DNA of 64,000 nucleotides from Polyangiales bacterium. Its GTDB lineage: Bacteria > Myxococcota_A > Polyangia > Polyangiales > Houyiibacteriaceae. Location: assembly GCA_965227405.1 (NCBI GenBank), contig OZ245758.1, forward strand, positions 1,321,693 to 1,385,692. Reading direction: 5' to 3'. Below are positions 1 to 64,000 of this stretch, piece after piece. How positions within the stretch are numbered: the stretch's first letter is position 1; every line of letters starts with the position of its first letter. The position numbers and the translations under genes were made by a program. The notes beneath the pieces are model-generated. The model had not been told where the DNA came from. It saw only the letters and a program-made list of their open reading frames with translations, and did no database searches.

Positions 1-1066
1 ACACGCGTCGTGATTCGTGGAGTCGTCCTCGCCGGAGTAGAAAGAACGCGAGTCCCATCAACGCGATGAAGATGGTCCCGAGTCCGACCATCACGTGATA
101 GGCGTAGTAGAGCAGCGGAACGTTGTCGGGCCACTGGTCTTGCGGGAACTCCTCGAGCCCTTCGATCCGCGACGCCCACCGCTGGTGCGTCATGATGCTC
201 AACATGCGCGGGGCAACGATCGGGTTATCGATCGTCATCGTCTCCATGTTGGGCTGCCCCACGATCACCAAGCCCGCGCCTTCTTCCGTTTGGAAGTGCC
301 CCTCCATCGCCGCGAACGTCACCGGTTGATGCTCTGCCACCAGCTTCGACTGCAGATCACCCGAGGGAAATGCCGCCATCAGGCTCGCGATCGCTCCCGC
401 CGTCACGCCGACTCTCAGGAAGAGCTTCGCGTGCTCCATGTCGCGGCGCTGCAATGCGTAGTACGCGCCGATCCCGGACATCACGAAGGACGCGGTCACA
501 ACTGAACCGATCATGGTGTGCGCGTATTGAACGAACGCCCAAGGATTGGTCAGAAACGCACTCAGCGAGACAAGGCGGATCGTTCCATCGGCCAACACTT
601 CATGTCCGACCGGGTGTTGCATGAACGCGTTGGTGCACACGATGAACCAACCACTAAGCCACGTACCCACGCAGACCAACACCGCGGCGCCAAAATGCTT
701 CTTGGGCCCCAGCTTCTTTTCCCCAAAGAGCAAGAACCACAAGAACGCAGATTCGAGGAAAAAGGCGAACACACCTTCCATCGCCAACGTCTGCGAAACC
801 ACACCGCCCGCAGCCTCACTAAAGCGAGCCCAGTTCGTACCGAACTGAAACTCCATGGGGATGCCGGTGACAACACCCATCACAAAGGTGACGCCGAAGA
901 TCTTGATCCAAAAACGGGCAGACTCGTTCGCGCGCTCATTTCCGCGCAGTCCCAGGTACTTGAGCACAGCAATCAGCAGTGCCAACCCCATCGTCAGCTG
1001 GGGAAAGAGATAGTGAAACACGATCGTGAACGCGAAATGGAACCGATGGGCGTCGAGCGCGTCCAT
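1..1066 (-). CDS. cydA: Cytochrome bd ubiquinol oxidase subunit I (partial; 3' end beyond the window edge)
   Basis: Minus-strand translation from ATG (cat at 1064-1066) reads MDALDAHRFHFAFTIVFHYLFPQLTMGLALLIAV...GTNWARFSEAAGGV...; this is the CydA N-terminus and Q-loop. It is absent from the ORF track because there is no in-window stop. Confidence 0.85.
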   Translation of the reverse strand, partial: MDALDAHRFHFAFTIVFHYLFPQLTMGLALLIAVLKYLGLRGNERANESARFWIKIFGVTFVMGVVTGIPMEFQFGTNWARFSEAAGGVVSQTLAMEGVFAFFLESAFLWFLLFGEKKLGPKKHFGAAVLVCVGTWLSGWFIVCTNAFMQHPVGHEVLADGTIRLVSLSAFLTNPWAFVQYAHTMIGSVVTASFVMSGIGAYYALQRRDMEHAKLFLRVGVTAGAIASLMAAFPSGDLQSKLVAEHQPVTFAAMEGHFQTEEGAGLVIVGQPNMETMTIDNPIVAPRMLSIMTHQRWASRIEGLEEFPQDQWPDNVPLLYYAYHVMVGLGTIFIALMGLAFFLLRRGRLHESRRV

Positions 1067-1156
1067 ACGCGTAGAGTGGGGTCAGATGCGTCAATCGCAC
1101 AATGGCAATGGCACGAAGTGAACAATCTCCGCACCGAGAGCTGGTAGGCTCACCGC

Positions 1157-1498
1157 GTGGGATTCGTCGCCATGTGTGGTGGAGCGATTGCGATGCTCGT
1201 CGCGATGGTGCCCGGCATCATCGCCCTGATCGTGCACAAACGCGCGCGTGATCGAGGCCATGGTTCGTGGCCGATCTACATCGCCATCACCATCACGACG
1301 ATTCTTGTGTGTATCGGAATTGCTGCCGCGCTGATGTTTGCGTTCGAAGGCGGTCAGGGCGCGCCGACGGAAGAACAGTACACCGCGCTGATGCTCTCGT
1401 TTGCGATCTGCTTTGCCGGTCCTGGGCTGGGGATGTCACTGGGTGCGTTCGCGTTGCTCAAACGCGGTCCGGCGGGTCCGCTTTCGCCTCGCGGCTAA
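1157..1498 (+). CDS. Small integral membrane protein (about 3 TM helices), hypothetical
   Basis: 113-aa ORF with hydrophobic helices (MVPGIIALIV, ITTILVCIGIAAALMF, ALMLSFAICFAGPGLG). Divergent from cydA. High GC3. Confidence 0.5.
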   Translation: MGFVAMCGGAIAMLVAMVPGIIALIVHKRARDRGHGSWPIYIAITITTILVCIGIAAALMFAFEGGQGAPTEEQYTALMLSFAICFAGPGLGMSLGAFALLKRGPAGPLSPRG

Positions 1499-2255
1499 CC
1501 GGTACTGCCGCGATCCGTTCAGCAAGCCATTCCGCTGCAGCACGAGAATCTGCCGGGAGAGTGAGAGTCCCGTCGCCATCCGTGATTTCGACACGTCCTT
1601 CGCGCACGCTGACTTCGGTGTCGACGCGAACGAAAAGCCGTCGTCGACGACCCCGCTCGACATCGATCGTTTCCGCGTCGACGCGAACTTTCGTCGCGGG
1701 CCAGCGTTTGGAGGCCAGCCAGCGCCCCAAATACTCCACTCCGATCCACGCACCGGCGACACCGAACATCGCCATCATGATGATGACGGGATGAACGTCG
1801 AGCGCGACCAAGCCGACGATGGTCGCCACCTGGGTGAACGCAAAACGTTTTAGCTCGGACCACCCGAACGGCAGAAACCGATCCCACTCGACATCCAACA
1901 CCGTCGTGGTGGCAGCTGCATGACGAAGACTCCGTTCGATCTCGGTGAAGCGACGGCGGAGCCGATAGCGAAACGAACCCCAGTTGTCCCAGTGCACTTT
2001 GGTCTGTTCGGGCTCGCCTCTCCAAACGAGTCGTTTGCGAGCGAAACGCACCTCGACTTCGCAGTCCGTGCATCGCGCTGTGCCTTCCAGATCGGGGAGC
2101 GTCGGCTCACCACAGTAGCGGCACTCAATCGGCGTCTTCTTTTCGCAGCCGGAGCACACGTAGACGAGCCCTTCGCTCGGATCACTCACCCGTCCAAGGG
2201 GGCGATTGCAGTCGGCGCAACGCTGCACACGCCCATCGTCGGGGACGGCATGCAT
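1458..2255 (-). CDS. Zinc-ribbon (multiple CxxC) membrane protein, hypothetical
   Basis: Start placed at MHAVPDDG (cat 2253-2255). CADCNRP, CSGCEKK, CRYCGEP and CTDCEV pairs, then a TM segment VATIVGLVALDVHPVIIMMAMFGVAGAWIG. Confidence 0.55.
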   Translation of the reverse strand: MHAVPDDGRVQRCADCNRPLGRVSDPSEGLVYVCSGCEKKTPIECRYCGEPTLPDLEGTARCTDCEVEVRFARKRLVWRGEPEQTKVHWDNWGSFRYRLRRRFTEIERSLRHAAATTTVLDVEWDRFLPFGWSELKRFAFTQVATIVGLVALDVHPVIIMMAMFGVAGAWIGVEYLGRWLASKRWPATKVRVDAETIDVERGRRRRLFVRVDTEVSVREGRVEITDGDGTLTLPADSRAAAEWLAERIAAVPVSREAKADPPDRV

Positions 2256-2283
2256 CGCTGCAAGCCGCGTGGTAAGGCCCAGC

Positions 2284-3909
2284 ATGAGCGACGAGAAAGA
2301 GGCGGCCCGGCCCGTGCGACGTCGACCGCGTGTGGTCGAGATGAACGAAGAGGACAAGGAAGCCTCTCCGCTCGAACAAGCGATTCGTGACAGCGTTCCA
2401 CCGGAGCCCGCGAAGGAGCCAACTCCTCTGGAGCAGGCGATTGCCGACAGCGTCCCACCCGAACCGATGGAGCCGCCCGTCGCCGCAAAGCCCGCTGAAC
2501 CTCAAGCCTCGTTCGCGGACATGTTCGAAAAGCAGGCTGCGGTTCCCGATGGCCGTCGTTTCTCGATCGGTGACCAAGTCGAAGGCACGGTGGTGCACAT
2601 CGGCGCGGATGGTGCGTTTGTCGAACTCGGAAGTCGACAGCAAGCGTTCTACCCCAAAGCTGAGTTGGTCGACCCACGCGGTGAGCTCAAGACCAAGGTG
2701 GGTGCACGCATTCGCGGCTTCGTGGTGAAGTTCGATCCGGAAGGCAATCCAGAACTGGGTCGCCAGATGGGCGGTGGCGGCGTCTCGCTCGACCAACTCC
2801 GCACGGCGATGGACGAGAAGATTCCCGTCGAAGGCAAGGTTAGCGGAGTGAACCGCGGCGGCGTCAGCGTGATGTTTGGAAAGGTGCGCGGGTTCTGCCC
2901 GATGGGTCACCTCGAACTCCATCGCGTCCAAGATGCATCGAAATACCTGCAGCAGACGTTGCAGTTCCACGTCATCGAAGTGAAGGAACGCGAGGTCGTC
3001 GTCTCGCGTCGCGCGATTCTCGAAGTGGAAGCCAAAGCCAAGCGAGACGTCGCACTCGAAGAAATTCGACCGGGTGCTCGCTTGACTGGAACCATCGCAC
3101 GCGTGGTGGATTTCGGTGCGTTTGTCGAGCTTGCGCCTGGAATCGACGGACTGATTCCGACTCGCGAGTTGAGCTACGACCGTCGTCGCCCCGACCAGAT
3201 CGTGAGCACGGGCCAACGCGTCGAGGTGCTGGTCACCGAGGTAACTCAAAAGGGCGGCAAGCCGCGCATCGCGCTCTCACTCAAGGCGCTGGGTGACGAT
3301 CCGTGGGATCGCGTGGACCAGATCGCGCCGCGCGGGCAGGTTGTTCAAGGCGTCGTGCGCAAGCTGATGGACTTTGGTGCGTTCATTGAACTGGCACCCG
3401 GCGTCGAGGGGCTTCTGCACATTTCGGAGCTGGGAGCGGGAGCGAAAGATCCCAGCTCGTTTATGAACGTTGGTGATCCCCTGCTCGTCGTGGTGCAAAC
3501 CGTGGACAAAGAGCGACAGCGGATCAGCTTGGCGCCTGCTCCCAAAGACGCACGCGCTGGAGCCAAAGCCGCCACGTCGAAAGTTCAGGTCGGCGACATC
3601 ATCGAAGTGACGGTGGAGAAAATCGAACGCTTTGGCGTGTTTGTTCAACTCGACGGTGTGGCCGGCAAAGCGGGGCGCGGTTTGATTCCTTCGCGTGAAC
3701 TCGGTGTCGATGAAGGGTCGGACTTGCGCAAGAAGTTCCCCGTCGGCACTCGCGTCAAAGCGAAAGTCATCGATACCGGTCGGCTCAAGCTCTCCATCAA
3801 GGCGATGAAGGACGACGAAGATCGCGCTGTCTTTGAGAGCTACAAGAAGAGCAAAGAAGGCCAGAGCATGGGCACCTTCGGCGACTTGCTGAAGAAGTCG
3901 CTCAAGTAG
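2284..3909 (+). CDS. Ribosomal protein S1-like multi-S1-domain RNA-binding protein (RpsA paralog architecture)
   Basis: Five to six S1 motifs (GDQVEGTVVHIGADGAFVELG; GARLTGTIARVVDFGAFVELAPGIDGLIP; GQVVQGVVRKLMDFGAFIELAPGVEGLLHISEL; GDIIEVTVEKIERFGVFVQL). Linker SLKALGDDPWDRV resembles the RpsA SLGLKQLGEDPW. Start chosen at MSDEKE. Confidence 0.85.
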   Translation: MSDEKEAARPVRRRPRVVEMNEEDKEASPLEQAIRDSVPPEPAKEPTPLEQAIADSVPPEPMEPPVAAKPAEPQASFADMFEKQAAVPDGRRFSIGDQVEGTVVHIGADGAFVELGSRQQAFYPKAELVDPRGELKTKVGARIRGFVVKFDPEGNPELGRQMGGGGVSLDQLRTAMDEKIPVEGKVSGVNRGGVSVMFGKVRGFCPMGHLELHRVQDASKYLQQTLQFHVIEVKEREVVVSRRAILEVEAKAKRDVALEEIRPGARLTGTIARVVDFGAFVELAPGIDGLIPTRELSYDRRRPDQIVSTGQRVEVLVTEVTQKGGKPRIALSLKALGDDPWDRVDQIAPRGQVVQGVVRKLMDFGAFIELAPGVEGLLHISELGAGAKDPSSFMNVGDPLLVVVQTVDKERQRISLAPAPKDARAGAKAATSKVQVGDIIEVTVEKIERFGVFVQLDGVAGKAGRGLIPSRELGVDEGSDLRKKFPVGTRVKAKVIDTGRLKLSIKAMKDDEDRAVFESYKKSKEGQSMGTFGDLLKKSLK

Positions 3910-4364
3910 TGGCTCGAGATCCAATCCCCACGTACGTGTTCGCGATGGTGGTCGCGCGCCACGAAGGCCGAATGCTCGTCGTGCACGAGCGAAAGCACGG
4001 GGGCGGTTGGTATCTACCCGCGGGTCGCGTGGAGCCGGGTGAAACACTGCGCGATGCGGCGATTCGCGAAACGTTGGAAGAGTCCGGAGTGGAAGTCGAA
4101 CTCGAAGGACTGATCCGCGTCGAACACACACCACACCCCAAGGGCACTCGATTTCGCTTCTTCTTCCTCGCGCGACCGGTGGGCGATCCCTCGCCGCGAA
4201 CCGAACCCAACGAACACACCTTGGGTGCGGCGTGGAAAACTCCGGACGAGCTGAGCCAGATGCACTTGCGCGGCGACGAAGTTCTCGCGCTCGCTCAAGC
4301 GGTGGCGTCGGGCACGCTCAAGGTCGGAACGCTGCCCACGTTCGAGGGTGCGCCCTGGCGCTGA
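3909..4364 (+). CDS. NUDIX hydrolase
   Basis: Nudix box GRVEPGETLRDAAIRETLEESGV (GX5EX7REUXEEXGU). GTG start overlaps the upstream TAG. Confidence 0.85.
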   Translation: MARDPIPTYVFAMVVARHEGRMLVVHERKHGGGWYLPAGRVEPGETLRDAAIRETLEESGVEVELEGLIRVEHTPHPKGTRFRFFFLARPVGDPSPRTEPNEHTLGAAWKTPDELSQMHLRGDEVLALAQAVASGTLKVGTLPTFEGAPWR

Positions 4365-4789
4365 AGCGCAAGCGCAATCGGAATCCCAATCGCCGGTAGT
4401 GTCCACGCGTCCGTCGGGTCCATGGTCAACACCACCGGTGCATAGCTCTGACCCGTGAGCGTACGAAAAGGCCATTGAAGCAGACCCATTCCGTGCTCGT
4501 AGAGCCATGCGGCGCTTGTCGAGGTGTTGATCGCCACCATGATCACGGCTGCCATAATCGCGCAGACGATCACCATGCGCGTCGCCATCGCAAACTCACG
4601 ACCGCCGCGAGCTCGCCACAGCTCGATCGCGCTTGGGAGCATGACCGGAATGACGATGAGACACGCCACATCACTGAGTTTGCCGACGAGCTCGCCACCC
4701 AGCGGTTTGAGCAGGTGGTCGTTGACCGCCCAAAGCGCAAGCGCACCGACGATGAGTGGGTGAACGATCAGCGCGCCAGGCTTGTTCAC
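4295..4789 (-). CDS. Membrane protein, hypothetical
   Basis: 164-aa ORF with 3-4 hydrophobic helices. Shares a 4-bp ATGA overlap with the upstream gene (4786..5301). Its 3' end overlaps the NUDIX gene by about 70 bp. Confidence 0.45.
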   Translation of the reverse strand: MNKPGALIVHPLIVGALALWAVNDHLLKPLGGELVGKLSDVACLIVIPVMLPSAIELWRARGGREFAMATRMVIVCAIMAAVIMVAINTSTSAAWLYEHGMGLLQWPFRTLTGQSYAPVVLTMDPTDAWTLPAIGIPIALALQRQGAPSNVGSVPTLSVPDATA

Positions 4790-5301
4790 GGAACCACGAT
4801 CTCCAACGTCGCGTCATCGGGGTAGTTCGGACCGCTGCCGCACAAAACCCCGCCACTCGGTGAGGTGTCCTCGACGGTGACCACAAACTCGACTTGGATG
4901 GTCTCCGCGCCCTCGTTCGTCACCGTGAAGGGCACTTCACATGCATCCCGACAATTGATCGCCCAGTGATCGAAGTCTCGAAAGAACCCGTCCTGGATAC
5001 GAAGCGGCAAACTGTCTAACGTGATCACGACATTCGTTTCACCAACACCAGCGCCTGCGTCGGGGCCGGCCACATCAAGCGAAGCGCCCGGAGTTGAAAC
5101 TGTGCCTTCGACGTAGCTCCCGTCGGTGCGTCGCGCTGCACGTCGACTCAACAAGATCGTGCCGGTGGCGGTTTCGCCCGGCGCGAGAGTCACCGCGAAA
5201 TCGTCCATCAACTGAGCCGAGCTGTAACTTGTGGCGATCAGCACGCCGCTCGAGAGAACCAACGCAAGCAGAACCTTCACCGAGTGTGCACGACGATGCA
5301 T
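4786..5301 (-). CDS. Secreted protein with signal peptide, hypothetical
   Basis: N-terminal signal VKVLLALVLSSGVLIATSYSSA, then a beta-rich sequence. Coherent GC3 codon bias. Confidence 0.55.
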   Translation of the reverse strand: MHRRAHSVKVLLALVLSSGVLIATSYSSAQLMDDFAVTLAPGETATGTILLSRRAARRTDGSYVEGTVSTPGASLDVAGPDAGAGVGETNVVITLDSLPLRIQDGFFRDFDHWAINCRDACEVPFTVTNEGAETIQVEFVVTVEDTSPSGGVLCGSGPNYPDDATLEIVVP

Positions 5302-5326
5302 GCCCAGCAGTCTAGCCTGAGGGCTA

Positions 5327-6190
5327 CTACAGTGCCTGAAGAAGCGCCGCGTTCACCCGCTCAGGGTTCTCGAGATGCAGAAAGTGTCCGAGTCCGTCCT
5401 GGCGATCGATGGTGACGCTTGCGACGTGCTCTCCGGGATCGGCGAGCTCTGGGCTAAACGCAGGATCGTCCATTCCCCAAATCACATGCACGGGTGCTTC
5501 GATCTTCGTGAGCTCGATGTCGCCCGGTTTTCGACGTAACAACGCGGTGTAGTAGGTCATCATCGACCGCATCGCGCCTGGTTGTCGTCCAGCACGCGCG
5601 TAGGGCGCGAGGTCTTTCCACTTGGGCTTGCGACGCGCGAACCACCACAACATGAGCCGCTGTGGAAACGCGTTGAATCGTCGGTAGATGAACGCGGCGA
5701 AGCGTCGCATTCGAAAGAAGTAGAAGTAAAAGCTCTTCACACGCTGCTTGAGCGTGCCCCAAGCCTTCGCGAACACCGCAGGGTGCGGCATGTTCAGCAC
5801 GATCAGCTTGGCGAGTTTGTCGGGATGCCGCATGGCGAACATCCACGCGGCGACCCCACCCCAATCGTGCCCAACAACGATCGCCTTCGATTCACCGAGT
5901 GTTTCGACGAGAGCTCCGATGTCGTCACCCAGCGTCTCGAGTCGGTAGTCCTCAACGTTGGGCGGCTTGTCCGAGAGGTTGTACCCACGCATGTCCGGCG
6001 CGACCACGCGAAACCCTGCATCGACCAGTGCGGGGATCTGATGTCGCCATCCATACCAGTGCTCCGGAAATCCGTGGATCAAGATCACAAGCGGACCCTC
6101 TCCCTGCGTGACGTAGTGAAGAGTGACGCCCGTGGACAACTCAGCACGCGCTGAGACCAAACCGTCCCAGCCACCGTCGAGTGCAGTCAC
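5327..6190 (-). CDS. Alpha/beta hydrolase (epoxide hydrolase / haloalkane dehalogenase-like)
   Basis: LVILIHGFPEHWYGWRHQIPAL..., nucleophile elbow VGHDWGG, and the PDMRGYNLSDKP motif typical of this family. Confidence 0.85.
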   Translation of the reverse strand: MTALDGGWDGLVSARAELSTGVTLHYVTQGEGPLVILIHGFPEHWYGWRHQIPALVDAGFRVVAPDMRGYNLSDKPPNVEDYRLETLGDDIGALVETLGESKAIVVGHDWGGVAAWMFAMRHPDKLAKLIVLNMPHPAVFAKAWGTLKQRVKSFYFYFFRMRRFAAFIYRRFNAFPQRLMLWWFARRKPKWKDLAPYARAGRQPGAMRSMMTYYTALLRRKPGDIELTKIEAPVHVIWGMDDPAFSPELADPGEHVASVTIDRQDGLGHFLHLENPERVNAALLQAL

Positions 6191-6633
6191 ACCTTCACCT
6201 CTTCACCACCCGGTTTGTCGCCCTTCTCCAGGTTCAGCAAACGCACGCGGCCCGTGGCAAGGAGTCGTCCATGTCCGTCACGCACATCGGCCTGCCACAC
6301 CTGTGTGCGTCGACCCCGAGACATCGGCGTGGCAACTGCGCGGATCGTTCCCTTGCGAACGGCGCGGACGAAGGACGTCGAGTTGTCGAGACCGACAGAA
6401 CCTTGTTGGCCGCGTGCCATCGCGTTGATCGCTGCTCCGGTGCTGCACAACGCTTCGATCATGCCTGCGTAGACACCGCCGTGCACAAGTCCGTATTGCT
6501 GGACATGGATGTCGCTAATCTCAATCTCCGCGTGAACTTCTTCAAGCGTCGCCTTTGTAAAGGTCAGGCCCATCGCCTTGTCCCAACCCTTGAGAATTCC
6601 GTTCAAAAGCGCGGTGTGATCCTGCTCCGACAT
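6187..6633 (-). CDS. PaaI/hotdog-fold thioesterase
   Basis: HGGVYAGMIEALCSTGA and RRTQVWQADVRDGHGRLLATGRVRL are hallmark hotdog thioesterase segments. ATGA overlap with the downstream hydrolase. Confidence 0.85.
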   Translation of the reverse strand: MSEQDHTALLNGILKGWDKAMGLTFTKATLEEVHAEIEISDIHVQQYGLVHGGVYAGMIEALCSTGAAINAMARGQQGSVGLDNSTSFVRAVRKGTIRAVATPMSRGRRTQVWQADVRDGHGRLLATGRVRLLNLEKGDKPGGEEVKV

Positions 6634-6732
6634 TGGCGAATCCTACTGAAATTTGCCCGGTGAGGTGAGTCCGCGCGTTGGATTTCCTGACACGACTTGA
6701 GAGGTGGGATCGATCTGCCGAATGTACGCGGC

Positions 6733-8337
6733 ATGCGGCGAGCGGGCCGAGCAGGGCGAATCTGGCGCCGACTGGTTTTCGTTTCGTGGTGTGCATGCAC
6801 GCCTACCGAACCGAGCATGCCGGTGAACAGCTCGTCCGACGCGGGCGTGGATGCGCCTTTGATGGACGCACATCCCCGACTCGACGCGACGGTGTGGCGC
6901 AGCTCACTCTACTCCGAAGATTGGTCGCCGCAGCAGACACGCGGCCCGCGCTTTTTGCACGACTTCTCGTACGCGGGCTACGCCAACGGGCAGCGCCAAC
7001 CCGAGCCTCTCGAGGCGCGCTTCGACGTACGCGACTTCGATGCCCATCCATCCCGCGACGACAACACCGCTGCGTTCCAAGCCGCGATCGACGCAGCTTC
7101 CGAGGCGGGAGGCATTGTCTGGATTCCTGCCGGGACCTACCGCCTTGCAGACACTCTCACCATCACCGGGTCGCACGTCGTTCTTCGTGGTGAAGGACCC
7201 ACACGATCGAAGCTCTGGTTTACCAACCTTGTCGGAATGGCAGGTCGAGCGCATCTCCACGTCCGTGGCCACGTGACGCACGACGGCGAGGCACTCTTGG
7301 TCGACGACGCAGGCGTGGATCACCGCGTCCTCGTCGACGACACGACAGCGTTTGAGGTTGGTGACCAGGTCGATGTTGGTTGGGTCATCTCGCCGCAATT
7401 CGTCGAAGAACACGGCATGTCCGGAACCTGGCAGGTCTTCAACGATACGTGGCAACCCTTCTTTCGCCGCACGGTGACCTCGATCGAGGGCGACACCATC
7501 ACTCTCGATGTGCCGCTTCGCTATCCCGCAAAGACGCGCGACTTCGCCAGTGTCCGACGAAGCCACGGTTGGATCCGCGAAGTCGGCATCGAGTCTCTCG
7601 GCTTTCGTAACGCCGGCAACGAAGACGACGCATGGGCAGAGTCGCAGTCGCACCTCATCGAGCTCTCGGGCGTCATGGACGCTTGGGTCGATGGCGTCGC
7701 AACGTTCGGCGATGACGAACACGTCGCGTCGGGAGGTTTGCTCATTCGAGACAGCAAGCGTGTTACGGTCGCCAACAGCGCGATGGGCGCCGCTCAAAAC
7801 CGAGGTCCTGGAGGAAACGGATATCTCTTCGAAGTCCGGACAAGCAGCGAGATCTTGTATCGCGATTGCGTGGCGCGCGGCGGCAGACACAACTTCATCA
7901 CCAACTGGGGCTTTGGAACCTCGGGTGTGGTTTGGCTACGCGTCCACAGTCGAGACGGTGAAGCGTTGTCGAGTCGGGATGGTTTTCGCACGTTGGGCGT
8001 CTCCGACTTTCACCACTCACTTGCGACCGCGAACCTGGTCGACTCAAGCGTGATCGACGACGGCTGGAGCGCCCGCAACCGGTTGACGTACAGCTCAGGT
8101 GCCGGACACAGCGCGACAGAATGCGTGTTCTGGAACACGTCCGGTCGCGGCACTCTACGTTCGTATCAGTGGGGACATGGCTACGTGATTGGAACCTCTC
8201 CACAACTCGAAGTGTCCACCCAGGATCCCCTCCCGGACGAAACTCCCGAAGACTGGGCAGAAGGAATCGGTCGTGGAGCATTGCTCGCACCGTCTTCGCT
8301 CTACGAGGATCAGCTGGAGCGACGACTGTCGCGGTAG
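6733..8337 (+). CDS. Pectate-lyase-superfamily right-handed beta-helix protein (secreted/lipoprotein)
   Basis: FDVRDFDAHPSRDDNTAAFQAAIDAASEAGGIVWIPAGTYRL is the rhamnogalacturonase / pectate-lyase-superfamily N-terminal signature. Signal-like RLVFVSWCAC. The start is ambiguous (6733 or 6817). Confidence 0.75.
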   Translation: MRRAGRAGRIWRRLVFVSWCACTPTEPSMPVNSSSDAGVDAPLMDAHPRLDATVWRSSLYSEDWSPQQTRGPRFLHDFSYAGYANGQRQPEPLEARFDVRDFDAHPSRDDNTAAFQAAIDAASEAGGIVWIPAGTYRLADTLTITGSHVVLRGEGPTRSKLWFTNLVGMAGRAHLHVRGHVTHDGEALLVDDAGVDHRVLVDDTTAFEVGDQVDVGWVISPQFVEEHGMSGTWQVFNDTWQPFFRRTVTSIEGDTITLDVPLRYPAKTRDFASVRRSHGWIREVGIESLGFRNAGNEDDAWAESQSHLIELSGVMDAWVDGVATFGDDEHVASGGLLIRDSKRVTVANSAMGAAQNRGPGGNGYLFEVRTSSEILYRDCVARGGRHNFITNWGFGTSGVVWLRVHSRDGEALSSRDGFRTLGVSDFHHSLATANLVDSSVIDDGWSARNRLTYSSGAGHSATECVFWNTSGRGTLRSYQWGHGYVIGTSPQLEVSTQDPLPDETPEDWAEGIGRGALLAPSSLYEDQLERRLSR

Positions 8338-8347
8338 AGTCCCCGCC

Positions 8348-9019
8348 ATGGGCTGGGACAACGAACCGAAAGAGTGGGCGAAGCCGTCGCCCACAATCCA
8401 GGCAATCAAAGATCGCGTCGCGCGTACTGAAGCTGCAGTACCCGCCGAGCTCGACGCGTTGGAAGTGCTCGATCCAGAGTCGGACGCCGACACGATTGCG
8501 CGCTTAGTGGGTTTCGCGCTCGCTGCGCGTCGTGCATTGGGTGAGGTTGCACGGGTCGCAGCACGCCAGAGCGATGTTCCACTTTTGGACAAAGTTTTCG
8601 AAGCGATCGACGCACGCGCAGCAAAGCACATCGAAGTTGTCGCGTACGAGTTTCTTGAGGGCGGAGAGTTCGACGCGTCGTTCCAGGTGTACGTGCGACT
8701 TGCGCGAACCGAGCACGCGTCGCTACAAGCACTCAACAACTTCTGTTGGGCGCTACTGAAAGTGTCTGCGTCGCTGTTGCCGGACGACCTGATTCCATTG
8801 ATGGACAAAGCCGAAGCAGCAGCCCCCGACAACATCGCGATCTGGCACAACCTCGCGTGCGCGTGGGTTCGCTTTGAGAACTTTGATAGGGCACTCGATG
8901 CAGTCGAAGCTGCGGTAAAGACCGACTACGCCGATCTCGAACGAATGGAAACCGACGAGGACTTGGCTCCGCTGTTCGAGATGCCGCGCTACAAAGCTGC
9001 GTTCGCCACCCTGCGCTAG
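8348..9019 (+). CDS. Hypothetical protein with TPR-like C-terminus
   Basis: Start at MGWDNEPKEW (atg 8348). C-terminal IWHNLACAWVRFENFDRALDAVEAAVK...DEDLAPLFEMPRYKA is TPR-like. 11-bp gap from the upstream gene. Confidence 0.6.
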   Translation: MGWDNEPKEWAKPSPTIQAIKDRVARTEAAVPAELDALEVLDPESDADTIARLVGFALAARRALGEVARVAARQSDVPLLDKVFEAIDARAAKHIEVVAYEFLEGGEFDASFQVYVRLARTEHASLQALNNFCWALLKVSASLLPDDLIPLMDKAEAAAPDNIAIWHNLACAWVRFENFDRALDAVEAAVKTDYADLERMETDEDLAPLFEMPRYKAAFATLR

Positions 9020-9021
9020 CT

Positions 9022-11145
9022 CTAGAAATACAGCTCGATCGTGAACGTATCGATCGCACCGTCCTCGGTCAGCAACTGATCCATGTGCTCAGCCAAGGGT
9101 TGCCACACCGCTCCTCCATGCAGCAGGGGTGACTCGACATTGACCATGTTGAGTGCGGGAACACGATGCGATTCGTTCGGTCCTCGCACGGTTGCATCCC
9201 ATCGCAGATCCGTCGCTGTTCGACGTGGACGTGCATGGATTTCACCCACCAAGCCACTACTCGTTCGTCGCAACATCAGCGACACGAGTCGCGGCGCACC
9301 ATTGGCTGAGCGCACGATTCGGTTGAGAAAGCGCATGATGCCCTGACGTGTTTGCAAGTTGACTCCCTCGCGCAAGCTCGCGGGAAGCACAGTTCGCGGA
9401 TCGTCGATGTCGATTTTGAATCCTTCGCCCTCGAACCGATCTGTCGTCGGGAGTGGATCGGTGTTCGGGTTCATCGACAGGCGAGCACGCAACGCGTTGG
9501 ACATGTCGCGGATGGCTTGCAAACGCTCGGGCAACGCCGCCGTGCAATCGTATTCACGCTGAAGCGACTGCGCGATCCTGGCAGCAGCATAGTCCGCTCC
9601 CATCACACCGCACTGACCGACAAAGAGCAGTCCCGTATCGTCGAGCGCGGCAACACCGAGTTCGTTGTCCGCCGCCATATCCAGCAACATCATTCGTACA
9701 CGCGTGGGCACGGCATCCCAGTGTCGCGCGAGCAAGTCGTTTTGTTGGCGTCGCGCCATGGCGCTGATGAGTGAAAGATTTGCTTGTTCCTCAAGCCTGC
9801 CTTCGCGCACGGCCGTCTCGAACTGGCGGCGCAACAACCGGACCGTCGCGTCGTCCGCGTCGAAGCTGGCGACCACGCTTAGGAAAATCTCGCGATCGAC
9901 AGGATCACGAGACGTTCCCAAGCGACGCACAAAGCTCGCGGCTTCCCGCTCGAACATGCGCACGTACGCGTACGCCACCCCGTACCGCTCGTGTTGACTA
10001 AGACGAGAGTAGATTTGGGGAACCTCACGTTTTGCACGCGCTCGATCCGCTTCGATCATTCGCGTCACTAATCGATCCGAAGGCGTAAACCTTCGTCCTG
10101 GACTCGTCAGTCGCCGACGCGCATCGGCGTATCCAGAGTCCGCCTGTGCGCTTTGCCACCACTCTCTCGCATCATCTGCACCTTGGAACTGAATCCCGGC
10201 GAGTTCCGTCAGTCTCTGCAACGCCATCTTCCCCACACGGTTGACGACTCGCTGCGCCCACGGACTCGGGATCACGCGTCGATCGTCGAGCAGAGCCAAG
10301 AGCATTTGAACGCGCCCCGCAAAGTCCGCGCTCTCAAACTGCTGCCGGGCGGTGCCTCCTTGCGGCATGAAAAGAAGCGCACCGTCGTTCGGATCACCCG
10401 GCGTCCACAAGTCGCCTCGGATCTCTTGTGCGTACGCCGCGGCTTCGGTGCCCTCGAGCGCAATGATGTGGTCGAGACGTTCACGCATCGCCGCGGTCGC
10501 ACCCTCTTCGTTTGCTGCAAAGCGATGATTCGCGAAGTAGAGCAGCTCAAACGCCACATCGCCGCGCAGCTGCATGATCCGTTCACCATCAAAGGGCTGC
10601 GACAAGTGCGGCATCTCCAGCGCGAGTTCGAGCAAGGGCTGGATCCAACGCGTCTCACCATCGTTGCGGGCTTTGCGCGCGAGGTTGAGCACCATCACCG
10701 AAGCGATGCCTTGCGAATGAAGACCAATCGCCGATGCACGAACATGAGGGTCCGCGTTCCGGACGCGCTGTACGTAGTCGCGGATTCGGTCCACAGCTTC
10801 AGGCAGTTCAACCTCTTCCGGAAACTGGTATGGACTCAGGTAGCCCGGGTAACCGATCGAGACGATGCACTCTTGCGCGTCCGCACTCGCGGCCAGACCC
10901 CAGCGCGGGCCGTTTTCGGTCCAGAACATGATCACGCCGTCGGTTCCTGGAAGGTCGGCACCGTCCAGCACATCGAGCAACGCCATCGCTTGTTCGAGTT
11001 CACCCGTCGGAACAGGTGTTTCGGTCAGCGCGCGTCGTTCCTCCACATGAGCAACCGGCAACGTTGAAGGTCGAGCCGAGTCAGTCGCGCCACCGCAGGC
11101 AGCGACCAAGACCAGAGATACCCATCGAGTCATCGCGCGCAGCAT
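9022..11145 (-). CDS. Large lipoprotein of unknown function
   Basis: Lipobox MTRWVSLVLVAACGG; 707-aa coherent sequence with no recognisable catalytic motif. Confidence 0.7.
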   Translation of the reverse strand: MLRAMTRWVSLVLVAACGGATDSARPSTLPVAHVEERRALTETPVPTGELEQAMALLDVLDGADLPGTDGVIMFWTENGPRWGLAASADAQECIVSIGYPGYLSPYQFPEEVELPEAVDRIRDYVQRVRNADPHVRASAIGLHSQGIASVMVLNLARKARNDGETRWIQPLLELALEMPHLSQPFDGERIMQLRGDVAFELLYFANHRFAANEEGATAAMRERLDHIIALEGTEAAAYAQEIRGDLWTPGDPNDGALLFMPQGGTARQQFESADFAGRVQMLLALLDDRRVIPSPWAQRVVNRVGKMALQRLTELAGIQFQGADDAREWWQSAQADSGYADARRRLTSPGRRFTPSDRLVTRMIEADRARAKREVPQIYSRLSQHERYGVAYAYVRMFEREAASFVRRLGTSRDPVDREIFLSVVASFDADDATVRLLRRQFETAVREGRLEEQANLSLISAMARRQQNDLLARHWDAVPTRVRMMLLDMAADNELGVAALDDTGLLFVGQCGVMGADYAAARIAQSLQREYDCTAALPERLQAIRDMSNALRARLSMNPNTDPLPTTDRFEGEGFKIDIDDPRTVLPASLREGVNLQTRQGIMRFLNRIVRSANGAPRLVSLMLRRTSSGLVGEIHARPRRTATDLRWDATVRGPNESHRVPALNMVNVESPLLHGGAVWQPLAEHMDQLLTEDGAIDTFTIELYF

Positions 11146-11343
11146 AGTCCAGCGTTCGAGGACGGTAGGAACGGCGGGTCAATGCAGGCACATCGCAGTG
11201 TCCGTACGCACGCAATCGCCGATCGCGCTTGGGTGAGACGGCAACAAAATCCCTTGTGATCTCGGCAATACCTGACGAACCCACGCTTTTGAAATGCCGG
11301 CTTGGGTCTTGCTCGTTTGCGCTGCGTGACCGATCCCATCCGC

Positions 11344-14300
11344 ATGAAGAAGTCCGGTTCCACAGTCCAAGGCGACGGCCCCTATCGCGAGGCGCCGGTT
11401 CAACAACCACCGGACAAAACACCGGGTTGGATCATCGGTGTCATTGGCGGAATGATCGTCTTGGGCGTCTCTCTCGCCATTCTTCGTGACGACCCCGAGC
11501 AGATGCCTGAGCTCGAGGATGTTCCCGGTGTGTTGCTGGACTCCCTCGCGGTGTACCCCGCGCCCACCGAAGATCTGCCGCCCGCGGTACCACTTGATCC
11601 ACTGCTCGCTGCGGACCAACCCGAAATGCTCTCGGTGATGGAACCCGGTCCGGGCGCGATGCGTCTCCAACGCAACGAACCCATCCATGTTCGGTTCAAC
11701 CGTCCGATGGTGGAGGGGGCACAAGTCGGTCAGGACCTCGACAGCTCACCGATTCGATTCACCCCACCGATCAAGGGCACCGCGACCTGGAGCTCTCGAA
11801 GCCGACTGATCTTTCACGCCGACGGATCCGCATGGAACCGATCCCTTGAAGCACGCATGAGCTTCGACCCGGATCTGCGCAGCTTGGATGGCTCAACGGT
11901 CTTTGACGAACACGAACGCGTCGTTGTGTTCGATGGCACGCCGCACCTCGCGCAAACCTCCACCCGCACGGTCAGTCCCGGCGAAGCGCTTCCACTCTTT
12001 TTCGACAACCCGGTGAGCGCTGCACAACTCGGCCGCGACGTCATGCTCTACGAAGTGGGTGGCGGCTCACGTTCGATTCCGTTCGCACTGACCGGCGGGC
12101 GCATGGAAGAGCAGTACTACCGCGTCGATCTCCGCCCGACACGGCGTCTCGAAGAAGGCGCGAGTCTCGCAGCTGCCATCGCTCCGCGTTGGACGCGCTG
12201 GGGTGGAGGCTCACCTTCGATCGTGCGCTACCGAGTGCAGCCACCGCCACAGATCACGGGCGTTGGATGTGGCGATAACGCAGCTGCATACGGCGGGTGC
12301 AGCTATGGCGCCGTGCCGGGACGCATCGTGGATATCGGACCGGCGCTTCGGGTGCTCGCGAGTGAGGCCCTTCGCGAAGTTCTGCCCAACCAAGTTTCAA
12401 TCCGACCTGCTCTGCGTGACATGAGGATCGACTTCGCAGACGACACTCACCGCGTGCTGCAGATCCGCGGCGAGTGGGCTCCAGACCAAGTGTACGAAGT
12501 GCGCATCAACGCGTTGCGAACGGCGAACAACCGCTCACTGCAACGATTCTCGCCGCTTGCTGTTCGAAGCGCAGGTCATCCGCCACGCGTCGAAGTGCAG
12601 ACCGGTCGCTTCGCGTGGGAAATGGACGCCGAGACCCGACTGCGCTTTCGCGGGATTCACGTGGGCAAGGGTTCGATCATCACGCGTCCGGTCGACCCGG
12701 GCGATGAGATCAAAGCCGCACTCGACCCGGCCGGCTATGCCGCACAAGACGTCGATCACGCTCACTACGTGTTGATCGGCCCGCTTGCGCCCGACGCACG
12801 CCCCAACCAATGGGGCGAGGGCGAGTTCCACTGGCACGACGGCGAAACCCGAAACGCCAACATGGCCGTTGTTCAGTTTCGGGCTGGCGAAGCTCACACG
12901 GGCGTCACGTATCCAACGCTCTTTGCGCAGCGCACCAACCTCGCGACAACCGTGCGTGCACTTCCCGATGGGGTGTTGATCTGGGTCACCACGCTGAACA
13001 GTGGCGACGCGGTTGGGGACGCCGAGATCATGCTTGCCGATTCGGAAGGCGCCACGATCAGCACCGCCGAAACAGGAGGTGACGGTGTTGCGTGGATCGC
13101 GTTATCGGATCGCGATCTGACCGAAGAGCGCTTTGTTGTTCGTGCGGTTTCGGGGGACGACCGCCAAATCGTTGTGGTCGAACCTGGTAGTGCGTTGGGT
13201 CCGGCTCGTGTTGGACTCGCGATGGGCGGGGAACCGCCTCCTGAAGGTGCACCTCGGGCAAGTGTGTTTGCCGATCGCGGAGCCTATCGCCCAGGTGAAC
13301 TCGTGCGCGTCAAAGCCATGGTGCGCAGCCTTCATCGGTTGGGCGCCAGCGCGTACCGCGATCAGGAAGTGACGCTACGGGTACGCAGTCCTTCCAGCGT
13401 GGTGCCCTTGATCGAGCGCACGCTTCGCACAAACCAGTTTGGGACGCTGAGCGGCTCGGTCTCGTTGCCGGCGAGCGCCGCACTGGGCACCTACTCGGTG
13501 GTCGTGGCGATTCCGCCCGAAAGCGAAGAAGCGCGCGAGACCGTGGTCGGCAGCACGTCGTTCCGCGTCGCACAGTTTCGGCAGCCCACGTTCCGTGTGG
13601 ACATCGATGTTGCGGAGACCCTGCTCGCGAACGAGGCCATCGCGGCTGAAGCCAACGGCACGTACCTCTTTGGCGCACCCGTCGGCGAAGGTGACGTCAG
13701 CTGGTCGCTCGTTCGCGAAACCGCAGCCGGGTATCCCTCGCGTTGGCGCGAGATGCAGTTCGGTCCCGTTGATGGGTACGTGCAGCACGGTACGATCGCG
13801 TCCGGCAGCGACAAACTGAGTGCTGAAGGTGCACTGCAGCTGGCGTTGAGCGATGGACTCAGCGCCAACCGTCGCGAGCGTTTGGTGTTGGAGGTCGAAG
13901 TTCGCGATCGAACTGGCCAAACCACCGCGGCACATCGCAACCTCACCTTGCTCCCGAGCGCAGTGGAAGTCGGCATCAAGCGTGGTGACGACTGGGTTGG
14001 ACTGGGCGAAGCGCTCAACTTGGACGCGATTGTCATCGACGCGGAAGGGGAGCCTGTCGCCGAGCAACGCGTGGAAACGCGCTTTGTTCGCGAGGGCTGG
14101 CACCGTTGGTACGAGTGGGCACGCGGTGGTCACGGAAGCGGCTACCAAATGCGTCGCGAGCAGGAGCGCGAGCTTGTCCACACGTGTGCGTTGACCTCGT
14201 CGGACGACCTAACGACATGCACGTTCACACCGGATCGTCCCGGCACCTACGTCATGGAAGCCGAGGTTGTCGATACGCAGGGGCGTCGCTCACTCGCGCA

Positions 14301-17217
14301 ACGCCGACTCTACGTCGCCGGTCCGGACGAGGCACCGGACCGCGATCCGCCTGGGGCGCCGATTGCGGTTACGCCCACCCGCCGTTCCTATTCGGTGGGC
14401 GAAGAAGCCGAGCTCGCGTTTGAGTCACCATGGGATGACGCGTTGGCGTTGATCTCGATCGAACAAAACGGGGTGGTCTCGTACGAAACACGCGAAGTCG
14501 ACGCGGGTGGTCAAGTCATCCGTGTTCCGCTGACCGAAGAGATGGTTCCCAACGCGTTCATTGCGGTGTCGTTGGTGCGTGCCCGAACTGCGCCTCCGGG
14601 CGAACAGGTCGACGTTCACGGTCCCGACCTCCGGTTTGGCGCCGCCGAGATTCGGGTCGTTCCGGGACTCTCGCAGCTGGAAGTGTCCACGCGTGCTCCG
14701 GAGCGGGTTGAACCGGGCCAAGAGATCGAGGTCAACGTGCACGTCGACGGTGCGTCTGGGCCCACCGAGGTTGCGCTGTGGATGGTCGACGAGGGATTGC
14801 TTCGTCTTACGGACTACACCACGCCCGATCCCATGTCGGGTTTGTGGCCGCGTGTCGCACCACACTTCGCCTGGGAAGACCTGCGCCGTGCACTGGTGGC
14901 TCGCGTCACTCCGCCTGCAGAACGTGCCGGTGGCGATGGCGGCGAAGTTGCACAACGGACGTTACGACCCGATGAGCCCGTGCTCGATCCGGTGCCGCTC
15001 TGGGAGCCGCATCTGGTCACCGATTCGTCGGGCAACGCGAGCGTGCGCGTTCGACTGCCGGAGCGAACGACCGAGTACCGCATTATCGCGCTCGCGATCG
15101 ACGAGGGTTCCGCGTGGGGTCATCACGAGTCACAGGTCGTCGCAACGCGCCCCGTCGTGCTTGCGGATGCGCTGCCGCGTTTCCTTACGGAGAACGATCG
15201 CTTCGAAGCCGCGTTCTTCGTGCATGGGACAAGCGATGATGACGTCACCCTGCCCGTCCGCATCACCGTGGACGGCGAGGAAGTTCACCGCGAGGAGGTC
15301 ACGCTTCGCGGCCGTGGTCAGAAGCGCATCGCCATTCCCTTGGTGGTGGAGCAACTCGGAAGCATGGACGTGGAGCTGCACGCCGGAAACGCTACGCTCG
15401 CGAGAACGATCCCAGTCGCGCCGCGTGCGCGTTGGATGCGCAGCGTTGCCATTGGCGGTGCGGAAGGCGAGCCCGGATCGCAAAGCAACCGTGAACTGAT
15501 GGTGAATCTGCCTCCCTCAGACGGCGGAAGCATGAATGTGACCGTGTCGAACCACCCCTTCGTGGGCCTCGACCTGGTCGCCGAGATGCTCGAGTCGTCA
15601 CCGTGGGGCGGGCTAACGCACAACGCGTCGACGGTGATTGGACTCGCCGCTCTCACCCGTGTCCACGAAGGCATGCCTCGCGACCGCGCCGAGGAACTTC
15701 AGATCCGCGGCGACCGCGCTGTACGTCAGCTCGTGCTTTTGCAAACCGGCGACGGTGGCTTTGGCCGGTGGACAGGCAACGGCTACGCGTCGGCATGGGA
15801 ACAAGCGTTCGCCATGCACGCGCTCCACGTCGGAAAACAAGCAGGATTCAACGTGCCCGAGGACGTGTACGAACGCTCACGCGCGAACCTCCGACGCTGG
15901 GTGGAGGAACGCTCACTCGCCGACAGCTACTACCGCCGTGAGCCAGACACTCGCGCGTTCGTGTTGCGCGTCTTGGCCGACGCTGACGATCCGATGCCCG
16001 AAGAGATGGGAACGCTCTTCGACAATCGCGACCAGCTGGGTATCGAAGGACTCGCAAACCTCGCGCTGGCCATGGACGAAGACGCAACTCGACGGGCAAC
16101 GCTGGTAAAGCAGGCGATCGACTACGCGCTTGTCGACCACACGGAAGACGACACGTTGGCCGTATACGTGCGGCACTGGGACCGGCGCGCCAGTGTGCTT
16201 GGCCCCCTTCTCGAGGTGGTCTCGACCACACGCGCAGGCATCGCGAGTTCCGGACCCGTTGCGAGCGAGCTCCTGAAGTTGGCCCAAGCAGGTTCACGCT
16301 TCGTATGGCGCACCTCGTTTGATGCGGCGCACGCACTCCAGGGCATAGCTGCATACGCGCAAGCGTTCACGCGCGACGCCGACGAGCTTCCGCAAGTCCA
16401 CCTCGACGGCGCCTTGCAGACAGCTGCAAGTGAAGCGGAGAACGCGGCACGCTACGCGTTCAACCCGCGCTCCCTAGGCGGCGAGTCGCATCAGCTTCGG
16501 TTCACGCCGGACGGCGAACGACCGTTCTTCTACGCGATGGAAGGCGAATGGTCGGTTCCACTCAGCGGCTTCGACCGGGTCGCACGCGGTCGACGCGTGT
16601 CACTCCATCGTCGCTTTGAAACGTCGACCGGTCGTCAGCTTCGCCCCGGTGATGCCGTGGAACTCGGCGAGATGATTCGGGTGCGCTTGTTCGTGTTCAC
16701 CGAGAACTCCAATCCCGGTGACGTGATGATTCACGACCCCATGGGCGGCGGGTTCGAAGCGGTGCAAAACCAGTTCGCCACAACTCCACAAAACGCATTG
16801 ATGGCGATGCTCGGCATGGGACCCGATGACGACGCGGTGGATCCGCGCGGGTACCACGCCATGCGCTCGAGCCATTCGATCAGCCATCGTGCGTTGGAGC
16901 GGAACGCAGCCGTGTACTACTTCGACAATCTGCCCACGGGATTGCAGGAGTACACGTACGTCGTCCGCGCCACGACCGTCGGTGAGTTCACGTTGCCTCC
17001 GGCACAGGTTCAGGCGGCGAGCGACCAGGAGTTCGAAGGTCGTTCGTCGATGTTTGAGCTACGCGTGGTCGAAGAGTTGACCGACGCGGACTTGATTCGC
17101 GAGGAGCCGGATTCGGAAGTCTTGGTCGACGAAGTCTCGGACGACGCAGCCTCGGACGACGAAGTTTCGGATAACGAAGTCTCGGACGGCCCCGACGGAA
17201 TCATGCCCGTCGAATGA
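11344..17217 (+). CDS. Bacterial alpha-2-macroglobulin family protein (thioester motif absent)
   Basis: About 1950 aa. Alpha-alpha toroid segment LVLLQTGDGGFGRWTGNGYASAWEQAFAMHALHV. Where E. coli YfhM has PYGCLEQTTS, this protein reads SPWGGLTHNAST. N-terminal TM anchor. Overlaps the pbpC start by ATGA. Confidence 0.85.
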   Translation: MKKSGSTVQGDGPYREAPVQQPPDKTPGWIIGVIGGMIVLGVSLAILRDDPEQMPELEDVPGVLLDSLAVYPAPTEDLPPAVPLDPLLAADQPEMLSVMEPGPGAMRLQRNEPIHVRFNRPMVEGAQVGQDLDSSPIRFTPPIKGTATWSSRSRLIFHADGSAWNRSLEARMSFDPDLRSLDGSTVFDEHERVVVFDGTPHLAQTSTRTVSPGEALPLFFDNPVSAAQLGRDVMLYEVGGGSRSIPFALTGGRMEEQYYRVDLRPTRRLEEGASLAAAIAPRWTRWGGGSPSIVRYRVQPPPQITGVGCGDNAAAYGGCSYGAVPGRIVDIGPALRVLASEALREVLPNQVSIRPALRDMRIDFADDTHRVLQIRGEWAPDQVYEVRINALRTANNRSLQRFSPLAVRSAGHPPRVEVQTGRFAWEMDAETRLRFRGIHVGKGSIITRPVDPGDEIKAALDPAGYAAQDVDHAHYVLIGPLAPDARPNQWGEGEFHWHDGETRNANMAVVQFRAGEAHTGVTYPTLFAQRTNLATTVRALPDGVLIWVTTLNSGDAVGDAEIMLADSEGATISTAETGGDGVAWIALSDRDLTEERFVVRAVSGDDRQIVVVEPGSALGPARVGLAMGGEPPPEGAPRASVFADRGAYRPGELVRVKAMVRSLHRLGASAYRDQEVTLRVRSPSSVVPLIERTLRTNQFGTLSGSVSLPASAALGTYSVVVAIPPESEEARETVVGSTSFRVAQFRQPTFRVDIDVAETLLANEAIAAEANGTYLFGAPVGEGDVSWSLVRETAAGYPSRWREMQFGPVDGYVQHGTIASGSDKLSAEGALQLALSDGLSANRRERLVLEVEVRDRTGQTTAAHRNLTLLPSAVEVGIKRGDDWVGLGEALNLDAIVIDAEGEPVAEQRVETRFVREGWHRWYEWARGGHGSGYQMRREQERELVHTCALTSSDDLTTCTFTPDRPGTYVMEAEVVDTQGRRSLAQRRLYVAGPDEAPDRDPPGAPIAVTPTRRSYSVGEEAELAFESPWDDALALISIEQNGVVSYETREVDAGGQVIRVPLTEEMVPNAFIAVSLVRARTAPPGEQVDVHGPDLRFGAAEIRVVPGLSQLEVSTRAPERVEPGQEIEVNVHVDGASGPTEVALWMVDEGLLRLTDYTTPDPMSGLWPRVAPHFAWEDLRRALVARVTPPAERAGGDGGEVAQRTLRPDEPVLDPVPLWEPHLVTDSSGNASVRVRLPERTTEYRIIALAIDEGSAWGHHESQVVATRPVVLADALPRFLTENDRFEAAFFVHGTSDDDVTLPVRITVDGEEVHREEVTLRGRGQKRIAIPLVVEQLGSMDVELHAGNATLARTIPVAPRARWMRSVAIGGAEGEPGSQSNRELMVNLPPSDGGSMNVTVSNHPFVGLDLVAEMLESSPWGGLTHNASTVIGLAALTRVHEGMPRDRAEELQIRGDRAVRQLVLLQTGDGGFGRWTGNGYASAWEQAFAMHALHVGKQAGFNVPEDVYERSRANLRRWVEERSLADSYYRREPDTRAFVLRVLADADDPMPEEMGTLFDNRDQLGIEGLANLALAMDEDATRRATLVKQAIDYALVDHTEDDTLAVYVRHWDRRASVLGPLLEVVSTTRAGIASSGPVASELLKLAQAGSRFVWRTSFDAAHALQGIAAYAQAFTRDADELPQVHLDGALQTAASEAENAARYAFNPRSLGGESHQLRFTPDGERPFFYAMEGEWSVPLSGFDRVARGRRVSLHRRFETSTGRQLRPGDAVELGEMIRVRLFVFTENSNPGDVMIHDPMGGGFEAVQNQFATTPQNALMAMLGMGPDDDAVDPRGYHAMRSSHSISHRALERNAAVYYFDNLPTGLQEYTYVVRATTVGEFTLPPAQVQAASDQEFEGRSSMFELRVVEELTDADLIREEPDSEVLVDEVSDDAASDDEVSDNEVSDGPDGIMPVE

Positions 17218-19469
17218 AACAGCTGGTCCGACGCCTGGCTCACAAAGCCAAACGATGCGCACAAGCCGCCGCGGTGTTCGGCATCGCGGTGGTGCTCGCG
17301 TGGTCTAGCGTCGGGCCGCATCTCGTCTCGCGCGACGACTTCACCATCCCTGCTGGCTCGGTCACGATCACCGACCGGCACGGCGAGCCCCTACGTCACG
17401 TGCGCCACAACGACATCCATCGTCGTTGGGTGTCGATCGATGGAGTCTCGCAGAACTTCTTGCTCGCGATGATCGTGGCTGAAGACAAGCGCTTCTTCGA
17501 ACACAACGGCGTGGACTTGCGCGCACTGACTCGTGCCATCGGCTACGCCGTGAGTCCGACACGAAGGCGAAGTGGTGCGTCGACCATCACCCAGCAAACG
17601 GTAAAGCTCACCTTTGGGCGGCCGTTGGGACGATGGTCCAAACCGCTCGAAGTGCTTCGCGCACTCTCGCTCGAACAACACATGAGCAAGAGCGAAATCC
17701 TGGAGCAGTACGTCAACCGACTGCCGTACGCGGACAACGTGGTTGGCATTGCGCGGGCGTCTGAGAGCTACTTTGGCAAACCGCCCTCGCAGCTCACCCT
17801 GGCCGAAGCTGCACTCTTGGCGGGATTGCCGCAGGCGCCTACCCGCTACGACCCACGACGTCATCCCGAAGCAGCGCGCGATCGACGAAGTGTCGTGCTT
17901 CGCCGCATGCAGCGTTTGGGCGTGATCACCGCAGAAGAGCTGCGTGATGCGCTCAACACGCCGATTCGTGTCCAGCACGAGTCGCGTCCTTGGCGCGCTG
18001 CGCGTTTTGCGGATCGCGTGCTGGGTGCGTACCGGCACGGTGAAGTTCGTGCCGACTCGCGTCGCCGAGTTCGGTCCACGTTGGACCTGCGCGTTCAAGC
18101 CGAGACCGAGAGCATTCTTCGCGCCGCCGTGGAACGACAGCGAACTCGTGGCGTAACAAACGGTGCCGCGATCGTGGTGGACAACAAGACCGGCGAGATT
18201 CGTGCGTACGTGGGTGCCGCACGTCCGGAGGGCCCAGGCGGATCGATGGATTTGCTCCAGGCCGGTCGCCAGCCAGGGTCAACGCTTAAGCCGTTTGTGT
18301 ACGAACTCTTCTTCGAGCGTGGAGGTACAGCAGCAAGTGTCTTGGCAGACGTTGCTGCGCCGATGCGCGGTGGACAGGGCGAAACGTTCGAAGCACATGA
18401 CTACGATGGTCGTGAACGCGGTCCCGTCCGTGCACGTGCAGCACTTTCGGCGTCATTGAACCTCGCGGCGATTGATGCGGCACGCCAAGTCGGCGCCGAG
18501 CGCATCGTGTCTCGTCTGCGCGACCTCGGCATGCGCAACGTCGGTTCCGCGCAGGAGTACGGTGCCGCAATCGCGCTCGGAGGTTTGGACGTGCGCCCGA
18601 TCGATTTGGCGCGCGCATATGTGACACTCGCTCGTGAAGGCTCGCGAATCGGGCTGCGTTTCACTCCTGCGGCGACGGCAGTCCAGGGACGGGAAGTGCT
18701 GGACCCCAACGCTGCGCGTCTAACGACGGACATTCTGCGCGACCCGGTGGCGCGTCGAGACGGCTTTGGCCGCGACCTGACCGATCTTGCCGACGGCGAC
18801 TTTGCTCTCAAAACCGGAACGAGCAGCGGATTCCGGGACGCGTGGGCGGCCGTGTACACCGATGAATTGACCGTGGTGGTTTGGTTGGGTGACCCCGAGG
18901 GTCGACCTCTCGACGAAGTGTCTGGCTTTGGCGCCGCTGCGCCCATCGCTGCGCGTATCTTGGGAGCCGCACGAACCGAACCCGAATTTGCTCGCGGTGC
19001 ATTCGTCACGCAGATGGTCTGTCCACTCAGCGGTGCACGTCCGGGGCCTTCATGCCCGCACGCGATCGCCGAACGCTTCGTCGAGGGCACCGGACCAGCA
19101 CACGTTTGTCCCTTCCATCAACCCGATGGGTCCGTTGTCCTTCCTCCTAGCTACGCCGGCTGGCAGGCACGCGTACAAACAGCCGGAACGCGTATCGCGC
19201 AACTTGGACAGCGCGGCCACCTTCGCGTCGTCCGACCACGCGATGGCGCACGCTTGTTGATCGACAGCACGCGTCCGCCAAGCGTCGACCTTCAGGCCAC
19301 GCTCGGCGGAAGCTTCGCGACCGACGTCGTCTGGTCGGTCAACGGTCACATCACACACGGTGCATGGCGGCCCGAGCCTGGCACACACCGCATCGAAGCA
19401 CGCTTCGGAAACCAAGTTGCGCACGCCGAGGTCAGCGTGCAGCGAATCAGTCCTCCACAAACGCCTTGA
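17214..19469 (+). CDS. pbpC: Penicillin-binding protein 1C (transglycosylase/transpeptidase)
   Basis: Glycosyltransferase motifs EDKRFFEHNG and STITQQ. Transpeptidase motifs STLKPF (SxxK) and KTGTS. Coupled to the A2M gene. Confidence 0.9.
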   Translation: MKQLVRRLAHKAKRCAQAAAVFGIAVVLAWSSVGPHLVSRDDFTIPAGSVTITDRHGEPLRHVRHNDIHRRWVSIDGVSQNFLLAMIVAEDKRFFEHNGVDLRALTRAIGYAVSPTRRRSGASTITQQTVKLTFGRPLGRWSKPLEVLRALSLEQHMSKSEILEQYVNRLPYADNVVGIARASESYFGKPPSQLTLAEAALLAGLPQAPTRYDPRRHPEAARDRRSVVLRRMQRLGVITAEELRDALNTPIRVQHESRPWRAARFADRVLGAYRHGEVRADSRRRVRSTLDLRVQAETESILRAAVERQRTRGVTNGAAIVVDNKTGEIRAYVGAARPEGPGGSMDLLQAGRQPGSTLKPFVYELFFERGGTAASVLADVAAPMRGGQGETFEAHDYDGRERGPVRARAALSASLNLAAIDAARQVGAERIVSRLRDLGMRNVGSAQEYGAAIALGGLDVRPIDLARAYVTLAREGSRIGLRFTPAATAVQGREVLDPNAARLTTDILRDPVARRDGFGRDLTDLADGDFALKTGTSSGFRDAWAAVYTDELTVVVWLGDPEGRPLDEVSGFGAAAPIAARILGAARTEPEFARGAFVTQMVCPLSGARPGPSCPHAIAERFVEGTGPAHVCPFHQPDGSVVLPPSYAGWQARVQTAGTRIAQLGQRGHLRVVRPRDGARLLIDSTRPPSVDLQATLGGSFATDVVWSVNGHITHGAWRPEPGTHRIEARFGNQVAHAEVSVQRISPPQTP

Positions 19470-19788
19470 GTCGTTCCAGCGCAGCATCCCACTGCGCATC
19501 GATACGGTCCAAGTACTCACGCGCGTCGCTCAGCCGATCCGGCTCAAGCTCCCAGATATGCTCTCTGCCGCGCCGAAAGCTGCGAACCAATCCTGCGTCG
19601 TGCAACACGTGGAGATGTTTCGTGATGGCCTGACGCGACACCTCTGCATGTTCGCTGAGTCCTGCGATCGACTCGGGACCGCCCGCCGACAGCCTCACCA
19701 CGAGGTTAAGACGCGTCGGATCCCCCAACGCTGCAAAGAGCGGTGCAGCATCTCGGATTTTCGCGGGCGTGAACCGTTTAGCCATCAA
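19447..19788 (-). CDS. ArsR/SmtB family transcriptional regulator
   Basis: LGDPTRLNLVVRLSAGGPESIAGLSEHAEVSRQAITKHLHVLHDAGLV is a winged-helix ArsR signature. Confidence 0.85.
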   Translation of the reverse strand: MMAKRFTPAKIRDAAPLFAALGDPTRLNLVVRLSAGGPESIAGLSEHAEVSRQAITKHLHVLHDAGLVRSFRRGREHIWELEPDRLSDAREYLDRIDAQWDAALERLKAFVED

Positions 19789-20227
19789 CGTAGTTTTGGA
19801 TGTTCCCGATTTGGTGCGCCCAACCGCCTTCGTTCATTCGGAACGCTTCCGCCGAACGATCCTTGGGAAGTGCATCGAAACCCGATTCGGTCACCTTGAG
19901 CAAGGTCCCGCCTTCGCTTTCTTCCAGATAAAACTCGACCAGCGTCGTGGGCTCATCGGAGTAGTCGCGCTGTGGGTCGAGCGCGTAGGGATGCCATCGA
20001 TAGGCGCACGAGTGCTCCGGCTCCATGCGTTCCACCCAAAGCTCAAACGGAATGTGCGCAAACTTGGGGTTCTTCATTCGCCCAGTGATTTTCTCACCGA
20101 CCACGAACGCGCCGTCGAGGTTCACGCCAAACCACGCGCCAAATTCCGAAGCGTCGCTGATGGCTTTCCAAACCCGCGAACGCGGCGCCTTGAGCTGAAT
20201 TTCCTTATGAATCTCGTTTGTCGACAT
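19778..20227 (-). CDS. SRPBCC (AHSA1/START-like) domain protein
   Basis: Start at MSTNEIH (cat 20225-20227) with an AGGAGG SD. KAPRSRVWKAISDASEFGAWFG is AHSA1-like. Classic partner of ArsR. Confidence 0.8.
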   Translation of the reverse strand: MSTNEIHKEIQLKAPRSRVWKAISDASEFGAWFGVNLDGAFVVGEKITGRMKNPKFAHIPFELWVERMEPEHSCAYRWHPYALDPQRDYSDEPTTLVEFYLEESEGGTLLKVTESGFDALPKDRSAEAFRMNEGGWAHQIGNIQNYVDG

Positions 20228-20290
20228 CCGCAACCTCCTGGTTGCATATGCATAGTGGCACGTCTCGTGTTGTGCAACCAAAAGGTTGCA
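20228..20290. promoter_or_regulatory. Two TGCAACC-N4-GGTTGCA inverted repeats (candidate ArsR operators) in a divergent promoter
   Basis: GCAACC-tcct-GGTTGC at 20230-20245 and TGCAACC-aaaa-GGTTGCA at 20273-20290. The spacer of the first carries the SD of the SRPBCC gene. Confidence 0.4.
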
Positions 20291-20317
20291 TGATCGTGCA
20301 CTGGTACCCTCGCGGCA

Positions 20318-22609
20318 ATGGGGAAGGAGGAGACGCTCACAGACACGATCGCTGAGCTGGACCAGACGTTCGTACGCGATTCGAAGGCCGAGGGGGATTG
20401 GAGCGTCCAGCCTTCGGAGCGGTACGAGCTAGGCGCGATCGTCGGATCGGGGGCCCAAGGCGACGTGCTGCGTGCCACAGACCGCGTGCTCGGTCGGGAG
20501 GTTGCGCTCAAGGCGTTGCGTCAAGACGGGATCGACCTCGACATTGGCAACTTCATTCGCGAGGCGCGGCTGATGGCGCAGATCGGCCACCCCAACATCA
20601 TGCCGATCTACGACGCCGGGCTTCTCCCCGACGGGCGGCTCTTCTACACCATGCCGCTACTCGAGCAGCGCACCCTCGCAGAGTTGATCGTCCAGATCGC
20701 GATGGGCGAAGACATGCCACTCGTGCGAAGGATGCGTCTGTTCGCAAACGCGTGCACCGCTGTCCACGAGGCACATCTCAAAGGTGTCTATCACCGTGAT
20801 CTAAAACCGCACAACATGGTGATCGGCCCGAGCGGTGAACTCCTCGTGACGGACTTTGGACTCGCGCGACGAGAAGACGAGGAGATCGAAAAGCGCGATC
20901 CAAACGAAACCGGTCCGATCGGAACACCTCTGTACATGTCGCCAGAACAAGCCCGCGGAGAACCTGGTGATGTGTCCTCGGACGTGTACTCACTCGGAGC
21001 GATTCTGTTTGAGCTGCTGACGCTGGAGCGTCCCATCGAAAAGGACAACGTGGTCAAGCAGCTGGTCGCTGTGTTGCACGATGACCCGCCACGTGCGCAT
21101 GAAGTTCATCCCGAAGTTCCGCTCGATTTATCTGAGTTGGCCGCGCGTTGCTTGGCCAAACTTCCTGGCGATCGTCCTGAGAGTGCACTTGCCGTCGTCG
21201 AAGGAATCGAGGGATGGCTTGAAGGTCGCTTTGAAGATGAGCGGCGGAGGCAGGAGTGCCGCAAGCGCGTGGAACATGCGCAAGAGCGACTGGGAGTTGC
21301 AAAGCGACTGAGCACTGCGATCGGCGCGCTGCAAGGTCAGCTGCACGCGATGCGACTCGACACACCGGAACACGCACCGCTGAAGGTCAAACAACCGTTG
21401 TGGGAGATGGAAGGCAACATCGAGCGGCTTGTGTTGGAACGCGACGAAGCGGAGGAAGCCGCGGTCGCATCCTTGGAACTAGCCTTGCGAGCACGCCCGA
21501 AAGATCCAGCTGCATCCAGTACGTGGGTCGAGGTTCAGCTTCGGCGTCGCGAGCGGTTACTCGAAGCTGGACACGAAGTGCTTGCCCGGCGTGCGGCGGC
21601 GCGTGCGATCCGTGTCGGTGGTGATGTCCTGGAGCATCAACTTTACGGTGCCGGACGACTCTGGGTGCAGACCGATCATCCCGTTTGGTTGGAACGCTAC
21701 GCAGTACGTGGAGGCACACTCCAACCTAGCGAGCCCGTCGAAGTGCGGACCCAAATCGATCTCCCGCCGGGTTCGTATCGCTTGCGCGCCAACGTTGCGG
21801 GCGTCGATGTGTTTCTTCCCGTGTTGATCGAAGCCGGCGAAACGTTGCCCGTGGGCTTTCACCCCGGACTTCAGAGCGCGTTGCCGCAGGGGTTTGCGCT
21901 TGTGCACGCCGGTCGAACTCAGCTTGGTGGGGATCGCGATGCGATTCACTCCGAACCCGCGCGTGTCGTGGAGATGCACAGTTTTGGGATGGCGCGGCGA
22001 CCCGTGACTGCTGCCGAGTACCTCGCTTGGCTGCGGACGTTCGACGATCCCGAGACCGCGTTGTTGAAAGGACCGCGTGCGACACCAGATGGTGGTCCGT
22101 ACTGGAAAGTCGTGGACGGGTGCATCGTGATTCCCGTGGAAGACGACGATGGGGATGCGTGGGATCCGAACTTTCCGGTGTTTGGGATCACGCGTCGTGA
22201 CGCTGAGGCGTATGTCGAGTGGCGGTCGAAACGGGATGCTCGGCACTACCGGTTGCCGACGGACGATGAGTGGGAACGAGCCGCGCGAGGAGCGGATGGT
22301 CGACGCTATCCGTGGGGTGATCGTTTCGATCCTGCGTTGTGCAAGATGCGGCTTTCGCGTCCCGGTCAGTTTCGTCCTGAACCCATCGGTGCGTTTGCGA
22401 CCGATGTGTCGCCTTTCGGCATTGTGGACATGGCGGGTTCGATCGCCGAGTGGACCAGTTCAGCGTACCGTGATGATCCTGTGCATGTGAGTGTGCGGGG
22501 AGGTGCGTGGAGTAGTCGTGCGCATCGATGTGCGGCTTCGTTTCGGGGTTCGATGATTGTCGATCATCTCAGCGCGGACCTAGGGTTTCGTCTGGTCGTT
22601 GACCTGTGA
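20318..22609 (+). CDS. Ser/Thr protein kinase fused to a C-terminal FGE-sulfatase (SUMF1-like) domain
   Basis: Kinase: GSGAQGDVLRA, VALK, HRDLKPHNMVI, DFGLAR, SPEQ. C-terminus: GMARRPVTAAEYLAWLRTF...RGGAWSSRAHRCAASFRG, the formylglycine-generating-enzyme fold. Confidence 0.85.
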   Translation: MGKEETLTDTIAELDQTFVRDSKAEGDWSVQPSERYELGAIVGSGAQGDVLRATDRVLGREVALKALRQDGIDLDIGNFIREARLMAQIGHPNIMPIYDAGLLPDGRLFYTMPLLEQRTLAELIVQIAMGEDMPLVRRMRLFANACTAVHEAHLKGVYHRDLKPHNMVIGPSGELLVTDFGLARREDEEIEKRDPNETGPIGTPLYMSPEQARGEPGDVSSDVYSLGAILFELLTLERPIEKDNVVKQLVAVLHDDPPRAHEVHPEVPLDLSELAARCLAKLPGDRPESALAVVEGIEGWLEGRFEDERRRQECRKRVEHAQERLGVAKRLSTAIGALQGQLHAMRLDTPEHAPLKVKQPLWEMEGNIERLVLERDEAEEAAVASLELALRARPKDPAASSTWVEVQLRRRERLLEAGHEVLARRAAARAIRVGGDVLEHQLYGAGRLWVQTDHPVWLERYAVRGGTLQPSEPVEVRTQIDLPPGSYRLRANVAGVDVFLPVLIEAGETLPVGFHPGLQSALPQGFALVHAGRTQLGGDRDAIHSEPARVVEMHSFGMARRPVTAAEYLAWLRTFDDPETALLKGPRATPDGGPYWKVVDGCIVIPVEDDDGDAWDPNFPVFGITRRDAEAYVEWRSKRDARHYRLPTDDEWERAARGADGRRYPWGDRFDPALCKMRLSRPGQFRPEPIGAFATDVSPFGIVDMAGSIAEWTSSAYRDDPVHVSVRGGAWSSRAHRCAASFRGSMIVDHLSADLGFRLVVDL

Positions 22610-22612
22610 CGC

Positions 22613-23083
22613 TTAGGGTTTGTAGTCGTAGACGACGACATCGATGTCGTGGCTGACCAGTTCGGACTGGATACGGGCTTCGACTTCGTGCCATTTGCCC
22701 CCGGCCAGTCCACATCCGATGCGTGGCATGTGCACGCTCGCGTTGAGTTCGCGGGCTTTGTCGCGAGTTGCTGCGAGACCTTTGGCGATGGCGTCGTAGC
22801 GGACTGGCGGTACTCCGTTGACCGGCTTGTAGCCTTCTTGGCCGATGACGTTGGCGACCCAGAGCGAGTCTTCGACTTGGACGAACTGGGTGGCGCCGAG
22901 CGAGAAGCCTTCGCGGGAGCGGTACCACTCGCGGTATTTGCGTTCGGGTGTTTTCCAGCGGCGTGAGATGGCGACGACGAAGCCGGCGCCCCAACCGCCG
23001 CGGTCGTTGCAGACGTGAAGAAGGATTTTGGTTCCATCCCCGATTGGGCGTGTGGCGTCACCCTCGACGAAGCGAAGCGTCAT
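22613..23083 (-). CDS. Macro domain (ADP-ribose binding/processing) protein
   Basis: Start MTLRFVEGD (cat 23081-23083). ILLHVCNDRGGWGAGFVVAIS and HMPRIGCGLAGGKW match macro-domain motifs. Confidence 0.8.
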   Translation of the reverse strand: MTLRFVEGDATRPIGDGTKILLHVCNDRGGWGAGFVVAISRRWKTPERKYREWYRSREGFSLGATQFVQVEDSLWVANVIGQEGYKPVNGVPPVRYDAIAKGLAATRDKARELNASVHMPRIGCGLAGGKWHEVEARIQSELVSHDIDVVVYDYKP

Positions 23084-23116
23084 AAGCGAAGCGTCGCTTT
23101 CCTCCCAACCGGAATC

Positions 23117-23158
23117 AACCCACCCACGTGCTGCAGTACCCACCCACTTGCTCCAATA
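23117..23158. repeat. Tandem imperfect about 20-bp direct repeat (CCCACCCAC-N-TGC...TA)
   Basis: aacccacccacgtgctgcagta followed by cccacccacttgctccaata, 34 bp upstream of the macro gene start. Confidence 0.3.
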
Positions 23159-23281
23159 CCCCCAGCGTGCGCGCTGGACTGGTCGCTAGTTGCTGGTTAG
23201 CGAGCTCCGCCAGCTGCCGCGCTTTGCACTAACGACCCTCGCGGACCATCGGCGACGCTCGCTCGCCCACCCAAAGCACAA

Positions 23282-23312
23282 CGCGCCCTCCCGAGTCACT
23301 CGGCAGGGCGCG
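23282..23312. repeat. 31-bp near-perfect palindrome/hairpin 3' of the HUH gene
   Basis: cgcgccctcccgagtCactcggcagggcgcg; 15-bp arms with one mismatch; core ccgagtcactcgg is perfect. Confidence 0.45.
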
Positions 23313-23338
23313 CTTGGTGTTGTTCCGAACCTCCGCTC

Positions 23339-24253
23339 CTACGCGGCCTCGGCAGGTGGGTCCGCCCGACCCTCCACCTTCACGCCAAACAACACCCGCA
23401 TCTTCCACGTGCCCTCCGGAAACACACACGGCTTCCCAGCACAGTACTTCTCCAGCGCACTCTCGTACGCCTCTCCAAACGACTTCAACAACGACAACAT
23501 CGTCTTCCGCCGTTCACCACGTCCCGCAACACGCGGATTGATCCCCGTTCGCTTCGCCTTCGTACCCGGTCGCTCCCAAATACCCTGCTGCCGAATACGC
23601 TTCATCCCCAACGGACGCTCGGGCCTCGGGATCGCCCGCAACTCGCGATGCAACGTCGCCACCACTTCCTCTCGATCCCAATCCTCCAAACTTGGTGGCA
23701 TCTCCACACGCAACTTCATCCGCGTCGGCAACTTCGTTCGCTTCGAAGCACACTCCGGACGCTTCACATCGATCACCCTCTGACCCATGTCCTCCGGCTT
23801 CGACATCGAACCTTCCCACTGCGTCCACTTCGCGACCAGGCCAGAGAGCTTCGCGTTCCCCATCGTGTACACCAGCTTCTCAATCACGGTCAGGTCACAT
23901 GGCTTGATGTCGTTGCTCAAGTCCACCGCACTGATCTGCGAGCTGTTCCACACGCCTTCGTCAATATCTGGAAAGTGCCGTTTGAGAAGATTCGCAATGG
24001 TCTGATCCAAGTACTGATGAAAGAGCGGCGCCTTCCCATGCACATCGGTGATCACGATGTGAAAGTGGTTGCTCATCAAAATCCATCCATGCACACGCAC
24101 ACCGGTCCGAAACGCGGCATACGCAAGTGCAAAGAGAAAGATCTGCTTCACCACATCATCGCAGGGCGGAAACCGAAAGAACCGCTGCGACGTCCGACGC
24201 GTCAGCAAATAGGTAACGCCCTCGAGCACCATCCGAGCCTTGGACACGCCCAC
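23339..24253 (-). CDS. IS200/RAYT-like HUH (Y1) transposase-family protein with basic C-terminal extension
   Basis: HGWILMSNHFHIVI (HUH) and, about 55 aa downstream, KLVYTMGNA (candidate catalytic Tyr). The gene is visibly lower in GC than its flanks. 304 aa with a K/R-rich C-terminal half. Confidence 0.6.
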   Translation of the reverse strand: MGVSKARMVLEGVTYLLTRRTSQRFFRFPPCDDVVKQIFLFALAYAAFRTGVRVHGWILMSNHFHIVITDVHGKAPLFHQYLDQTIANLLKRHFPDIDEGVWNSSQISAVDLSNDIKPCDLTVIEKLVYTMGNAKLSGLVAKWTQWEGSMSKPEDMGQRVIDVKRPECASKRTKLPTRMKLRVEMPPSLEDWDREEVVATLHRELRAIPRPERPLGMKRIRQQGIWERPGTKAKRTGINPRVAGRGERRKTMLSLLKSFGEAYESALEKYCAGKPCVFPEGTWKMRVLFGVKVEGRADPPAEAA

Positions 24254-24281
24254 TCATCGGCCCAAGACGCGAGGAGTTGCG

Positions 24282-26366
24282 CTAAATCGGCGATGGAGGC
24301 GGTGCGACAGGATCGGTGGGTGTCGGCGGTGCCGGGGGCGGAGTGGCGCTACCGGAGGACAACCCCAAGTCGAAGTTCCGCCCCGCCAACACGGATGCCC
24401 AAGCGCTCGGACCGACCAGGTTAAACGTCCCGCCGTTCTCCTCGAGCGTCGTCGACGTCAACGCCTCGCCAGCACTCTCGACAATACAATTCGGGGTCAC
24501 AATCCCGATTGCATCCCCACCATTCGCCAGCATCAACACACACCCACCGCCCGAGCAATCACGCGGAACATCAAGATCAAAGTTCAAGCTTCCGATCTCC
24601 ACCTCACGTGTTGTGCCTTCGTTCGCGGTGATCCGAATCTCGTCGGCACGTCCGCCTTGCAAGAGCGTGCCGCCAAAACGCGCACCCATCACAGAACCCT
24701 CAGCGTCGTAAAACGCAATTCCCATGCGCTCGTTTGCCCGAAACTCGCTCCCGTCCACATCCACGTTCGCACCGACCGACGCTTCAATCCCACCACGACC
24801 GGCTCCCTCGAATCGTCCCCCGGTCACACTCACAGCATGCGGGCCGCTGATCTGAAAACCCACGTTGTCGCTACCATCGACCACGACCTCGGTCGCAGTG
24901 CTCGCGGTTGCGTGTGCATCACCGCTCAGAACGACACCACGAACCGACGCGTTTTCGACAATGGTATTGGTCAACGCAAACCGTGACGCGTCGTGCGCAA
25001 ACACGCCGACCTCCACATTCTGAAGCATCGCATCCGAGACCGTCACAACGCCTCCCGACAACGCTGCAACGCCGACGCCAACGTTGGCCATGCTCACATC
25101 ACCAAGGGTCAGCTCCGACCCGCGCACGCTAAACGCCGTCTCAACATCACTCGCTTCAACCGTCCCGGCAAGACCCGCCATACCGGCCTCCGCGACAAGC
25201 ACCCCAAGCGCTCCACCACTTAACTGATACGTCCCATCGGTCGATGTCAGTGTTCCTTCGCGTACATACGCATGCGTCGCCATTGTGCTCGTGGTTTCGC
25301 TCCGAAGTGCTCCAGCAAGGGTCACGCTGCCCGTATCCACGAACAAACCGGTCCCCTCTCCAAGCAGCTCAATGCTCACTGCGTCGCCCAACGTGACGTC
25401 CCCCGATGCGGCAACCAGACCAAATCCTGCGATGGCTGCAAAGTCGGTCCGCGCGACATCAACGCTGGCATTGTTGTCGACGATCAACCCCGCAACCGAC
25501 GGTCCTTGAAACAGAACACCGTCCAATGACGCCACACCGCCCCGAACTCGATTGTGTCCAAAGAACGCTCCATCGTCGGTTTGACCTCGCAGCTCCAGAT
25601 CAGGCCCCAAGGTCGCAGCAACCGCATCCTCTACCCACAGCCCCGCATTCCCGGCCAACACAAGCGTGCTCGTCATGACAAGAGTGCCACCACGGGAAAG
25701 CACTCCGTAGTTTCCACCGCTTCCCATAATGGTTGTGTTGGATTCAGTACGCAGCGTTGACCCCGGCGTCGCTACGACCGCCGCACGCTGAAGCGCAGCC
25801 GGTGCCGTCGCGACCGCACCGGTGCGCAACGTGGAGCCGCGCAACGTAGCTTGTGCACTCCCCTCGAGAACCACACTCGCCTGCACGTCCTGAAACTCGA
25901 TGTTCTCCAGCTCCACGATGACATCGCGCGCATAAACACCAACGGCACAGCCTTCGATGGTCACGTCTCGAATGGTGAGGCGCGCAGCCACGTTCACGGC
26001 CACCGGCGCGTCCTCCCGCACCGCGTCATCGAACGCATCGAGAATCGACACGCTCGCACATCCCAGCGATCCGCTCAGCAAGGTCTGTCCGGCTCCCGCA
26101 CCTTCAATGTTCACAGCCCGGTCGAAACTGTCCGGTAGCGTGAACGCGCCCACGCCCACACACACGCGGTCCCCACTCGCGCCAAGCGCCTCTTCCAACG
26201 TGCCAAAGGGCACGGCTTCCGTCCCGTTGCCCCCACTCGCACCACTTTCGACGTAGATGCAGTCAGACGGGCCAACGTCTGTTCCACCATCCATCGGCGG
26301 CATCCCGTCGTCGTCACCGCAGGCGAGTGCAAGCGCACAAAGAAAGACAAGAAGGAGGCGAATCAT
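24282..26366 (-). CDS. Secreted lipoprotein with right-handed parallel beta-helix repeats
   Basis: Start MIRLLLVFLCALALACGDDDG (lipobox LALAC). Long G/A/V/T-rich beta-helix-like repeats. C-terminal Pro-rich tail PPPAPPTPTDPVAPPPSP. Confidence 0.75.
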   Translation of the reverse strand: MIRLLLVFLCALALACGDDDGMPPMDGGTDVGPSDCIYVESGASGGNGTEAVPFGTLEEALGASGDRVCVGVGAFTLPDSFDRAVNIEGAGAGQTLLSGSLGCASVSILDAFDDAVREDAPVAVNVAARLTIRDVTIEGCAVGVYARDVIVELENIEFQDVQASVVLEGSAQATLRGSTLRTGAVATAPAALQRAAVVATPGSTLRTESNTTIMGSGGNYGVLSRGGTLVMTSTLVLAGNAGLWVEDAVAATLGPDLELRGQTDDGAFFGHNRVRGGVASLDGVLFQGPSVAGLIVDNNASVDVARTDFAAIAGFGLVAASGDVTLGDAVSIELLGEGTGLFVDTGSVTLAGALRSETTSTMATHAYVREGTLTSTDGTYQLSGGALGVLVAEAGMAGLAGTVEASDVETAFSVRGSELTLGDVSMANVGVGVAALSGGVVTVSDAMLQNVEVGVFAHDASRFALTNTIVENASVRGVVLSGDAHATASTATEVVVDGSDNVGFQISGPHAVSVTGGRFEGAGRGGIEASVGANVDVDGSEFRANERMGIAFYDAEGSVMGARFGGTLLQGGRADEIRITANEGTTREVEIGSLNFDLDVPRDCSGGGCVLMLANGGDAIGIVTPNCIVESAGEALTSTTLEENGGTFNLVGPSAWASVLAGRNFDLGLSSGSATPPPAPPTPTDPVAPPPSPI

Positions 26367-26369
26367 GGT

Positions 26370-27797
26370 TTGCTGAGCATACCCGTGCAGGAGGGCAAGC
26401 ACATCGACTGGCGCGACTGGCTTGCTGCATTCGCGGTGAGCATGGCGTGGGTGGCGTTGATTCGCCCCGGAGAACTCGATCTCCCGTATTGGTGGGACGA
26501 GGCCGACGTTTACGTCCCCGGATCCAAATGGGTGGCAGAACATGGTCTCACAGTCACACCGGGAATCTTTCCGGACGACTACAGCCGGGGTCACCCGATC
26601 TTGCTCTATTGGTTGGCTGGAGTCGCGTTCAACGCGTTGGGCCCAGGTCCTGTGGTCGGTCATCTCGTCGTGCTGCCGTTCACTGTGGCTGCGTTGGCGT
26701 TCACCTATTTGCTGGGTGCGCACGTGTTTGGACGACGTGCCGGGCTGGCCGCCGCAATCGCTCTCGGCACGACCCCGCTCTTCATGTCGATCGGCAACAT
26801 GCTCTTGCCGGAACTACCGATTACAGCGCTCGCAGTGGCATCGCTCTACGCGTACGCACGCAAGCGCACACTGTGGGTGATCGCGCTTGGTTGCGCGGCG
26901 GTTTGGATCAAAGAAACGGGAGTGTTCTGTGTTGCTGCAATCAGCGGGGCGGAGCTGTGGATGGCGTTGCGCACCCGAGAACGTCGACGTTGGATTCACG
27001 GACTGCTCCTAGGCACACCGGTGCTCGCGCTTGTTGGCTTCTTCGTCTGGCAAAAGGTCCACGCGGGCTACTACGTGTTCCCCCACCACGCGAACCTCTT
27101 TGCGGATCGCCCACTGGACTGGAGCAACCTCGCAACGGTCTGGCCCTCACTCTTGTTTTGGCACGGCCGCTGGGTTCTGGTGCTCGGTGCACTCGCCGCG
27201 CTCGCGTTCGGAAGAAGCGCATGGCCAACACCTGACAACCAACCACGCGTCGTCGTCGCCATGGTGCTGTTGGTGCTCGCGAACTTCGTGTTCTTCAGCA
27301 AGATGTTCTGGCTCGAACGCTACGCACTCCCGGCACATCCAGGAATCTTGGTGCTGCTTTCCGGAGCGTTGCTGTGGGGCGTCGGCAAGCTCCCGCGAGC
27401 ACGACGCACCGCACGCTTTCTTCCACTCTTGTGTGCAGCCGCCATTGGTTTGGGGAGCATGCGCACGGCAACGGCTCCCGATGAAGAAGAACATACGTTT
27501 GCATATGCGGATGCAATCGCATCACACCTGCAAGCATTCGAACATGTTCACGGCACGGTGTTGACTCCGTGGCCCATGACGATCGAGTTGCGCAATCCCT
27601 ACCTCGGCTACGTCGATTCTCCCTTCGAAGCGATTCACCCACGCAGTCACAACGGCGAACGCGTGGACTGCGTGCTCTTTGCGGAACACTCCTGGCGCGC
27701 GGATGAGTTGCGCCAAGAAGCACAGCGACAAGGCATGCATCGCGTAGACGTGTTCCGTGTTGGCGTCGCGCAAGGTCTGGAGCTGTGGTCGCGCTAA
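26370..27797 (+). CDS. GT-C family membrane glycosyltransferase (ArnT/PMT-like, GT39/83-type)
   Basis: About 11 TM helices with first periplasmic loop PYWWDEADVYVPGSKWVAEHG, an ArnT/PMT-like DE-containing loop. Strong SD aaggagg before a TTG start. Confidence 0.75.
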   Translation: MLSIPVQEGKHIDWRDWLAAFAVSMAWVALIRPGELDLPYWWDEADVYVPGSKWVAEHGLTVTPGIFPDDYSRGHPILLYWLAGVAFNALGPGPVVGHLVVLPFTVAALAFTYLLGAHVFGRRAGLAAAIALGTTPLFMSIGNMLLPELPITALAVASLYAYARKRTLWVIALGCAAVWIKETGVFCVAAISGAELWMALRTRERRRWIHGLLLGTPVLALVGFFVWQKVHAGYYVFPHHANLFADRPLDWSNLATVWPSLLFWHGRWVLVLGALAALAFGRSAWPTPDNQPRVVVAMVLLVLANFVFFSKMFWLERYALPAHPGILVLLSGALLWGVGKLPRARRTARFLPLLCAAAIGLGSMRTATAPDEEEHTFAYADAIASHLQAFEHVHGTVLTPWPMTIELRNPYLGYVDSPFEAIHPRSHNGERVDCVLFAEHSWRADELRQEAQRQGMHRVDVFRVGVAQGLELWSR

Positions 27798-29917
27798 ACC
27801 GGGATCACGGACTTGCCATCGCCGGTGTGTTCGCCGTCGCGGTGTGGTTGTTCTGGCCCATGGTTGTCGGTGTTCTCACGGGCGAACCACGCTGGTTCGA
27901 GTGGGACGTTCCCGAGCAGTACTGGCCCGACTTGGTCTACCTCTGCGACGCGCTTCACGAAGGCACGTTGCCCCTGTGGAACCCGTACGATCGCGCTGGC
28001 TATCCCTACTACGCGGATCCGCAAGCGGGCATGTACCACCCGCTCAACTGGGCCATCTGTGGTGTTGCCGGATCCAGCCCCGGACCTGCGTGGGCGGATG
28101 CACGCGTGGTGATCGGTTTTGTGCTCGCGGGCCTGTTTGGGTTGGGATGGCTTCGCGAAACCGGTGCGCGTTGGAGTGCATCGCTCGTGGGCGCAACACT
28201 CCTGATGGCCGCACCCTTCATGCGGCACAACTGGGAGCTCAACCTCACGGCTGGGTTTGCCTGGTGCGGTGCGATGTTGTGGGCTGCAGAGCGAGTCCTC
28301 AAACATCGAACATGGCGCGACGGGCTGTGGTTCGGTCTCGCGATCGCGGGTTGTGCGTGGGTCGGATCACCTCCCGCGCTTTGGCAAGCCAGTACGTTCA
28401 CGCTGCTCTACCTCGCAGCACGTTCCACGCAGTTGCCTGTCACGCGTCAGACGTTTGGTGCGCTCTCCATTGCTGCGGTGGCCGCACTTGGACTTTGCGG
28501 TGCTGTCCTCGCGCCTGGACTCACGCTGAGCGAACACTCGGTCCAAGCGGGACGAAGCCTCGCTTCGATCGCTGACGGCGCACTGCCTGCAGAGTACATC
28601 TCGGCAATCGCTGCACCGCGTTCAGGCAACCACTTGCACGTCGGTTGGATCGCGATGGCGCTTGGTGGGGTCGCACTGTTCCGACGCCCGCGGGGTTCGG
28701 TTGGGATGTGGCTCATCGCCGTTCTCGCGGTCGCGATGAGCTTCGGCGGTACGGTGTTCGAGTGGGCGTTCCACTGGGTTCCTGGAGTCTCGTTGTTTCG
28801 ACTCCCACATCGCTACGAAGCGTGGCTTGGACCCGCGTTCGCGTTCCTTGCTGCCCAGGGCGTCGATGTGTTGGTCGACGAGTTACGCGCACGTCAGATG
28901 CGTCCACCGATGTGGCTTGGCGCGACGATCGGCATCGCTGCAAGTGCGAGCTTCGCGCTCCTGGATGCGCAAGGGCTCACAGCGCTGCTCTTGGGTAGCG
29001 GTGCTGCCGTAGCTTTGTACCGCTTCAAGACACCTTGGCTGGGACTTGCACTCGGAGCCTTCGTCATGTTGGAAGTGACGATCGCAATGCCGTCGGAACG
29101 ACATCTGCGAACCGGCACACGCCCTGGCACAGACACCTCTGTACTGATCGACGACACGCGGCGCGAGTGGCGCTACATGGACGAGTTTGGGGTGAGTTGT
29201 CGCTCCGGAACCCGCACGCGACATCGTGAACTTCGCGGGTACCAAGATCCGCTCACCCTTCGTCGCTTCTCACGGTTCATCGAGTCACTGCGAGAGCACC
29301 CGCAGTTGGCGATGCAGCTCAACACACGTTGGGCGTTGCAGGGGCCCCACTTCATCCACGGTTGGGATCGACACTTTCTTCCACCCCCCGACGAACTGCA
29401 GCGACTTCCCGATACCGAGCGTCGGGACGCGGTGATCGAAATGCGCCAGGCAATGCCCTTTGCGTATTGGGTCCCGTGGGACGCGACCGAACAGGTCGAG
29501 GACGAAGACCTCGCGATGCAACATCTCAAGCGAGATGCGCCTGCTCGAGTTGCACTCTTGGAAGAAGTCGAAGGCGTCATGGGTGTCTTCGAGGGCCCGC
29601 GCAGCACTCATTTTGAAGAGGTTGACGCGTACGACGTGCAAGTAGACCGCGATGCGGTCCGCTTTCGGGTAGACGCACCGCAAGACGGCGTCGTCGTGAT
29701 CAATGAAGCCTGGTACCCCGGCTGGAAAGCTTGGGTCGACGACGAATCGACACCGGTGTTTCGCGCAAACCTACTCGTTCGTGCGATTCCGATCGAAAGT
29801 GGTGCGCACCGTATCGAGATGCGCTTTGAACCCGCGGATGCGAGCTGGCGAATCGCATGGTGGATGACCCTACTGGTAGTGCTGGCAACGCTTTTGGTTC
29901 GACGCCGGAAGACCTAG
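27785..29917 (+). CDS. YfhO-family membrane protein (GT-C-like glycosyl transferase candidate)
   Basis: Polytopic N-terminus plus a C-terminal periplasmic domain ending INEAWYPGWKAWVDDESTPVFRANLLVRAIPIESGAHRIEMRF and a final TM, the YfhO signature. GTG start overlaps the upstream stop. Confidence 0.75.
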   Translation: MVALNRDHGLAIAGVFAVAVWLFWPMVVGVLTGEPRWFEWDVPEQYWPDLVYLCDALHEGTLPLWNPYDRAGYPYYADPQAGMYHPLNWAICGVAGSSPGPAWADARVVIGFVLAGLFGLGWLRETGARWSASLVGATLLMAAPFMRHNWELNLTAGFAWCGAMLWAAERVLKHRTWRDGLWFGLAIAGCAWVGSPPALWQASTFTLLYLAARSTQLPVTRQTFGALSIAAVAALGLCGAVLAPGLTLSEHSVQAGRSLASIADGALPAEYISAIAAPRSGNHLHVGWIAMALGGVALFRRPRGSVGMWLIAVLAVAMSFGGTVFEWAFHWVPGVSLFRLPHRYEAWLGPAFAFLAAQGVDVLVDELRARQMRPPMWLGATIGIAASASFALLDAQGLTALLLGSGAAVALYRFKTPWLGLALGAFVMLEVTIAMPSERHLRTGTRPGTDTSVLIDDTRREWRYMDEFGVSCRSGTRTRHRELRGYQDPLTLRRFSRFIESLREHPQLAMQLNTRWALQGPHFIHGWDRHFLPPPDELQRLPDTERRDAVIEMRQAMPFAYWVPWDATEQVEDEDLAMQHLKRDAPARVALLEEVEGVMGVFEGPRSTHFEEVDAYDVQVDRDAVRFRVDAPQDGVVVINEAWYPGWKAWVDDESTPVFRANLLVRAIPIESGAHRIEMRFEPADASWRIAWWMTLLVVLATLLVRRRKT

Positions 29918-29953
29918 CTATCGCTTCCCGGCGAACCTGCTAGGTTCCGCGCG

Positions 29954-31771
29954 GTGAAGCCCTCGCCTCCGCCGAAGGGATACGCGGCGCAGATTCGTCT
30001 GCTCGTCGGAAACGTGCGGCGAGCCATCGGCATCGCGTGGCAGACCGAACGCAAGCTCACCAGCGCATACGTCTTCGCGAACATCCTCAACGCGTTACTT
30101 CCGGTCGCGATTGCCTACGTCGGTAAACGCATCGTCGACGCGGTCGTGACGGCGATGAACACCAGCGAAGATCCGACGGAGGCGTTGACCTGGGTCGCCG
30201 TCGAACTCGGTTTGATTCTGGTCAACCACATCTCGGGTCAGGCGATCGGCTACTACGGCCAACTGCTTCGGGCGCGACTCGCGATGCACGTCGACCAACT
30301 GATCTTCGAAAAGGCGCTGCGTTTGAGCGTGATGCACTTCGAAGACGCGGACTTCATGGACATGCTCGAACGAGCGCGCAAGGAGTCCGGCTGGCGACCG
30401 GTCGAGATGATCACCCACGGGCTGCGTCTGGGTCGCAACGTCCTGACACTCGTGGGCTACGCAGTCCTACTTGCCCAGTTCAGCGGCTGGGCTGTGGTCG
30501 CACTTGCTCTGGCGGGTCTGCCCTTTCTCGCCGAAACCAAGTACGCGTCGGAACAATACGCGATTCATCTTCGACGCACGTCACGCGAGCGACAGGCGTA
30601 CTACATGCAGCAACTGCTCACGAGCGACTACTACGTCAAAGAGGTCAAACTCTTCTCGCTCGGTCCCGAACTGCTTCGTCGACACCGCGACCTGCACGAA
30701 GGTTTTTATGACGAAGATCGCGCGTTCGCGTTTCGTCGCGGTGGTGCGGTCACACTCCTTGGTGTGTTGAGCACGGGTGTGTTCTACGGAATCTACGTGC
30801 TCGTGGTCGGCGCCACGATCATTAAAGAGATCACGCTCGGTGATATGACGCTTTACCTGACGGTGTTCCGCCAAGGTCAAAGCGCGTTTCAAGGCGCGAT
30901 GAGCAGCATTGCCCGCGCGTGGGAAGACAACCTCTACATGAACAACCTCTTTGAGTACCTCGCGCTCGAAGACGACGACATTGTCGAGACTGTGCTCGAC
31001 GACGAGTTCGACGAAGGTTCAGCACCCGCCATCAACTTTGAGAACGTGTCGTTCCAGTATCCGGGTTCTGCACGTCCGGCCTTGGACAACATCAACCTGC
31101 AGATTCAGCCCGGCGAGACTGTCGCGCTCGTGGGACCGAATGGAGCGGGAAAGACCACGCTCGTAAAGCTCCTGGTCGGTCTGTACGGGCTCAACGAAGG
31201 CAACATCCTGATCGACCAAGACAACGTGGCGGACATGGACCGCGGGGAGCTCCGCCGCCGCATCGGTGTGCTCTTTCAAGACTTTGTCCACTACCACTTC
31301 TCGGCGGCTGAGAACGTCGGCTTGGGTTGGCTTCCCAAACTCGACGATCGTGATGCGATTGTGAGGGCTGCATCCGATGCAGGTGCAGACGGCATCATCG
31401 AGTCGCTTCCCGAGTCGTACGACACCATGCTCGGTCGCTGGTTTGGCGGCGAACAGCTCTCGATTGGTCAGTGGCAACGGATGGCTCTCGCCCGAGCGTT
31501 CATGCGTCGCTCGAAAGTGTTGATTTTGGATGAGCCGACCGCGTCGATCGATGCAGAGGGCGAACACGAGATCTTCCAACGTTTTGGAGAGCTCAAAGAA
31601 GACGCCACGTGCATCTTGATCACGCATCGGTTCTCTACCGTTCGCATGGCGGATCGCATCGTCGTCTTGGAGGGAGGCACCATCGTCGAAGAAGGAACAC
31701 ACGACGAGTTGCTCGCTGCCGATGGTTTGTACGCGAAGATGTTCAATCTTCAGGCCGACGGATACCGCTAA
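29954..31771 (+). CDS. ABC transporter permease/ATP-binding protein (exporter, MsbA-like)
   Basis: Six-TM domain followed by Walker A GPNGAGKTT, signature LSIGQWQRMALARA, Walker B VLILDEPTASID and H-loop ITHR. Confidence 0.9.
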   Translation: MKPSPPPKGYAAQIRLLVGNVRRAIGIAWQTERKLTSAYVFANILNALLPVAIAYVGKRIVDAVVTAMNTSEDPTEALTWVAVELGLILVNHISGQAIGYYGQLLRARLAMHVDQLIFEKALRLSVMHFEDADFMDMLERARKESGWRPVEMITHGLRLGRNVLTLVGYAVLLAQFSGWAVVALALAGLPFLAETKYASEQYAIHLRRTSRERQAYYMQQLLTSDYYVKEVKLFSLGPELLRRHRDLHEGFYDEDRAFAFRRGGAVTLLGVLSTGVFYGIYVLVVGATIIKEITLGDMTLYLTVFRQGQSAFQGAMSSIARAWEDNLYMNNLFEYLALEDDDIVETVLDDEFDEGSAPAINFENVSFQYPGSARPALDNINLQIQPGETVALVGPNGAGKTTLVKLLVGLYGLNEGNILIDQDNVADMDRGELRRRIGVLFQDFVHYHFSAAENVGLGWLPKLDDRDAIVRAASDAGADGIIESLPESYDTMLGRWFGGEQLSIGQWQRMALARAFMRRSKVLILDEPTASIDAEGEHEIFQRFGELKEDATCILITHRFSTVRMADRIVVLEGGTIVEEGTHDELLAADGLYAKMFNLQADGYR

Positions 31772-31861
31772 GTCCCGCGTAGACCACAGAAAACGCGGAG
31801 TGGGTCGAATCCCCACAAATCCGTCTTGAAGCAATCGCCGTAGGGTGGCGTCCTATCGCGC

Positions 31862-33403
31862 ATGCAACGCATCTTGATCATCGCAGCGCTTGCCGCACCC
31901 ACATTCACCGGGTGTTCAGGCGCCGAAGAAGCCGCTGAAGCTGTCGAGGAGGCAGCAGGAGAACTCCAAGCCGCGGTGGAGACCACCCCAACGTCGGTCA
32001 TGGGAAAGATCGGTGGCACGGTCGTGCGCAGTGACCAGTTCTTTGTGGAAGTGCTTCCGCATCGAGACGGATTGGTGCAAGCGCTGGTGCTCAATGCCGA
32101 AGGTGAAGTGGTTCCGGACGCGGGTGCGCTCCAGGTCACGGTTGCCGCTGCGGATGGGTCACCGAAGAACGTCACGTTGGAATGGGATCCGATCGAGCGT
32201 CGCTACATCGGTGAAGTCGACGATGACTTGGCTGCAAGTGGAGCGGTGAGCGTTAGCGTGACCGCGGACGGGGCAACGCACACGGGAAGCGTGGCCAAGT
32301 TGGTCACTGCCCCGGAGAGCGCGGCACACGGCGGAACGGTTGTCGTCGCAGGTGAGTACTCGGCCGAGGTGTTGGGCAAGCCGGACGGAAGCGTCGTCGC
32401 GTACGTGAATGGTCCGGAGGGTCCGGTGCAAGCGGACGCGGACTTGAACCTGAAGGTGTCGCTCGATGCCGATGATGGCGAGTCACACGAAGTCCTCTTG
32501 GCGTGGAACCCCGAAGTTCAAGCCTACGTGTCACCGCCCCAACCGGATGTGACGTGGGTGGTCGGATCGATGGAGCTTGAGGTGGAGAAGGACGACACCA
32601 CCGCGGTTGCGCGTGTCGAGTCGGTGTTGCCGGCGCCTCCTGCCCCCACGCACGAAGGTGAAGTTGTTGTTGTGGGCGACATGAGCGTCGAGGTCGTCCC
32701 GGATGACGACGGCCTCAAGGCGTACGTAGTCGGTGCGGACGGCGCGATCACCGATCCGCAAGCGCACATCGTAGTCGTGGTGGACCAGCAGCCGGTCACA
32801 CTCACCTGGGATGCGGACGTGGGAGCATACAAGGCTCCGGTGGATGCGCGTTTGGATGTCGATGCCGCACCCGTGCACGTCGTGGTGACGCACCGCGGTC
32901 GTCGTCGTTGGGGAGGTTTCCGCACAGTCCACACGCCGGTGTTCCGACCCTGGCATCAGCGTCGTGTGACCGTGCGCGCCAACATGCCCGCGGCAGAAGC
33001 ACAGATCGTTGCAGCTCCTGCGGTTGGCCTCCGTTGGCGTGGTTCACGTGCACGGCTTCGTGCGCGTGGTGTTGCCGTGGGTCCGAGCGCGATGGTTCGC
33101 GTGACGCACCGCGGTCCCGGACCAGGCATGGTCTCGGTGCGTACGCCTGGTGCAACCGTCATGGTCAACGGCATGGGTGGCACGCGTGTTCGACTGCCTG
33201 GTGCAGGTGGCGTTCGGATCGGAGCGATGGGTGGCGTCCAAGTACGCACACCCGGCGGTGCAGTTCGTGTTCGCGCGCCGATGGGCGGGGTGCGCGTTCG
33301 ATCACCGATGGGGATGGCATCGGTCCGCGTGCGCGGCCCGGGAGGAAGCATCTCGGTCATGGCGCGCGCAGGCGGCATGGGCATGGGCATGCGCCGCCGC
33401 TAA
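31862..33403 (+). CDS. Repeat-containing lipoprotein with Arg/Gly/Val-rich periodic C-terminal tail
   Basis: Lipobox AAPTFTGCSG. Three repeats of about 70 aa (IGGTVVRSDQFFVEVLP..., HGGTVVVAGEYSAEVLGKPDGSVVAYV..., HEGEVVVVGDMSVEVVPDDDGLKAYV...). Tail of about 8 units of GGVRVRxPx. Confidence 0.65.
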   Translation: MQRILIIAALAAPTFTGCSGAEEAAEAVEEAAGELQAAVETTPTSVMGKIGGTVVRSDQFFVEVLPHRDGLVQALVLNAEGEVVPDAGALQVTVAAADGSPKNVTLEWDPIERRYIGEVDDDLAASGAVSVSVTADGATHTGSVAKLVTAPESAAHGGTVVVAGEYSAEVLGKPDGSVVAYVNGPEGPVQADADLNLKVSLDADDGESHEVLLAWNPEVQAYVSPPQPDVTWVVGSMELEVEKDDTTAVARVESVLPAPPAPTHEGEVVVVGDMSVEVVPDDDGLKAYVVGADGAITDPQAHIVVVVDQQPVTLTWDADVGAYKAPVDARLDVDAAPVHVVVTHRGRRRWGGFRTVHTPVFRPWHQRRVTVRANMPAAEAQIVAAPAVGLRWRGSRARLRARGVAVGPSAMVRVTHRGPGPGMVSVRTPGATVMVNGMGGTRVRLPGAGGVRIGAMGGVQVRTPGGAVRVRAPMGGVRVRSPMGMASVRVRGPGGSISVMARAGGMGMGMRRR

Positions 33404-33629
33404 CTCGACTCTGGGTTCGTTTCGGCGCAGTCTTCTTTCGAGAAGGCTGCGTCGACGCGTGTGCATCCGACGATGTGGTGGTTGCAGTGGACGCGGATTT
33501 ACCTGTGCGCGACCGGGGATTGGACGCTGCGAGGGCAAAGGGAAGGCAGCATGCACACAGGCAAACCCGCGTCATACAAGTACGGTTGCCCCGCACCCTC
33601 CAAACGGTTCATTTCTTCGTGCTGAGGTC

Positions 33630-34679
33630 CTATCGGGAGCGGACGACCACGCCGCCCGGCACCGATCCACCGGTGAGAAACGCGTCCATCGCCGCATCCG
33701 ACGCGAGGTAGCGGCGAAAGTACGCAGTCGCAATCGTGTTCATGCCCGCTCGCACCATCGCGTCATCAGCAGGCCCATCGGGACAGGCGCTGCACGTGAA
33801 TCCGCAGCCGGCAGTGTCCGACACGAAGTCCATGTGGTCGGCACCGGTGAAGTCCCACTCGATCGCTGCGCTGGCCGAACTGGACCCGTCGTAGAACGTC
33901 TGGAAGTTCTGGTCGGCGGGTGCGCAGGCCATACCGAAACCACCGCCGGTGGAGTTCGTGGTCTCGCCCATGTAGCCCACTGGAATCGTAAGCGTGGCGG
34001 TGAGTTCTGGGACGATGTCGGGCAAGGTCGCCGAGTAGCCCGTAAACGGATTGCCTCCGTTGACCGGATCGAGTCCCAAGAGCGCAGAGATTCGAGTGTC
34101 TGCGGCCGACACCATGGTCGCGACCTTGCCCCCCAAACTGTGGCCCATGATGCCGGTTGGAAGTGAACCAAAGCGAGCCGCCCAGTCGAGCACAGCGATT
34201 GCGTCGTCACGCATGTCGGTGTGACTGACTCCGATCAAGGTGGCGGGTGGATCGGCGCGCACGACCACAAACCCATGGCTTGCGACGTGCTCGCACAGGT
34301 CCGCGTAGCGTTCCGATCCCAGCTGAAAACCAGGCAGAAACACCACGATGCCTCGCGCGTCTTCCGGCACATAGGCAACCACGGGCACACTTCGTCCCGA
34401 CGCGGTGAGAGTGTCGGACTCGGTGGTGAACGTAGAGTCGCCACGCGTCGCTGGGGAGCCGGCCATCATAGTCCCAGTATCGATCGCGGGTACGTCGGGA
34501 GCGGGTGCATCAACACTTCCGCCATCGACCATCGCAGCGTCCTCACCTGCATCGCCGATCGACGAATCGAAAGATGTTGTATCTGTTGACGCGTCGCGCA
34601 CAGCGGCGTCCGGTGTTGCACCCGAGTCGTCACCACACGCAAGCGCGGCGATCACCACGCATCCAAGCACTCTATTCAT
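33630..34679 (-). CDS. Secreted lipoprotein alpha/beta-hydrolase (chlorophyllase/PAF-acetylhydrolase-like lipase)
   Basis: Lipobox VVIAALACGDD. Nucleophile elbow GIMGHSLGGKV. VVFLPGFQLGSERYADLCEHVASHGFVVV matches the chlorophyllase/dienelactone hydrolase N-terminus. Confidence 0.8.
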   Translation of the reverse strand: MNRVLGCVVIAALACGDDSGATPDAAVRDASTDTTSFDSSIGDAGEDAAMVDGGSVDAPAPDVPAIDTGTMMAGSPATRGDSTFTTESDTLTASGRSVPVVAYVPEDARGIVVFLPGFQLGSERYADLCEHVASHGFVVVRADPPATLIGVSHTDMRDDAIAVLDWAARFGSLPTGIMGHSLGGKVATMVSAADTRISALLGLDPVNGGNPFTGYSATLPDIVPELTATLTIPVGYMGETTNSTGGGFGMACAPADQNFQTFYDGSSSASAAIEWDFTGADHMDFVSDTAGCGFTCSACPDGPADDAMVRAGMNTIATAYFRRYLASDAAMDAFLTGGSVPGGVVVRSR

Positions 34680-35358
34680 CGATCATCTCCGGAGGCACGC
34701 TGTCGCGACGCTGTTTGTCCGCCAGTGCCCGCAACATCTTTCGACGCAACACCACCAAAAGTCGCTCGCTCAACTCGGATGCCGTCGCGACCATCGCAGG
34801 AAGTGCATCCGACTCGAGATTCGGCATCACGCCTTCTTGGAAGAGCTCCATCTCCAGTCGAGCCAACTCGCGAACCGCTTCCATGTACGGCGCGAGCATT
34901 GTGTAGGGCAGCATGTCCGCGCTCAGTCCCGCTCGCCGAGCTGCCCCAAGAATTCGAAGCAGAGCAAGGTCATCACCGCGATACCCCTCGACCCCGTCGA
35001 CTTCGGTCTGCGTCACCAAACCCAGCGACTCGAAGAAGCCCAGCTGCTCAGCCGGCACCCCAGCCTTCAAAAGCTCGGCTCGAGTCTTCACATCGCTGTC
35101 GGATCGACCCAGCGCCAGTTCGATCGCGTCCGGTAAGGCCAGTCCTCGATCGGCCCGCTCGAGCACATCTCGAATGACCGGGAGCGGCAGAAATCGGTCG
35201 CGTTGAAGCTCTCGGATCGTGTGGATCCGAGGCACCAACGAAGGGTCGTAGTAGGCCATGTTCCGACTGGTTCGCTCGGGTTTCGGAAGCAAACCGAGTC
35301 GGATGTAGTGCTTGATCGTTGGGCCTGGAACGCCAGAGAGGCGGACCAGCTCGCTCAT
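34672..35358 (-). CDS. MerR family transcriptional regulator
   Basis: N-terminal HTH MSELVRLSGVPGPTIKHYIRLGLL. Overlaps the downstream lipase gene by 8 bp, so they form an operon. Confidence 0.85.
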   Translation of the reverse strand: MSELVRLSGVPGPTIKHYIRLGLLPKPERTSRNMAYYDPSLVPRIHTIRELQRDRFLPLPVIRDVLERADRGLALPDAIELALGRSDSDVKTRAELLKAGVPAEQLGFFESLGLVTQTEVDGVEGYRGDDLALLRILGAARRAGLSADMLPYTMLAPYMEAVRELARLEMELFQEGVMPNLESDALPAMVATASELSERLLVVLRRKMLRALADKQRRDSVPPEMIDE

Positions 35359-35392
35359 TTTCACTAGTTTTTTCGCGGGTTTTGCCACAAGT

Positions 35393-35416
35393 TGAAAGTG
35401 CTACTTACAACTTTCA
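35393..35416. promoter_or_regulatory. 7-10-7 inverted repeat TGAAAGT-N10-ACTTTCA upstream of the MerR gene
   Basis: tgaaagt (35393-35399) and actttca (35410-35416), about 35 bp upstream of the MerR start. Confidence 0.3.
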
Positions 35417-35460
35417 CTACAGCAGACAAAGGAGCCTCCTCACACCGACGAGGGCTGGGC

Positions 35461-36514
35461 CTAACGAGCTTGGAGAACGAACCAAGCAGCGGTCGCAAGT
35501 GCCGCGAGGAGCAGCAATCCAACCATGGCGACAATGGGCTGTCCCCACGCTGTTTGCTTCAACGTTGTCGCTTCGGTGGGGTGCCCGTCACCTTCGAACA
35601 TCCCCGGAGGGGGCAGGAACACGCCCGAGCGCTCCACATCTTCGGCGGGATCGGCGTACGGCTCTAACGCTGCGGCAAAGGTGTCAACGTCCTTGGGGCG
35701 CTTTCCGCGCCGACTGCTCAACGAACGCATGATCGTATCGCGAACCGGATCGGGCAGGTTGTGCTGAAAGGGCCGTACCCGATCGCCAAGCTTGCCAATC
35801 TTGAGTGCTTGGAGGCTGGTGGGATCAAAGGGCGCTACACCTTCGAGCATCGTGTAGAGCACGCATGCGATCGCGTACACATCGCAGCGCCCGTCCAGGT
35901 CTTTCGCACCCTGCATCTGCTCGGGTGACATGTACAACGGAGTGCCCATCACCAAGCCAGTCTTGGTGATCGTCAGTGCCTTGGTCGGATCCACACGCTT
36001 GGAAATGCCGAAGTCCAACACCTTCACCTTGGGGTCGTTCCCGTCGGGATCGGTGCACAAGAAGATGTTGTCCGGTTTGAGGTCGCGGTGCAAAACGCCA
36101 CGGCGATGCGCGGCCGACACTCCGGCACATACGTCGAGGATCAACCGCAACGCGCGTCCCATCTCCATCGGCTTGCCTGCCATCGCTTTGGAGAGCGGGT
36201 TGCCTAAAAGACGCTCCATGACGAGATACACACCGCGCGGGTGATGTCCGAAGTCGAATACGTCGACCACGTTCTCGTGCTGGATGCGACCTGCGTTGCG
36301 CGCCTCGCGAAGCAAGCGTTGCGCGTACTCCTCATCGGAACTCGAAGCCGCAACGAACTTCACCGCAAGTTCGCGTTGGGTCATCACATGCTCGGCGGAA
36401 TGGACGATGCCCATCGCACCACGACCTAGAACACCGGTGATGCGATACTTTCCGTCGAGCACTTCGCCGACTTCGAGCACCTCCAGAGCATAAGCCCAAT
36501 CGGGGCTGACCACG
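35461..36514 (-). CDS. Ser/Thr protein kinase
   Basis: GRGAMGIVH, AVKFV, HRDLKPDNIFL, DFGISK, SPEQ. Start uncertain: the ATG at 36669 would overlap the divergent cyclase gene, so I propose GTG at 36514. Confidence 0.8.
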
Positions 36515-36541
36515 AACCCTGAGATCCGTACTCTCGGAAAG

Positions 36542-38221
36542 GTGAACGATCGGGAGAGTGTAGACCTGGCGTGGGAAACCGCGCTGACGCATTCCCAGCG
36601 TGCACGCGAGCTGAGTGAAGCCGCGCTCGACTCGAACGATCCGCATGCGCGCGCGTTAGCGCTTCGCAACCTCGGCTATCTCGAGATGACGTGCGGCGAC
36701 GTAGAAGCCGGAATCGCACACACCGACGAAGCACTCGCCATGCTTCAGGCGTTGGGCGACGTCCGTGGTCAAACCACAGCGCAAGACGTTCTCACGCACT
36801 TGCATCTTCAACTCGGTGCAGCCGAGGTTGCACTCGACCACGCGATCGAGGCGCGACGGCTTGCACTTCAAACCCAAGACGACGCGTTGATCGGGTGGGC
36901 GTTGCACAATCTTGGCGGCGTTCATCATCGTCTTGGTGATCTCGACGCCGCGGCACGCTGGTATGCCGACGCACTTCCACGCTTCGAAGCCGTCAGTCAC
37001 ATCGTGGGTCAGGCACGTACACACGAACGCCAAGCTGAACTGGAAACCGAACGCGAATCGTTTGAGTCTGCACGCGTCCACATGACCAAGAGCCTAGCTC
37101 TTTGGCAGCAATCAAAAGTTGAATTGGGGCTGGCGCGCGGCTCGGCAACAATGGCGCGTTTGGCGCTGGCCGAGGCGAAGTTCACAGAAGCTCTCTCGCT
37201 GACTGAACACGCACAGGCGTTGGAGTTCTCGCAGCCACACACCCGGGCGAATTTGGCGGTCACTGCAGCGAGAGCGCATCGCGGTTTGGGTCACCTCGAC
37301 GCAGCTCGCGACTGTGCGCAGTCGGCGGCTCGTGTCGCTCACGATGCCGGACTGCGCGCGTTGGAGCTGGAGGCACTCGAAGTACTGGACTCCATTCTGC
37401 AAAACCAGGGGTCTGACCGCACAGAGTTGCTCGTCACCCGCCTCCGGTTGAGCCAAGAACTCGCCCGCGAGGACGCCAAAGCGCGAGCACGAAGTCTTGC
37501 CATTGGGATGGAAGTGGCAGCGACTCGTCGCGAAGCAGAGGTCACCGAGCGGATCCTTCGCGACGTTCTTCCCGTTTCGATCGTGCAGGAGTTGAAACTG
37601 CACGGACGCGTGGAACCGAAGCAGTACCCATCCGCGACGGTCTTGTTCACAGACCTGGTGGGGTTCACTGGGATTTCTGAACGACTCACTCCAGCTGCCT
37701 TGGTGGCTGAACTCGACCGACTCTTTGGCGCGTTCGACCTGATCGCGAAGCGCTGGAAGCTAGAGAAGCTCAAGACGATCGGCGACGCGTACATGGCGGT
37801 CGCGGGTGTGCCCGACACGCGTGAGCATCATGCTCTTGCGGCGGTGCTGGCGGCGCTGCATCTGCGTGAGTGCATCGCGAACGACCAAGGTGAGGGCTGG
37901 TCAATCCGCATCGGGCTACACACCGGTCCGCTGGTCGCAGGAATCGTCGGCACGTCGAAACTTGCGTTCGACATTTGGGGCGACACGGTCAACACCGCAG
38001 CACGCATGGAATCGAGCGGATCGCCGGGACGCGTCAACGTATCCGCACAAACGCATGCACGCATTGCCAGCTACTTCGAGACCGAAGCCCGCGGCGCACA
38101 GAAGGCGAAGGGCAAAGGCGAGTTGGATATGTTCTTTGTCGACCGGCTGCGACCCGAGTGGTGCGACGACAGCCTTGGCCTCGAACCGAACGACAAGCTC
38201 CGTACCCTCCTGGGAATCTAG
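36542..38221 (+). CDS. TPR-repeat protein with C-terminal class III adenylate/guanylate cyclase domain
   Basis: TPR-like N-terminal half. Cyclase motifs VLFTDLVGFT, KTIGDAYMAVAG, GLHTGPLVAGIVG, FDIWGDTVNTAARMES. Confidence 0.85.
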   Translation: MNDRESVDLAWETALTHSQRARELSEAALDSNDPHARALALRNLGYLEMTCGDVEAGIAHTDEALAMLQALGDVRGQTTAQDVLTHLHLQLGAAEVALDHAIEARRLALQTQDDALIGWALHNLGGVHHRLGDLDAAARWYADALPRFEAVSHIVGQARTHERQAELETERESFESARVHMTKSLALWQQSKVELGLARGSATMARLALAEAKFTEALSLTEHAQALEFSQPHTRANLAVTAARAHRGLGHLDAARDCAQSAARVAHDAGLRALELEALEVLDSILQNQGSDRTELLVTRLRLSQELAREDAKARARSLAIGMEVAATRREAEVTERILRDVLPVSIVQELKLHGRVEPKQYPSATVLFTDLVGFTGISERLTPAALVAELDRLFGAFDLIAKRWKLEKLKTIGDAYMAVAGVPDTREHHALAAVLAALHLRECIANDQGEGWSIRIGLHTGPLVAGIVGTSKLAFDIWGDTVNTAARMESSGSPGRVNVSAQTHARIASYFETEARGAQKAKGKGELDMFFVDRLRPEWCDDSLGLEPNDKLRTLLGI

Positions 38222-38260
38222 CGTTCGCTCACTACGTAGTGACTCGCCCGACGAGTGAAG

Positions 38261-38782
38261 CTAGGTTTTGTCGATCGCGAACCAGAGAACGAGGCGCGGT
38301 GTCTTTCCACGCGGCGCCCACATCGCGGGTCCCAGAAAAAGACCGGGTGATACTTCGCGTAACTCGTCGCGAATCGCCCGAATGAAGAACGGGTTCTCGG
38401 GTTTGTCGTAGTCGAGGAAGATGCAGTCTTTGCCGTCGATTGCCGACGACTCGACGCGTGTATCGAAGGGGTACATGTCGCCCAAGAGCGCGACCCGATT
38501 GATCCCCTGCCCGTTGGCTGCCGACTGCGACTGGAACGATTTGCCGCCCCAGGGAAACACGGACGAACGCGCAAACGCCGCGATTCGCTCGCGCATCCCG
38601 GGACGCCCAAGCGCACCGACGACTGTGAGCATGCGACCTGGTGGCGCACCATCGAGTGCGTCGATCGTGGGAAGTGTTCCTTGACGATAGAGTGCATCGA
38701 GTTCGCGAATGCTCATCGTTGCGAGTTGGTCGGCCGTGTATCGCCGAGTGGATGATGCGGTGGTCTGAGTGGTCGTGGTCAT
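38261..38782 (-). CDS. Hypothetical protein (TetR-regulated target)
   Basis: Start MTTTTQTT with an ATGA overlap with the upstream TetR gene. Coherent 173-aa sequence with no motif I can name. Confidence 0.5.
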   Translation of the reverse strand: MTTTTQTTASSTRRYTADQLATMSIRELDALYRQGTLPTIDALDGAPPGRMLTVVGALGRPGMRERIAAFARSSVFPWGGKSFQSQSAANGQGINRVALLGDMYPFDTRVESSAIDGKDCIFLDYDKPENPFFIRAIRDELREVSPGLFLGPAMWAPRGKTPRLVLWFAIDKT

Positions 38783-39381
38783 GAGGTTCCTTGCGCGACG
38801 GCATGCCATGCGGCCGCTTCAGCATTGGCGACGAGAACGTCGGTAAGTTTCAGGTGACCCAGCCGATGTGCTTTGAAGAGCCCAAAGAAGCTGCCGAGGG
38901 TGAGCGCCATGAGCGCGGTGGGTGGCAGCGGCTTGAACGAGGCACGTGCTCGATCGGTTGCGAAGTACGCGTAGAACGGGGCGAGGGACTGTTCTTCGAG
39001 CGCGAGACTCTCGGCGTCGAGATACGCACCGTGATGATGCAATTCAAGGAACGCGAGTGCTTCGGAGTGGTCACGCGCGAACGACGCGAGTTGAAACCAA
39101 ATGTGTCGGAAGACCATGCGCGCGGGTTGGCTCAGGTCGATGCCGTCGAGCAGTGCGGTCATCAGATCGCGTTTGCACTGACGATAGAGTTCGTTGACCA
39201 AGGCCTGCTTGCTCGGAAATGAGCGGTACATCGTGCCGGCTGCAATGCCTGCTGCGTCCGCAATCGCGGGGACCGACGTGCCCACGAATCCACGTTCCAC
39301 GAAGAGCGAAAGAGCCGCGGCGAGCACGCGTTCTTTTGTGGGTGTCCTCGAGCCTTGCGAGTCTTGCGAATGAACGTTCAC
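38779..39381 (-). CDS. TetR family transcriptional regulator
   Basis: HTH RVLAAALSLFVERGFVGTSVPAIADAAGIAAGTMYRSFPSKQALV. GTG start lies inside the 10-bp palindrome TGAACGTTCA. Confidence 0.85.
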   Translation of the reverse strand: MNVHSQDSQGSRTPTKERVLAAALSLFVERGFVGTSVPAIADAAGIAAGTMYRSFPSKQALVNELYRQCKRDLMTALLDGIDLSQPARMVFRHIWFQLASFARDHSEALAFLELHHHGAYLDAESLALEEQSLAPFYAYFATDRARASFKPLPPTALMALTLGSFFGLFKAHRLGHLKLTDVLVANAEAAAWHAVAQGTS

Positions 39382-39482
39382 AACTATGTTCCTTAGTTAG
39401 CGTAGTATTCACAGGACAGCCATCATTTTATGAATGATCATTCGCATATTGACAGAACGAACGGTCGTTCTATTAATGGGGT
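39382..39482. promoter_or_regulatory. AT-rich divergent TetR/TetR intergenic region with several palindromes
   Basis: Locally low GC. AATGATCATT (39432-39441); agaacga-acgg-tcgttct; TGAACGTTCA at the left edge. Confidence 0.35.
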
Positions 39483-40067
39483 ATGCCGAAAGGCGAGCAG
39501 ACCCGTCAGGCGGTTTTGGTCCAAGCGCTCGACCTCACAAGTGAGGTTGGCCTCGAAGGGTTGTCGTTTGGCGTGCTCGCCAAAATCGCGGGCATGTCCA
39601 AGAGCGGGCTCTACGCACACTTCGATTCCAAAGAGAGTCTGCAGTGCGCGGTGCTCGACACAGCCGCACAACGCTTCGTGGATGTTGTGGTGTCGCCTGC
39701 ACTCAAAGAAGCACGCGGACTTCCACGCGTGGAAAAACTCTTCGAACGTTGGTTAGCGTGGGAGGCCGGTGAATTCAGCGGAGGATGCCCATTCATCGCT
39801 GCTGGAACGGAATTCGACGATCGCAAAGGCAAGGTTCGCACCTGCCTACTGGGCCATTTTCGCGACCTCAAAGATGCGATCGGACGCGCAACGCGAATCG
39901 CCATCGAAGAAAATCACCTCCGCGAAGACCTCGATGTCGACCAGTTCACCTACGAGTTTTGGGCGATCCTCGTCGCCCATCACCACTACCGACGACTCTT
40001 GGCCGACCCACGCGCCGATGATCGCGCTCACCGCACCTTCCGCGCCCTGGTGACTCGGTCCCAATGA
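39483..40067 (+). CDS. TetR family transcriptional regulator
   Basis: HTH QAVLVQALDLTSEVGLEGLSFGVLAKIAGMSKSGLYAHFDSKESL. Confidence 0.85.
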   Translation: MPKGEQTRQAVLVQALDLTSEVGLEGLSFGVLAKIAGMSKSGLYAHFDSKESLQCAVLDTAAQRFVDVVVSPALKEARGLPRVEKLFERWLAWEAGEFSGGCPFIAAGTEFDDRKGKVRTCLLGHFRDLKDAIGRATRIAIEENHLREDLDVDQFTYEFWAILVAHHHYRRLLADPRADDRAHRTFRALVTRSQ

Positions 40068-40094
40068 TCTCTACTCACGCGAAAAAGGAGTTCC

Positions 40095-40931
40095 GTGATG
40101 GCTAAGAAAAGCACGATCGTTCGTTCTATACAGTTCCTTGCTCCTGTAACTTCAGCGGTTTCTCCGCCTCTCGCCGGTCTGTGGCTGCAGCGGCTCTTCA
40201 CCACACCGATCCGTCACCGGGTTCCAGATCGCGAACGCGACTGGGTGCAGAGCGCACGACGGTCGAGCCTGGCGTTCAACGGCGGCTCACTCGCCATCTA
40301 CGAATGGGGCCACGGACCACGCATCTTGCTGGTCCACGGTTGGTCGGGTCGCGCCACCCAACTTGGAGCGTTTGTTCAACCTCTGGTCGAACAAGGGTTC
40401 AGCGTGTTGGCGTTCGATGCTCCCGGACACGGCGGCGCCAGTGGCTCTCGGTCCGCATTGCCTGAGTTCGCGTTCGCGATGGAACGCGTGCTCGAACGCT
40501 TCGGCGACGTTCACGGCATCATCGCGCACTCGATGGGCACTGCCGCCACCAGCTTCGTCCTGACGCGTGGCGCAAGCGCGAAGCGCCTCGCGTACATCGC
40601 CCCGCCTGAGAACCCAGGCAACTATCTCTTTCGGGCTGCGCGCTTTCTCAACTTCCCCGATAGCATTGCGCCTCGTGCACAACGTCACATCGAAGAGAAG
40701 TACGGTGTGCTCTTCGAGTCGGCTCGCGGCATTCACCTCGCTCCCCAGATCGACACACCTCTGTTGATCGTGCACGACGAGAAAGACTCCGACGTTCCCT
40801 TCGCGGAAGGACAGCGCCTCGCCGACGCGTGGCAAGGTTCGACTCTTCATCGAACGCAGGGTCTCGGGCACACGCGAATCCTTCGTGACCCCGACGTGGT
40901 CCAACGCGTGGTGGGGTTCATCGCGCAATAG
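40095..40931 (+). CDS. Alpha/beta hydrolase
   Basis: ILLVHGWSGRATQ, nucleophile elbow IAHSMGTAAT, and a C-terminal His (GLGHTRIL). Confidence 0.8.
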   Translation: MMAKKSTIVRSIQFLAPVTSAVSPPLAGLWLQRLFTTPIRHRVPDRERDWVQSARRSSLAFNGGSLAIYEWGHGPRILLVHGWSGRATQLGAFVQPLVEQGFSVLAFDAPGHGGASGSRSALPEFAFAMERVLERFGDVHGIIAHSMGTAATSFVLTRGASAKRLAYIAPPENPGNYLFRAARFLNFPDSIAPRAQRHIEEKYGVLFESARGIHLAPQIDTPLLIVHDEKDSDVPFAEGQRLADAWQGSTLHRTQGLGHTRILRDPDVVQRVVGFIAQ

Positions 40932-40976
40932 CGCCGCACAACCGGCGGGCAGCTGCCAACTGCGCTACAGTCGCGC

Positions 40977-43050
40977 AATGCGCTTGATTTCCTGGGTTTT
41001 GCCGGCTGTTTTGCTCCTAAGCTGTGACCCTGGAGCGCCAGATCCACGCTCGTTTCGCTTGAGCAACGCGTCGGTCATCGTGATCCATCCCGACGGGCAG
41101 ATCGTGTTGGAGCGGGAGGACCGAGAGTTGGTCGCGATTCCGCCCGAGCACGGACCTCAGCTTCGTCGCTACACCGAACGAACTCGTGGAGACCTGGCCA
41201 TTTGGGAGTTCATTCGCTCCGACGAATCTGCTGAAGAACTCGCCGCGCAGAACGTGCCTCGTGTGGACGAGAGCGGCGCTGTGCTGATCGACTACGCCAG
41301 CGAAAGTGCCGCAGGCAGCCTGCGCATCGAACCCGATGGAGACGATCGCACACGCTTCACGTTCACGCTTGACGTTGGCGACACGAACTCGATCGCGATT
41401 CCGTTTCGATGTGATGAAGAGGGAAGTTTTCATGGCTTCGGTGAGCAGTACAACGCCACCGACCAACGCGGAGAAGAGTTCTCTCTGTTCGTGACCGAGC
41501 AAGGCATCGGACGAACTGGCTCGCTCCCGACACTGACCGGTGACGAACACACGACCTACTTTCCAATGCCCTACTGGTTGGATGCACGTGGACACGGTGT
41601 GCTCTTTACGACCGACTACCGGGTGATCGCCGACGTGTGTGCAAATGATGCTGGGGTCGCGTGGATCGAAGTCACCCACAACGAACCCATCGAGTGGATT
41701 GTGTTTCACGGACCGAGTCCGAAGGACGTGGTTCGCCAACTCGGCGATGTCGTCGGACGTCCCGCGCCCCTACCTGACTGGGCATTTGGGCTTTGGATCG
41801 GCTCGCAAGGTGGCCAAGACGCAGTGCTCGCTGAAGTCGATGCGCTTGAAGCCGAGTCGATTCCGGTGTCTGCGTTTTGGGTTCAAGACTGGACCGGTGT
41901 GCGCATGAACTTCGGCGGAGGCTTCGGCGTTCAGTATCGCTGGGAGGTCGACACGGAGACCTATCCCGACCTGCCAGGCATGGTCGACGAGCTACACACG
42001 CGCGGCTACCGCTTCTTGGCGTACGCCAACCCGTTCATCGATCCCAACCTGCCCAACCACTTTGACGATTTAGAGGCGATGGGGCTGTTGATCGAATCGC
42101 CCACGGGAGGCGCGTACCGCTTCCCTGCTCCAATCCCCGAAGCCGCCCATCCTGATCTCACCAACCCCGCAGCACGGACCTACGTCGTCGATGCGTTGCG
42201 CGCGATGGTGCGCGACATTGGGATCGACGGTTGGATGCAAGACTTCGCGGAGTGGAATCCACTCGACGCGGTGATGTCGGACGGCTCCGATCCGATGGCG
42301 TACCACAACCGTTTTCCGATCGATTGGCAGTCGATGGCACGTGAAGCCCTCGATGCCGAACGACCTGACGGCGACTACGCGTTCTTTGGACGCAGCGGTT
42401 GGACCGGTGTGCAAGCGGTCGCTCAGATCCACTGGGCCGGTGACCAAGAAGCCACGTGGGAAGCCGAAGACGGAATCCCGACGGTTGTTCCCGCCCTGAT
42501 CAATCTGGGCCTCGCAGGACAATACAACGTGACGCATGACATCGCTGGATTCAGCGGCGGTCCCAGCACCAAAGAGCTGTTCATGCGATGGACGGAACTC
42601 GGTGCGTTTACGCCGATCATGCGCACGCACGAAGGCAACGAGCGTGACGACAACTGGTCGTGGGAAAGCGACGCCGAAACCACCGCACACTTTCGCCGCA
42701 TGACCTTGGTGCACGACCTGCTCGCACCCTTGTTCCGACGTTTGGCCGACGAAGCCCAAACCGACTCGGCACCCATTCTTCGCCACTTGATGCTCGAGTA
42801 CCCAGATGACCGCGCGACCTGGTCGATCTCCGACCAGTTCATGATCGGAGACGAGCTTCTGGTGGCACCGATCACCGAAGAAGGAAGCACCGCACGCGAG
42901 GTCTATCTACCGGCAGGAACGTGGTATCACGTGTGGACGGGAGACTCGTTCGATGGGCAGCAAACGATTTCCATCGACGCACCGATCGGTTCGCCCCCGG
43001 TGTTTTCTCGCGACGAAGACCGTACGGATCTGAGGATGGTGAGTGAATGA
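40977..43050 (+). CDS. Glycoside hydrolase family 31 (alpha-glucosidase/alpha-xylosidase-like) lipoprotein
   Basis: Start MRLISWVLPAVLLLSCD (lipobox). FWVQDWTG, GIDGWMQDFAEW and RSGWTGVQAVAQIHWAGDQEATWE match the GH31 catalytic region. Confidence 0.85.
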
Positions 43051-43502
43051 AAGTTCTGATCATTCGGCACAGCAGCGCAGTCGATCCCTACGCAGCACCG
43101 AGTGACGAACTGCGCTGGCTGACGGCTGCAGGACGTGAGCGAATGCAATCCGTCGCACAGCAAATCGGCGCGAAGGTAAACATCACCCAGATCTACACGA
43201 GCCCCTTGGTACGAGCGGTTCAAACCGCGGAGATCTTAGGACTGGGAATCGGCTACGGGGGCGAGATCGAAGTTCACGGTGCACTCGCATCGGAGTACGG
43301 CACGACCGCACAAGCGCTCTCGGTGTTGGAGAAACATGGCGACGACGAGGTCATCGCGTTGGTGAGTCACGCGCCGAAGGTACGCGTGCTGGCAGGACAC
43401 CTTTCAGGCGAGCGCAAGCTTCAAGGTTTTACGACGGCTGCGACGTGCTGCGTAGATACGAGCACGCCCAAGATCGACTGGTTCCTCGACCCAACGCGCT
43501 AA
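43047..43502 (+). CDS. sixA: Histidine phosphatase superfamily protein (SixA-like phosphohistidine phosphatase)
   Basis: MKVLIIRHSSA (RHG motif) and LVSHAP; about 150 aa. ATGA overlap with the GH31 gene. Confidence 0.7.
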   Translation: MKVLIIRHSSAVDPYAAPSDELRWLTAAGRERMQSVAQQIGAKVNITQIYTSPLVRAVQTAEILGLGIGYGGEIEVHGALASEYGTTAQALSVLEKHGDDEVIALVSHAPKVRVLAGHLSGERKLQGFTTAATCCVDTSTPKIDWFLDPTR

Positions 43503-44194
43503 ACCTCTCTTATTGCATCGAGTGCGGAATCGACGATCCCGCGAAAACGCGTCGCCACCGCCTCATAAGCCGCCGACCACGCGCGGTGGTTCTGACAACG
43601 CTCACTTTCCGCATCCGCGCACACGGTGTTTTGGTTTTCCATCGACTGACGCACGCCTCGATAGCTTTCGAGTCGCCGGTTTTCGCGTTCCAATCCTTGG
43701 GCGACATCGCCCAATAGACTCCACTGATCGGAGAAGTGGTTGAGTCGGTCGATCTCTTCCTGCGGTGTTGGCTCGGGTTCGTCTTCTGCTGCCGCGCGAT
43801 CCATGGCGATAAACCCCGCGCGCACAACCAGGAAGTCGCTGGTGTGTACGGGCAGCGTGAACGTCTCGCGATGCTCCTCGAAGAGATTCAGCAGCGACTG
43901 AACTTCATCCGCGGCGATCTCCACTTTCCGCTCGGGATCATCAGAACGCGAAGCAACGTAGCGATGATGCTCCTCTTCCCACTGAATCGCGTGCCAGCGA
44001 TCAGGGTCGTCAGGTGCACGCAGCGCATGCATCTCGATAAAGCTCACCCCGTCGATCGGGTCGGTCAACGCGGGCGCTTCCACAACGGCCTCGACAGGTG
44101 TCGCCTCGACAGTCTCCGCACCTTGGGTCGTTTCGGGTTCCTCGCTCGATGCTGCGCCACAGCCCAAGAGCACAATCCAGACAAGTCGTTTCAT
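43499..44194 (-). CDS. Hypothetical lipoprotein
   Basis: Start MKRLVWIVLLGCGAASS (lipobox), acidic 230-aa protein. Convergent with sixA, sharing a 4-bp overlap. Confidence 0.5.
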   Translation of the reverse strand: MKRLVWIVLLGCGAASSEEPETTQGAETVEATPVEAVVEAPALTDPIDGVSFIEMHALRAPDDPDRWHAIQWEEEHHRYVASRSDDPERKVEIAADEVQSLLNLFEEHRETFTLPVHTSDFLVVRAGFIAMDRAAAEDEPEPTPQEEIDRLNHFSDQWSLLGDVAQGLERENRRLESYRGVRQSMENQNTVCADAESERCQNHRAWSAAYEAVATRFRGIVDSALDAIREV

Positions 44195-44353
44195 TGCGGT
44201 CCCTTCTATCGCATGAACGCACCGACCACCGGAGTGGCGCGGAAAAACCCTTAAAAGTCTCAAAACGCCCAAGAACCTGAGCCGTCTGTGGTTCCATGCC
44301 CGGGAACATCGAGGCTGCGGGGGCCTCGATAGGACTCGGACGTAGGAGATGTC

Positions 44354-47300
44354 ATGAGGAGTCTGGTTGCGCTTTGTGCGCTGGTCGTCGCGTTTTCCGT
44401 GGCGTGTGGAGGCGGATCCGGTGAACCGCTTCCCGCGGGAACCGTTGCTCTGGTCGAAACGATTCGCGGCGAAGGAAACGCACAGCGCATTGCGTCAGGC
44501 TCGACGATTGAAATCGCCGGCTTGTCTCGCGTGATGCTCGACACAGGTCCGCGCCTTTTGGTTCGGGACGGCTCGTTCCAGATCACCGAAGACGGAACGA
44601 TCGAGTTGAACGGCACCGCATTCGTCGAAGTTCATCCGGGCGACGTGTTGAACCTCAAGGTGGGAGACCTCGAGCTGAGCGCCCGCGACGCTGGCTTCTC
44701 CATCGAAGACGGTTCGGTGTACGTCGTCGCAGGCGAAGTTCGCTTTGATGGCGCGCAAAGCGGCACCGTCCACGCCGGCGAACGCTTGCGTGATGGACGC
44801 GCCGTTCCGGAACCACTGTGGGACGACTGGACTGGGGGATTGGCGCGTCCCGGTCCTGGACTCGATTCCCGCAACGCCATCGGTTCTCTCTACGCGCGTG
44901 TTCCCGACGCAACCGGACAGGCTCGCTGGCCCCTCGTGATGCGCCGCTTGGATGTCCGCACACGCGTCGTCGACGACCTCGCGATTACCGAAGTCGAGCA
45001 GGTCTTCTTCAATCCGGCGAGCGAGCGCGTCGAGGGCATGTACCGAATCCACGTCCCCAACTCGGCGGTGCTGCAACGCTTCGCGGTCGATCGTGACGGA
45101 ACACTGGTCGATGGCTTTGTTCGCGAGAAGCGCCAAGCCGAAGCCGCGTACGAAGCCCAGGTTTACCAAGGCTCTACACTGGATCCTGCATTGCTGGAAT
45201 GGGTGTCCGCGGGTCAATACCAAGCACGCATCTATCCCATCGAACCCGGCGCCACGCGTCGCATCGTCGTTCGCTACGCCGAATGGCTCGAGCGCAACGC
45301 CGCAGGCAATCGCATGTACCGCTTTCCCATGGCCGGCGGTGCGAACGCTCCGATGTTGCAAGAACTCGCGTTCGAAGCGGACTTGAGCGGCGCGGGAATC
45401 AAGGAAGTCTCAAGCGGTTTCGAAGCGGAAGCCGATGGACAGATCGTGCGCATGCGCCGAAGCGACTTCCGACCGCGTAGCGACCTCTATCTGGAGTTGG
45501 TCGACGCGGAATCAAGCGATGCACAAACCGCATGGCGCGCCGAACATGTCGCGCCGGTTCGCGATCCACGCGCAGGTGCGATGCCCGACGAAGACGAACT
45601 CGACTATCTCTACGTGCCGCTCGTGCTGCCCGACGAACTCTTCGGTGAAGCAAACGGCGGTCTCGACGTCGTGATCGTCGCGGACGTGTCGGCGGCAACC
45701 GAACGCTCGCACCTGGAACTTGGGCGCACCGTGGTGGAGTCGATCACGGCGCACCTTGGCGACAATGATCGCGTGGCGATCGTCGCCAGTGACGTCGCAC
45801 TCCGACACTTGGAAAGTGATGGCGGGCTTGGTCCTGCATCCACAGAACGAGTGGAGTCGCTTTTGGACGCCCTCGCTCGCGTGCCCTCCGGTGGTGCGAG
45901 CGACCTGGGTGCAGCTCTCGCCGACGCGTCGGCGCTGTTGGATCCCGCCCGCAACGGCGTGGTGATCTACGTGGGTGATGCCGCGCCGACCGTGGGTGAA
46001 CTCGGGGCCGAAGCACTCTTGCAACGCGTCGCGCGACTTCCTCAACCCCTGCGGGCGTACGGTGTCGCGGTCGGCTCGGATGCGCACTTGGACTTGCTCG
46101 ATGCGGTGACGCGCGGCGGTGGGTTAGCACTGCGTGTTGAAACGCGATCGGCGGCTGCCGAAGCAGCGCTGGAGATTCTTGCGCACGCACAACGTCCCGC
46201 CGCCCACCGGGTGAGTGTGGTGCTCGAAGGCGCCGAGCAGGTGTTTCCACGCGGAACCGCAGACGTTGTTCAAGGTGCGGTGCTGCCGGTGGTGGGTCGC
46301 ATCGAAGACGACCTTCCCGTCAAGGTGAAGGTCACCGGATTGATCGGCGGACAGGAGTTCGAGCAAGAGATTTCGCTGGAGCACCAAACGATCGAAGACG
46401 AAGGTGATCTGCGTTTGCGCTGGGCCGCGCAACGACTTCATCAGTTGCTGCTGAGTGGCGGCACACGCGAAGAGATCGCCGACCTTGGTGTGCGCTACGG
46501 AATCATCACTCCGTTCACGAGCTTCTACGTTCCCTCCGCAGCGGAACTGAGCGCGATGGGCAGTGCTGCGCATGAGCTGCAGCGTCGGCCGCCTGGGTTC
46601 GAAGAAGATTCGATCGGGCGTTTGGCGCTCTTGCCGACGCAAGCGTTGTTGGCGATGCCGGGATGTTCGGAAGGGGAACCACTCGCAAGCGCATCGGGAG
46701 AAGCAGCAAGCCAGCCCAATAGCGAAGTGGAGCTCGCGCCCGAAGAGCCTTTGGATCAGGCCGACATTCCGGCTGAAGACGACGACCCGGCGCGCGTGCT
46801 GGCGGAGCTGGTCGAGCAAGCCCAACAGCTACAACGGCAACAAGGCGAGTCGGACAACCGTGCGTCGAGCCGGACCCAACCCTCCAACGATCCCGCGCCG
46901 GTTCAAGCGGTACCCACCGAGACTCCAGAGCCGGCTGCCGCTCAACCGAGTTACGAACCCGAGCCCGAAACCACGACGGCTGATGGTGCATTCGGTTCGG
47001 GTGGACTTGGACTTCGTGGCGAACGCCGACGCCGACCGCGCGGAGGCGGCGGCGAAGGTCTCGGCGATGTTGACGATGTTCTCGCAGGAGCAACGTCGAT
47101 GCGCGAAGCCGCTCCGGGCCGTTACGCGATCACTCGCACCGAAGAGGAGAGTGAAGCGAACGAAGAGCTCCGAATCCCCTACTCCACATCCTCCTTCGAC
47201 GCCGACGAGCAGGAACGCGAAGCCGCTGTCGCTGCGACCGGCGCCGAAAACGCACCCGCAGTCGCGCGTAACAGCGGCGTTCTCGGAGCGCTCGACAGCT

Positions 47301-48766
47301 CTGAATCACTCGCAAACCAAACCCTTCGAGAGTTGCTCGACGCCAACGGAGAGTCGGCAAGCGGACGCGACGAAGGTGGCGCACGACGTGCCAACGATCG
47401 TTGGACCACCACACAAGAGGTCACCGTCCGCGTCACCACGGAACACCGGCGCACGCGACACCAACGACGACGCTGCAGCGATGCCGCCGACCTCCTCCTC
47501 GACGGTCGCCGCGAAGTCTGGCGCGAACGACTCGACCAAGGTGGCATCTCGCATTGGATCACCGTCTACCGCCAAGCCGCGCGCGCATGTGAGCTGCGCA
47601 CCTGGCGCGATCGGCGCGCACTTCTGGATCTGATCCTAGCCAAGGCCGGAAGCATCGAGCGCATGGTGGCGGTCTATCGCTTGTTGGGGAGTAGCGGCGC
47701 CCGCAACTACGTTCGTCGTGTGGTGCTGCGTCGCGTTCGGACGCCCGAGGATCTACGCATTGCACGACAAGCGTTCGCAGGGCGCACCACCGACGCGACT
47801 CTGATTGCGCAAGTGCTTGAACGCGCTGGCGAAGGTCCCGCGAAGATCCGGGCGCTTCGAAGCTTGATCATGCAGTTCAAAACGGACCTCAACCTGCGGC
47901 TTCGACTCCTCGAAGAGCTCGAGAAGGCAGAGCGAATCGCTGAACTCCGTCGCGCCGCCCACGAGCTTCGTCGTGACCCGATGACCGACGCAGGAATCCG
48001 AACGGCCATCGGTGAGATGTACCTGCGACTCGAAGACGAAGCGGAAGCGCGACGCGTGTTTTCCGAGATCGTGGAGTTTGCGCCGCACGATGCACTGGCA
48101 CGTCGGCGATTGGGCGACATCTACTGCGCACACGAGTGGTACGAGGACGCGTATCGGCAGTACGAAACGCTGCAGAGCATCACACCCGACGATCCATCGG
48201 TCGCGTTGCTTCTCGCACGTGCGGCGGCGGGTGCAGGTCGTGTGGATGAGGCTTTGAGGCTCGAACAAGGTCTGGCGGAAAGCACTGGTGGCGATGCCGG
48301 ACTCGGACGCGTCGCACTGCTTTGGTCGTCGGTTCGTTTCGCAGAGCTTCGTGCTGCAGCCGGAAACGATGCCGAGCAGCGCGAAGCATTGGCGAGTCGC
48401 ATGCGGCGCAGTGGCGTTCTGCGCCTCGCGAAGTCGCTTCGCGCGACCTTGGTGTGGTCGCACCCGGATGCAGCGCTTTCGCTATGGGCCGGACACCCAG
48501 GGTTGAGCGTCACCCGACCGGTCGACCTCGCTCCCGAGTACGGCCTCGAAGCGTTCGAGGTCGCCACACAAGAAGCGGGTGCCTATCCGATCGAAGTGCG
48601 TCACCTGGACGCAGGTCATCTCACCACGGTGCACGCCAAGCTCGTGGTGGTGTGGAACGAAGGCCAGGAGGACGAACAAATCGAAGTGCGTGAGTTGACC
48701 TTTGGTCCCAACAATCACCGCAGTGCCTTCCGCATCGAAGGGCGCAGCCTGGAGGTGGCGCAATGA
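44354..48766 (+). CDS. Giant lipoprotein: FecR-like - VIT - von Willebrand A - acidic disordered insert - TPR/helical C-terminal module (paralog 1)
   Basis: Lipobox LVVAFSVACGGG with SD AGGAG. FecR-like region FQITEDGTIELNGTAFVEV. VIT domain WPLVMRRLDVRTRVVDDLAITEVEQVFFNP...YRIHVP...QARIYPIEPG. VWA domain DVVIVADVSAATERS (the MIDAS-position residues). C-terminal TPR-like helices. Confidence 0.8.
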   Translation: MRSLVALCALVVAFSVACGGGSGEPLPAGTVALVETIRGEGNAQRIASGSTIEIAGLSRVMLDTGPRLLVRDGSFQITEDGTIELNGTAFVEVHPGDVLNLKVGDLELSARDAGFSIEDGSVYVVAGEVRFDGAQSGTVHAGERLRDGRAVPEPLWDDWTGGLARPGPGLDSRNAIGSLYARVPDATGQARWPLVMRRLDVRTRVVDDLAITEVEQVFFNPASERVEGMYRIHVPNSAVLQRFAVDRDGTLVDGFVREKRQAEAAYEAQVYQGSTLDPALLEWVSAGQYQARIYPIEPGATRRIVVRYAEWLERNAAGNRMYRFPMAGGANAPMLQELAFEADLSGAGIKEVSSGFEAEADGQIVRMRRSDFRPRSDLYLELVDAESSDAQTAWRAEHVAPVRDPRAGAMPDEDELDYLYVPLVLPDELFGEANGGLDVVIVADVSAATERSHLELGRTVVESITAHLGDNDRVAIVASDVALRHLESDGGLGPASTERVESLLDALARVPSGGASDLGAALADASALLDPARNGVVIYVGDAAPTVGELGAEALLQRVARLPQPLRAYGVAVGSDAHLDLLDAVTRGGGLALRVETRSAAAEAALEILAHAQRPAAHRVSVVLEGAEQVFPRGTADVVQGAVLPVVGRIEDDLPVKVKVTGLIGGQEFEQEISLEHQTIEDEGDLRLRWAAQRLHQLLLSGGTREEIADLGVRYGIITPFTSFYVPSAAELSAMGSAAHELQRRPPGFEEDSIGRLALLPTQALLAMPGCSEGEPLASASGEAASQPNSEVELAPEEPLDQADIPAEDDDPARVLAELVEQAQQLQRQQGESDNRASSRTQPSNDPAPVQAVPTETPEPAAAQPSYEPEPETTTADGAFGSGGLGLRGERRRRPRGGGGEGLGDVDDVLAGATSMREAAPGRYAITRTEEESEANEELRIPYSTSSFDADEQEREAAVAATGAENAPAVARNSGVLGALDSSESLANQTLRELLDANGESASGRDEGGARRANDRWTTTQEVTVRVTTEHRRTRHQRRRCSDAADLLLDGRREVWRERLDQGGISHWITVYRQAARACELRTWRDRRALLDLILAKAGSIERMVAVYRLLGSSGARNYVRRVVLRRVRTPEDLRIARQAFAGRTTDATLIAQVLERAGEGPAKIRALRSLIMQFKTDLNLRLRLLEELEKAERIAELRRAAHELRRDPMTDAGIRTAIGEMYLRLEDEAEARRVFSEIVEFAPHDALARRRLGDIYCAHEWYEDAYRQYETLQSITPDDPSVALLLARAAAGAGRVDEALRLEQGLAESTGGDAGLGRVALLWSSVRFAELRAAAGNDAEQREALASRMRRSGVLRLAKSLRATLVWSHPDAALSLWAGHPGLSVTRPVDLAPEYGLEAFEVATQEAGAYPIEVRHLDAGHLTTVHAKLVVVWNEGQEDEQIEVRELTFGPNNHRSAFRIEGRSLEVAQ

Positions 48767-51700
48767 ACCGCCTGTGTGTTGCGCTCTTGCTCATCGGCTG
48801 CGGGGGTTCGGCGCCAGAACCTGCCGCAACGGTCGCGACCGCAGAGCCGATTCGCGGTGGCTTCCAACTCGAACGCCAGTCGTTCACCACCAACGTCGAT
48901 GTGCCGACACGCGTCGAGATCGAAAGCACAGCATCCACGGCTGAGGACGGTCGCGGCGCGTTGCGACTCGATGGCGGTGCATGGGTTCTGCTGGATCGCA
49001 ACACCAGTGCGATTCCTGCACTCGAAGCGCTGGAGCTGAAGTCGGGTCGGGCTTGGATCGACGCACGCGACACCGAGATGGTCGTGCGCACTCCGAACGG
49101 AGAGATCCGCGCGGTCGATGCCACGTTCGATGTGCAGGTCGGCGAAACCGTTGAGGCGTACTGCGCGTCGGGTGAGTTGAGTTGGATCGCGAACGACCAG
49201 GACGGACGCGTCGCACAAGGCGAATCGCTGGTGCTCAGCGCGGAACCGAGCGTGCGCCCCGAACGTTTGTGGAACGACTGGACTGGCGGGCTGGCAGACC
49301 CTCGTGCACGTCGCGATGCAGTGGCTGGGTACGTGGGTGTGTTGGCCGGTCGTGGGCTCGATCAGTTCGGCCGGGCACGACGACCGCTCGCGATTCGAGC
49401 ACACGAAGTCGATGCCGCGATCCACGACGACTTCGCGAGCACAACGGTGATCCAAACGTTCTTCAACGCGGAAAGCACCGCGCTGGAAGCTGAGTACCGC
49501 TTGCGCATTCCACGCGATGCGGTCGTCAACGGATTTGCGGTCGACCTCGGTGGCGGGTTCGTCGAAGCCACGGTGCAACCCATGTCGTCACGCGGCTACG
49601 GCTTGGACTGGGACGACCCGAGTGTCGCGACCAGTCGCTTGTCCTACGACGGGCCCGATCGATTGCGCGCGCGTGTCCACCCGGTCCAGCCCGGCGCAAC
49701 AGTGCGGGTCAAAGTCAGCTACGCACAGTGGCTGGATCGTCGCGGCGATCGGCGCACGTACCACTACCCGATGCACTCCGAAGATGCGCGCCCTCCTCGC
49801 GTGGGCGAACTCCGCGTGCGAGTCGACACAGGACGAACTGAAGTCGGTGCACATCGAGCAGGTATGGGCGCCACGGTCGACGGGAACGCCGTGGTGGTTC
49901 GACGAAGCGACTGGCAACCCAGCGCGGACTTCTACCTCGATCTGATCGATGGCGAAGACGAGGAACGTCCGGAAGGGGCATCGGCATACGTCGTCGATGC
50001 ACCTGCCGAACCCGGCGCGGATGGCACTCAGCAGTTCGTCCTGATCGATGTTCCGACCGAGGCCATCACTGCCGAATCCGAGGCGGATGGCTTGGACGTG
50101 GTGGTGGTTGTCGATGTGTCCGGCGCCACAAACGCCGAGGACTTGGAACTCGCGCGTGCGATCGTCGAGTCGGTCGCGACCCAACTTGCACCCGACGATC
50201 GGATTGCGATTCGCGTCGGCGATGTGTCGGCGCACACCCCCGAAGGCGCGTCCGATGAACTTGCGCCAGCGAACGACGCCACACGCGAAGCAATTCTTGA
50301 ATCCTTGGCGCGTGCACAACTCGGCGGAGCCACGGACCTCGGCGCGATGTTGCGCGACGCCGCAGATGTCGTGGCGAATCGTCCCAAGGGCGTGGTGATC
50401 TACGTCGGCGACGCCACACCGACGACGGGTGCGATGGAAACCACCAGCCTTCGTCAGCAGTTGGCCTCGATTCCGGATGCACCACGCTTCTTTGGACTCG
50501 CTGTCGGCGAAGGATCCAACGTCGAGCTGCTTCGTTCGCTCTTCACCGAGCCACGAACCGTGTCGGTTCAAGAACGCACCGATGCATCGCGTGCGGTGAT
50601 GCGCTTGTTGGCTCGCGCGGCAGAACCCGGACTGCGCAACGTGCAGCTCGATTTAGGCTCGGGTATCGAGCGGGTGTTCCCGCGTCCCCCCATCGCACTT
50701 ACAGCAGGCAAGCCGCTGCGCGTCGTGGGGAGACTGCGCGAAGACTTGCCCAGCGAAGTCACCATCCGTGGCGCGCTCGACGGCGCTGCGTTCGAAACCA
50801 AGATGCCGCTCACACGACGCACGCTCGACGACCAAGGCGACATCCGTCGTCGTTGGGCTGTCGCGCGACTGCAAGAGTTGATCGACGCCGACGAAGGACG
50901 TGAAGCCCTCGTCGAGCTCGGCGTCCGATTCGGAGTCCTGACACCGTGGACTTCGTACGTTGCACTCGGCGGCAAAGTCGACGGCTACTGGCCCGTACGC
51001 GGATTTGATCGCGATCCGGTCGCGCTAGATTGGGCGGCCGGAGGGGGTGCACCTCGCGAAACGAGCTCGCGAGGTTGGCGTCGACGACGCGCACAAGCCG
51101 CACCCGAACCTGTGCCAACGCTGGAACGAACCTGGGTCTCTCGGGTGAGCACGTCCGAAGAAGAGGTCACCGCCGGCAATGACGGAGGGCTGGGTCGTGC
51201 CGCGGTGGCCCGTGCACTGCAACGTTCCGAACGCGGTCCACAGGCCTGCTACGAACGCCGACTTCTTGTGCGCCCCGATCTGCGCGGCATGGTGCAAATC
51301 GAGGTTGAAGTCGACGGAGATGGCAGCGTCAAAGACGCCAAGATCGTCCGCGGTCTGGGCGAGTCTGGCGTGGACGCGTGCATCCTGACCGAGATTCGCG
51401 GTGTTCGTTTCCCGGCCACGGGTTCCAACGGCGTGCGCGTCACGCACTCGTTCCACTTCGAGTCGTCAGGACGCGGCCTGGGAACACAGCGACAGTGCAG
51501 CGATGCGTCGCGCCAGGACCTCAGCGTGCGGCTCAACCTGTGGCGCGAGCGACTCAACGCCAATGCCGGACCCGGCGGGGCACTCGCGGTGTGGCGTGAA
51601 GCCTCACGTCAGTGTGAGCTGTCCAGTTGGCGAGCTCGACGCCAACTGCTGCGTCTTCTGCTTCGTGCAGTGCCGAGCGTTGACGGTCGATTGACCATCT

Positions 51701-52824
51701 ATCGAGGTCTCGGGGGCGACGCGTCGGTGCGGACCTACCTGCGACGCGCGATTCTCGCAGGACTACGCACGCCCCAGGACGTCGCCCTCGCACGAACGGC
51801 GCTGGGCTTGGATGCACAGCTTCAGTGGCAGGTGTTCTCCCGCTTGTGGAAACGCGCTGCAAACGCAGACGCCAAACTCGCTTTGGTGCGACGTTGGCTC
51901 GAGGTCGTTCCCGAAGAGATGGATCTGAGGCTCCGACTGCTCGCGCTCTTGGAAGAGACCAACCGCTTTGGCGAAGCCGAAGAACTCGCGTACCAACTGC
52001 GCGCCGACCCGTTGGCCGATGCACGAACTCGAACGGCGGTCGGTGAGTTTTGGTTGCGCCGTGACAACGAAAAGGAAGCACGGCGGGTGTTCAGTGAGTT
52101 GGTCGAACGAACGCCCTATGACCCTTGGGCACGCCAGCGTTTGGGCGACCTGTATCGCGCACACGGTTGGCACGACGACGCGTACCGCGAGTACCGCGCG
52201 CTGTCGCGACTACGACCCGACGATGACGGCGTACTCTTGTTGTTGGCACGAGCGGCTGCAGGCGCGGGTCGAACCGACGAAGCCCTGCGTCTAGAACAAC
52301 GCCTGGCCGAGACGGTCGACGCCGGGCATCTCGAAGGTGTCGCCGCGATCTCTCGCTTGTGGACGACCACACGACTGGCCGCGATGAAAGCCGAAGCCAG
52401 TGCAGATGAACTGGCCCGACTGCGCCGTCGCGAGCGACGAACCGGTGTGCTGCGCAATCCGCCCGCGGTGTTGATCACGCTCACGTGGCCGCATCCCGAA
52501 GACGCACCGCAACTGTCCATGCGTCTTCCCAGCACCCCTGAAGAGACCTCGTGGGAACGCGCTCCGGTGTCGGCTCCGCTCTACGGATTGGAAGGTGCGT
52601 CCATTCGGGAGTTGGCCGGTGACGAGACGATCCGACTCCAGATCCGTCGAACCGACGCGGATGGGCTTCGGGACTGGCAATCCGTCCTCACTGTGATCGT
52701 GGGCCTTGGAACACCGGAAGAACGCATTCTTCGGCAAGAATTGACCCTGAATCGCGACCGGCAGGTACAGGAATTCACGCTTCAGAACGGCGTTTTGGAG
52801 AGCCAATCGCCCACCAATCCTTGA
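48763..52824 (+). CDS. Giant lipoprotein: FecR-like - VIT - VWA - TonB-C/AgmX-like domain - TPR/helical module (paralog 2)
   Basis: Signal LCVALLLIGCGGS. VIT RRPLAIRAHEVDAAIHDDFASTTVIQTFFNAES...YRLRIP. VWA DVVVVVDVSGATNAE. AALQRSERGPQACYERRLLVRPDLRGMVQIEVEVDGDGSVKDAKIVRGL...GVRVTHSFHFE is a TonB_C/AgmX-PglI-type domain. ATGA overlap with paralog 1. Confidence 0.8.
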   Translation: MNRLCVALLLIGCGGSAPEPAATVATAEPIRGGFQLERQSFTTNVDVPTRVEIESTASTAEDGRGALRLDGGAWVLLDRNTSAIPALEALELKSGRAWIDARDTEMVVRTPNGEIRAVDATFDVQVGETVEAYCASGELSWIANDQDGRVAQGESLVLSAEPSVRPERLWNDWTGGLADPRARRDAVAGYVGVLAGRGLDQFGRARRPLAIRAHEVDAAIHDDFASTTVIQTFFNAESTALEAEYRLRIPRDAVVNGFAVDLGGGFVEATVQPMSSRGYGLDWDDPSVATSRLSYDGPDRLRARVHPVQPGATVRVKVSYAQWLDRRGDRRTYHYPMHSEDARPPRVGELRVRVDTGRTEVGAHRAGMGATVDGNAVVVRRSDWQPSADFYLDLIDGEDEERPEGASAYVVDAPAEPGADGTQQFVLIDVPTEAITAESEADGLDVVVVVDVSGATNAEDLELARAIVESVATQLAPDDRIAIRVGDVSAHTPEGASDELAPANDATREAILESLARAQLGGATDLGAMLRDAADVVANRPKGVVIYVGDATPTTGAMETTSLRQQLASIPDAPRFFGLAVGEGSNVELLRSLFTEPRTVSVQERTDASRAVMRLLARAAEPGLRNVQLDLGSGIERVFPRPPIALTAGKPLRVVGRLREDLPSEVTIRGALDGAAFETKMPLTRRTLDDQGDIRRRWAVARLQELIDADEGREALVELGVRFGVLTPWTSYVALGGKVDGYWPVRGFDRDPVALDWAAGGGAPRETSSRGWRRRRAQAAPEPVPTLERTWVSRVSTSEEEVTAGNDGGLGRAAVARALQRSERGPQACYERRLLVRPDLRGMVQIEVEVDGDGSVKDAKIVRGLGESGVDACILTEIRGVRFPATGSNGVRVTHSFHFESSGRGLGTQRQCSDASRQDLSVRLNLWRERLNANAGPGGALAVWREASRQCELSSWRARRQLLRLLLRAVPSVDGRLTIYRGLGGDASVRTYLRRAILAGLRTPQDVALARTALGLDAQLQWQVFSRLWKRAANADAKLALVRRWLEVVPEEMDLRLRLLALLEETNRFGEAEELAYQLRADPLADARTRTAVGEFWLRRDNEKEARRVFSELVERTPYDPWARQRLGDLYRAHGWHDDAYREYRALSRLRPDDDGVLLLLARAAAGAGRTDEALRLEQRLAETVDAGHLEGVAAISRLWTTTRLAAMKAEASADELARLRRRERRTGVLRNPPAVLITLTWPHPEDAPQLSMRLPSTPEETSWERAPVSAPLYGLEGASIRELAGDETIRLQIRRTDADGLRDWQSVLTVIVGLGTPEERILRQELTLNRDRQVQEFTLQNGVLESQSPTNP

Positions 52825-52861
52825 TCTCACCCGGCTAGGGCGGTGACACTATCTGCGAACA

Positions 52862-54628
52862 ATGGAGCTCCAGCCCGGGCAGCGGCTGGGGGGGTTCGAG
52901 ATCGTCCAACACGTGAAGTCGGGTGGGATGGCCTCGCTCTACCTGGCCCGGCGACAAGGTGCCGCTGGTTTCAGCCGCCCGGTGGCGATCAAAATCGTTC
53001 ACCAGGAGCTTGCCAGGGACCCGAAATTTATCCGGATGTTCCTGGATGAAGCGCGACTCGCGGTTCTGATCCAACACCCGAACGTTGTTCAGGTCGAAGA
53101 GCTGCTCGAAGTCGGCGGCACGTACATGATGGTCATGGAGTACGTCCATGGAACCAGCCTCTTTGACGTGCTTCGGAAGCTGGCCCGACAAGGTCGTCGT
53201 CTTTCACCGGAACTCGCCGTGTGGATTGCCACTCGTGCTGCCGACGGGTTGCACGCCGCCCATGAACTCCGTTCGCCCGACGGTCGTCTGCTCGAAGTTG
53301 TCCACCGCGACATCAGCCCGCAAAACATTTTGCTGAGCTATTCCGGACACGTGAAGGTCATTGACTTTGGTATCGCTAAGTCGCAGCAACGAACCGACCT
53401 CACGCGCACCGGTGTGATTCGCGGAAAGCTCGGCTACATGAGTCCGGAGCAGGCCAACGCTGCGCCCGTGGATCGACGCACGGATGTCTACGCGTTGGGC
53501 ATCGTGTTGTGGGAGATGTTGACCTCGCGTCGCTTGTTCAAAGGACAAAGCGAGGTCGAACTGCTGGACAAGGTGCGCAACCCTCGTGTCGCACGACCGA
53601 GCTTGTACGGACACGTGCCTCCTGCGCTCGAGAACGTCGTGATGGATGCTCTCACGCCGCCGGTCGACATGCGCCTCAAGTCCGCGCACGAGATGCGCAA
53701 CAAGCTTCTGAAGGCGCTTCCCGAGTCGGGTCAGCTGCACTCCTCCACCCTCGCTGGGCTTTTGAGCACGGTGATGTCCGACACGATGGATCAAGGTCCG
53801 TTGAGTTGGGAGGAAGCGGGTCTGACCGGTGAACCGGCCGAGCCCTCGCGTAGTTTTCTCGCTGCGCACACGGTTCATGCGAGCGCGCCAGATTTCTCTT
53901 CGACCGAAATGGACGAAGAAGAACTTGCGACCGTCGTTAGTCAGGAAGTCCCGTTCATGACGCCTGGGATGGACCACACGGTGCAGTCCGGTCCCTATCC
54001 CGTGAGTCCGATGAGTGCGCCGATGCCGGGTCCGCGAAGTGTTCCTATGCCGGGCCCACCCATGCCGAGTGGCAGCATGCCCATGCCACCGCCTCCGCCT
54101 CGACCTTCGGGACCTTCGCCCGTCGCAAGTGGTCCTTCACCGATTTCGGCGGCGGCAGCGCTGCCGATGCCCACGCCGCAACCGATGGAACCGCCGTCGC
54201 ACACCCAACCGCGTCGACTGGTCCAACGACCCGCACAACAGTCGAACTCGTTTGCGCAGTTCCAAGCGCCACCGCCGACGATGGGAACCGGTACGGATTC
54301 GGGACAGCTCGACTTTGAAGTCGACCCGCGATCGATCGTGTACTCGGATCAACCTGCGCGTGGTGAGCGAAAAGAGAGCAAGGCTGCGGGTTGCATCGTC
54401 CAGCTCATCTCGATGACCGTGCTGGTGCTCGCACTGGCGATTGCGGTTGTGCTCGCTTACCGCGCAGGGCTCTTTCACGAACTCTTTGGTGATCCGGTGC
54501 AGCCGATTCAAGCACCCATCGATCCGAACGCACCCGTCGATCCCAATGCTGCTGCCGACCCGAATGCGGCGATGGATCCAAACGCGATCGATCCGAACGC
54601 AGCAGCTCCAGAGCCCGTGGGCGACTAA
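52862..54628 (+). CDS. Membrane Ser/Thr protein kinase with Pro-rich linker, single TM and DPNAx-repeat periplasmic tail
   Basis: LYLARRQG, AIKIV, HRDISPQNILL, DFGIAK, SPEQ. Pro-rich PMPGPRSVPMPGPPMPSGSMPMPPPPPRP. TM LISMTVLVLALAIAVVLAY. Tail IDPNAPVDPNAAADPNAAMDPNAIDPNAAAPEP. Confidence 0.85.
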   Translation: MELQPGQRLGGFEIVQHVKSGGMASLYLARRQGAAGFSRPVAIKIVHQELARDPKFIRMFLDEARLAVLIQHPNVVQVEELLEVGGTYMMVMEYVHGTSLFDVLRKLARQGRRLSPELAVWIATRAADGLHAAHELRSPDGRLLEVVHRDISPQNILLSYSGHVKVIDFGIAKSQQRTDLTRTGVIRGKLGYMSPEQANAAPVDRRTDVYALGIVLWEMLTSRRLFKGQSEVELLDKVRNPRVARPSLYGHVPPALENVVMDALTPPVDMRLKSAHEMRNKLLKALPESGQLHSSTLAGLLSTVMSDTMDQGPLSWEEAGLTGEPAEPSRSFLAAHTVHASAPDFSSTEMDEEELATVVSQEVPFMTPGMDHTVQSGPYPVSPMSAPMPGPRSVPMPGPPMPSGSMPMPPPPPRPSGPSPVASGPSPISAAAALPMPTPQPMEPPSHTQPRRLVQRPAQQSNSFAQFQAPPPTMGTGTDSGQLDFEVDPRSIVYSDQPARGERKESKAAGCIVQLISMTVLVLALAIAVVLAYRAGLFHELFGDPVQPIQAPIDPNAPVDPNAAADPNAAMDPNAIDPNAAAPEPVGD

Positions 54629-54657
54629 CTCGTCCTGCAAACGGGTAGTTTGAACAA

Positions 54658-54787
54658 AGGGTTCAGATTGGGGACAGGGTCAGATCTGACCCGAACTCCT
54701 CCGAAAACGACCGACTTTCCCCACGATCACTAATTGTATGGTCACATAGTTCAGTTCAGATCTGACCCTGTCCCCAAACTGAACCCC
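54658..54787. repeat. Inverted-repeat element: two 33-35-bp arms (about 30/32 identical) around a 16-bp perfect palindrome GGGTCAGATCTGACCC, with a 61-bp spacer
   Basis: Arm A 54658-54692 gggttcagattggggacagggtcagatctgaccc. Arm B 54754-54787 is its reverse complement with two mismatches. It sits between convergent gene 3' ends. Confidence 0.6.
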
Positions 54788-54802
54788 CATCTGGGAGGTC
54801 AA

Positions 54803-55966
54803 TCAAGCGGGGCGCAGAAGCACCAGACTCTCGCGCCGTTCACGCTTGCCCGTGTAATCCGGGCGGGTCTGACTCGCGCTCGCCACCCATCGAAGCCCCG
54901 CATCCGCAGCTAAGCGGCCGAGTTGCTTCGACGCTTCGATCCGCCGATCGCCAATCTGTCCGTCACCGACCAAGAAGATCACCGACGCGTCTTCGGTCAA
55001 CACGCTCGCGATCGACTTGAGCATCTCGCGAACCTGTTGGTCCCACCGCTTCACGTCTTTGTTCCGCCGAAAGTCGCGACGCGCACCGATCTCAAACCGT
55101 CGCATCCGGGCGGGATCGATCCCCAACCAGGGATACCGCCGCATGTGATGATCGACATAGTTGTAGGTGCCTCCGTAGGGCGGCGAACTGAGCACCAGCC
55201 CTGCCTTCACATCTTTGGGCAACCGCTTCTTCAGCTCACGCGCGTCGCCTTCGATCACGCGTGGTCGCGCGGAACGACGCGCAAGCGGTTCGAGCTCTGC
55301 CCACCGACTCAGCAACTCCATGCCTTTGTCGAGAAAGAGCTCCGTCGGAAGCCCCTTACGAATCCGCTTGTCCTGCATCTGCATGCTGGTGTCGGAGCGC
55401 TGCTTGCTCACCTTCACGATGATCGAGCTCAGCAGCATTTCGAACGCGCGCCGATCCTCGACATCTTCGATCGCTTTGATCTCAGCACGCAGCCCAGCGA
55501 GCTCTTTGAGAACGTTGGGCGCGTACCACTGAATCTCGGTTCGCGGCAGTGGTGCACGCGCATCGACGCGTTCGCGTACTCGCTCTTCGGAGCGAACAGC
55601 AATCCCTTCCAAGGCCACTCGAAAACGCGTGCGGGACGCTTCGTTTCGAACATCGCTTTTGACCCGAGCAAGGCGAACACCCAAAGGGCTCAAATCCACG
55701 CCGAGCGCACGACGTCCGGCAATACGCGCTTCGACGAGCACCGTCCCCGACCCGCAAAAGGGATCGACCACCGGTTCACCCTTGTACAGCTCCAACACTT
55801 TGCGCGCGACACGCGGATGCATGCGCGCGGGATACGAATGAAATCCATGCGTGAGGTCGTCGGGAGCTTCGGAACTGCACGCGATGGCTTCGGCAAGCTT
55901 CGCCGATTCTTCGGCGAGCCCATGTTGCTCGACCGCTCCACCCTGGTTGGAGAGTGCCTTCTTCAT
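54803..55966 (-). CDS. Site-specific DNA amino-methyltransferase (N6A/N4C), circularly permuted motif order
   Basis: HGFHSYPARMHPRVARKVLELYKGEPVVDPFCGSGTVLVEARIAGRRALGVDL (motif X plus motif I, like the C-terminus of beta-class PF01555 enzymes) comes first. Motif IV LVLSSPPYGGTYNYVDHH comes about 190 aa later. Confidence 0.75.
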   Translation of the reverse strand: MKKALSNQGGAVEQHGLAEESAKLAEAIACSSEAPDDLTHGFHSYPARMHPRVARKVLELYKGEPVVDPFCGSGTVLVEARIAGRRALGVDLSPLGVRLARVKSDVRNEASRTRFRVALEGIAVRSEERVRERVDARAPLPRTEIQWYAPNVLKELAGLRAEIKAIEDVEDRRAFEMLLSSIIVKVSKQRSDTSMQMQDKRIRKGLPTELFLDKGMELLSRWAELEPLARRSARPRVIEGDARELKKRLPKDVKAGLVLSSPPYGGTYNYVDHHMRRYPWLGIDPARMRRFEIGARRDFRRNKDVKRWDQQVREMLKSIASVLTEDASVIFLVGDGQIGDRRIEASKQLGRLAADAGLRWVASASQTRPDYTGKRERRESLVLLRPA

Positions 55967-56646
55967 GGCAGGTCGAAGAAGGTCCGAACGTCCAGGTACG
56001 CCTGTGTGCGCTCACCGTCCGCAGTGCGCGCAACGAATGGGTCGGCGTCGCAGCGTTCACCTTCACGCCCAAGAGTCCAGACCGTGAAGAGCGCGTCTTT
56101 GCCTTCGCGCGGAATCGCGTCGCGCCGTCGCAAGATCACCAGACCTGCGCGCTCAGCGCTCACCTCGACGCGTTCTGGGCTACGCGCGTCGGCACAAACC
56201 ACAATGCGTCCGGTGTCACTAACCAACCCGGTTGCTGCATCCAAGTACGCCTCGATGCCGCCACGCAACTCGATGCGCGCAAAGCGACGTTGCGCATCGG
56301 GGCTCGGTGTACTGGTTCCGGGCGGCATGTAGGGAGGTGTTCCGGTCACCAGGTCGAACTTTCCCAAACGATCCGACCAGTCCGGATCGCGAAGATCTCC
56401 TCGATGCAGATCCACCCGCGCGTTCAACGCGTTACGAAGCACGTTGCGCTGAGCAAGTTCAAAGCTGACGTGCTGCGCCTCGATGCCCACCGAACGCGCG
56501 TTGGGGTGCTTGTACGCCACCATCAGCAACACCGACCCGATTCCGCACCCGAGGTCGATGTGCGTGGTGGGTGCGAACTGTGCCGCTTCCCACGCCGTCA
56601 GAACGTCATCGAGCGAGTAACGATGACCACCCACGCGCTGCCACAC
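55963..56646 (-). CDS. Small class I SAM-dependent methyltransferase with NPPY-type motif (TrmN6/YfiC-HemK-like)
   Basis: Motif I HIDLGCGIGSV and motif IV FDLVTGTPPYMPPG. 227 aa. ATGA overlap with the downstream DNA MTase gene. Confidence 0.75.
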   Translation of the reverse strand: MWQRVGGHRYSLDDVLTAWEAAQFAPTTHIDLGCGIGSVLLMVAYKHPNARSVGIEAQHVSFELAQRNVLRNALNARVDLHRGDLRDPDWSDRLGKFDLVTGTPPYMPPGTSTPSPDAQRRFARIELRGGIEAYLDAATGLVSDTGRIVVCADARSPERVEVSAERAGLVILRRRDAIPREGKDALFTVWTLGREGERCDADPFVARTADGERTQAYLDVRTFFDLP

Positions 56647-56714
56647 GCGGAAGCCACCCGTCAGGGCATCGTCGGAGAGGTTCTCTAGCGGCGGCGGATT
56701 GGTCGAGATGTGAA

Positions 56715-57299
56715 CTAGATCCCGGGACAGTTGATGATTCGAATCGAAGCCGGAACACCGGTCATTCGCGGGCGCGTGAGATCACGTCGCAGAATCGTCG
56801 GGTTCGCGGGAGCCGGAAGGTCTTCGCAGTACACAGTGGTAGTCATCTCGGGACCGTCTTCACCGTCGGGGTTGAAGGTGATCGGACCGATTTGGCAGGG
56901 CTGCGCTTCGCTGGGCGGGTTGGCGCCGCAGCGACCCAGTTCGACACCGCCGAAGCTGTTGCCATCGTCGATTACGGTCAACTGACATGCGTCGCCCACG
57001 ACGGCTCCGCCATTCACGCTCGTGACGATTCCGTTGACCGCCAGAAAGGGATCGAGGCCATTGCCGAGCGAGAAGTTCACGATGCGTTGGTCCCCCGACT
57101 CGGTGATGTCGCACGAGGCGCGAACGCCTTCGTCACCGCCGTCGAAACCGAACACGTCGACCTCCATGCCGGCGCCGGGACACATGCCGAGCCCGATCGG
57201 GCATCGAACCTGCCACTGACCGTCGCCAAACACATCTCCCATGCCGTCTCCGCACGAGATCATGGCGAGGCACGAAATCACAATCCAAGCGCTGCGCAT
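56715..57299 (-). CDS. Cys-rich secreted lipoprotein, hypothetical
   Basis: Signal MRSAWIVISCLAMISCG; 10 Cys in 194 aa; G/D-rich. AT-rich putative promoter region 57300-57470. Confidence 0.55.
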   Translation of the reverse strand: MRSAWIVISCLAMISCGDGMGDVFGDGQWQVRCPIGLGMCPGAGMEVDVFGFDGGDEGVRASCDITESGDQRIVNFSLGNGLDPFLAVNGIVTSVNGGAVVGDACQLTVIDDGNSFGGVELGRCGANPPSEAQPCQIGPITFNPDGEDGPEMTTTVYCEDLPAPANPTILRRDLTRPRMTGVPASIRIINCPGI

Positions 57300-57474
57300 G
57301 AGGGATCTTTAGCAATTTGCTGGGAAACAGGAAATTTTATTGTCCGGAGTTGGGCTCGATGCGGTTCGAGCTAGGTGCGGTCCGAATGTGCACTTTGGTG
57401 CGAAAAACGATGTGATTTCGAGAGCTCGGATCTTGGAGGTGTGGGAATTTATCTACGCGTCCCCGAAATTCACT

Positions 57475-58644
57475 TCAGGCTTGCGAAGCTTTCAACGCGG
57501 TTGAGAGATCACCTCGCAGGTCCTCGAGGTCCTCGAGTCCGACCGAGATCCGAATCAGCCCATCGTGGATTCCAAGCTCTTGGCGAACGTCCGCGGGGAC
57601 CGAACCGTGAGTCATGATCGCGGGGTGTTCGATCAGCGACTCCACTCCACCCAAACTCTCGGCGAGCGTAAACAAGTGCGTCGACTCGAGGAACTTCCGA
57701 GCCGCAGGAAGCCCACCGGCGATCACAAACGAGATCATGCCGCCGAAGGCTTTCATCTGCCGCTTGGCCAACTCGTGTTGGGAATGCGACGCGAGCCCCG
57801 GGTAGATCACCTTTTCCACGCCCTTTTGTTCGGTGAGCCAGCTCGCCAGGTTTGCCGCGGAACGAACGTGTCGCTCCATACGGACAGACAGCGTTTTGAT
57901 CCCGCGCAACACCAAGAAGCTATCGAAGGGTGAGAGAATCGCACCCGACGCGTTCTGAAGAAACTTCAGCTTCTCGGCCAACGAGTCGTTCGACGTGACC
58001 GCAACTCCACCGACCACGTCGCTATGACCGTTGAGGTACTTGGTCAGCGAGTGCACCACCAAGTCGGCGCCCAACTCCAAAGGTCGCTGCAAACACGGCG
58101 TTGCAAATGTGTTGTCGACCCCCACGAGAACACCTTCGTGTTTACGCGCAATCGCCACCACCGCCGCGATGTCGATGATCTTCAACATCGGGTTGGTTGG
58201 CGTTTCGATCCACACAAGTTTGGTCTTGTCGGTGAACGCTTCGGCAACGCGATCCAAATCCGTCATGTCGACCCAGGACGTCTCGATGCCCATCGGCTTG
58301 AACACCTTGTCGAGGATTCGGAACGTGCCGCCGTACACGTCGTCGCACGCCACGATGTGATCACCAGGCCGCAAGGTTTGAAAGAGCGTCGTCATCGCGG
58401 CACAGCCACTTCCAAACGCGACGCCATGCGTTGCGCCTTCGATACCTGCCACGCAGTTCTCCAGCGTTTGACGCGTGGGGTTTCCTGTGCGCGCGTATTC
58501 GAAACCTTTGTGCACACCGGGTGACTGCTGCGCGAACGTACTCGCGAGCACGATCGGCGGCATCACCGCACCAGACGTCGGGTCCGGCTCCTGTCCAGCG
58601 TGAATGGTGAGCGTGTCGAGCTTCCAGTCTTTCGGGGCATGCAT
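57475..58644 (-). CDS. PLP-dependent cystathionine gamma-synthase/gamma-lyase family enzyme (Cys/Met metabolism)
   Basis: PLP-lysine motif HSLTKYLNGHSDVVGG. N-terminal LDTLTIHAGQEPDPTSGAVMPPI; C-terminal IRISVGLEDLEDL. Confidence 0.9.
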   Translation of the reverse strand: MHAPKDWKLDTLTIHAGQEPDPTSGAVMPPIVLASTFAQQSPGVHKGFEYARTGNPTRQTLENCVAGIEGATHGVAFGSGCAAMTTLFQTLRPGDHIVACDDVYGGTFRILDKVFKPMGIETSWVDMTDLDRVAEAFTDKTKLVWIETPTNPMLKIIDIAAVVAIARKHEGVLVGVDNTFATPCLQRPLELGADLVVHSLTKYLNGHSDVVGGVAVTSNDSLAEKLKFLQNASGAILSPFDSFLVLRGIKTLSVRMERHVRSAANLASWLTEQKGVEKVIYPGLASHSQHELAKRQMKAFGGMISFVIAGGLPAARKFLESTHLFTLAESLGGVESLIEHPAIMTHGSVPADVRQELGIHDGLIRISVGLEDLEDLRGDLSTALKASQA

Positions 58645-58673
58645 GCCGGAGGGCTTACCACTTTTTTGACGGT

Positions 58674-59711
58674 TTGATCGCTCTCCCAGAGGGTCGAAGC
58701 ATGCCGTCAGGAGAACGCGCCGAGCTTGAAGGGGAGGTCCTCGAGGGCCGCTATAAGCTCGGCTCTCGAATTGGGGTGGGGGGAACCGGCGTCGTGTTCG
58801 AAGCGACCCGGATCAAAGATGACTACCCCGTCGTCGTCAAAACGCTGCGCCCGTCGTTTGCGTACAACACAGATCTAAACCGTCGTCTGCTTCGCGAACG
58901 CGAAGTGTCTCGACGCGTTGCACACCCGGGCATCGTTCCGGTGATCGATGAAGGACGGATCAATGATGGTTCATCGTTCTTGGTCATGGAGCGTATCCAC
59001 GGTGAACCACTCAACGCGTTGCTACGACGCGTGGGTCCACTGGGCGTGAACGAAACGCTTGCCATCACGCGTCGAGTCTGCGACGTCCTACATCGCGCCC
59101 ACGCGAACGGGTATGTGCATCGTGACGTAAAGCCCGAGCACATCGTTCTCGATCGGTCGCAGGGTGGTGAACTCAAGGTATGGCTCTTGGACTTCGGCGT
59201 ATGCGCTTCGGCAACCGCGCCCGCAGACGAGCGGGAACGCGAGCGTGGACGCGTGTTCGGAACGCCGAGCTACGTCAGTCCCGAACAAGCCAGCGGCAAC
59301 CCGGATGTGGATGCGCGCGCGGACGTGTTCGGCTTGGGCGTCGTGGTCTTCGAGTGCCTTTCAGGGCGACTGCCCTTCACGGGAACCACAGTGACCAACT
59401 TGCTGCGTCGGATCATTCGCGAGGATGCACCGCGCGTGGGTTTGATCGCTCCGCATGTGGGACGCCAGCTCGACGGAATCGTCGGTCGAATGCTGTCTCG
59501 CGACCGGGATCGTCGCTTCGCATCGATGCGTGGTTTGTCCCGAACGCTGGCGCCTTTTGTGCCGGCTCAGCGCTCCACCGAGCGCCATCTCGCCAACAAC
59601 GTCCGCGCCGGCGCGTTTCCGCCGGACGCCTACACGACCGTGCAACAGGATGCGCCGTACCTCGCCAAGGCGAAGGGTGCGCGCGTGCTCGCTGCTGCGC
59701 TGGGGCTCTGA
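58674..59711 (+). CDS. Ser/Thr protein kinase (soluble)
   Basis: GVGGTGVVFEA, VVVKTL, HRDVKPEHIVL, DFGVCA, SPEQ. Confidence 0.85.
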   Translation: MIALPEGRSMPSGERAELEGEVLEGRYKLGSRIGVGGTGVVFEATRIKDDYPVVVKTLRPSFAYNTDLNRRLLREREVSRRVAHPGIVPVIDEGRINDGSSFLVMERIHGEPLNALLRRVGPLGVNETLAITRRVCDVLHRAHANGYVHRDVKPEHIVLDRSQGGELKVWLLDFGVCASATAPADERERERGRVFGTPSYVSPEQASGNPDVDARADVFGLGVVVFECLSGRLPFTGTTVTNLLRRIIREDAPRVGLIAPHVGRQLDGIVGRMLSRDRDRRFASMRGLSRTLAPFVPAQRSTERHLANNVRAGAFPPDAYTTVQQDAPYLAKAKGARVLAAALGL

Positions 59712-59725
59712 GCCTCAGGAGATCA

Positions 59726-59886
59726 CGATGATGACCCCGACCAAAGACCCGAAGAACGTACTTGCTTGGCGCATGCGCCGCGTGAAGGCCGCCAACGGCG
59801 TGACCGTTCCCAAGAAAGAGAAGCTGCGCGTGATGCAAGCTCTCCGGAACGCGTCGGCGATTCGTCAGGGTAAGAAGAACGACTAA
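59726..59886 (+). CDS. Small basic protein (53 aa), hypothetical
   Basis: SD caggag 8 nt before ATGATG. MMTPTKDPKNVLAWRMRRVKAANGVTVPKKEKLRVMQALRNASAIRQGKKND; Lys-rich composition is unusual for this GC. Confidence 0.35.
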
Positions 59887-61016
59887 GGACACGCAGCGAC
59901 CCACCCCACTGTGATTTGGGTCAGGTCGTTGCCCTCCATAAACGCCGACGCGTCCAACGCTGTCCACGTGTCGTCTCCGGAGTCGGCGCGATAGAACTCA
60001 TCGCCGTTTCGGTTGAAACCGATCAACGCACCGCTGGGCATCGCCACGCTGCGCCGGATCACACCACGCTCAAGTCCGCTCGGAACCATCTCCCAGGTGC
60101 GTCCGTCGGAACTGCGGTACACATCCGTTCGGTTGAACGCTTGAAACTCGGTGCCGGTCCACACCACGCTTCCCGAGATTCCAGATCCGACGTTGTGGTT
60201 GGTGACGGTCGCTCCGTCGTCGGAACGACACACAACACCACCGGATCCAACCACCACAAAGGTGTCGCCGTTCGACGCCACACCACCGCTGCGCCCGAGT
60301 CCGTCGGTGCAGGATCCATCGGCAAGATCGGCCTGAACCCAGGTTTCTCCGTCTGAGCTCAGCTCGAAGCGTCCCTTGTCTCCAAGCACGACGAAGCGAC
60401 CGTCCGCGACGTCGACAAAATCCACGCGTCGAACATTTGCTCCGCGTCCGACCTCGGAAAGCTGACTCCAACTCAGTCCATCTTCGGAGGCGTGCACCCG
60501 ACGCCCGGCCACAGCAATGAAGCGGCCGTTGCCGTACGCGACATCCGAGAAGCCCGTGGTCTCCTCGTGGACTTGCTCCCAGTTCACCGCGTCGTCGCTC
60601 GCGCGAAGGTGTCCGGGTGCACCCCATCCCAGCGCTGCGACAAAGCGTCCGGCACCCCACGCCAATCCTTTGGACGAAAGTGGGCTGTGGTCATCGTCGC
60701 TCACCTCATCAAACCGATCGGCGACCCACGTCCGACCGTCATCGCAGCTCACAAGAGTGCGCGCGCCTTGCCCGAGCGCGACCGCCACCGCGACTCCCGG
60801 AACCTCGGCATCCGTTCCGACATCCGGAGTTTCTGTCGCGTCGAGTGAACTCGAATCGATCGTCGGCACGTCATCGAACGCCCCGTCCATCGACGCATCC
60901 ATCGGAGGAGCATCGATCCCCGCGTCGTCGCCCATCATGGCGTCGTCGTCGCCGCAGGCCACGAGCGTCAATGCACTCAAAAGCGTCGACGCAGCCAGCG
61001 GCGCGAGAAGCTTCAT
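59883..61016 (-). CDS. BNR/Asp-box repeat (sialidase-like beta-propeller) lipoprotein
   Basis: Lipobox LSALTLVACGDD. Seven or more Asp-box-like units (SCDDGRTW, SEDGLSWS, SSDGETWV, RSDDGATV, SSDGRTWE, DSGDDTWT, ASDDAVNW). ATGA overlap with the DUF1552 gene. Confidence 0.7.
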   Translation of the reverse strand: MKLLAPLAASTLLSALTLVACGDDDAMMGDDAGIDAPPMDASMDGAFDDVPTIDSSSLDATETPDVGTDAEVPGVAVAVALGQGARTLVSCDDGRTWVADRFDEVSDDDHSPLSSKGLAWGAGRFVAALGWGAPGHLRASDDAVNWEQVHEETTGFSDVAYGNGRFIAVAGRRVHASEDGLSWSQLSEVGRGANVRRVDFVDVADGRFVVLGDKGRFELSSDGETWVQADLADGSCTDGLGRSGGVASNGDTFVVVGSGGVVCRSDDGATVTNHNVGSGISGSVVWTGTEFQAFNRTDVYRSSDGRTWEMVPSGLERGVIRRSVAMPSGALIGFNRNGDEFYRADSGDDTWTALDASAFMEGNDLTQITVGWVAACP

Positions 61017-62371
61017 CAGAAGAGCTCGTCGAGCGTTCGATCCAAGGGGATCGTTCCGCCGTCCACATCGGTCACTGACGCCTTGCCGATCTGCGTCGCG
61101 TCCGAACCCGTCGCTTGAGCCACCGTCAGCAAGAGCTCGTTGTGCCCACGCCCGACCAGTCCGTGCCGCGCTTCAAGCGGGTTTTGCCGGTTCATCGGGT
61201 AGTTCACGTAGCGTCCTTTGCGCAGCGGTCCGCCAGCCACAACCGCCATCATGTCCCACAACGTGTGGTCGCCGGTCGCCAGCTCGGTGAGCCAGACCAC
61301 CGTGGTGTGATCGAGCAAGGTTCCATCGCCCTCGGGTACCGAATCGAGTTGATCCAGGAAGAACGCAAAGTCGGCCGCATGCGCCGCGTAGTAGTCGCCC
61401 ATGCCTTCACGCTTCGACACATCGCCACCGTGATGTGCGAAGTCCTGGTGCACGTCTGCGCCCGGATGACCAAAGTCGGAACCCGGTAGCTGCCCTTCGC
61501 TGATGGTCACCACGCGCGTGAGGTCACAGGACATGGCCAAGGTCGCGAGCTGCATCAAGTCACGTACGCGATCCCCGCTACTCGGTTCAGTCGCTTCACC
61601 GCAGCTGATCGAACCGAGCTCCGTGATCCGCGCTTCGATGTCTCGGATCATCGTGGCATGACGCTCCAGTTTGTCGCGGTCGTCGCGGCTCAACCGTGGC
61701 GCGATCGAACTGAACTCGGCCGCTGCAAAGTCGAGTACCGAACCGCGATGGCCGCGAATCAGCGACTCTTGCGTCGGCTCGGGCGGCTCCATCCCGCCTG
61801 CGGGAAACAAGCGGTCAAACGCTTGCGACACGCTCCGCTCGGGCTCGATGCGCTCACCCGGGGCGGACCAGCTCGGCGAAACCTGCGCGCCACGCGTGCT
61901 GTACTCGAGTGAACGAAAGCGACCGGGAACCGCAATCGAATCGGCGACGATCTGATCCAACGAACGACCTGCCGAGCTCTGTGCACCAAAGCGACCGGCA
62001 CCCGAAAAGATGCTTCCAGCCGCCGCACCGTGACGCTCGCGACCGTGAAGGCGCTCGTCTTCCATGTGCGAGAGCTCGCTCAGACCCTGCACAACCAAGA
62101 GTTGATCGCGATGGTCGTAGAGCGGCGCCAGTGCACGACTAAACTGATCGCGGTTGAGCGCGGTCAGGTCGTACTCGAACATGCTCATCGGGTCGCGCCC
62201 CATCGGCATCTGCCACTGCTCACCAGGAGCACCGTGCGCGGTGTAGTAGAGAACCAGACGCGACGGGCTGGCCGTGGGCTGGGCGTTCACGCTCGAGCCA
62301 CGAAGCGAGGGCAACATCGTCCCAAGCCCGGTGAGTCCAAGCGCCTGAAGCAATCGCCGCCGACCAATCAT
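61016..62371 (-). CDS. DUF1552 family protein with Tat signal (Planctomycete-type two-gene pair, partner B)
   Basis: Start MIGRRRLLQALGLTGLGT (twin-arginine). Body matches the DUF1552 family. ATGA overlap with the upstream DUF1592 gene. Confidence 0.75.
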   Translation of the reverse strand: MIGRRRLLQALGLTGLGTMLPSLRGSSVNAQPTASPSRLVLYYTAHGAPGEQWQMPMGRDPMSMFEYDLTALNRDQFSRALAPLYDHRDQLLVVQGLSELSHMEDERLHGRERHGAAAGSIFSGAGRFGAQSSAGRSLDQIVADSIAVPGRFRSLEYSTRGAQVSPSWSAPGERIEPERSVSQAFDRLFPAGGMEPPEPTQESLIRGHRGSVLDFAAAEFSSIAPRLSRDDRDKLERHATMIRDIEARITELGSISCGEATEPSSGDRVRDLMQLATLAMSCDLTRVVTISEGQLPGSDFGHPGADVHQDFAHHGGDVSKREGMGDYYAAHAADFAFFLDQLDSVPEGDGTLLDHTTVVWLTELATGDHTLWDMMAVVAGGPLRKGRYVNYPMNRQNPLEARHGLVGRGHNELLLTVAQATGSDATQIGKASVTDVDGGTIPLDRTLDELF

Positions 62372-64000
62372 CGTCCTTCTCCTTCTGCAAGCGCACTCTC
62401 TGCCAGCAACACAAACTCGGGCGCCGTCACCAACGACACCATCATCTCGCGCACATCTCCGTTGGCTTCGCGCACCTGCTGATGCAGCGCACACAAGCGA
62501 CAGTTGTCTTCGGGCGTTGCGACACGACCCTCCGCAAACTCGAACCAGTGCATGGTCATGCACTCGCGAACTTGGTCACTCTCGGCAAGACGGTTCGAAA
62601 GCTCCACCGCATCATCGACCGGACCGTCGACATCGGTGCCCGAGATCCACCCGGTGCTGTCGACCGGAAGTCCGCGTTCCTCGGTGCGAAACGCACCCGT
62701 TGCGTCGTACGCCTCAAACGCAAACCCAAATCCGTCGATCGCTTCGTGGCAGCTCTGGCACTGTGCCGGCGCAGTGCGGTCTTCGAAAAGTTCGCGGTTG
62801 GTCGCGTTTTCTCCATCGCGCAACTCCACGGGTGACGTGTCCGCATCGTCGGGCGGTGGAAGCAACGTTGCGCACGCCACCCGCTCGAGCAGGTACGCAC
62901 CGCGCAAAGGAGGCGAGCCGTTTTCCGGCTTCGCGCGTGTCGCGAGAAAGTTTGCGCGCGTCAGTAGACCCGCTCGCTCATTGGGGTCGAGCTCGACTTG
63001 GTTCCACCCCGAGCCGCCGCTCGCCACACCGTACAGACTCGCCAGTTCGTCGTTCACGAACGAGACGTTACTGCTCAGAAGGGCGTTGAAGTTGCCCTCG
63101 CCTTCGAATACCACGTGCTCGACAAACCGGTCGGACTCCTCGCGAATCGCACCGCGCAGTGCCTCGCTCCAGGCCGGGAACAAGTCGCTGTCCTTGTTCT
63201 GCTCAAGCACCTCGTCCAACTCGAACCACTGGCGATGAAAGTTCACGACCAGTTCTCGCGCACGCGGATCGGCCAGCATGCGACGCGCCTGGATCTCGCG
63301 CTCCTCGGGCGTACGCAGAGCGTCGGCCTCGGCCGCAGCGAACAGCTCTTCATCGGGCATCGAACCCCAAAGGAAGTACGAAAGCCGAGTTGCGATCTCG
63401 TAGCTTCCCAGCGCGACCGTGCCTTCCGGGGCCTCAAGTGCGCGGTCGCCCAACTCGATGCGATACAGAAACTGCGGCGACTGCAAGAGCGCTTGAACCA
63501 GCAACTGGAACGCCCCCTCGAGCTCCACGTCGGCGCGAACCGCATCGAAGAGACCCATGTAACGGGCAGCTTCGTCGTCGCTCATCGGACGGCGAAAGAT
63601 GTCGCGCCCCAAGCTCCGAAGCGATTGCTCGATACACGCGCGTTCATTGCTGCTGGGATCACAATCGAGGTGAGCGTTCATGTCCGCGGCCACCTCCGTC
63701 GCCAACTCGATCGCGATGAACTCGTACTGCTCGACGCGAAGCGGGTCAGGCCCAAGCAGCGACGAGTCGTTTTCGAACCCGTGACGTGTGCTGTCTTCGA
63801 GCATCGTCAGGGTTCGGGGCGCCAACATCGGCAGAACGTCGCGCACGGTCTTGTCGAACTCCGAGTTGCTCAGCCGGCGCAGCCGTTGGGTACCGAGCGC
63901 GATGGGTGCGTCCGTGCAGATGTCGCAGGCAAGCGTAACGGGTCCCTCCGGACCCGGACCGTCGGGTCCATCCGGAGAATCGTGCTCTCCCGCAGGATGA
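62368..64000 (-). CDS. DUF1592/DUF1588 (PSD1-like) family protein, 5' end beyond window
   Basis: The reading frame is open to the window edge. CxxC-containing CQSCHEAIDGFGFAFEAYDATG and RLSYFLWGSMPDEELF, typical of the DUF1592/DUF1588/DUF1595 proteins paired with DUF1552. Confidence 0.75.
   Translation of the reverse strand, partial: HPAGEHDSPDGPDGPGPEGPVTLACDICTDAPIALGTQRLRRLSNSEFDKTVRDVLPMLAPRTLTMLEDSTRHGFENDSSLLGPDPLRVEQYEFIAIELATEVAADMNAHLDCDPSSNERACIEQSLRSLGRDIFRRPMSDDEAARYMGLFDAVRADVELEGAFQLLVQALLQSPQFLYRIELGDRALEAPEGTVALGSYEIATRLSYFLWGSMPDEELFAAAEADALRTPEEREIQARRMLADPRARELVVNFHRQWFELDEVLEQNKDSDLFPAWSEALRGAIREESDRFVEHVVFEGEGNFNALLSSNVSFVNDELASLYGVASGGSGWNQVELDPNERAGLLTRANFLATRAKPENGSPPLRGAYLLERVACATLLPPPDDADTSPVELRDGENATNRELFEDRTAPAQCQSCHEAIDGFGFAFEAYDATGAFRTEERGLPVDSTGWISGTDVDGPVDDAVELSNRLAESDQVRECMTMHWFEFAEGRVATPEDNCRLCALHQQVREANGDVREMMVSLVTAPEFVLLAESALAEGEGR

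Follow-up and report, generated by a model that had tools for sequence, protein, structure and literature searches.

Because their arrangement is conserved across a whole Polyangia clade, the thioester-less, pbpC-linked alpha-2-macroglobulins (A2Ms) of this group form a third kind of bacterial macroglobulin in their own right and are not a one-off defect. The pair studied here, an A2M gene followed by a PBP1C-like penicillin-binding protein (PBP) gene, lies in a window of 64,000 nucleotides (the whole stretch of DNA that was analysed), whose source is an uncultured Myxococcota bacterium that looks Polyangia-like; those clade members that have a species name belong to the Polyangiales. The most likely function of the macroglobulin is that of an inner-membrane-tethered, non-covalent protease trap or that of a PBP1C partner. 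On balance we favour a Type I-derived trap that is co-expressed with PBP1C.

The gene pair and its conservation

Two open reading frames are present on the + strand, at 11344-17217 (1957 aa from its ATG) and 17214-19469 (751 aa); all features given below are on this strand. The junction reads CGAATGAAAC, and the ATG of the second gene overlaps the TGA of the first by 4 nt (ATGA, 17214..17217). This points to translational coupling of the A2M and PBP genes, which probably form a two-gene operon. The first product matches bMG3, MG2, bMG5, bMG6, A2M_BRD, A2M and bMG10 in Pfam; no Pfam match to a thioester domain (TED) family was found in it. Its assignment as a thioester-less A2M rests on these matches and on alignment to the structures of E. 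coli ECAM (YfhM) and Salmonella A2M (SaA2M).

The second product has an N-terminal TM anchor followed by GT51 and transpeptidase domains (Pfam Transgly 1.2e-54, Transpeptidase 1.2e-18). Its catalytic motifs are intact (EDKRF at aa 90, GASTITQQ at 121, KPLE at 143, STLK at 356, SLN at 414 and KTG at 533), and the GT51 and transpeptidase motifs are conserved throughout the clade. With E. coli PbpC (PBP1C) it shares 32% identity over ~590 aa, the order of the two domains, their conserved motifs and the position downstream of an A2M gene. It differs in that the top NCBIfam match, TIGR02073 PBP_1c, stays just under the cut-off (486 versus 494 bits) and in that BiPBP_C is only weakly detectable in Pfam (21.3 versus 26.8 bits). 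Open reading frames, junction and family matches thus agree with the A2M-PBP1C pair with ATGA overlap of the initial annotation.

Homologues of the A2M fall into ~80 clusters with 35-99% identity, all without CxEQ, and the clusters with a named source are all from Myxococcota, including Sandaracinus and Minicystis of the Polyangiales. NJ bootstrapping recovered the clade as a monophyletic group in 100/100 replicates. A PBP1C-like gene follows directly at every clade locus with downstream DNA, and the synteny is seen also in Sandaracinus amylolyticus CP011125 and Minicystis rosea CP016211. No conservation extends to the flanking genes, which leaves the A2M-PBP pair as the conserved unit. In the clade, 13 of 14 loci have a start codon that overlaps the stop of the A2M gene, compared with ~8 of the 17 thioester-bearing outgroup loci that have a callable PBP start. 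One homologue, P0088, is a natural A2M-PBP fusion protein. The combination of features had been regarded as atypical, which is true against the published classes but not as a peculiarity of this genome.

Domain architecture and fold

The A2M is a monomer-type bacterial alpha-2-macroglobulin in which the MG keyring, the bait-region domain, the TED fold and the C-terminal MG domain are all retained. Its N-terminal stalk (aa ~95-530, 11626..12933; AF2 pLDDT ~90) is built from some four beta-sandwich domains of the Ig-like/MG-like kind, for which Foldseek returned generic tandem Ig-like structures and ECAM MG0-NIE-MG1 (4zjg). The stalk contains the pair Cys309/Cys319, both invariant across the clade. 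The MG core (bMG3, MG2, bMG5, bMG6) with the bait-region domain follows at 12934..14808, as delimited by Pfam and the conservation profile; it holds a second pair, Cys948/Cys959, and an invariant P-D-R-D-P-P-G (aa 998-1004, nt 14335-14355) within aa 961-1040, where conservation across the clade is highest.

The TED homologue (aa ~1409-1673, 15568..16362) retains its alpha-helical fold, although the thioester chemistry is gone. In the AF2 model (pLDDT 86) it is helical at model residues 120-384, and a native-like MG9-TED-CTMG arrangement is kept, the C-terminal MG domain (bMG10/CTMG, 16600..17028) being identified by Pfam bMG10. The top Foldseek matches of the TED region were native ECAM (4ziu/5a42) and SaA2M (4u48) with a TMq of 0.67-0.68, at 16-17% identity in the structural alignments. 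Structures of complement C5 were also among the matches. C5 is a eukaryotic thioester-less member of the A2M/C3 superfamily that has likewise kept the TED fold; it represents an independent loss in an unrelated lineage, has a different architecture and is not a protease trap.

Loss of the thioester site and of its shielding motifs

In pairwise HMM alignments with ECAM and SaA2M and in multiple alignments with 100+ homologues, the former thioester site (15598..15621) reads S-P-W-G-G-L-T-H in place of Y-P-Y-G-C-x-E-Q; the segment SPWGGLTHNAST covers aa 1419-1430, starting at nt 15598. With phmmer against the PDB, 'lesspwgglthnast' aligned with 'lkaypygcleqtas' of ECAM and with 'lkagpygcleqtts' of the Salmonella A2M Y1175G mutant. 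CLEQ thus corresponds to GLTH, with Cys replaced by Gly1423 and Gln by His1426, and the lock Tyr corresponds to Ser1418, one residue ahead of the site. No C.EQ occurs in the whole 1957-aa protein, which has four Cys in total (309, 319, 948, 959) and none in the TED. The missing thioester motif had been claimed beforehand, and a proper alignment to ECAM and SaA2M, run as a check, placed no CxEQ elsewhere.

The loss extends beyond the motif. Alignment with YfhM and CxEQ-bearing relatives places L-E-R-N (aa 1851-1854, nt 16894-16905) at the position of RDDR and Q-A-A-S (aa 1890-1893, nt 17011-17022) at that of ExMY. In ECAM these motifs shield the thioester and bind the cleaved bait (PMC4498604). 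Hence the activation mechanism of ECAM cannot hold unchanged, and with the thioester apparatus gone covalent protease capture is impossible for the clade A2M. Within 10 aa on either side of the site, the thioester-bearing outgroup is conserved at 1.55x the protein mean and the clade at 0.90x, and for the TED the values are 1.02x versus 0.83x; MG9 of the clade is relaxed like the TED.

In many clade members the site reads xxEx, which raises the question whether another covalent or reactive chemistry has replaced the thioester, the Glu in position three of the motif being one candidate. We regard this as highly improbable: GLTH of the present protein has no Glu, the site is poorly conserved within the clade and no Cys is available in the TED. 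The relaxed conservation of TED and MG9, together with a low-complexity tail, would also fit a decaying Type I A2M that is heading to pseudogenisation after thioester knockout. The chance of this is close to nil, as the open reading frames are intact at ~1900-2000 aa with >100 invariant columns in the clusters down to 35% identity, pbpC has stayed coupled, AF2 gave a confident model and new conserved features were gained at the N-terminus. The depth of conservation refutes decay.

The N-terminus as a probable membrane anchor

The protein starts with a tail (aa 1-27, 11344..11424) that is disordered according to AF2 and predicted to be cytoplasmic. It carries G-P-Y-R (aa 12-15, nt 11377-11388), which is nearly invariant in the clade. 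The tail is followed by a hydrophobic segment of 20 residues, GWIIGVIGGMIVLGVSLAIL (aa 28-47, 11425..11484), with a mean Kyte-Doolittle hydropathy of 2.5, which AF2 models as a helix over the same residues. Among all DNA searched, G-P-Y-R ahead of such a helix was restricted to the clade A2M genes. The segment is probably a signal-anchor transmembrane helix, and the acidic stretch behind it (RDDPEQMPELED) would fit an N-in/C-out topology.

There is no lipobox in the N-terminus of the A2M, where the first Cys is residue 309. A stop codon (TGA) 17 codons ahead of the ATG closes the reading frame, so that a signal peptide with a lipobox cannot hide upstream, and the homologues begin alike. The proposal of a hydrophobic segment in place of a lipobox is therefore upheld, and a mis-set start is excluded. 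The term 'TM-anchored' is a prediction from that segment and goes a step past what is seen directly.

Candidate bait loop and acidic tail

By per-column conservation, a candidate bait loop was located at aa 1189-1213 (TPPAERAGGDGGEVAQRTLRPDEP, 14908..14982). It is short, with a Gly/Pro/charged composition; within the clade, aa ~1200-1212 form a hypervariable core between the conserved flanks FAWEDLRR, GDG and DPxPLW. From this pattern the loop may serve as the bait. It aligns to the RFGGDGDELKRGGKP region, downstream of the disordered bait of ECAM (Arg923-Leu942; PMC4498604). The counterpart of that disordered bait, FAWEDLRRxLVSRV, is strongly conserved in the clade. A conserved counterpart together with a variable loop of merely ~13 residues is unlike a broad-spectrum bait and speaks against a trap.

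The C-terminal tail (17029..17214) is acidic and disordered (AF2 pLDDT <50). It contains a 15-nt tandem repeat of 4.9 copies (TRF, 17116-17188) that encodes EVSDD units (acidic repeat, aa 1930-1952). While the repeat noted in the initial annotation is present, most clade members lack the acidic tail, and its length varies even in a 99%-identical homologue (P0001). It is a local, lineage-specific low-complexity expansion and not a feature of the clade.

Origin from the Type I class

Two types of bacterial A2M have been described: Type I is adjacent to pbpC and has a lipobox and CLEQ, whereas Type II belongs to the six-gene mag operon and has no CXEQ (PMC3735191, PMC5764988). The premise that thioester-less A2Ms normally occur in a multi-gene Mag-type context matches this division. 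A Type II macroglobulin of the MagD/YfaS kind that was relocated beside a pbpC gene would account for the absence of CxEQ, and EPWGGV of E. coli YfaS indeed stands opposite SPWGGL. Yet several results make such a relocation very unlikely. No mag/yfa partner gene was found in the window neighbourhood or at any clade locus. With phmmer the protein scored 84.7 bits against YfhM and 46.3 against YfaS. The clade HMM ranked YfaS last in the set (137 bits, compared with 284 for YfhM and 650-760 for the nearest outgroups), and YfaS scored a median of 45 bits with clade members versus 77 with non-clade CxEQ proteins. In P0081, the sister lineage, CVEQ and a lipobox are present and a pbpC gene is the neighbour. 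Finally, the four Cys are conserved, while Type II A2Ms are described as Cys-free (PMC3735191). Ranking, missing partners and sister lineage largely refute a Type II identity; what the protein shares with MagD and YfaS is the lack of a thioester with bait-region and TED-like domains kept. It differs also in having its own predicted membrane anchor, MagD being tethered through MagB.

The nearest outgroups are instead pbpC-linked A2Ms, mostly lipoproteins, found in metagenomes and in MAGs of Myxococcota (L002, L026, L036 and P0081 among them). They are of similar length (~1900-2000 aa), share 23-28% identity over 1400-1800 aa and have a pbpC-like gene directly downstream, but keep YPYGCxEQ (YPYGCLEQ), RDDR, ExMY and in most cases the lipobox. 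Judged by these relatives, the clade A2M derives from the thioester-bearing, pbpC-linked Type I class, with thioester loss as the derived state, so that the word 'lost' in the initial annotation is justified.

The closest characterised relatives, of the same superfamily, are accordingly ECAM and SaA2M (PDB 4ziq, 5a42, 4u48). They have in common with it the succession of MG domains, BRD, TED fold and CTMG, a gene position immediately before a coupled PBP1C-type gene and probably also the periplasm-facing location at the inner membrane. The protein departs from them in lacking CxEQ, the lock Tyr, RDDR and ExMY, in its predicted signal anchor and cytoplasmic G-P-Y-R tail instead of a lipobox, in its extra length of ~300 aa, in the make-up of its N-terminal stalk and in the low phmmer score with YfhM.

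Possible function

The defensive role in the 'defence pair' of the initial annotation is an inherited hypothesis. MagD, a thioester-less bacterial A2M unrelated to the clade, traps proteases non-covalently, as shown experimentally, whereas a Salmonella A2M mutant with an inactivated thioester failed to trap its protease (PMC5764988). Unless compensating changes occurred, a scaffold of Type I descent that lacks the thioester may thus trap poorly. MagD also needs its partners MagA/B/F, which are absent at the present locus and whose absence counts against a trap.

A less likely but serious possibility is that the scaffold no longer inhibits proteases and was re-purposed as a membrane-tethered partner of PBP1C, i. 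e. an activator, a localisation factor or a sensor of the envelope state, which the G-P-Y-R tail would link to a cytoplasmic factor. The whole thioester apparatus including the bait-receiving RDDR/ExMY is gone, stop/start coupling is stricter than in the outgroup, and a predicted cytoplasmic motif and signal anchor were gained and conserved clade-wide. Conservation peaks at aa 961-1040 and in the FAWEDLRR segment and not in the TED, and the A2M-PBP fusion hints at physical cooperation. Minicystis has a separate canonical thioester-bearing A2M near the locus, which would free its clade A2M to diverge. However, regulation of PBP1C by an A2M has no known direct precedent, a short hypervariable loop persists at the bait position, and the TED with native-like packing was kept over deep divergence, a finding that the role of a mere scaffold would not readily explain.

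The gene pair with its domain content, the loss of motifs as a derived state, the conservation throughout the clade and the intact PBP motifs are shown by the sequences: the ancestor of the large Polyangia clade lost the lock Tyr, RDDR and, from CxEQ, both Cys and Gln, and ExMY degraded further within the present sub-lineage. The membrane topology, the protease trapping and the cooperation with the PBP we infer as follows. The A2M would be mostly periplasmic, held at the inner membrane by its signal-anchor helix and not by a lipid anchor. On the precedent of MagD, it may still change conformation upon cleavage and so hold proteases in a non-covalent trap, while the co-expressed PBP1C would repair or reinforce the peptidoglycan.

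The A2M gene and the PBP1C-like gene form a conserved pair

The alpha-2-macroglobulin (A2M) gene at 11344-17217 on the plus strand is an open reading frame of 1957 aa counted from its ATG. It is followed by the PBP1C-like gene at 17214-19469 (plus strand, 751 aa). At the junction, which reads CGAATGAAAC, the two frames share 4 nt (ATGA), in which the start ATG of the PBP gene and the stop TGA of the A2M gene overlap. In Pfam the A2M protein contains bMG3, MG2, bMG5, bMG6, A2M_BRD, A2M and bMG10; each reaches its gathering score apart from bMG5, a marginal match (26.2 versus 26.5). This series of MG domains, with a bait-region domain and with bMG10 at the C-terminus, is that of the COG2373-type bacterial A2M superfamily; a thioester-domain family was not reported by Pfam for this protein. 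The second gene encodes Transgly and Transpeptidase domains together with a sub-threshold BiPBP_C match (21.3 versus 26.8). Its best NCBIfam family is TIGR02073 (PBP_1c), with 486.1 bits against a cut-off of 494.2.

The upstream neighbour of the pair is a divergent ORF of 707 aa without any Pfam match, and the downstream neighbours (HTH/AHSA1, kinase) lie on the minus strand. Thus the transcription unit consists, most simply, of the A2M and PBP genes. Scans for promoters and terminators gave nothing exceeding shuffled expectation, and no other macroglobulin gene was found within the 64-kb window. The flanking ORFs, including the 707-aa one, were considered as further conserved members of the unit and rejected, because they are kept only in L009, a contig near-identical to that of the query.

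Further along the window, two giant proteins with VIT/VWA/TPR domains are encoded at 44354-48766 (1470 aa) and 48763-52824 (1353 aa) with overlapping stop and start codons. The latter also has weak TonB_C and FecR matches, and the pair is followed by a Ser/Thr protein kinase gene at 52862-54628. Another protein, encoded at 20318-22609, combines a Ser/Thr kinase domain with an FGE-sulfatase domain (formylglycine-generating-enzyme-like) at its C-terminus. Among the proteins collected, P0107, P0109 (labelled Planctomycetota) and P0111 join macroglobulin domains to long TPR arrays; P0109 and P0111 are without CxEQ.

A homologue search covering 5.8 billion proteins returned a clade of about 80 clusters, with 35-99% identity at near-full coverage. 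All clusters with a named source are from Myxococcota (Sandaracinaceae, Polyangiales, Sandaracinus amylolyticus, Minicystis rosea). CxEQ is present at the homologous position in 0 of these roughly 80 clusters; more distant matches do carry it. The thioester-less A2M is a family trait, not an accident of one genome; that the A2M of the clade is decaying as a pseudogene is very improbable.

A single-protein scan of genome contigs gave only 6 loci, and synteny was taken from the encoding contigs and from an alignment-based metagenome scan. In the genome and metagenome scans, a PBP1C-like gene on the same strand comes next in every clade locus with DNA past the A2M stop; the only loci without it are contigs ending within the A2M gene. 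In S. amylolyticus CP011125, M. rosea CP016211 and the query contig, the directly downstream gene encodes Transgly and Transpeptidase. EDxxF, GxSTxTQQ, KxxE, SxxK, SxN and KTG, the catalytic motifs, are all found in the window's PBP gene and throughout the clade. The start codon overlaps the A2M stop in 13 of 14 clade loci, and the genes flanking the pair are not conserved across these loci. The coupling with ATGA overlap that the initial annotation proposed is therefore real in the window and conserved in the clade. A natural fusion of the two partners was found outside the window in P0088, a 2893-aa protein that carries A2M domains (with the thioester motif YPYECNEQ), Transgly and Transpeptidase in one chain. 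This supports a physical cooperation of both partners.

Related genomes had been named as a place to look for a second, thioester-containing A2M, and Minicystis rosea has one. It is a canonical A2M of 1807 aa (CP016211, locus L008, 990-6413, minus strand) with YPYGCTEQ, RDDR and EEMY. It is separated by 3.6 kb from the pbpC-linked A2M that has no thioester, and adjoins an Amidase_3 (peptidoglycan amidase) gene, not a PBP gene.

Loss of the thioester and of the shielding motifs

When the query A2M was compared with all PDB sequences by phmmer, only ECAM (E. coli YfhM) and the Salmonella A2M were matched. The alignment pairs the query segment lesspwgglthnast with lkaypygcleqtas of ECAM; hence the equivalent of CLEQ is G1423-L-T-H1426. 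As proposed in the initial annotation, the thioester is absent. Nor does a C.EQ motif occur elsewhere in the 1957-aa protein, which has only four Cys (309, 319, 948 and 959), none of them in the thioester domain (TED).

The query was also aligned with YfhM and YfaS, both from E. coli MG1655, and with CxEQ-bearing relatives. In this alignment the 'lock' Tyr of YPYGC is replaced by Ser, and in the C-terminal MG domain (CTMG) RDDR is replaced by LERN and ExMY by QAAS. The outgroup, i.e. the nearest A2Ms outside the clade, keeps all three. In native ECAM, RDDR and ExMY hydrogen-bond the TED, and after activation they receive the cleaved bait (PMC4498604). We predict that covalent, methylamine-sensitive protease capture by the query is absent.

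Relative to the protein average, the conservation of the 25 residues round the thioester site is 1.55x in the CxEQ outgroup and 0.90x in the clade; for the TED the values are 1.02x versus 0.83x. This relaxed conservation agrees with loss of the thioester from a Type I ancestor. We give very little weight to the idea that a replacement chemistry has taken the place of the thioester.

At the former thioester site (15598-15612) the query reads SPWGG, and the Type II protein YfaS (L080) reads EPWGG. Despite the common PWGG, no A2Ms in the comparison are further apart than these two, and the likeness is probably a convergence after loss of the Cys. A Type II affinity based on it was rejected from phmmer and HMM rankings in both directions.

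A predicted membrane anchor and a variable acidic tail

A TGA closes the A2M frame 17 codons upstream of the ATG, and the first Cys of the protein is at aa 309. The closed frame leaves no room for a hidden signal peptide and lipobox, so that the reported lack of a lipobox does not result from a mis-set start codon. The N-terminus consists of a charged tail of 27 aa, a hydrophobic segment of 20 aa (aa 28-47, helical in the model) and an acidic linker, after which about four Ig-like beta-sandwich domains follow. The most economical reading of the predicted helix is a signal anchor with N-in topology and the bulk of the protein in the periplasm. Alternatively, signal peptidase I may cleave the N-terminal segment.

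Tail and helix are common to the clade members that have complete N-termini. A G-P-Y-R motif, located 12-20 residues ahead of the helix (aa 12-15 in the query, 11377-11388), is nearly invariant in the clade. Among all DNA examined, G-P-Y-R followed by a helix is exclusive to the A2M genes of the clade. Many members also have RR or RRR directly ahead of the helix.

At the other end of the gene, a 15-nt tandem repeat (GAAGTCTCGGACGAC, 4.9 copies, 17116-17188) encodes an acidic EVSDD tail. It is confined to the closest relatives of the query; a few other members have acidic tails of different composition. Its length varies even at 99% identity, the metagenomic protein P0001 being one codon shorter, and it is disordered in the AlphaFold2 model. 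Being a disordered product of repeat expansion that is missing from most relatives, the tail was rejected as a functional feature relevant to the clade.

Evolutionary origin of the clade

Two classes of bacterial A2M have been published. Type I is a pbpC-adjacent lipoprotein with bait and CLEQ; Type II proteins, which possess a signal peptide and no Cys, are products of the six-gene mag operon (PMC3735191, PMC5764988). The query resembles Type I in lying next to pbpC in the same orientation, but has no CxEQ, shielding motifs or lipobox. With Type II it shares the lack of CxEQ, but neither the operon nor the sequence affinity, and it has four conserved Cys whereas Type II is Cys-free. DUF partners of the yfa type (DUF2138, DUF1175, DUF2300, DUF2135) were not reported beside the A2M in the three Pfam-annotated clade loci.

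The nearest relatives outside the clade have 23-28% identity and similar length. Lipoproteins, with lipoboxes of the LVAC/AVAC type, make up the majority of them. These relatives carry YPYGCLEQ, RDDR and ExMY and have a PBP1C-like gene next. A neighbour-joining tree, used only for the monophyly of the clade and the CxEQ status of its neighbours because of saturated distances (NaN warning), gave P0081 as the single closest lineage, with a lipobox, CVEQ, RDDR, EFMY and a PBP1C-like neighbour. The clade HMM scored 650-760 bits with the nearest non-clade proteins, nearly all of which have CxEQ and which are pbpC-linked wherever downstream DNA is present. It scored 284 bits with E. coli YfhM and 137 bits, the lowest of the set, with E. 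coli YfaS. In the reverse search from YfaS, the median of the clade (45 bits) was lower than that of the non-clade proteins (77 bits).

The motifs of the outgroup and the HMM scores in both directions argue that the clade derives from Type I and is not a relocated Type II. Judged by these sequences, it is a Type I derivative that has lost the thioester and exchanged the lipid anchor for a predicted helix; an origin from Type II is highly improbable.

Among the A2Ms in the match list, the combination of a lacking thioester with pbpC was seen in the clade only. The initial annotation had called it atypical, and indeed it fits neither published class (PMC3735191, PMC5764988), though it is clade-wide. 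In the literature searched, we found no paper describing a thioester-less pbpC-linked A2M; isolated cases may be tabulated in the founding survey of Budd et al. 2004 or in Garcia-Ferrer et al. 2015. Two further thioester-less A2Ms, P0083 (locus L083; Ser replaces the thioester Cys, FSIEQ) and P0090 (locus L084), stand alone and are linked neither to pbpC nor to mag genes. Thus there is more than one direction in which the published division into two classes falls short.

Possible function of the thioester-less A2M

In an AlphaFold2 model that covers aa 1290-1957 and was built from a 33-sequence alignment (mean pLDDT 86), aa ~1409-1673 form a helical domain. Foldseek matches the model best to native ECAM and SaA2M (TMq 0.67-0.68, E 5e-29); the protease-activated forms of these proteins match it poorly (TMq ~0.3). 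According to the model, the TED fold between MG9 and CTMG is retained although the thioester is gone, and the native-like packing of TED and CTMG is kept. At the bait position (aa ~1200-1212) the query has a short loop rich in Gly, Pro and charged residues, which is hypervariable in the clade and has strongly conserved flanks. Between bMG6 and the bait-region domain lies an invariant P-D-R-D-P-P-G (aa 998-1004, 14335-14355), which belongs to the part of the protein where conservation in the clade is highest (aa ~961-1040).

For the Type II protein MagD, non-covalent protease trapping after cleavage of the bait has been shown (PMC5764988). We lean towards a comparable role for the query, namely a membrane-tethered, cleavage-triggered, non-covalent trap which is co-produced with a repair synthase. 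The loop at the bait position and the native-like TED/CTMG packing would then be the retained parts of the trap.

The main alternative, which is conceivable if rather unlikely, is that trapping has been abandoned and that PBP1C now uses the scaffold as its partner or as a sensor. Several observations speak for this: the motifs that receive the bait are lost; the segment homologous to the disordered bait of ECAM is unusually well conserved in the clade; compared with the outgroup, the clade has a tighter stop/start coupling; a conserved motif (G-P-Y-R) has been gained in the predicted cytoplasmic tail; and Minicystis retains a canonical thioester A2M nearby. A more far-reaching proposal, which we regard as quite doubtful, is a functional shift in which the A2M would no longer be a protease inhibitor but a transmembrane sensor of envelope damage or a regulator. 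Cleavage or deformation of the periplasmic keyring would be relayed to the coupled PBP1C and, via the G-P-Y-R tail, to a cytoplasmic partner. If true, this would be the first macroglobulin fold that controls peptidoglycan synthesis instead of trapping proteases.

Significance

The A2M configuration of the Polyangia clade is a third one and is stable in evolution; it combines the genetic context of Type I with the chemistry of Type II and adds a predicted membrane anchor of its own and cytoplasmic motif. For specialists, a thioester-less pbpC-linked clade would be a modest surprise. It also bears on the question of how a monomeric macroglobulin could trap a protease when it has neither a thioester nor Mag partners.

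Cooperation between A2M and PBP1C has long been postulated and, to our knowledge, never been demonstrated. The clade is a natural experiment on whether this cooperation depends on covalent protease capture. With Sandaracinus amylolyticus and Minicystis rosea, cultured and sequenced hosts offer a tractable handle on the question, and the canonical A2M of Minicystis allows a direct comparison within one organism.

Follow-up and report, generated by a model that had tools for sequence, protein, structure and literature searches.

The question raised by this locus is whether a gene for an IS200/RAYT-like HUH transposase homologue, the palindrome and tandem repeats that follow it and a macro-domain gene downstream form one low-GC, horizontally acquired islet, as proposed in an earlier note on this DNA, or whether the HUH gene and its non-coding surroundings are a unit of their own. 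RAYT-type enzymes provide the principal example of transposases domesticated by bacteria; what they do for the cell is still under debate. Our analysis of the window, i.e., the whole stretch of 64 kb that contains the locus, leads to the verdict that the HUH gene and its own cis elements (Table 1) make up a low-copy module of the class-2 Y1 type (RAYT/TIRYT-like), and not a defence or foreign islet. For annotation, this means that the label of an ordinary IS200 transposase does not fit the HUH gene, and neither does membership of an ADP-ribose or defence islet.

Table 1. Features of the locus, in order along the strand of the HUH gene (window coordinates).
Feature	Position	Strand	Description
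Leader, non-coding, conserved	24233..24282	-	GCGCAACT ... GGCCGATGAGTGGGCGTGTCCAAGGCTCGG, upstream of the ATG
HUH gene, class-2 Y1 (RAYT/TIRYT-like)	23339..24232	-	297 aa from ATG at 24232
Post-stop box	23313..23338	-	GAGCGGAGGTTCGGAACAACACCAAG
Hairpin	23279..23316	.	core palindrome 23282-23312 plus CAA/TTG pair extension
Spacer, hairpin to array	23162..23278	-	sequence unconserved among divergent copies, length similar
G-rich tandem direct repeat	23118..23161	-	20 nt x 2.2 copies, GGGTGGGTACTGCAGCACGT-like on the gene strand
Macro gene	22613..23083	-	156 aa, ALC1-like (SCO6735/BT1257 type), likely ATG at 23083

The maximal open reading frame of the HUH gene (23339..24253, minus strand) comprises 304 aa from a GTG at 24253; the ATG listed in Table 1 is the start in homologues and in the identical database entry P0316. 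In the numbering of the 304-aa frame, the N-terminal ~150 aa form the HUH core with H63, H65 (in the motif NHFH), Y129 and N133, all four invariant in 28 of 28 family members, so that the Y1 HUH signature and tyrosine recognized earlier are well founded. The same holds for the K/R-rich C-terminal half: these ~150 aa contain 22% K+R (pI 10.1) vs 11% (pI 9.0) in the N-terminal half, and this basic character is a family-wide feature. The AF2 model of the protein (pLDDT 91.9, pTM 0.90) has the ferredoxin-like HUH core fold with the basic extension packed on it. Modelled alone, the C-terminal half reached a pTM of only 0.36, and searches of Pfam and of PDB sequences with this half alone matched nothing. 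It is not a separate domain and does not fold independently but wraps the catalytic core, where it probably adds DNA contacts.

The family to which this protein belongs is large: a search at E<=1e-30 gave at least 1,770 protein clusters, in which the C-terminal half is conserved over its full length. Of the best 150 clusters listed, nearly all have a length of 290-310 aa and align from end to end. Where the genome is named, carriers of the family belong to the Myxococcota and Planctomycetota, and a scan of a genome collection gave matches in Myxococcota MAGs only. Direct similarity to PF01797 (Y1_Tnp), expected in the earlier note, was not borne out for the query itself, which scored 13 bits (E 0.11) against a gathering threshold of 23 bits; 21 of its 28 relatives match this model at E<=1 (best 9.7e-6). 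The RAYT model NF047646 is matched by all 28 relatives (best E 3.9e-17), and by the query with 23.8 bits over residues 6-74 only, below the curated cut-off of 80. A profile of the family aligned with TnpA_REP (4er8; E 8.6e-5) across the HUH, Y-NPV-G-V and WP motifs, with H63/H65 and Y129 placed opposite their 4er8 equivalents. The family consensus of the tyrosine motif is Y[TV]LxNPV; in the present clade it reads YTMGNAK, i.e., the proline is lost while N133 is invariant. Searches with PADLOC, PHROGs, plasmid tblastn and a viral fold library all left the HUH protein unmatched. The gene is a member of a large, unstudied RAYT/IS200 branch of ssDNA nucleases, and what makes it of interest is that this very large, unannotated sister family of the RAYTs has an intact active site, a 150-aa extension that lacks known relatives and a compact group of conserved DNA elements adjoining the gene.

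Compared with known systems, the locus resembles the TnpA_REP/RAYT system of E. coli (4er8) in its HUH motif, the tyrosine with Asn at +4, the NPV-G-V and WP motifs of the family consensus, the hairpin adjoining the gene and the low copy number. It differs in that the protein has double the length and a C-terminal half that is basic, conserved and devoid of known relatives, and falls below the NCBIfam cut-off, and in that GTAG-tagged REPs or BIMEs are replaced by a direct G-rich array. Instead of the inverted hairpins on both sides of a REPtron there is one hairpin, on the 3' side only, while on the 5' side the locus directly adjoins the stop codon of the next gene and has no hairpin. Since the hairpin is one-sided and single-copy in the 64 kb read of a 9.07-Mb genome and no dispersed REPs occur in the window, a classical REP/RAYT system, one of the options raised before, is not supported. 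Class-2 TnpA_Y1 genes, defined by the motif Y---NP, are low-copy with divergent copies and include REP-less subclasses with large C-terminal domains (PMC6006769), and TIRYT genes are flanked at fixed distances by G-rich GGGGWSAS repeats (PMC3733652). With the TIRYTs, or TnpA_Y1 subclass 2.1 (Di Nocera 2013, PMC3733652; Quentin 2018, PMC6006769), our family shares a length greater than that of RAYTs, the lack of REPs, few and divergent copies, G-rich repeats at fixed distance (GGGTGGG or GGGGTG here) and, in its consensus though not in the present clade, the class-2 Y---NP motif. The TIRYT group was reported to be prevalent in delta-proteobacteria. Unlike the TIRYTs, however, its members have ~300 aa rather than a median of 238, and a C-terminal domain of the HTH or Bac_DnaA_C type is not detectable: none of 28 full-length proteins and 18 C-terminal halves gave a Pfam match to Bac_DnaA_C, HTH_23 or HTH_28 at E<=1. 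Likewise, no pair of inverted repeats brackets the HUH gene in the window, where a one-sided direct array and a hairpin take the place of terminal inverted repeats, although inverted arrays are present at the distant member L003. TnpA_Y1 subclass 2.3 (325 aa) was also considered and rejected, because the AF2 model shows no large insertions in the core.

The non-coding elements around the gene are conserved as well. The 50-nt leader overlaps the stop codon of the beta-helix gene upstream, with the G of that codon as its first base, and aligns in the divergent copies L010, L001, L052 and, partly, L002, despite different upstream genes; no conserved stem was found in it. The post-stop box has a core, GGTTCGGAACAAC, that is common to the divergent copies. 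The palindrome reported earlier proved real, with 15-nt arms that are 93% complementary, and a 91-nt segment containing it folds better than shuffled sequences (z = -2.8). In the folded form the outer stem has 13 bp and a single G.G mismatch, and the apical stem 5 bp; the hairpin lies about 26 nt past the HUH stop. The same hairpin is found 3' of the copies L009, L010 and L052, and a degenerate one in L001. Among the window, L010 and L052 the hairpin is ~90% identical vs 70-72% for the coding sequence, third codon positions of which are only 52-58% identical; in the alignment 93.7% of cells are paired and two pairs have changed on both sides, compensatory changes located in the apical stem. 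On the gene strand no U-tract follows the hairpin, and a promoter and terminator scan found no promoter and did not class the hairpin as a terminator, as no T-run follows it. A search of 22400-24500 against Rfam gave nothing credible, and no second copy of the hairpin occurs within the window.

The tandem repeat noted before is likewise genuine. The array (GGGTGGGT units) is of the direct G-rich type and starts about 120 nt beyond the hairpin. Its length varies between orthologues, with 2.2 units in the window, 4.2 in L054 (97% orthologue) and 7.5 in L009 (92% orthologue). L010, L001, L052 and L002 have related arrays with a GGGTGGG core at 155-212 nt from the stop. Four distant members were read, two of which (L003 and L055/L056) also adjoin short-repeat arrays, in L003 on both sides and in inverted orientation. 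Only two arrays with a score >=60 occur in the entire window, and compared with this background of 2 per 64 kb arrays are ~100-fold enriched beside family genes; the GGGTGGG unit was found nowhere else in the 64 kb.

Gene, hairpin and repeats are thus conserved together: leader, hairpin and array recur with L010, L001, L052 and L002, each in a different gene context, and L008/L051, in yet another context, have hairpin-like structures and repeats. This supports the view that hairpin and tandem repeat belong with the HUH gene, as they recur beside divergent copies (~70% nucleotide identity) in unrelated genomic contexts. Neither a clear hairpin nor a repeat array was seen at L053 (51% identity) or L004. 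The inference of a module is based on about six independent contexts, since only a handful of loci were read. One copy of the family is present in the window, and its orthologous position is kept in L009 and L054 at 92-97% protein identity. Because the copies are only ~70% identical and this position is stable, the module seems to be low-copy, old, and domesticated or barely active, unlike a proliferating IS.

Our preferred explanation, to which we assign a probability of about 0.6, is that the gene encodes a class-2 Y1 HUH (RAYT/TIRYT) ssDNA nuclease/ligase within a ~1.2-kb module that has its own cis elements and is domesticated or barely active, with the macro-domain gene as a bystander. 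Fold, catalytic residues, family size, the joint conservation of gene, hairpin and repeats, the variable array length and the missing link to macro genes are observed; catalysis, the DNA cut and a biological role are inferred. By analogy with TnpA_REP and IS608 TnpA, H63 and H65 would bind a divalent metal together with N133, and Y129 would cut ssDNA, leaving a 5'-phosphotyrosyl intermediate open to resealing, while the basic C-terminal half wrapped around the core would probably make further contacts with the DNA. The protein may act as a monomer rather than as a domain-swapped dimer, which is suggested by its closer fit to the RAYT structure. The gene appears to travel with its 50-nt leader, conserved hairpin and G-rich array of 20-nt repeats, and the enzyme likely acts on or binds the hairpin and perhaps also the repeats. 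Enzyme and adjacent cis elements offer a ready-made pair for in vitro work that may reveal the role of REP-less Y1 enzymes. A more far-reaching reading, which we consider possible but rather improbable, is that the ~300-aa family constitutes a separate Y1 HUH subclass that is widespread and as yet undescribed, for which the sequence-specific hairpin would serve as nicking site and which would bind and resize a G-rich, iteron-like array. Just as tentatively, its cis system would then be unlike REPs, TIRs and IS ends and have a layout like that of a Rep origin, in a chromosomal and domesticated setting. The GGGTGGG-core units could fold into G-quadruplexes on ssDNA.

Both the idea of a low-GC, horizontally acquired islet and that of a link between the HUH gene and ADP-ribose metabolism or defence are not supported by base composition and gene context. 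The GC content of the HUH gene (0.58) indeed lies in the 2nd-3rd percentile of the window (mean 0.617, sd 0.020). However, this dip is an effect of amino acid composition, because its GC3 (0.73) exceeds the 0.65-0.69 of its neighbours; the macro gene has a GC content of 0.616 and the whole finding one of 0.602 (20th percentile), i.e., GC3 and overall GC are native-like and do not support horizontal acquisition. The macro-domain gene itself is real and, judging from sequence similarity, probably encodes a hydrolase of the SCO6735/BT1257 (ALC1-like) type, as the protein matches PDB entries end to end (residues 2-154) with E values of the order of 1e-53 to 1e-57 (2afc, 6.7e-57; 2fg1, 7.9e-57; 5e3b, 8.5e-53). 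Its start is likely the one given in Table 1, since a 176-aa form would start inside the repeat array, the unit number of which differs from orthologue to orthologue by amounts not divisible by 3. An islet that combines an ssDNA cutter with a DNA de-ADP-ribosylating hydrolase for defence or counter-defence would fit the common strand, the distance of 255 nt and the pairing retained in L009 and L054. It would also fit the activity of SCO6735-type macrodomains, which strip ADP-ribose from thymidine in ssDNA (PMC9411070), also the substrate of HUH enzymes, and the weak match of the macro protein to the DarG model (3e-10). That match covers the macro part only, at 30 bits vs a cut-off of 250, no DarT-like partner adjoins the pair, which is flanked by genes for a protein kinase/FGE-sulfatase fusion and a beta-helix protein, and the macro family has >5,000 homologues of lone-macrodomain size. 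More importantly, a macro gene stands beside the HUH gene in none of nine independent, non-orthologous contexts read, and the adjacency is restricted to the orthologous loci L009 and L054. The HUH gene is thus not linked to macro genes in general, and this absence of co-occurrence largely refutes such an islet, which we regard as highly unlikely; a PADLOC match for the HUH protein was lacking as well. The macro gene is probably not part of the module and would lie downstream by chance.

A still active single-gene insertion sequence of the IS200/IS605 type, with leader and 3' hairpin as its ends and "peel and paste" movement of ssDNA, would account for the conserved non-coding ends that accompany the gene into different contexts. 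It could also explain why up to six family proteins, with pairs 97-99% identical, occur in the cluster table for one 9.07-Mb contig (P0003, P0004, P0314, P0318 and P0319 besides P0316, with P0314 as a 97.6% identical copy), why contig ends cut four of the seven genome matches (L004, L006, L007, L008) with many members on 1-3-kb contigs, and why one copy directly follows a tRNA-Phe gene. We nevertheless judge it unlikely. In contrast to IS608 and ISDra2, the locus has neither a left-end hairpin nor tnpB, and it has Y---N where IS200 has Y---Q; at the left boundary of five copies no left-end hairpin, common target sequence or target-site duplication was seen by eye. Furthermore, the DNA that could be read is neither multi-copy nor near-identical (a single copy in 64 kb, ~70% identity elsewhere), the orthologous position is stable, and no plasmid or phage relatives were found. 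It is about equally improbable that the cis elements are ordinary ones to which the HUH protein is unrelated, the hairpin being a terminator for the beta-helix and HUH genes and the array a slippage-prone VNTR or part of the macro promoter. The hairpin does lie 26 nt past the stop, stems of its class are common in unrelated contigs, some of them followed by T-runs, the array stops ~35 nt before the macro start codon and slippage produces such changes in copy number. Yet the hairpin lacks a U-tract and is not called by the terminator scan, its outer stem is conserved in sequence, and not in structure alone, between copies saturated at synonymous sites, and the enrichment of arrays is high. Divergent copies with a convergent or unrelated gene downstream are followed by GGGTGGG-core arrays at the same spacing; these arrays, therefore, do not represent a macro promoter.

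A metagenome scan for the hairpin pattern yielded 40 loci, none of them with an HUH gene. These look like unrelated GC-rich, terminator-type stems and carry no weight on either side of the question of REP-like spread. Their number is approximately that expected for a 22-base pattern in GC-rich DNA (rough estimate). The hairpin of the window itself occupies a terminator-like position, and identical GC-rich stems form terminator-like hairpins in unrelated metagenome contigs.

The RAYT/IS200-like gene on the minus strand, together with the hairpin and G-rich array that follow it, is probably (at about 0.6, by analogy with known systems) a class 2 Y1 HUH enzyme acting with its own DNA elements. 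Taken alone the protein scores weakly, with no Pfam match at E ≤ 0.01, 13 bits against PF01797 and 23.8 bits against the NCBIfam model REP_Tyr_transpos (cut-off 80). The similarity to PF01797 that the earlier note suggested checking held for the family (21 of 28 members at E ≤ 1) but not for the query, and all 28 members match NF047646. Across the family, the assignment leaves little doubt: H63, H65, D70, Y129 and N133 (numbered in the 304-aa ORF) are invariant in 28/28 members, and the family profile aligns to E. coli TnpA_REP (4er8) over the HUH, Y-NPV-G-V and WP motifs. Since Y---N(P) marks class 2 of the TnpA_Y1 classification and Y---Q the IS200 class (PMC6006769), the protein is assigned to class 2 as a probable member, its own clade having lost the Pro. 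Its AlphaFold model is a single compact fold (pLDDT 91.9, pTM 0.90). The C-terminal half is indeed rich in K and R (22%, pI 10.1) and conservation runs through its full length; it found no relative among Pfam and PDB sequences. Because it gives no confident globule when modelled alone (pTM 0.36), we read it as a putative extension wrapped round the core, not an independent domain. In an exhaustive profile search, 1,770 clusters reached E ≤ 1e-30; among the 150 top matches listed, nearly all are ~300 aa long and align end to end. The genome-collection matches are Myxococcota/Polyangiaceae MAGs and one family representative carries the name of a Planctomycetota MAG; plasmid, phage and defence-library searches with the HUH protein gave no relatives.

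Features of the locus (window positions) and divergent copies of the HUH gene at other loci (L numbers)
Feature	Position or length	Strand	Context
Beta-helix protein, 813 aa	24282..26723	-	
Gap, beta-helix gene to HUH ORF	49 nt		
HUH ORF, maximal	23339..24253	-	
Palindrome	23282-23312		3' of HUH ORF, spacer then repeat array
Tandem repeat, 20 nt x 2.2	23118-23161		after spacer, before macro ORF
Macro-domain ORF, maximal	22613..23143	-	
Ser/Thr-kinase/FGE-sulfatase fusion gene	20318..22609	+	convergent with macro gene
L010 copy			between Coq4 gene and hypothetical genes
L001 copy			adjoins IgGFc-binding gene
L052 copy			directly after tRNA-Phe gene

All the features listed in the earlier note (palindrome, tandem repeat, basic C-terminal half, macro gene) are present; two start positions need revision. 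The HUH protein starts at the ATG at 24232, which gives 297 aa, as in homologues and in the identical database protein P0316. For the macro protein the ATG at 23083 (156 aa) is the most likely start, and the alignment of this form to solved homologues begins at residue 2. The 20 additional residues of the 176-aa database form (P0190) begin within the variable tandem repeat, and the shorter form is favoured because the longer one starts inside an array that varies by non-multiples of three between orthologues. The kinase/FGE-sulfatase fusion matches PADLOC PD-T4-6 kinase models strongly (1.5e-64), probably through generic kinase similarity.

The palindrome (arms of 15 nt, complementarity 93%) lies in a 91-nt region that folds better than shuffled sequences (z = -2.8). 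Other contigs carry divergent copies of the gene (68-73% protein identity) among wholly different neighbours, and a 50-nt leader beginning at GCGCAACT and a post-stop box are common to L010, L001 and L052. The same hairpin occurs 20-27 nt past the stop in L010 and L052, and in a degenerate version in L001. The 39-nt hairpin element is ~90% identical among the window, L010 and L052, whereas their coding sequences are 70-76% identical and the third positions only 52-58%; the hairpin differences, compensatory changes among them, are limited to the apical stem and loop. In L052, a tRNA-Phe(GAA) gene and terminator (5681-5755) precede the 71%-identical copy by ~45 nt.

The tandem repeat described in the earlier note is one of only two arrays with a score of at least 60 in the whole 64 kb. 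In the window, its orthologous loci L009 and L054, and L010, L001, L052 and L002, GGGTGGG-core arrays lie at +155 to +212 nt; in the L008/L051 lineage GGGTGGG-containing repeats are located further downstream. At several of these loci the gene that follows is unrelated or lies convergently, so the arrays are no macro-gene promoter. Comparison of the copies indicates that hairpin and repeats belong with the HUH gene. The number of units varies from 2.2 in the window to 4.2 in L054 (97% protein identity) and 7.5 in L009 (92%). Short-repeat arrays of other sequence adjoin two distant members (~35% identity), upstream of the gene in L055/L056 and, in L003, spanning ~650 bp on the upstream side and 500 bp on the downstream side, mutually inverted. 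The L003 arrays (7200-7870 and 9130-9650) consist of dense 10-30-nt repeats, GGGGTGCCCTAACCAGGTTGG upstream and CCAACCTGGTTAGGGTT downstream, bracketing a 36%-identical member; over 16.8 kb they occur nowhere but in the flanks of the gene, a layout like that of a REPtron/TIRtron. No clear array was found in L053 and L004, and the pattern is therefore frequent, not universal.

The earlier note suspected a lower-GC islet linking the HUH and macro genes. At 0.58, the GC content of the HUH gene is indeed low, in the 2nd-3rd percentile of a window averaging 0.617. However, the deficit is confined to codon positions 1 and 2, with GC3 at 0.73 exceeding that of the neighbours (0.65-0.69), and therefore comes from amino-acid composition. 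Neither the macro gene (0.616) nor the entire HUH-to-macro region (0.602, 20th percentile) stands out, and the islet does not hold. The macro gene is a SCO6735/BT1257-type ALC1-like macrodomain, a family that cleaves ADP-ribose off DNA thymidine (PMC9411070), and the two proteins would both work on single-stranded DNA. A functional link is nevertheless very improbable, as the contexts read lend it no support: besides the window, the two genes adjoin only in L009 and L054, and of nine further independent contexts none pairs them. In L053, a 51%-identical member is followed after ~430 nt by a convergent SIR2-domain gene (3958-4767), another NAD-linked neighbour and probably a coincidence.

It seems unlikely that the gene is a still-mobile insertion sequence. 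An IS200/IS605 element was rejected, with no left-end hairpin, tnpB, or common target sequence or duplication. The window holds one family copy, and the gene's orthologous position is stable over 92-97% protein identity, in agreement with published low-copy, divergent class 2 genes (PMC6006769). The macro protein is 100% identical to P0190, on the 9.07-Mb contig of this genome, for which the cluster table gives six family proteins; these form four lineages, mutually ~70% identical, two of them as ~97% identical pairs that may reflect recent movement or segmental duplication. In four of seven genome-collection matches (L006, L007, L008, L004; three of the four contigs from one Polyangiaceae MAG) the family gene is cut at a contig end, a hint that assembly fails at this gene or in its flanks. 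A classical REP system was also rejected, the hairpin and repeat unit being single-locus in the 64 kb and on one gene side only, with no related dispersed repeat family in the window. Ordinary cis elements, i.e., a terminator and a VNTR, are just as doubtful as a mobile element: array length variation fits enzyme action or plain slippage alike, but the terminator scan found no U-tract after the window hairpin, and its ~90% identity points to sequence constraint beyond what a structure-only terminator needs. A metagenome scan for the hairpin pattern returned only unrelated terminator-like stems, which speak neither for nor against REP-like spread.

In the preferred reading of an HUH enzyme acting with its own hairpin and array, H63 and H65 with N133 would hold the metal and Y129 would form a 5'-phosphotyrosyl bond to single-stranded DNA, as in TnpA_REP and IS608 TnpA. 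The basic extension could supply extra DNA contacts, and recognition or cleavage would take place at the conserved hairpin, possibly also at the G-rich units. RAYT/TnpA_REP is the best fold match. The other closest described kind is formed by TIRYT/subclass 2.1 genes, which are REP-less, longer and flanked at fixed distances by G-rich repeats (PMC3733652, PMC6006769); the family lacks their HTH C-terminus. It differs from both groups in its 150-aa extension and in having a direct array, on one side only, alongside a 3' hairpin. The module is a well-defined, testable enzyme-plus-DNA unit of a large uncharacterised family.

Two further repeats occur in the window. The only other strong tandem array (17116-17188, 15 nt x 4.9; GAAGTCTCGGACGAC) lies just upstream of a PBP1C-like ORF starting at 17214, and a 39-nt inverted repeat at 54659-54786 (GGGTTCAGATTGGGGACAGGGTCAGATCTGACCCGAACT ...; 92% complementary, spacer 50 nt) is a long-stem palindromic element, REPIN- or MITE-like.

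What the first reader, a model, noticed from the sequence alone, without database searches (positions are those of the whole stretch)
24282..31771. Candidate envelope glycosylation/export module: beta-helix lipoprotein, ArnT/PMT-like GT-C, YfhO-family protein and ABC exporter
Three same-strand genes are tightly linked. A GT-C membrane glycosyltransferase-like protein has a PYWWDEADVY periplasmic loop. A YfhO-family protein overlaps it by 13 bp. A half-size ABC exporter follows 37 bp downstream. They sit divergently from a secreted lipoprotein with beta-helix repeats and a Pro-rich tail. YfhO proteins are best known for glycosylating teichoic acids in Firmicutes, and their role in diderm Myxococcota is unknown. 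The pairing with an ArnT-like enzyme and an ABC flippase-like transporter suggests a lipid-linked sugar transfer pathway that modifies a surface glycan, lipid or protein, possibly the adjacent lipoprotein.
Basis: partly seen in the sequence, partly recalled or inferred. Interest (0 to 1): 0.55.

Follow-up and report, generated by a model that had tools for sequence, protein, structure and literature searches.

The report
Twin membrane glycosyltransferases with ABC exporter
A myxobacterial (Polyangia) chromosome carries a conserved operon of two unrelated membrane sugar-transferases plus an ABC exporter. It most likely decorates a cell-surface molecule with lipid-carried sugars; it is a credible but uncharacterised variant of a known kind of envelope glycosylation system.

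Summary
Four genes sit as described:
- a beta-helix lipoprotein (24282-26366, minus strand);
- a GT39/PMT_2-like GT-C enzyme (26385-27797);
- a YfhO-like GT-C enzyme (27785-29917, 13-bp overlap with the previous gene);
- an ABCB-type half-transporter (29954-31771).

Direct Pfam support for YfhO is sub-threshold and covers only the C-terminus. Distant full-length relatives are clear YfhO members, so it is a divergent YfhO subfamily.

Across 46 Polyangiales/Sandaracinaceae species, the GT39-like gene lies directly upstream of the YfhO-like gene in 21 of 42 loci. The ABC gene lies within 10 kb in 25 of 41. Twenty-eight loci add sugar-pathway genes, including a polyprenyl-phosphate-sugar synthase-like GT2. 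None of these accessory genes is in the window.

The lipoprotein has only four homologues anywhere. All lie beside the GT39-like gene in close relatives, and in one relative the four-gene block is inverted as a unit.

Verdict: a lipid-linked, periplasmic glycosylation core. The acceptor and the ABC transporter's role are unproven. Moderate interest; new variant of a known kind.

The parts
24282..26366 (-). Beta-helix lipoprotein, 694 aa. It has a signal peptide and lipobox-like LALAC, right-handed beta-helix repeats, a near-invariant C-terminal third and a Pro/Thr/Ser-rich tail. It is a clade-restricted neighbour of the core.
   Evidence: Pfam Beta_helix 51.4 bits and NosD 25.7 bits. The start ATG at 26366 was read from the sequence. 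Only 4 homologues were found in 5.8 billion proteins, at 64-97% identity. All four are divergently adjacent to the GT39-like gene. Residues 483-694 are almost invariant, tail included.
26367..26384 (.). An 18-bp divergent gap between the lipoprotein start and the likely GTG start of the GT39-like gene. It is too short to hold two promoters.
   Evidence: Sequence read. Homologue alignments begin at 26385. The relatives have gaps of 19, 19 and 79 bp. No sigma-70-like site was found.
26385..27797 (+). GT39/PMT_2-like GT-C glycosyltransferase, 470 aa (475 aa if counted from TTG 26370). It has a multi-helix membrane domain plus a small C-terminal alpha/beta domain (about residues 375-475).
26484..26513 (+). 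The first extracytoplasmic loop motif PYWWDEADVY, directly after TM helix 1. It holds the candidate catalytic acidic residues D43, E44 and D46.
   Evidence: W42, D43, D46, V47 and Y48 are invariant and E44 is at least 90% conserved in 50 homologues. Its position after helix 14-31 comes from the model. That GT-C enzymes carry their catalytic acidic residues in the loop after TM1 is established knowledge (PMC11127046).
27785..27797 (+). A 13-bp overlap between the GT39-like stop codon and the YfhO-like GTG start. This suggests translational coupling.
   Evidence: The same 13-bp overlap is present in L047, L048 and L050.
27785..29917 (+). YfhO-like GT-C glycosyltransferase, 710 aa. The membrane domain spans residues 1-432, a beta-rich extracytoplasmic domain spans 440-683, and a C-terminal TM anchor spans 684-709 and ends in RRRKT.
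27896..27931 (+). The first-loop motif FEWDVPEQYWPD of the YfhO-like enzyme. It holds invariant acidic residues E39, D41, E44 and D49.
   Evidence: These columns are invariant in 57 homologues. The motif follows helix 2-32 in the model.
29954..31771 (+). ABCB-type (type IV exporter) half-transporter, 605 aa, with an N-terminal membrane domain and a C-terminal ATPase domain. The motifs are Walker A 394-401, signature LSIGQ 502-506, Walker B 523-529 and H-loop 556-559.
   Evidence: ABC_tran scores 118.5 bits. It aligns full-length to MsbA models at 262 bits, well below the 602 equivalog cut-off. It aligns to Sav1866 and MsbA chains over residues 40-600. It is 54-89% identical in related loci.

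Best explanation
The three same-strand genes form the conserved core of a Polyangia-specific extracytoplasmic glycosylation system.

Shown here:
- Two unrelated GT-C-fold membrane glycosyltransferases are encoded in tandem. One is a GT39/PMT_2-like enzyme. The other is a divergent YfhO-like enzyme with a large periplasmic beta-domain and a C-terminal anchor.
- A 13-bp overlap between them is conserved in the closest relatives, which suggests coupled translation.
- An ABCB-type half-transporter follows.

Inferred from what is established for GT-C enzymes:
- A cytoplasmic GT2 charges polyprenyl phosphate with a sugar. That gene is not in this window, but a candidate lies next to the core in 12 of 46 related loci.
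- The lipid-linked sugar reaches the periplasmic face.
- There the two GT-C enzymes, using the conserved acidic residues in their first periplasmic loops, transfer sugars onto an envelope acceptor. They may act in sequence or as a complex.

My best guess for the acceptor is a surface glycopolymer or LPS-linked glycan. The ABC transporter would then either flip the lipid-linked donor or oligosaccharide (as PglK does) or export the acceptor polymer.

The divergent beta-helix lipoprotein is an add-on found only in this narrow clade. It is either a glycan-processing or glycan-binding partner, or a clade-specific substrate.
For: Fold:
- Both AF2 models are confident, at pLDDT 90.2 and 90.7.

Family:
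- PMT_2 is above its cut-off.
- NCBI names orthologues GT39 or ArnT family.
- YfhO membership is supported transitively.

Catalytic loops:
- Acidic residues just after TM1 are invariant in both proteins.

Linkage:
- The GT39-like gene is directly upstream on the same strand in 21 of 42 species-level loci, and within 10 kb in 27 of 42.
- The ABC gene is directly downstream in 12 of 41 loci, and within 10 kb in 25 of 41.
- The three ABC relatives at >=71% identity that have usable flanks all sit beside a YfhO-like gene.
- The 13-bp overlap is conserved in L047, L048 and L050.

Pathway context:
- 28 of 46 loci carry at least one accessory sugar gene.
- These include a GT2 whose best NCBIfam matches are polyprenyl-phospho-GalNAc synthase PpgS and dolichyl-phosphate hexose transferase.
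- They also include a nucleotide-sugar dehydrogenase (314 bits against a 189.8 cut-off), an SDR epimerase/dehydratase, a GT4, and a deacetylase-GT2-radical-SAM fusion.

Unit behaviour:
- In L047 the four-gene block is inverted as a whole between colinear flanks.

Known framework:
- Multi-component transmembrane glycosylation systems are described in PMC8035078 and PMC11127046.
Against: - No donor synthase, nucleotide-sugar gene or known flippase family lies anywhere in the 64-kb window.
- The ABC gene is missing within 10 kb in 16 of 41 related loci, and the GT39-like gene in 15 of 42. The trio is therefore a frequent but not obligatory unit.
- No characterised three-component system is known to me that uses a type IV ABC exporter as the flippase for a polyprenyl-phosphate monosaccharide.
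- The ABC protein reaches no equivalog cut-off, so its substrate is unknown.
- The direct YfhO Pfam score is sub-threshold.
- No acceptor evidence exists at all. Everything rests on MAG sequences and predicted structures.
Confidence: 0.6

Rival explanations
1. This is a dedicated protein O-glycosylation system. The GT39-like enzyme, possibly together with the YfhO-like enzyme, glycosylates Ser/Thr in the Pro/Thr/Ser-rich C-terminal tail of the divergently encoded beta-helix lipoprotein as it is exported. This would resemble actinobacterial Pmt acting on lipoproteins, or the streptococcal GT-C systems that act on Ser/Thr-rich disordered regions.
Confidence: 0.15
2. This is an LPS or lipid A modification module. 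The ABC transporter is an MsbA-like lipid A-core flippase. The ArnT-like and YfhO-like enzymes then decorate lipid A, core or O-antigen in the periplasm.
Against: The MsbA equivalog cut-offs (602 and 867) are far from met. I did not annotate every ORF in the loci, but no ArnB-type aminotransferase or formyltransferase appeared among the recurrent neighbours. The ABC gene travels with glycan and radical-SAM genes rather than lipid A genes. The large beta-domain and the AftD-like match of the YfhO-like enzyme point to a polymer acceptor.
Confidence: 0.15
3. The ABC transporter is functionally unrelated to the two GT-C enzymes. It exports something else, for example the product of the deacetylase-GT2-radical-SAM genes that often follow it in other species. 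It is merely a frequent neighbour.
For: The ABC gene is absent within 10 kb in 16 of 41 loci. In several loci it is separated from the YfhO-like gene by 1-9 kb, or lies on the opposite strand. It is often directly followed by the deacetylase-GT2-radical-SAM fusion gene. Known GT-C systems use GtrA, SMR, MATE or Wzx flippases (PMC8035078, PMC11127046).
Against: The ABC gene is directly downstream on the same strand in 12 loci, and in all four close relatives even without the radical-SAM genes. It stayed inside the inverted block in L047. Close ABC relatives were found beside YfhO-like genes in 3 of 3 informative metagenome loci.
Confidence: 0.2

Closest known systems
CsbB / GtcA / YfhO three-component glycosylation of teichoic acids in Bacillus, Staphylococcus and Listeria (PMC8035078, PMC5836110)
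   Same: Both have a YfhO-type GT-C enzyme with a membrane domain, a large extracytoplasmic domain and a C-terminal anchor. A polyprenyl-phosphate-sugar donor is inferred in both. As in S. aureus, the donor synthase can be unlinked.
   Different: The host is a diderm myxobacterium without teichoic acids. The protein is a divergent subfamily, sub-threshold on PF09586 with only the C-terminal ~65 residues aligning directly. It is paired with a second, unrelated GT-C enzyme. No GtcA/GtrA-type flippase is present; an ABCB-type exporter is linked instead.
ArnT (undecaprenyl-phosphate-L-Ara4N:lipid A transferase) and the GT39/PMT_2 family
   Different: It shares only 16% identity with ArnT in the structural alignment. 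No ArnT equivalog is matched. The window has no arn operon genes. The acceptor is unknown.
Protein O-mannosyltransferases (Pmt1/2/4; actinobacterial Pmt)
   Different: It has no PF02366 match and no MIR domain. It is much smaller, at 470 aa. The candidate substrate is restricted to one clade.
Mycobacterial arabinofuranosyltransferase AftD and the PpgS/Rv3779 pair
   Different: It shares only 12% identity with AftD and is half its size. No DPA pathway is present. The PpgS match (66.9 bits) is far below the 370 cut-off.
Gram-negative three-component O-antigen modification (GtrA/GtrB/Gtr*; ribofuranose system with a MATE flippase, PMC11127046)
   Same: The logic is the same: a lipid-linked monosaccharide donor, a flippase and a periplasmic GT-C enzyme, sometimes with a carbohydrate-binding domain. 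That work shows the flippase family varies between systems.
   Different: Here there are two GT-C enzymes in tandem and a type IV ABC exporter. The window has no GtrB-like gene and no O-antigen cluster.
PglK / MsbA type IV ABC flippases
   Same: It shares the half-transporter architecture and aligns full-length to MsbA and Sav1866. PglK sets a precedent for flipping lipid-linked oligosaccharides.
   Different: It falls below every equivalog cut-off (MsbA 262 against 602; PglK 138.6 against 1000). Its substrate is untested.

Membership tests
GT-C fold glycosyltransferases (GT-C_A class) | A multi-helix membrane domain whose fold superimposes on solved GT-C enzymes | tested here: met
GT-C fold glycosyltransferases (GT-C_A class) | Conserved acidic residue(s) in the first extracytoplasmic loop after TM1 | tested here: met
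   D43 and D46 are invariant and E44 is at least 90% conserved in 50 homologues. E39, D41, E44 and D49 are invariant in 57 homologues. The position after helix 1 comes from the models.
GT-C fold glycosyltransferases (GT-C_A class) | Uses a polyprenyl-phosphate-linked sugar donor | not testable with these tools
   This can only be inferred. A PpgS/Dpm1-like GT2 is present in 12 of 46 related loci, and none is in the window.
Pfam PMT_2 (PF13231) / CAZy GT39-ArnT-like | Score at or above the Pfam gathering threshold | tested here: met
   The score is 27.6 bits against 26.1, so it only just passes. Most of the 120 listed homologues carry a precomputed PF13231 hit, and several are named GT39 by NCBI.
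ArnT (lipid A Ara4N transferase) | Equivalog-level match and an arn pathway context (ArnA, B, C, D, E, F) | tested here: not met
   No ArnT model appears among the NCBIfam hits. No arn-like genes are in the window.
Protein O-mannosyltransferase (PMT, PF02366 plus MIR) | A PF02366 match and a luminal MIR domain | tested here: not met
   The window protein hits only PF13231. Two distant homologues carry a precomputed PF02366 hit.
YfhO family (PF09586) | Score at or above the Pfam gathering threshold over the family model | tested here: not met
   The score is 24.1 bits against 28.5, and only profile positions 759-825 of 835 align. Orthologues score 23-35 bits on the same short stretch.
YfhO family (PF09586) | Homology to bona fide members over the full length (transitive) | tested here: met
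   The family profile finds 64,639 representative proteins at E<=1e-3. Eight of ten sampled distant relatives aligned to that profile (E about 1e-60; a single full-length stretch for most of them) score 45-92 bits on PF09586. P0380 also matches over the membrane region, model positions 121-435.
YfhO family (PF09586) | Architecture of an N-terminal polytopic domain, a large extracytoplasmic domain and a C-terminal TM helix | tested here: met
   The model's secondary structure shows helices to residue 432, a beta-rich domain at 440-683 and a helix at 684-709 followed by RRRKT.
Three-/multi-component transmembrane glycosylation system | A GT-A (GT2) polyprenyl-phosphate-sugar synthase encoded with the GT-C enzyme | tested here: not met
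   None is in the 64-kb window. One is present in 12 of 46 related loci. Known systems can have unlinked synthases (PMC8035078).
Three-/multi-component transmembrane glycosylation system | A dedicated small flippase (GtrA, SMR, MATE or Wzx) | tested here: inconclusive
   No such gene was seen among the annotated window ORFs, but small ORFs were not searched exhaustively. An ABCB-type exporter is linked instead.
ABCB / type IV ABC exporter half-transporter | An N-terminal six-helix membrane domain fused to an ATPase domain with Walker A and B, signature and H-loop motifs | tested here: met
   ABC_tran scores 118.5 bits. ABC_membrane scores only 21.1, below its cut-off of 28. The protein aligns full-length to Sav1866 (residues 40-600) and to MsbA.
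MsbA / PglK (specific lipid or LLO flippases) | Equivalog cut-off reached | tested here: not met
   TIGR02203 scores 262 against 602, NF008381 scores 220 against 867, and PglK NF050066 scores 138.6 against 1000.
Bacterial lipoprotein | An N-terminal signal peptide ending in a lipobox Cys | tested here: inconclusive
   MIRLLLVFLCALALAC-GDDD fits a relaxed lipobox pattern by eye. No dedicated predictor was available. The Cys16 region is conserved in the consensus of the five orthologues (LACGDDD), although Cys16 itself is not among the listed invariant columns.

The most novel reading that the evidence does not exclude
The two unrelated GT-C enzymes, produced in fixed ratio through their overlapping genes, form a heteromeric periplasmic glycosyltransferase. 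It is fed by a type IV ABC exporter acting as a new class of flippase for polyprenyl-phosphate-linked sugars. Together they would build or decorate a Polyangia-specific surface glycoconjugate. In this clade that could include O-glycosylation of the co-inherited beta-helix lipoprotein. This would be the first function for a YfhO-type enzyme in a diderm bacterium.
Probability: 0.15. Interest if true: 0.6.

Novelty: new variant of a known kind. Interest (0 to 1): 0.36.

Why it matters
YfhO-type and PMT_2-type GT-C enzymes have been studied almost only in Gram-positive cell-wall decoration, lipid A modification and eukaryotic protein glycosylation.

This work defines a conserved, lineage-wide pairing of the two in diderm Polyangia, frequently joined to an ABCB-type exporter. 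That gives a concrete and genetically tractable candidate for an unknown surface glycoconjugate in a group known for social behaviour and rich envelopes.

It would also test whether ABC exporters can stand in for the small flippases of three-component glycosylation systems.

The practical value is modest until a cultivable host and an acceptor are identified.

Tried and rejected
- Sequence and profile searches of the PDB with the GT39-like protein, the YfhO-like protein, their alignments and the lipoprotein found nothing usable. Only fold comparison was informative.
- A Foldseek search against afdb50 was unavailable.
- Profile-profile comparison of the two GT-C families showed no relationship. 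The idea that they are paralogues from a duplication is rejected.
- An inverted-repeat search across 22500-33500, looking for repeats at the edges of the invertible four-gene block, gave only short chance-level pairs. None lay at the boundaries.
- The promoter and terminator scan found no sigma-70-like sites and fewer terminator-like sites than shuffled controls. It says nothing about operon structure.
- Searching the window with every recurrent neighbour family from related loci found none of the sugar-pathway genes.
- The reciprocal synteny scan from the ABC side in metagenome contigs returned only 7 loci. That is too few for statistics.
- Literature searches for YfhO in myxobacteria, for PF09586 and for AZOBR_p60025 found no description of this operon.
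- The weak NCBIfam match to the 'AZOBR_p60025 cell surface glycopolymer formation' family (36.6 bits against a 150 cut-off) was not pursued as a membership claim.

Full report
**What is there**

ORF listing and translation confirm four long genes between 24282 and 31771.

- The minus-strand ORF 24282-26723 contains an internal ATG at 26366. This gives a protein beginning MIRLLLVFLCALALAC-GDDD, which looks like a lipoprotein signal.
- The product is 694 aa. It matches Pfam Beta_helix (51.4 bits) and NosD (25.7 bits) and ends in a Pro/Thr/Ser-rich tail.
- On the plus strand, the first gene is open from TTG 26370. Homologue alignments, and a 98%-identical 470-aa database protein, place its start at GTG 26385.
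- That leaves only 18 bp between the two divergent start codons.
- The second plus-strand gene starts at GTG 27785 and overlaps the first by 13 bp.
- The third starts 36 nt after the second gene's stop codon.
- Base composition is uniform with the surroundings.
- The neighbourhood is typical myxobacterial chromosome: alpha-2-macroglobulin plus PBP1C, Ser/Thr kinases, an adenylate cyclase and TetR regulators. No sugar-nucleotide or GT2 genes occur anywhere in the 64 kb.

**Family and fold of the first membrane protein**

- It passes PMT_2 (PF13231) only narrowly, at 27.6 bits against a 26.1 cut-off.
- More than 100 homologues at 43-80% identity, from Sandaracinaceae and Polyangiales MAGs, mostly carry the same domain. 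NCBI names them 'glycosyltransferase family 39 protein' or 'ArnT family'.
- An AlphaFold model built on 50 homologues is confident, with pLDDT 90.7.
D43 and D46 are invariant in it. This is where GT-C enzymes carry their catalytic acidic residues.

**Family and fold of the second membrane protein**

- It scores only 24.1 bits on YfhO (PF09586, cut-off 28.5), and only its last ~65 extracytoplasmic residues align.
- Its orthologues behave the same way, at 23-35 bits.
- The model has pLDDT 90.2. It shows a polytopic domain to residue 432, a beta-rich domain at 440-683 and a C-terminal anchor.
- A profile of the family finds 64,639 representative proteins at E<=1e-3.
- Eight of ten sampled distant relatives aligned to that profile (a single full-length stretch for most of them) are unambiguous PF09586 members, at 45-92 bits. 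One of them also matches over the membrane region.
- The protein is therefore a divergent YfhO-type GT-C enzyme.
- The two GT-C proteins are not detectably related to each other.

**The third protein**

It is an ABCB-type half-transporter with intact ATPase motifs. It aligns full-length to MsbA and Sav1866 but reaches no equivalog cut-off.

**Synteny across species**

A scan of one genome per species found 46 loci, all from Polyangia or Myxococcota MAGs.

| Neighbour of the YfhO-like gene | Directly adjacent, same strand | Within 10 kb |
|---|---|---|
| GT39-like gene (upstream) | 21 of 42 loci with room | 27 of 42 |
| ABC gene (downstream) | 12 of 41 loci with room | 25 of 41 |

The ABC protein is the best-conserved member, at 54-77% identity. 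A small reciprocal scan from the ABC side found YfhO-like genes beside all three close ABC relatives that had usable flanks.

Clustering the neighbours showed that 28 of 46 loci carry at least one accessory sugar gene:

- A ~265-aa GT2. Its best NCBIfam matches are polyprenyl-phospho-GalNAc synthase PpgS, dolichyl-phosphate hexose transferase and AglJ.
- A nucleotide-sugar dehydrogenase that passes its subfamily cut-off.
- An SDR epimerase/dehydratase.
- A GT4.
- A polysaccharide-deacetylase/GT2/radical-SAM fusion.
- Separate radical-SAM proteins.

None of these is in the window. The window therefore holds a stripped-down core.

**The lipoprotein**

- It was absent from all 46 loci.
- It has only four homologues in 5.8 billion proteins, at 64-97% identity.
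- Every one is divergently adjacent to the GT39-like gene, with a 19-79-bp gap. The 13-bp GT-C/YfhO overlap is also preserved.
- In L047 the flanks are colinear with the window. On one side lie A2M, PBP1C and a kinase. On the other lies a 73%-identical lipoprotein orthologous to window 31862-33403.
- In that locus the four-gene block is inverted as a unit.
- The lipoprotein's C-terminal third, including the Pro-rich tail, is nearly invariant.
- The lipoprotein is therefore tightly tied to the core in this narrow clade. It cannot be the general acceptor of a system that is far more widespread.
- It could be a clade-specific substrate. Like many secreted beta-helix proteins, it could instead be a glycan-binding or glycan-processing partner.

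**Mechanism**

Shown:
- There are two GT-C-fold enzymes with conserved first-loop acidic residues.
- Their genes overlap.
- An ABC exporter is frequently linked.
- Lipid-linked-sugar pathway genes occur in related loci.

Inferred from established GT-C biology (PMC8035078, PMC11127046):
- A polyprenyl-phosphate sugar is made in the cytoplasm by an unlinked GT2.
- It is moved to the periplasmic face.
- The two enzymes then transfer it to an envelope acceptor.

I favour a glycopolymer acceptor for two reasons. The YfhO-like enzyme has an AftD-like fold with a large beta-domain, and related loci contain polysaccharide-type neighbours. The ABC exporter may flip the donor or a lipid-linked oligosaccharide, or it may export the acceptor.

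Rivals that remain open are protein O-glycosylation of the lipoprotein, LPS or lipid A modification with an MsbA-like exporter, and an ABC transporter unrelated to the GT-C pair.

**Comparison and novelty**

The logic matches known multi-component transmembrane glycosylation systems. It departs from them in several ways:

- It has a tandem of two unrelated GT-C families.
- An ABCB-type exporter stands where a GtrA, SMR, MATE or Wzx flippase is usual.
- The host is a diderm.
- The YfhO subfamily is divergent.

Orthologues in MAGs are already auto-annotated with family names. I found no paper describing the operon.

I rate it a new variant of a known kind. It is of moderate interest, because the acceptor and the ABC transporter's role are unknown and all evidence is computational.

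Noticed in passing
window 22613-24253 (minus strand): Two genes lie between the kinase-FGE gene and the beta-helix gene that the closest same-orientation relative (L048) lacks. One is a 304-aa protein with an HUH/Y1 'MSNHFHIV' motif and a weak match to REP-associated tyrosine transposase (23.8 bits against an 80 cut-off). The other is a 176-aa protein with a weak macro/DarG-like match. L047 has a different RAYT-like gene at the other edge of its inverted block.
   Followed up: partly
L047 6482-14334 compared with window 24282-31771: The four-gene block (lipoprotein, GT39-like, YfhO-like, ABC) is inverted as a unit between otherwise colinear flanks in one relative. No boundary inverted repeats were found in the window.
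   Followed up: partly
window 31862-33403 (+): A 513-aa predicted lipoprotein (MQRILIIAALAAPTFTGC) with several internal repeats of roughly 60-100 aa (…GEVVVVGDMSVEVVPDDDGLKAYVVG…). It has a long Arg/Gly/Val/Met-rich C-terminal tail (…GGVRVRSPMG…MGMGMRRR). It has no Pfam or NCBIfam match. It is 73-76% identical in relatives, where it flanks the block but does not invert with it.
   Followed up: partly
window 26367-26384: Only 18 bp separate the start codons of the divergent lipoprotein and GT39-like genes (19, 19 and 79 bp in relatives). Both promoters must lie inside the opposite gene, or the mRNAs are leaderless. No sigma-70-like site was detected.
   Followed up: partly
window 33630-38221: A block of about 4.6 kb is present here but absent between the orthologous flanking genes in L047 and L048. 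It holds a chlorophyllase/PETase-like alpha/beta hydrolase, a MerR regulator, a Ser/Thr kinase and a TPR-adenylate cyclase.
   Followed up: no
L047 5646-6485; L048 2871-3701; L049 429-1259: A short-chain dehydrogenase gene sits beside the four-gene block in three relatives but is missing from the window. A similar adh_short gene lies between the GT39-like and YfhO-like genes in L028 and L032.
   Followed up: no
related loci, e.g. L012 12394-14484, L016 12901-14367: A recurrent ~700-aa fusion of polysaccharide deacetylase, GT2 and radical SAM domains, together with separate radical-SAM proteins, often directly follows the ABC gene in other Polyangia species. This is an unusual domain combination of unknown function.
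   Followed up: partly
window 11302-19469 and 20318-22609: A bacterial alpha-2-macroglobulin (1971 aa) is followed, with a 4-bp overlap, by a PBP1C-type bifunctional penicillin-binding protein. Next comes a Ser/Thr kinase fused to an FGE-sulfatase domain. All three are 80-84% identical in relatives.
   Followed up: no
window 44354-52824: Two adjacent giant proteins (1470 and 1353 aa) overlap by 4 bp. Both carry VIT and TPR domains, and the second also has VWA and TonB_C-like domains.
   Followed up: no
window 6697-8337 (+): A second secreted-type beta-helix protein (Pect-lyase_RHGA_epim, 40.2 bits) lies 18 kb upstream. It was not compared with the lipoprotein of the finding.
   Followed up: no

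Follow-up and report, generated by a model that had tools for sequence, protein, structure and literature searches.

The window, that is, the whole 64 kb stretch of DNA analyzed here, contains a long inverted repeat lodged between two genes, and the question that this locus raises is what kind of sequence this is and how it came to lie there. A preliminary description had placed it between convergent genes, and the gene coordinates bear this out: the element is situated between the stop codon of a Ser/Thr protein kinase gene, on the plus strand, and that of a gene for a SAM-dependent methyltransferase-like protein, on the minus strand (Table 1). The latter is the last gene of a co-directional cluster, which comprises the genes for a Cys/Met PLP enzyme, a 194-aa protein, an MTS-type methyltransferase and the methyltransferase-like protein; other genes in the neighborhood encode PSD/PSCyt domains, a trait pointing to Planctomycetota.

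Table 1. Coordinates of the inverted-repeat element, its internal motifs and its surroundings in the window.
Feature	Position	Strand	Sequence	Remarks
Ser/Thr protein kinase gene	52862-54628	+		Stop to the left of the element; low-complexity DPNA-type C-terminal tail
Left flank	54629-54658			30 nt, from the kinase stop to the left arm; not present in relatives; source of the minus-strand UUUGUUC directly after the stem
Left arm	54659-54697		GGGTTCAGATTGGGGACAGGGTCAGATCTGACCCGAACT	39 nt, from the inverted-repeat search
GGGGWSAS-type motif	54670-54677	+	GGGGACAG	Mirror copy at 54768-54775 on the minus strand
Perfect 16-bp palindrome	54677-54692		GGGTCAGATCTGACCC	In the left arm
Spacer (hairpin loop)	54698-54747			50 nt, non-complementary; ~50 % GC versus ~60 % in the flanks
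Right arm	54748-54786		AGTTCAGTTCAGATCTGACCCTGTCCCCAAACTGAACCC	39 nt, from the inverted-repeat search
Degenerate copy of the palindrome	54753-54768		AGTTCAGATCTGACCC	In the right arm; 14/16; core TCAGATCTGA at 54756-54765
Right flank	54787-54802			16 nt, from the right arm to the methyltransferase stop; absent from relatives; small minus-strand hairpin CTCCCAGATGGGGG
SAM-dependent methyltransferase-like gene	54803-55966	-		Partial N6_N4_Mtase / UPF0020 matches
Candidate transposase-flanking repeat sequence of the element			GGGTTCAGNTTGGGGACAGGGTCAGATCTGA	

A repeat search delimited an inverted repeat of 128 bp overall, whose arms are complementary at 36 of 39 positions (92 %) and which surpasses all other inverted repeats of the window in length and quality. 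Two matches to a 31-nt arm sequence, with up to three mismatches, occur in the window only at the element, and in none of 100 shuffles. The repeat search, the shuffles and the folding results given below all show that the inverted repeat noticed in the preliminary description is real, although its geometry had to be corrected, from arms of ~33 nt with a spacer of 61 nt to arms of 39 nt with a spacer of 50 nt. The perfect 16-bp palindrome that had been assigned to the left arm was found there, bordered by GGGGACA and GAACT, and the right arm keeps 14 of its 16 positions; the two palindromes also constitute a direct repeat (family D1), with a centre-to-centre distance of 76 bp. Both arms are, in this way, partly self-complementary. 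By itself, the left-arm palindrome folds weakly (-5.4 kcal/mol as single-stranded DNA, z -1.2).

RNA folding of both strands of the element, proposed in the preliminary description as a check, gave very stable structures, of -69.8 kcal/mol for the plus strand (z -5.8) and -76.6 kcal/mol for the minus strand (z -5.5), and folding of the two strands as single-stranded DNA yielded z-scores of -8.6 and -9.4. After correction for GC content, the element ranks first among 4,259 folding windows as an outlier on both strands (-5.0 and -6.0 sd); in raw folding energy, some very GC-rich coding windows equal it. No comparable hairpins were found at other gene ends within the window. The element has no coding capacity, with all six frames interrupted and a longest open stretch of ~40 codons.

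The junction was compared with those of five distinct metagenomic lineages, whose methyltransferase-like protein is 75-79 % identical to that of the window; one further, exact match is on an NCBI contig. The gene order is kept in all five relatives, in which the convergent stops are separated by -4 (L004/L005), +1 (L006), 0 (L007), +4 (L013/L014) and -4 nt (L015), versus 174 nt, with the element inside, in the window. The C-terminus of the methyltransferase-like protein is unchanged with respect to the relatives, and the kinase ends in ...PEPVGD* in the window versus ...A(A/T)ME* in three relatives. Since the genes abut or overlap in the five relatives and the methyltransferase end is unchanged, the whole 174 nt are extra DNA in the window lineage. 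The 16 nt beside the methyltransferase stop may derive from the terminal codons of the ancestral kinase gene (...ME*), although their similarity is insufficient to count as evidence. The tail of the kinase gene (54510-54610) is itself made up of DPNA-type repeats (direct-repeat families D2-D5) that vary in length and sequence among relatives, as exemplified by EPEPEP in L015 and L004.

Among themselves, the relatives share 80-89 % identity, which places the window lineage outside all five; as an outgroup, it does not allow parsimony alone to tell an insertion from a loss. The arms are still complementary at 36 of 39 positions despite a divergence of the lineages to ~77 % protein identity, at which neutral sites are saturated, and the repeat is thus either young or maintained. 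Complementarity of this degree at saturated divergence would favor a recent gain.

With moderate confidence, we interpret the element, at the junction of two convergent genes, as an inserted palindrome, small and devoid of coding capacity, that can be grouped with MITEs or REP dimers (REPIN-like); features of this kind are familiar and common. According to this interpretation, a palindromic insertion would have entered the junction in the window lineage, and its arms, each with a short palindrome of its own, could fold arm by arm or as a single 39-bp stem. A MITE-like mobile remnant was among the options of the preliminary description and is the best supported of them, by the five empty sites and by breaks of short-read contigs within the arms, although neither a second copy nor a target-site duplication was found.

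As expected for a MITE, the element is small (under ~300 bp) and non-coding, is bounded by terminal inverted repeats, and is present or absent at orthologous sites (-4 to +4 nt in the five relatives versus 174 nt), with the polarity of this difference left unfixed by the outgroup position of the window lineage. Bacterial MITEs include the Correia elements of Neisseria, ERIC/IRU of enterobacteria and RUP of Streptococcus pneumoniae, whose transcripts adopt hairpin structures with effects on termination and on the stability of mRNA. The element resembles them in its size (100-160 bp), lack of coding capacity, long terminal inverted repeats, location in intergenic regions or at gene ends, and presence or absence between related genomes. 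Unlike these MITEs, it shows no sequence similarity in the searched collections and is known here from one locus and, unlike Correia elements, which duplicate TA, it has no target-site duplication. Indeed, no direct repeat of at least 2 nt flanks it, the left side reading ...GAACAAA and the right side CCATCTG... (boundary at 54786) or GGTCAAT... (boundary at 54796), both boundaries being provisional; this argues against a classical DDE-type MITE. Additionally, neither an autonomous element whose terminal repeats match the arms nor a Y1/HUH transposase gene flanked by copies of the arms is present in the window. The lack of a target-site duplication, together with the self-complementary arms, may fit a single-strand route through hairpin-recognizing HUH/Y1 enzymes (RAYT- or TIRYT-type) somewhat better than a MITE mobilized by a DDE transposase. 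REP dimers, or REPINs, are reportedly tied to RAYT transposases.

In REP and TIR dimers, two inverted units with a spacer of 20-100 bp fold either one by one or together into a single stem-loop (Di Nocera et al., 2013, PMC3733652). The element shares this organization, having two inverted units with a spacer within that range, a self-complementary tract in each unit and the capacity to form a single long stem-loop, and it is likewise extragenic, downstream of coding regions, devoid of a target-site duplication and endowed with a GGGGWSAS-type motif in its arms. It differs from REPs in that its 39-nt units are at the long end of the range and in that it lacks a GTAG or CGTC tag beside the palindrome, the nearest GTAG (54645-54648) lying outside the repeat and 29 nt from the palindrome. 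Since this tag is a defining one, we did not file the element as a REP. The GGGGWSAS motif has been described in the TIRs that flank TIRYT tyrosine-transposase genes, and REP families have been reported from three planctomycetes (PMC3733652). The element carries this motif of the TIRYT "TIRtrons" in both arms, although the match was made post hoc, with a chance of ~1 % for GGGGWSAS to fall in an arm; the motif has 12 matches in the window versus 16.6 expected, for a background of ~1e-4 per strand position. A more specific version of our interpretation, which we regard as rather doubtful, is that the element is one of an undescribed planctomycete family of "TIR dimers", mobilized by a HUH tyrosine transposase of the TIRYT/RAYT type, with GGGGWSAS arms and the palindrome as the recognized hairpin, which would insert at the 3′ ends of genes without target duplication and would have been active at a time recent enough for close lineages to differ in it.

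Several other known structures were considered and rejected: an integron attC site (no RYYYAAC/GTTRRRY ends and no cassette context), parS or dif sites (no resemblance), the 38-bp repeats of Tn3-type elements (only the GGG start in common and no 5-bp duplication) and a retron (no reverse transcriptase nearby).

If the element is mobile, further copies would be expected, and we searched for them in diverse collections. There is no second copy in the window, where the closest other match to GGGTCAGATCTGACCC has two mismatches, and blastn-short did not identify copies in ~100 kb of the relatives' loci. The inner 20-mer common to both arms had no match in 185,579 GTDB representative genomes, a set that does not include the source genome and that, therefore, says little on the number of copies within it; this 20-mer did not match JGI metagenomes or IMG/VR either. 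The pattern of the outer arms produced only two solo matches in metagenomes, at chance level, both without a partner arm and with a different GC content, and blastn against plasmids and phages produced none. A concatenated six-frame query against 5.8 billion proteins did not reveal a miscalled ORF at E <= 10, which is a weak result because short-read contigs break at the element.

These breaks are the single indication that matching sequences may exist. We examined Logan contigs, assembled with k=31, from two samples (SRR23272279 and SRR23272290) that contain a ~99.9 % identical strain. Contig L003 stops at 54688, exactly 30 nt (k-1) into the left arm from the first base of the repeat, and contigs L001 and L002 share an end at 54767, within the right arm. 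In a simulation with k=31, every 31- and 30-mer of the window was unique, and exact identity between the arms was limited to 22 nt, so the hairpin alone is unable to branch a k=31 graph. Since the branch does not stem from the hairpin, matching sequence elsewhere in those samples is implied, which hints at further copies in the two samples. The simplest reading is that they contain another sequence starting at 54659, which would make 54659-54796 the repeated unit, although the breaks may have arisen instead from strain variants or from sequencing errors caused by the hairpin. At its other end, ~25978, the kinase-carrying contig stops inside an ORF on the minus strand (24282-26723), where the coding sequence is ordinary and is not repeated in the window, which indicates that contig ends in these samples are not always at recognizable repeats. 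A flip-flop inversion between the arms was rejected as the cause of the breaks, because it predicts ends at 54690/54755 versus the observed 54688/54767. In the same assemblies, contig L016 runs through the point where L017 ends.

If the element is one of many copies, it would add a small non-autonomous repeat family to planctomycete genomes, for which few descriptions of such elements exist, and would provide a marker of use in typing strains and in recognizing assembly breaks in such large genomes. It would also be an example of convergent genes, otherwise overlapping, that are set apart by an insertion; it has no bearing on a major open question.

A possible alternative, which we hold as tentative, is that the element is a single-copy palindromic spacer made locally, for instance if replication or repair involved template switching or an inverted duplication, and kept as an insulator, in the form of a bidirectional terminator or an RNA 3′-end hairpin, between convergent units that overlap in the relatives. 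This is consistent with the failure of every search to find another copy, with the lack of a target-site duplication and with the position of the element, exactly where the convergent genes would otherwise collide. Other indels of ~100 nt between these lineages are also in line with it. A second spacer, between the genes for the Cys/Met PLP enzyme and the 194-aa protein (57300-57474), spans 175 nt in the window versus 57-92 nt in the relatives; the extra ~90 nt contain no inverted repeat and have an ordinary fold (z -0.25), showing that indels of this size arise here without mobile elements. Opposed to a local origin are the contig breaks in the arms in two samples, which a hairpin alone could not produce at k=31 and one of which is exactly k-1 nt from the edge of the repeat. 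A block just upstream of the start of the 194-aa gene (~57300-57350, ...ACAATAAAATTTCCTGT...GCAAATTGCTAAA...) is strongly conserved in all relatives and is probably a promoter or 5′ leader.

A GC-rich stem right after two stop codons is reminiscent of intrinsic terminators, and UUUGUUC, with its U-rich UUUGUU, comes directly after the stem on the minus strand. On the plus strand, however, the stem is followed by CCCAUCUGGG, without a U-tract; the geometry, with a stem of 39 bp and a loop of 50 nt, departs widely from the usual stem of 5-15 bp and loop of 3-8 nt, and a terminator scan did not call the element. The bidirectional terminator suggested in the preliminary description is, therefore, at most half right, being favored by the minus-strand UUUGUU and contradicted by the plus strand and the atypical loop. 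The absence of comparable hairpins at the other gene ends of the window also indicates that the genome does not use such structures routinely, which counts against a local spacer kept for this purpose. The presence of the element would mean, as a side effect, that both convergent transcripts end in or traverse a very stable hairpin: the stem and UUUGUU probably serve as a terminator or 3′-end protector on the methyltransferase strand, and the hairpin is probably a 3′ stabilizer or an RNase III target on the kinase strand.

It is improbable that the element is a protein-binding or recombination site, in which two 16-bp palindromes with core TCAGATCTGA, 76 bp apart, would be recognized by a dimeric regulator, a partition protein or a site-specific recombinase. 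One perfect and one 14/16 palindrome do occur in direct register at that distance, and clusters of three palindromes centered on TCAGATCTGA, with the look of operators or iterons, exist in three phage contigs from IMG/VR. Nevertheless, complementarity over 39 nt extends well past the palindromes and is unneeded in a pair of binding sites, the location between two 3′ ends offers no promoter to regulate, the relatives have the same genes and lack the element, and the palindrome does not recur in the window, in which its only other match has two mismatches. The phage contigs (L010:803-923, L011:10903-11120 and L012:334-438) were found with the pattern TCAGATCTGA-N50-80-TCAGATCTGA. Each of them holds three closely spaced, longer palindromes around TCAGATCTGA, such as TGCTCAGATCTGAGCA; these clusters look like operator or iteron arrays and have no homology to the window element beyond the core.

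Even less probable is that the element encodes a structured small RNA. The very stable fold would be compatible with it, although the fact that it is equally stable on both strands points to a symmetry of the DNA and not to an RNA gene, no promoter-like site was found at the element, and the element is not conserved in the relatives. The structured RNA contemplated in the preliminary description likewise received no backing from Rfam, which had no matches at gathering score in the whole 64 kb window; the best match of the element was to MIR1882, a plant miRNA precursor, with 40.5 bits against a gathering cut-off of 107 bits, and is a generic long-hairpin look-alike. The window also lacks tRNA genes.

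Finally, the idea that the AGATCT/GATC core makes the element a recognition or regulatory site for the adjacent methyltransferase, prompted by the proximity of the gene and the site-like hexamer, is scarcely credible, given that the five relatives carry the methyltransferase gene without the element, that AGATCT occurs 11 times in the 64 kb window versus ~9 expected from composition, a frequency that shows neither avoidance nor enrichment, that there is no restriction enzyme gene beside the methyltransferase-like gene, and that the family matches of the protein are weak and partial. These matches comprise a partial one to N6_N4_Mtase (43 bits, residues 45-94), and the best partial matches in NCBIfam, all far under cut-off, are to tRNA/rRNA m2G methyltransferases. 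Judging from these similarities, the protein is not clearly a DNA methyltransferase, and a functional tie between the element and this neighbor, as raised in the preliminary description, is not supported. Beyond the five close relatives, the nearest homologs of the methyltransferase-like protein are from Myxococcota, with hundreds of matches at 50-62 % identity that are variously annotated as DNA methyltransferase or RsmD-like; their distribution across phyla is patchy.

The window lineage also shows a lineage-specific difference far larger than the hairpin. The gene for a 336-aa kinase has the response-regulator and LNT genes as direct neighbors in relative L004. In the window lineage, these genes are separated from it by a block of ~11.6 kb (from ~59730 to 64000 and beyond; L016:1014-12639), which contains the genes for a 335-aa protein, an HXXSHH protein, a PSD/PSCyt protein, a 248-aa protein, a kinase, a 490-aa protein, an RCC1-repeat protein, a MIP channel and a 360-aa protein.
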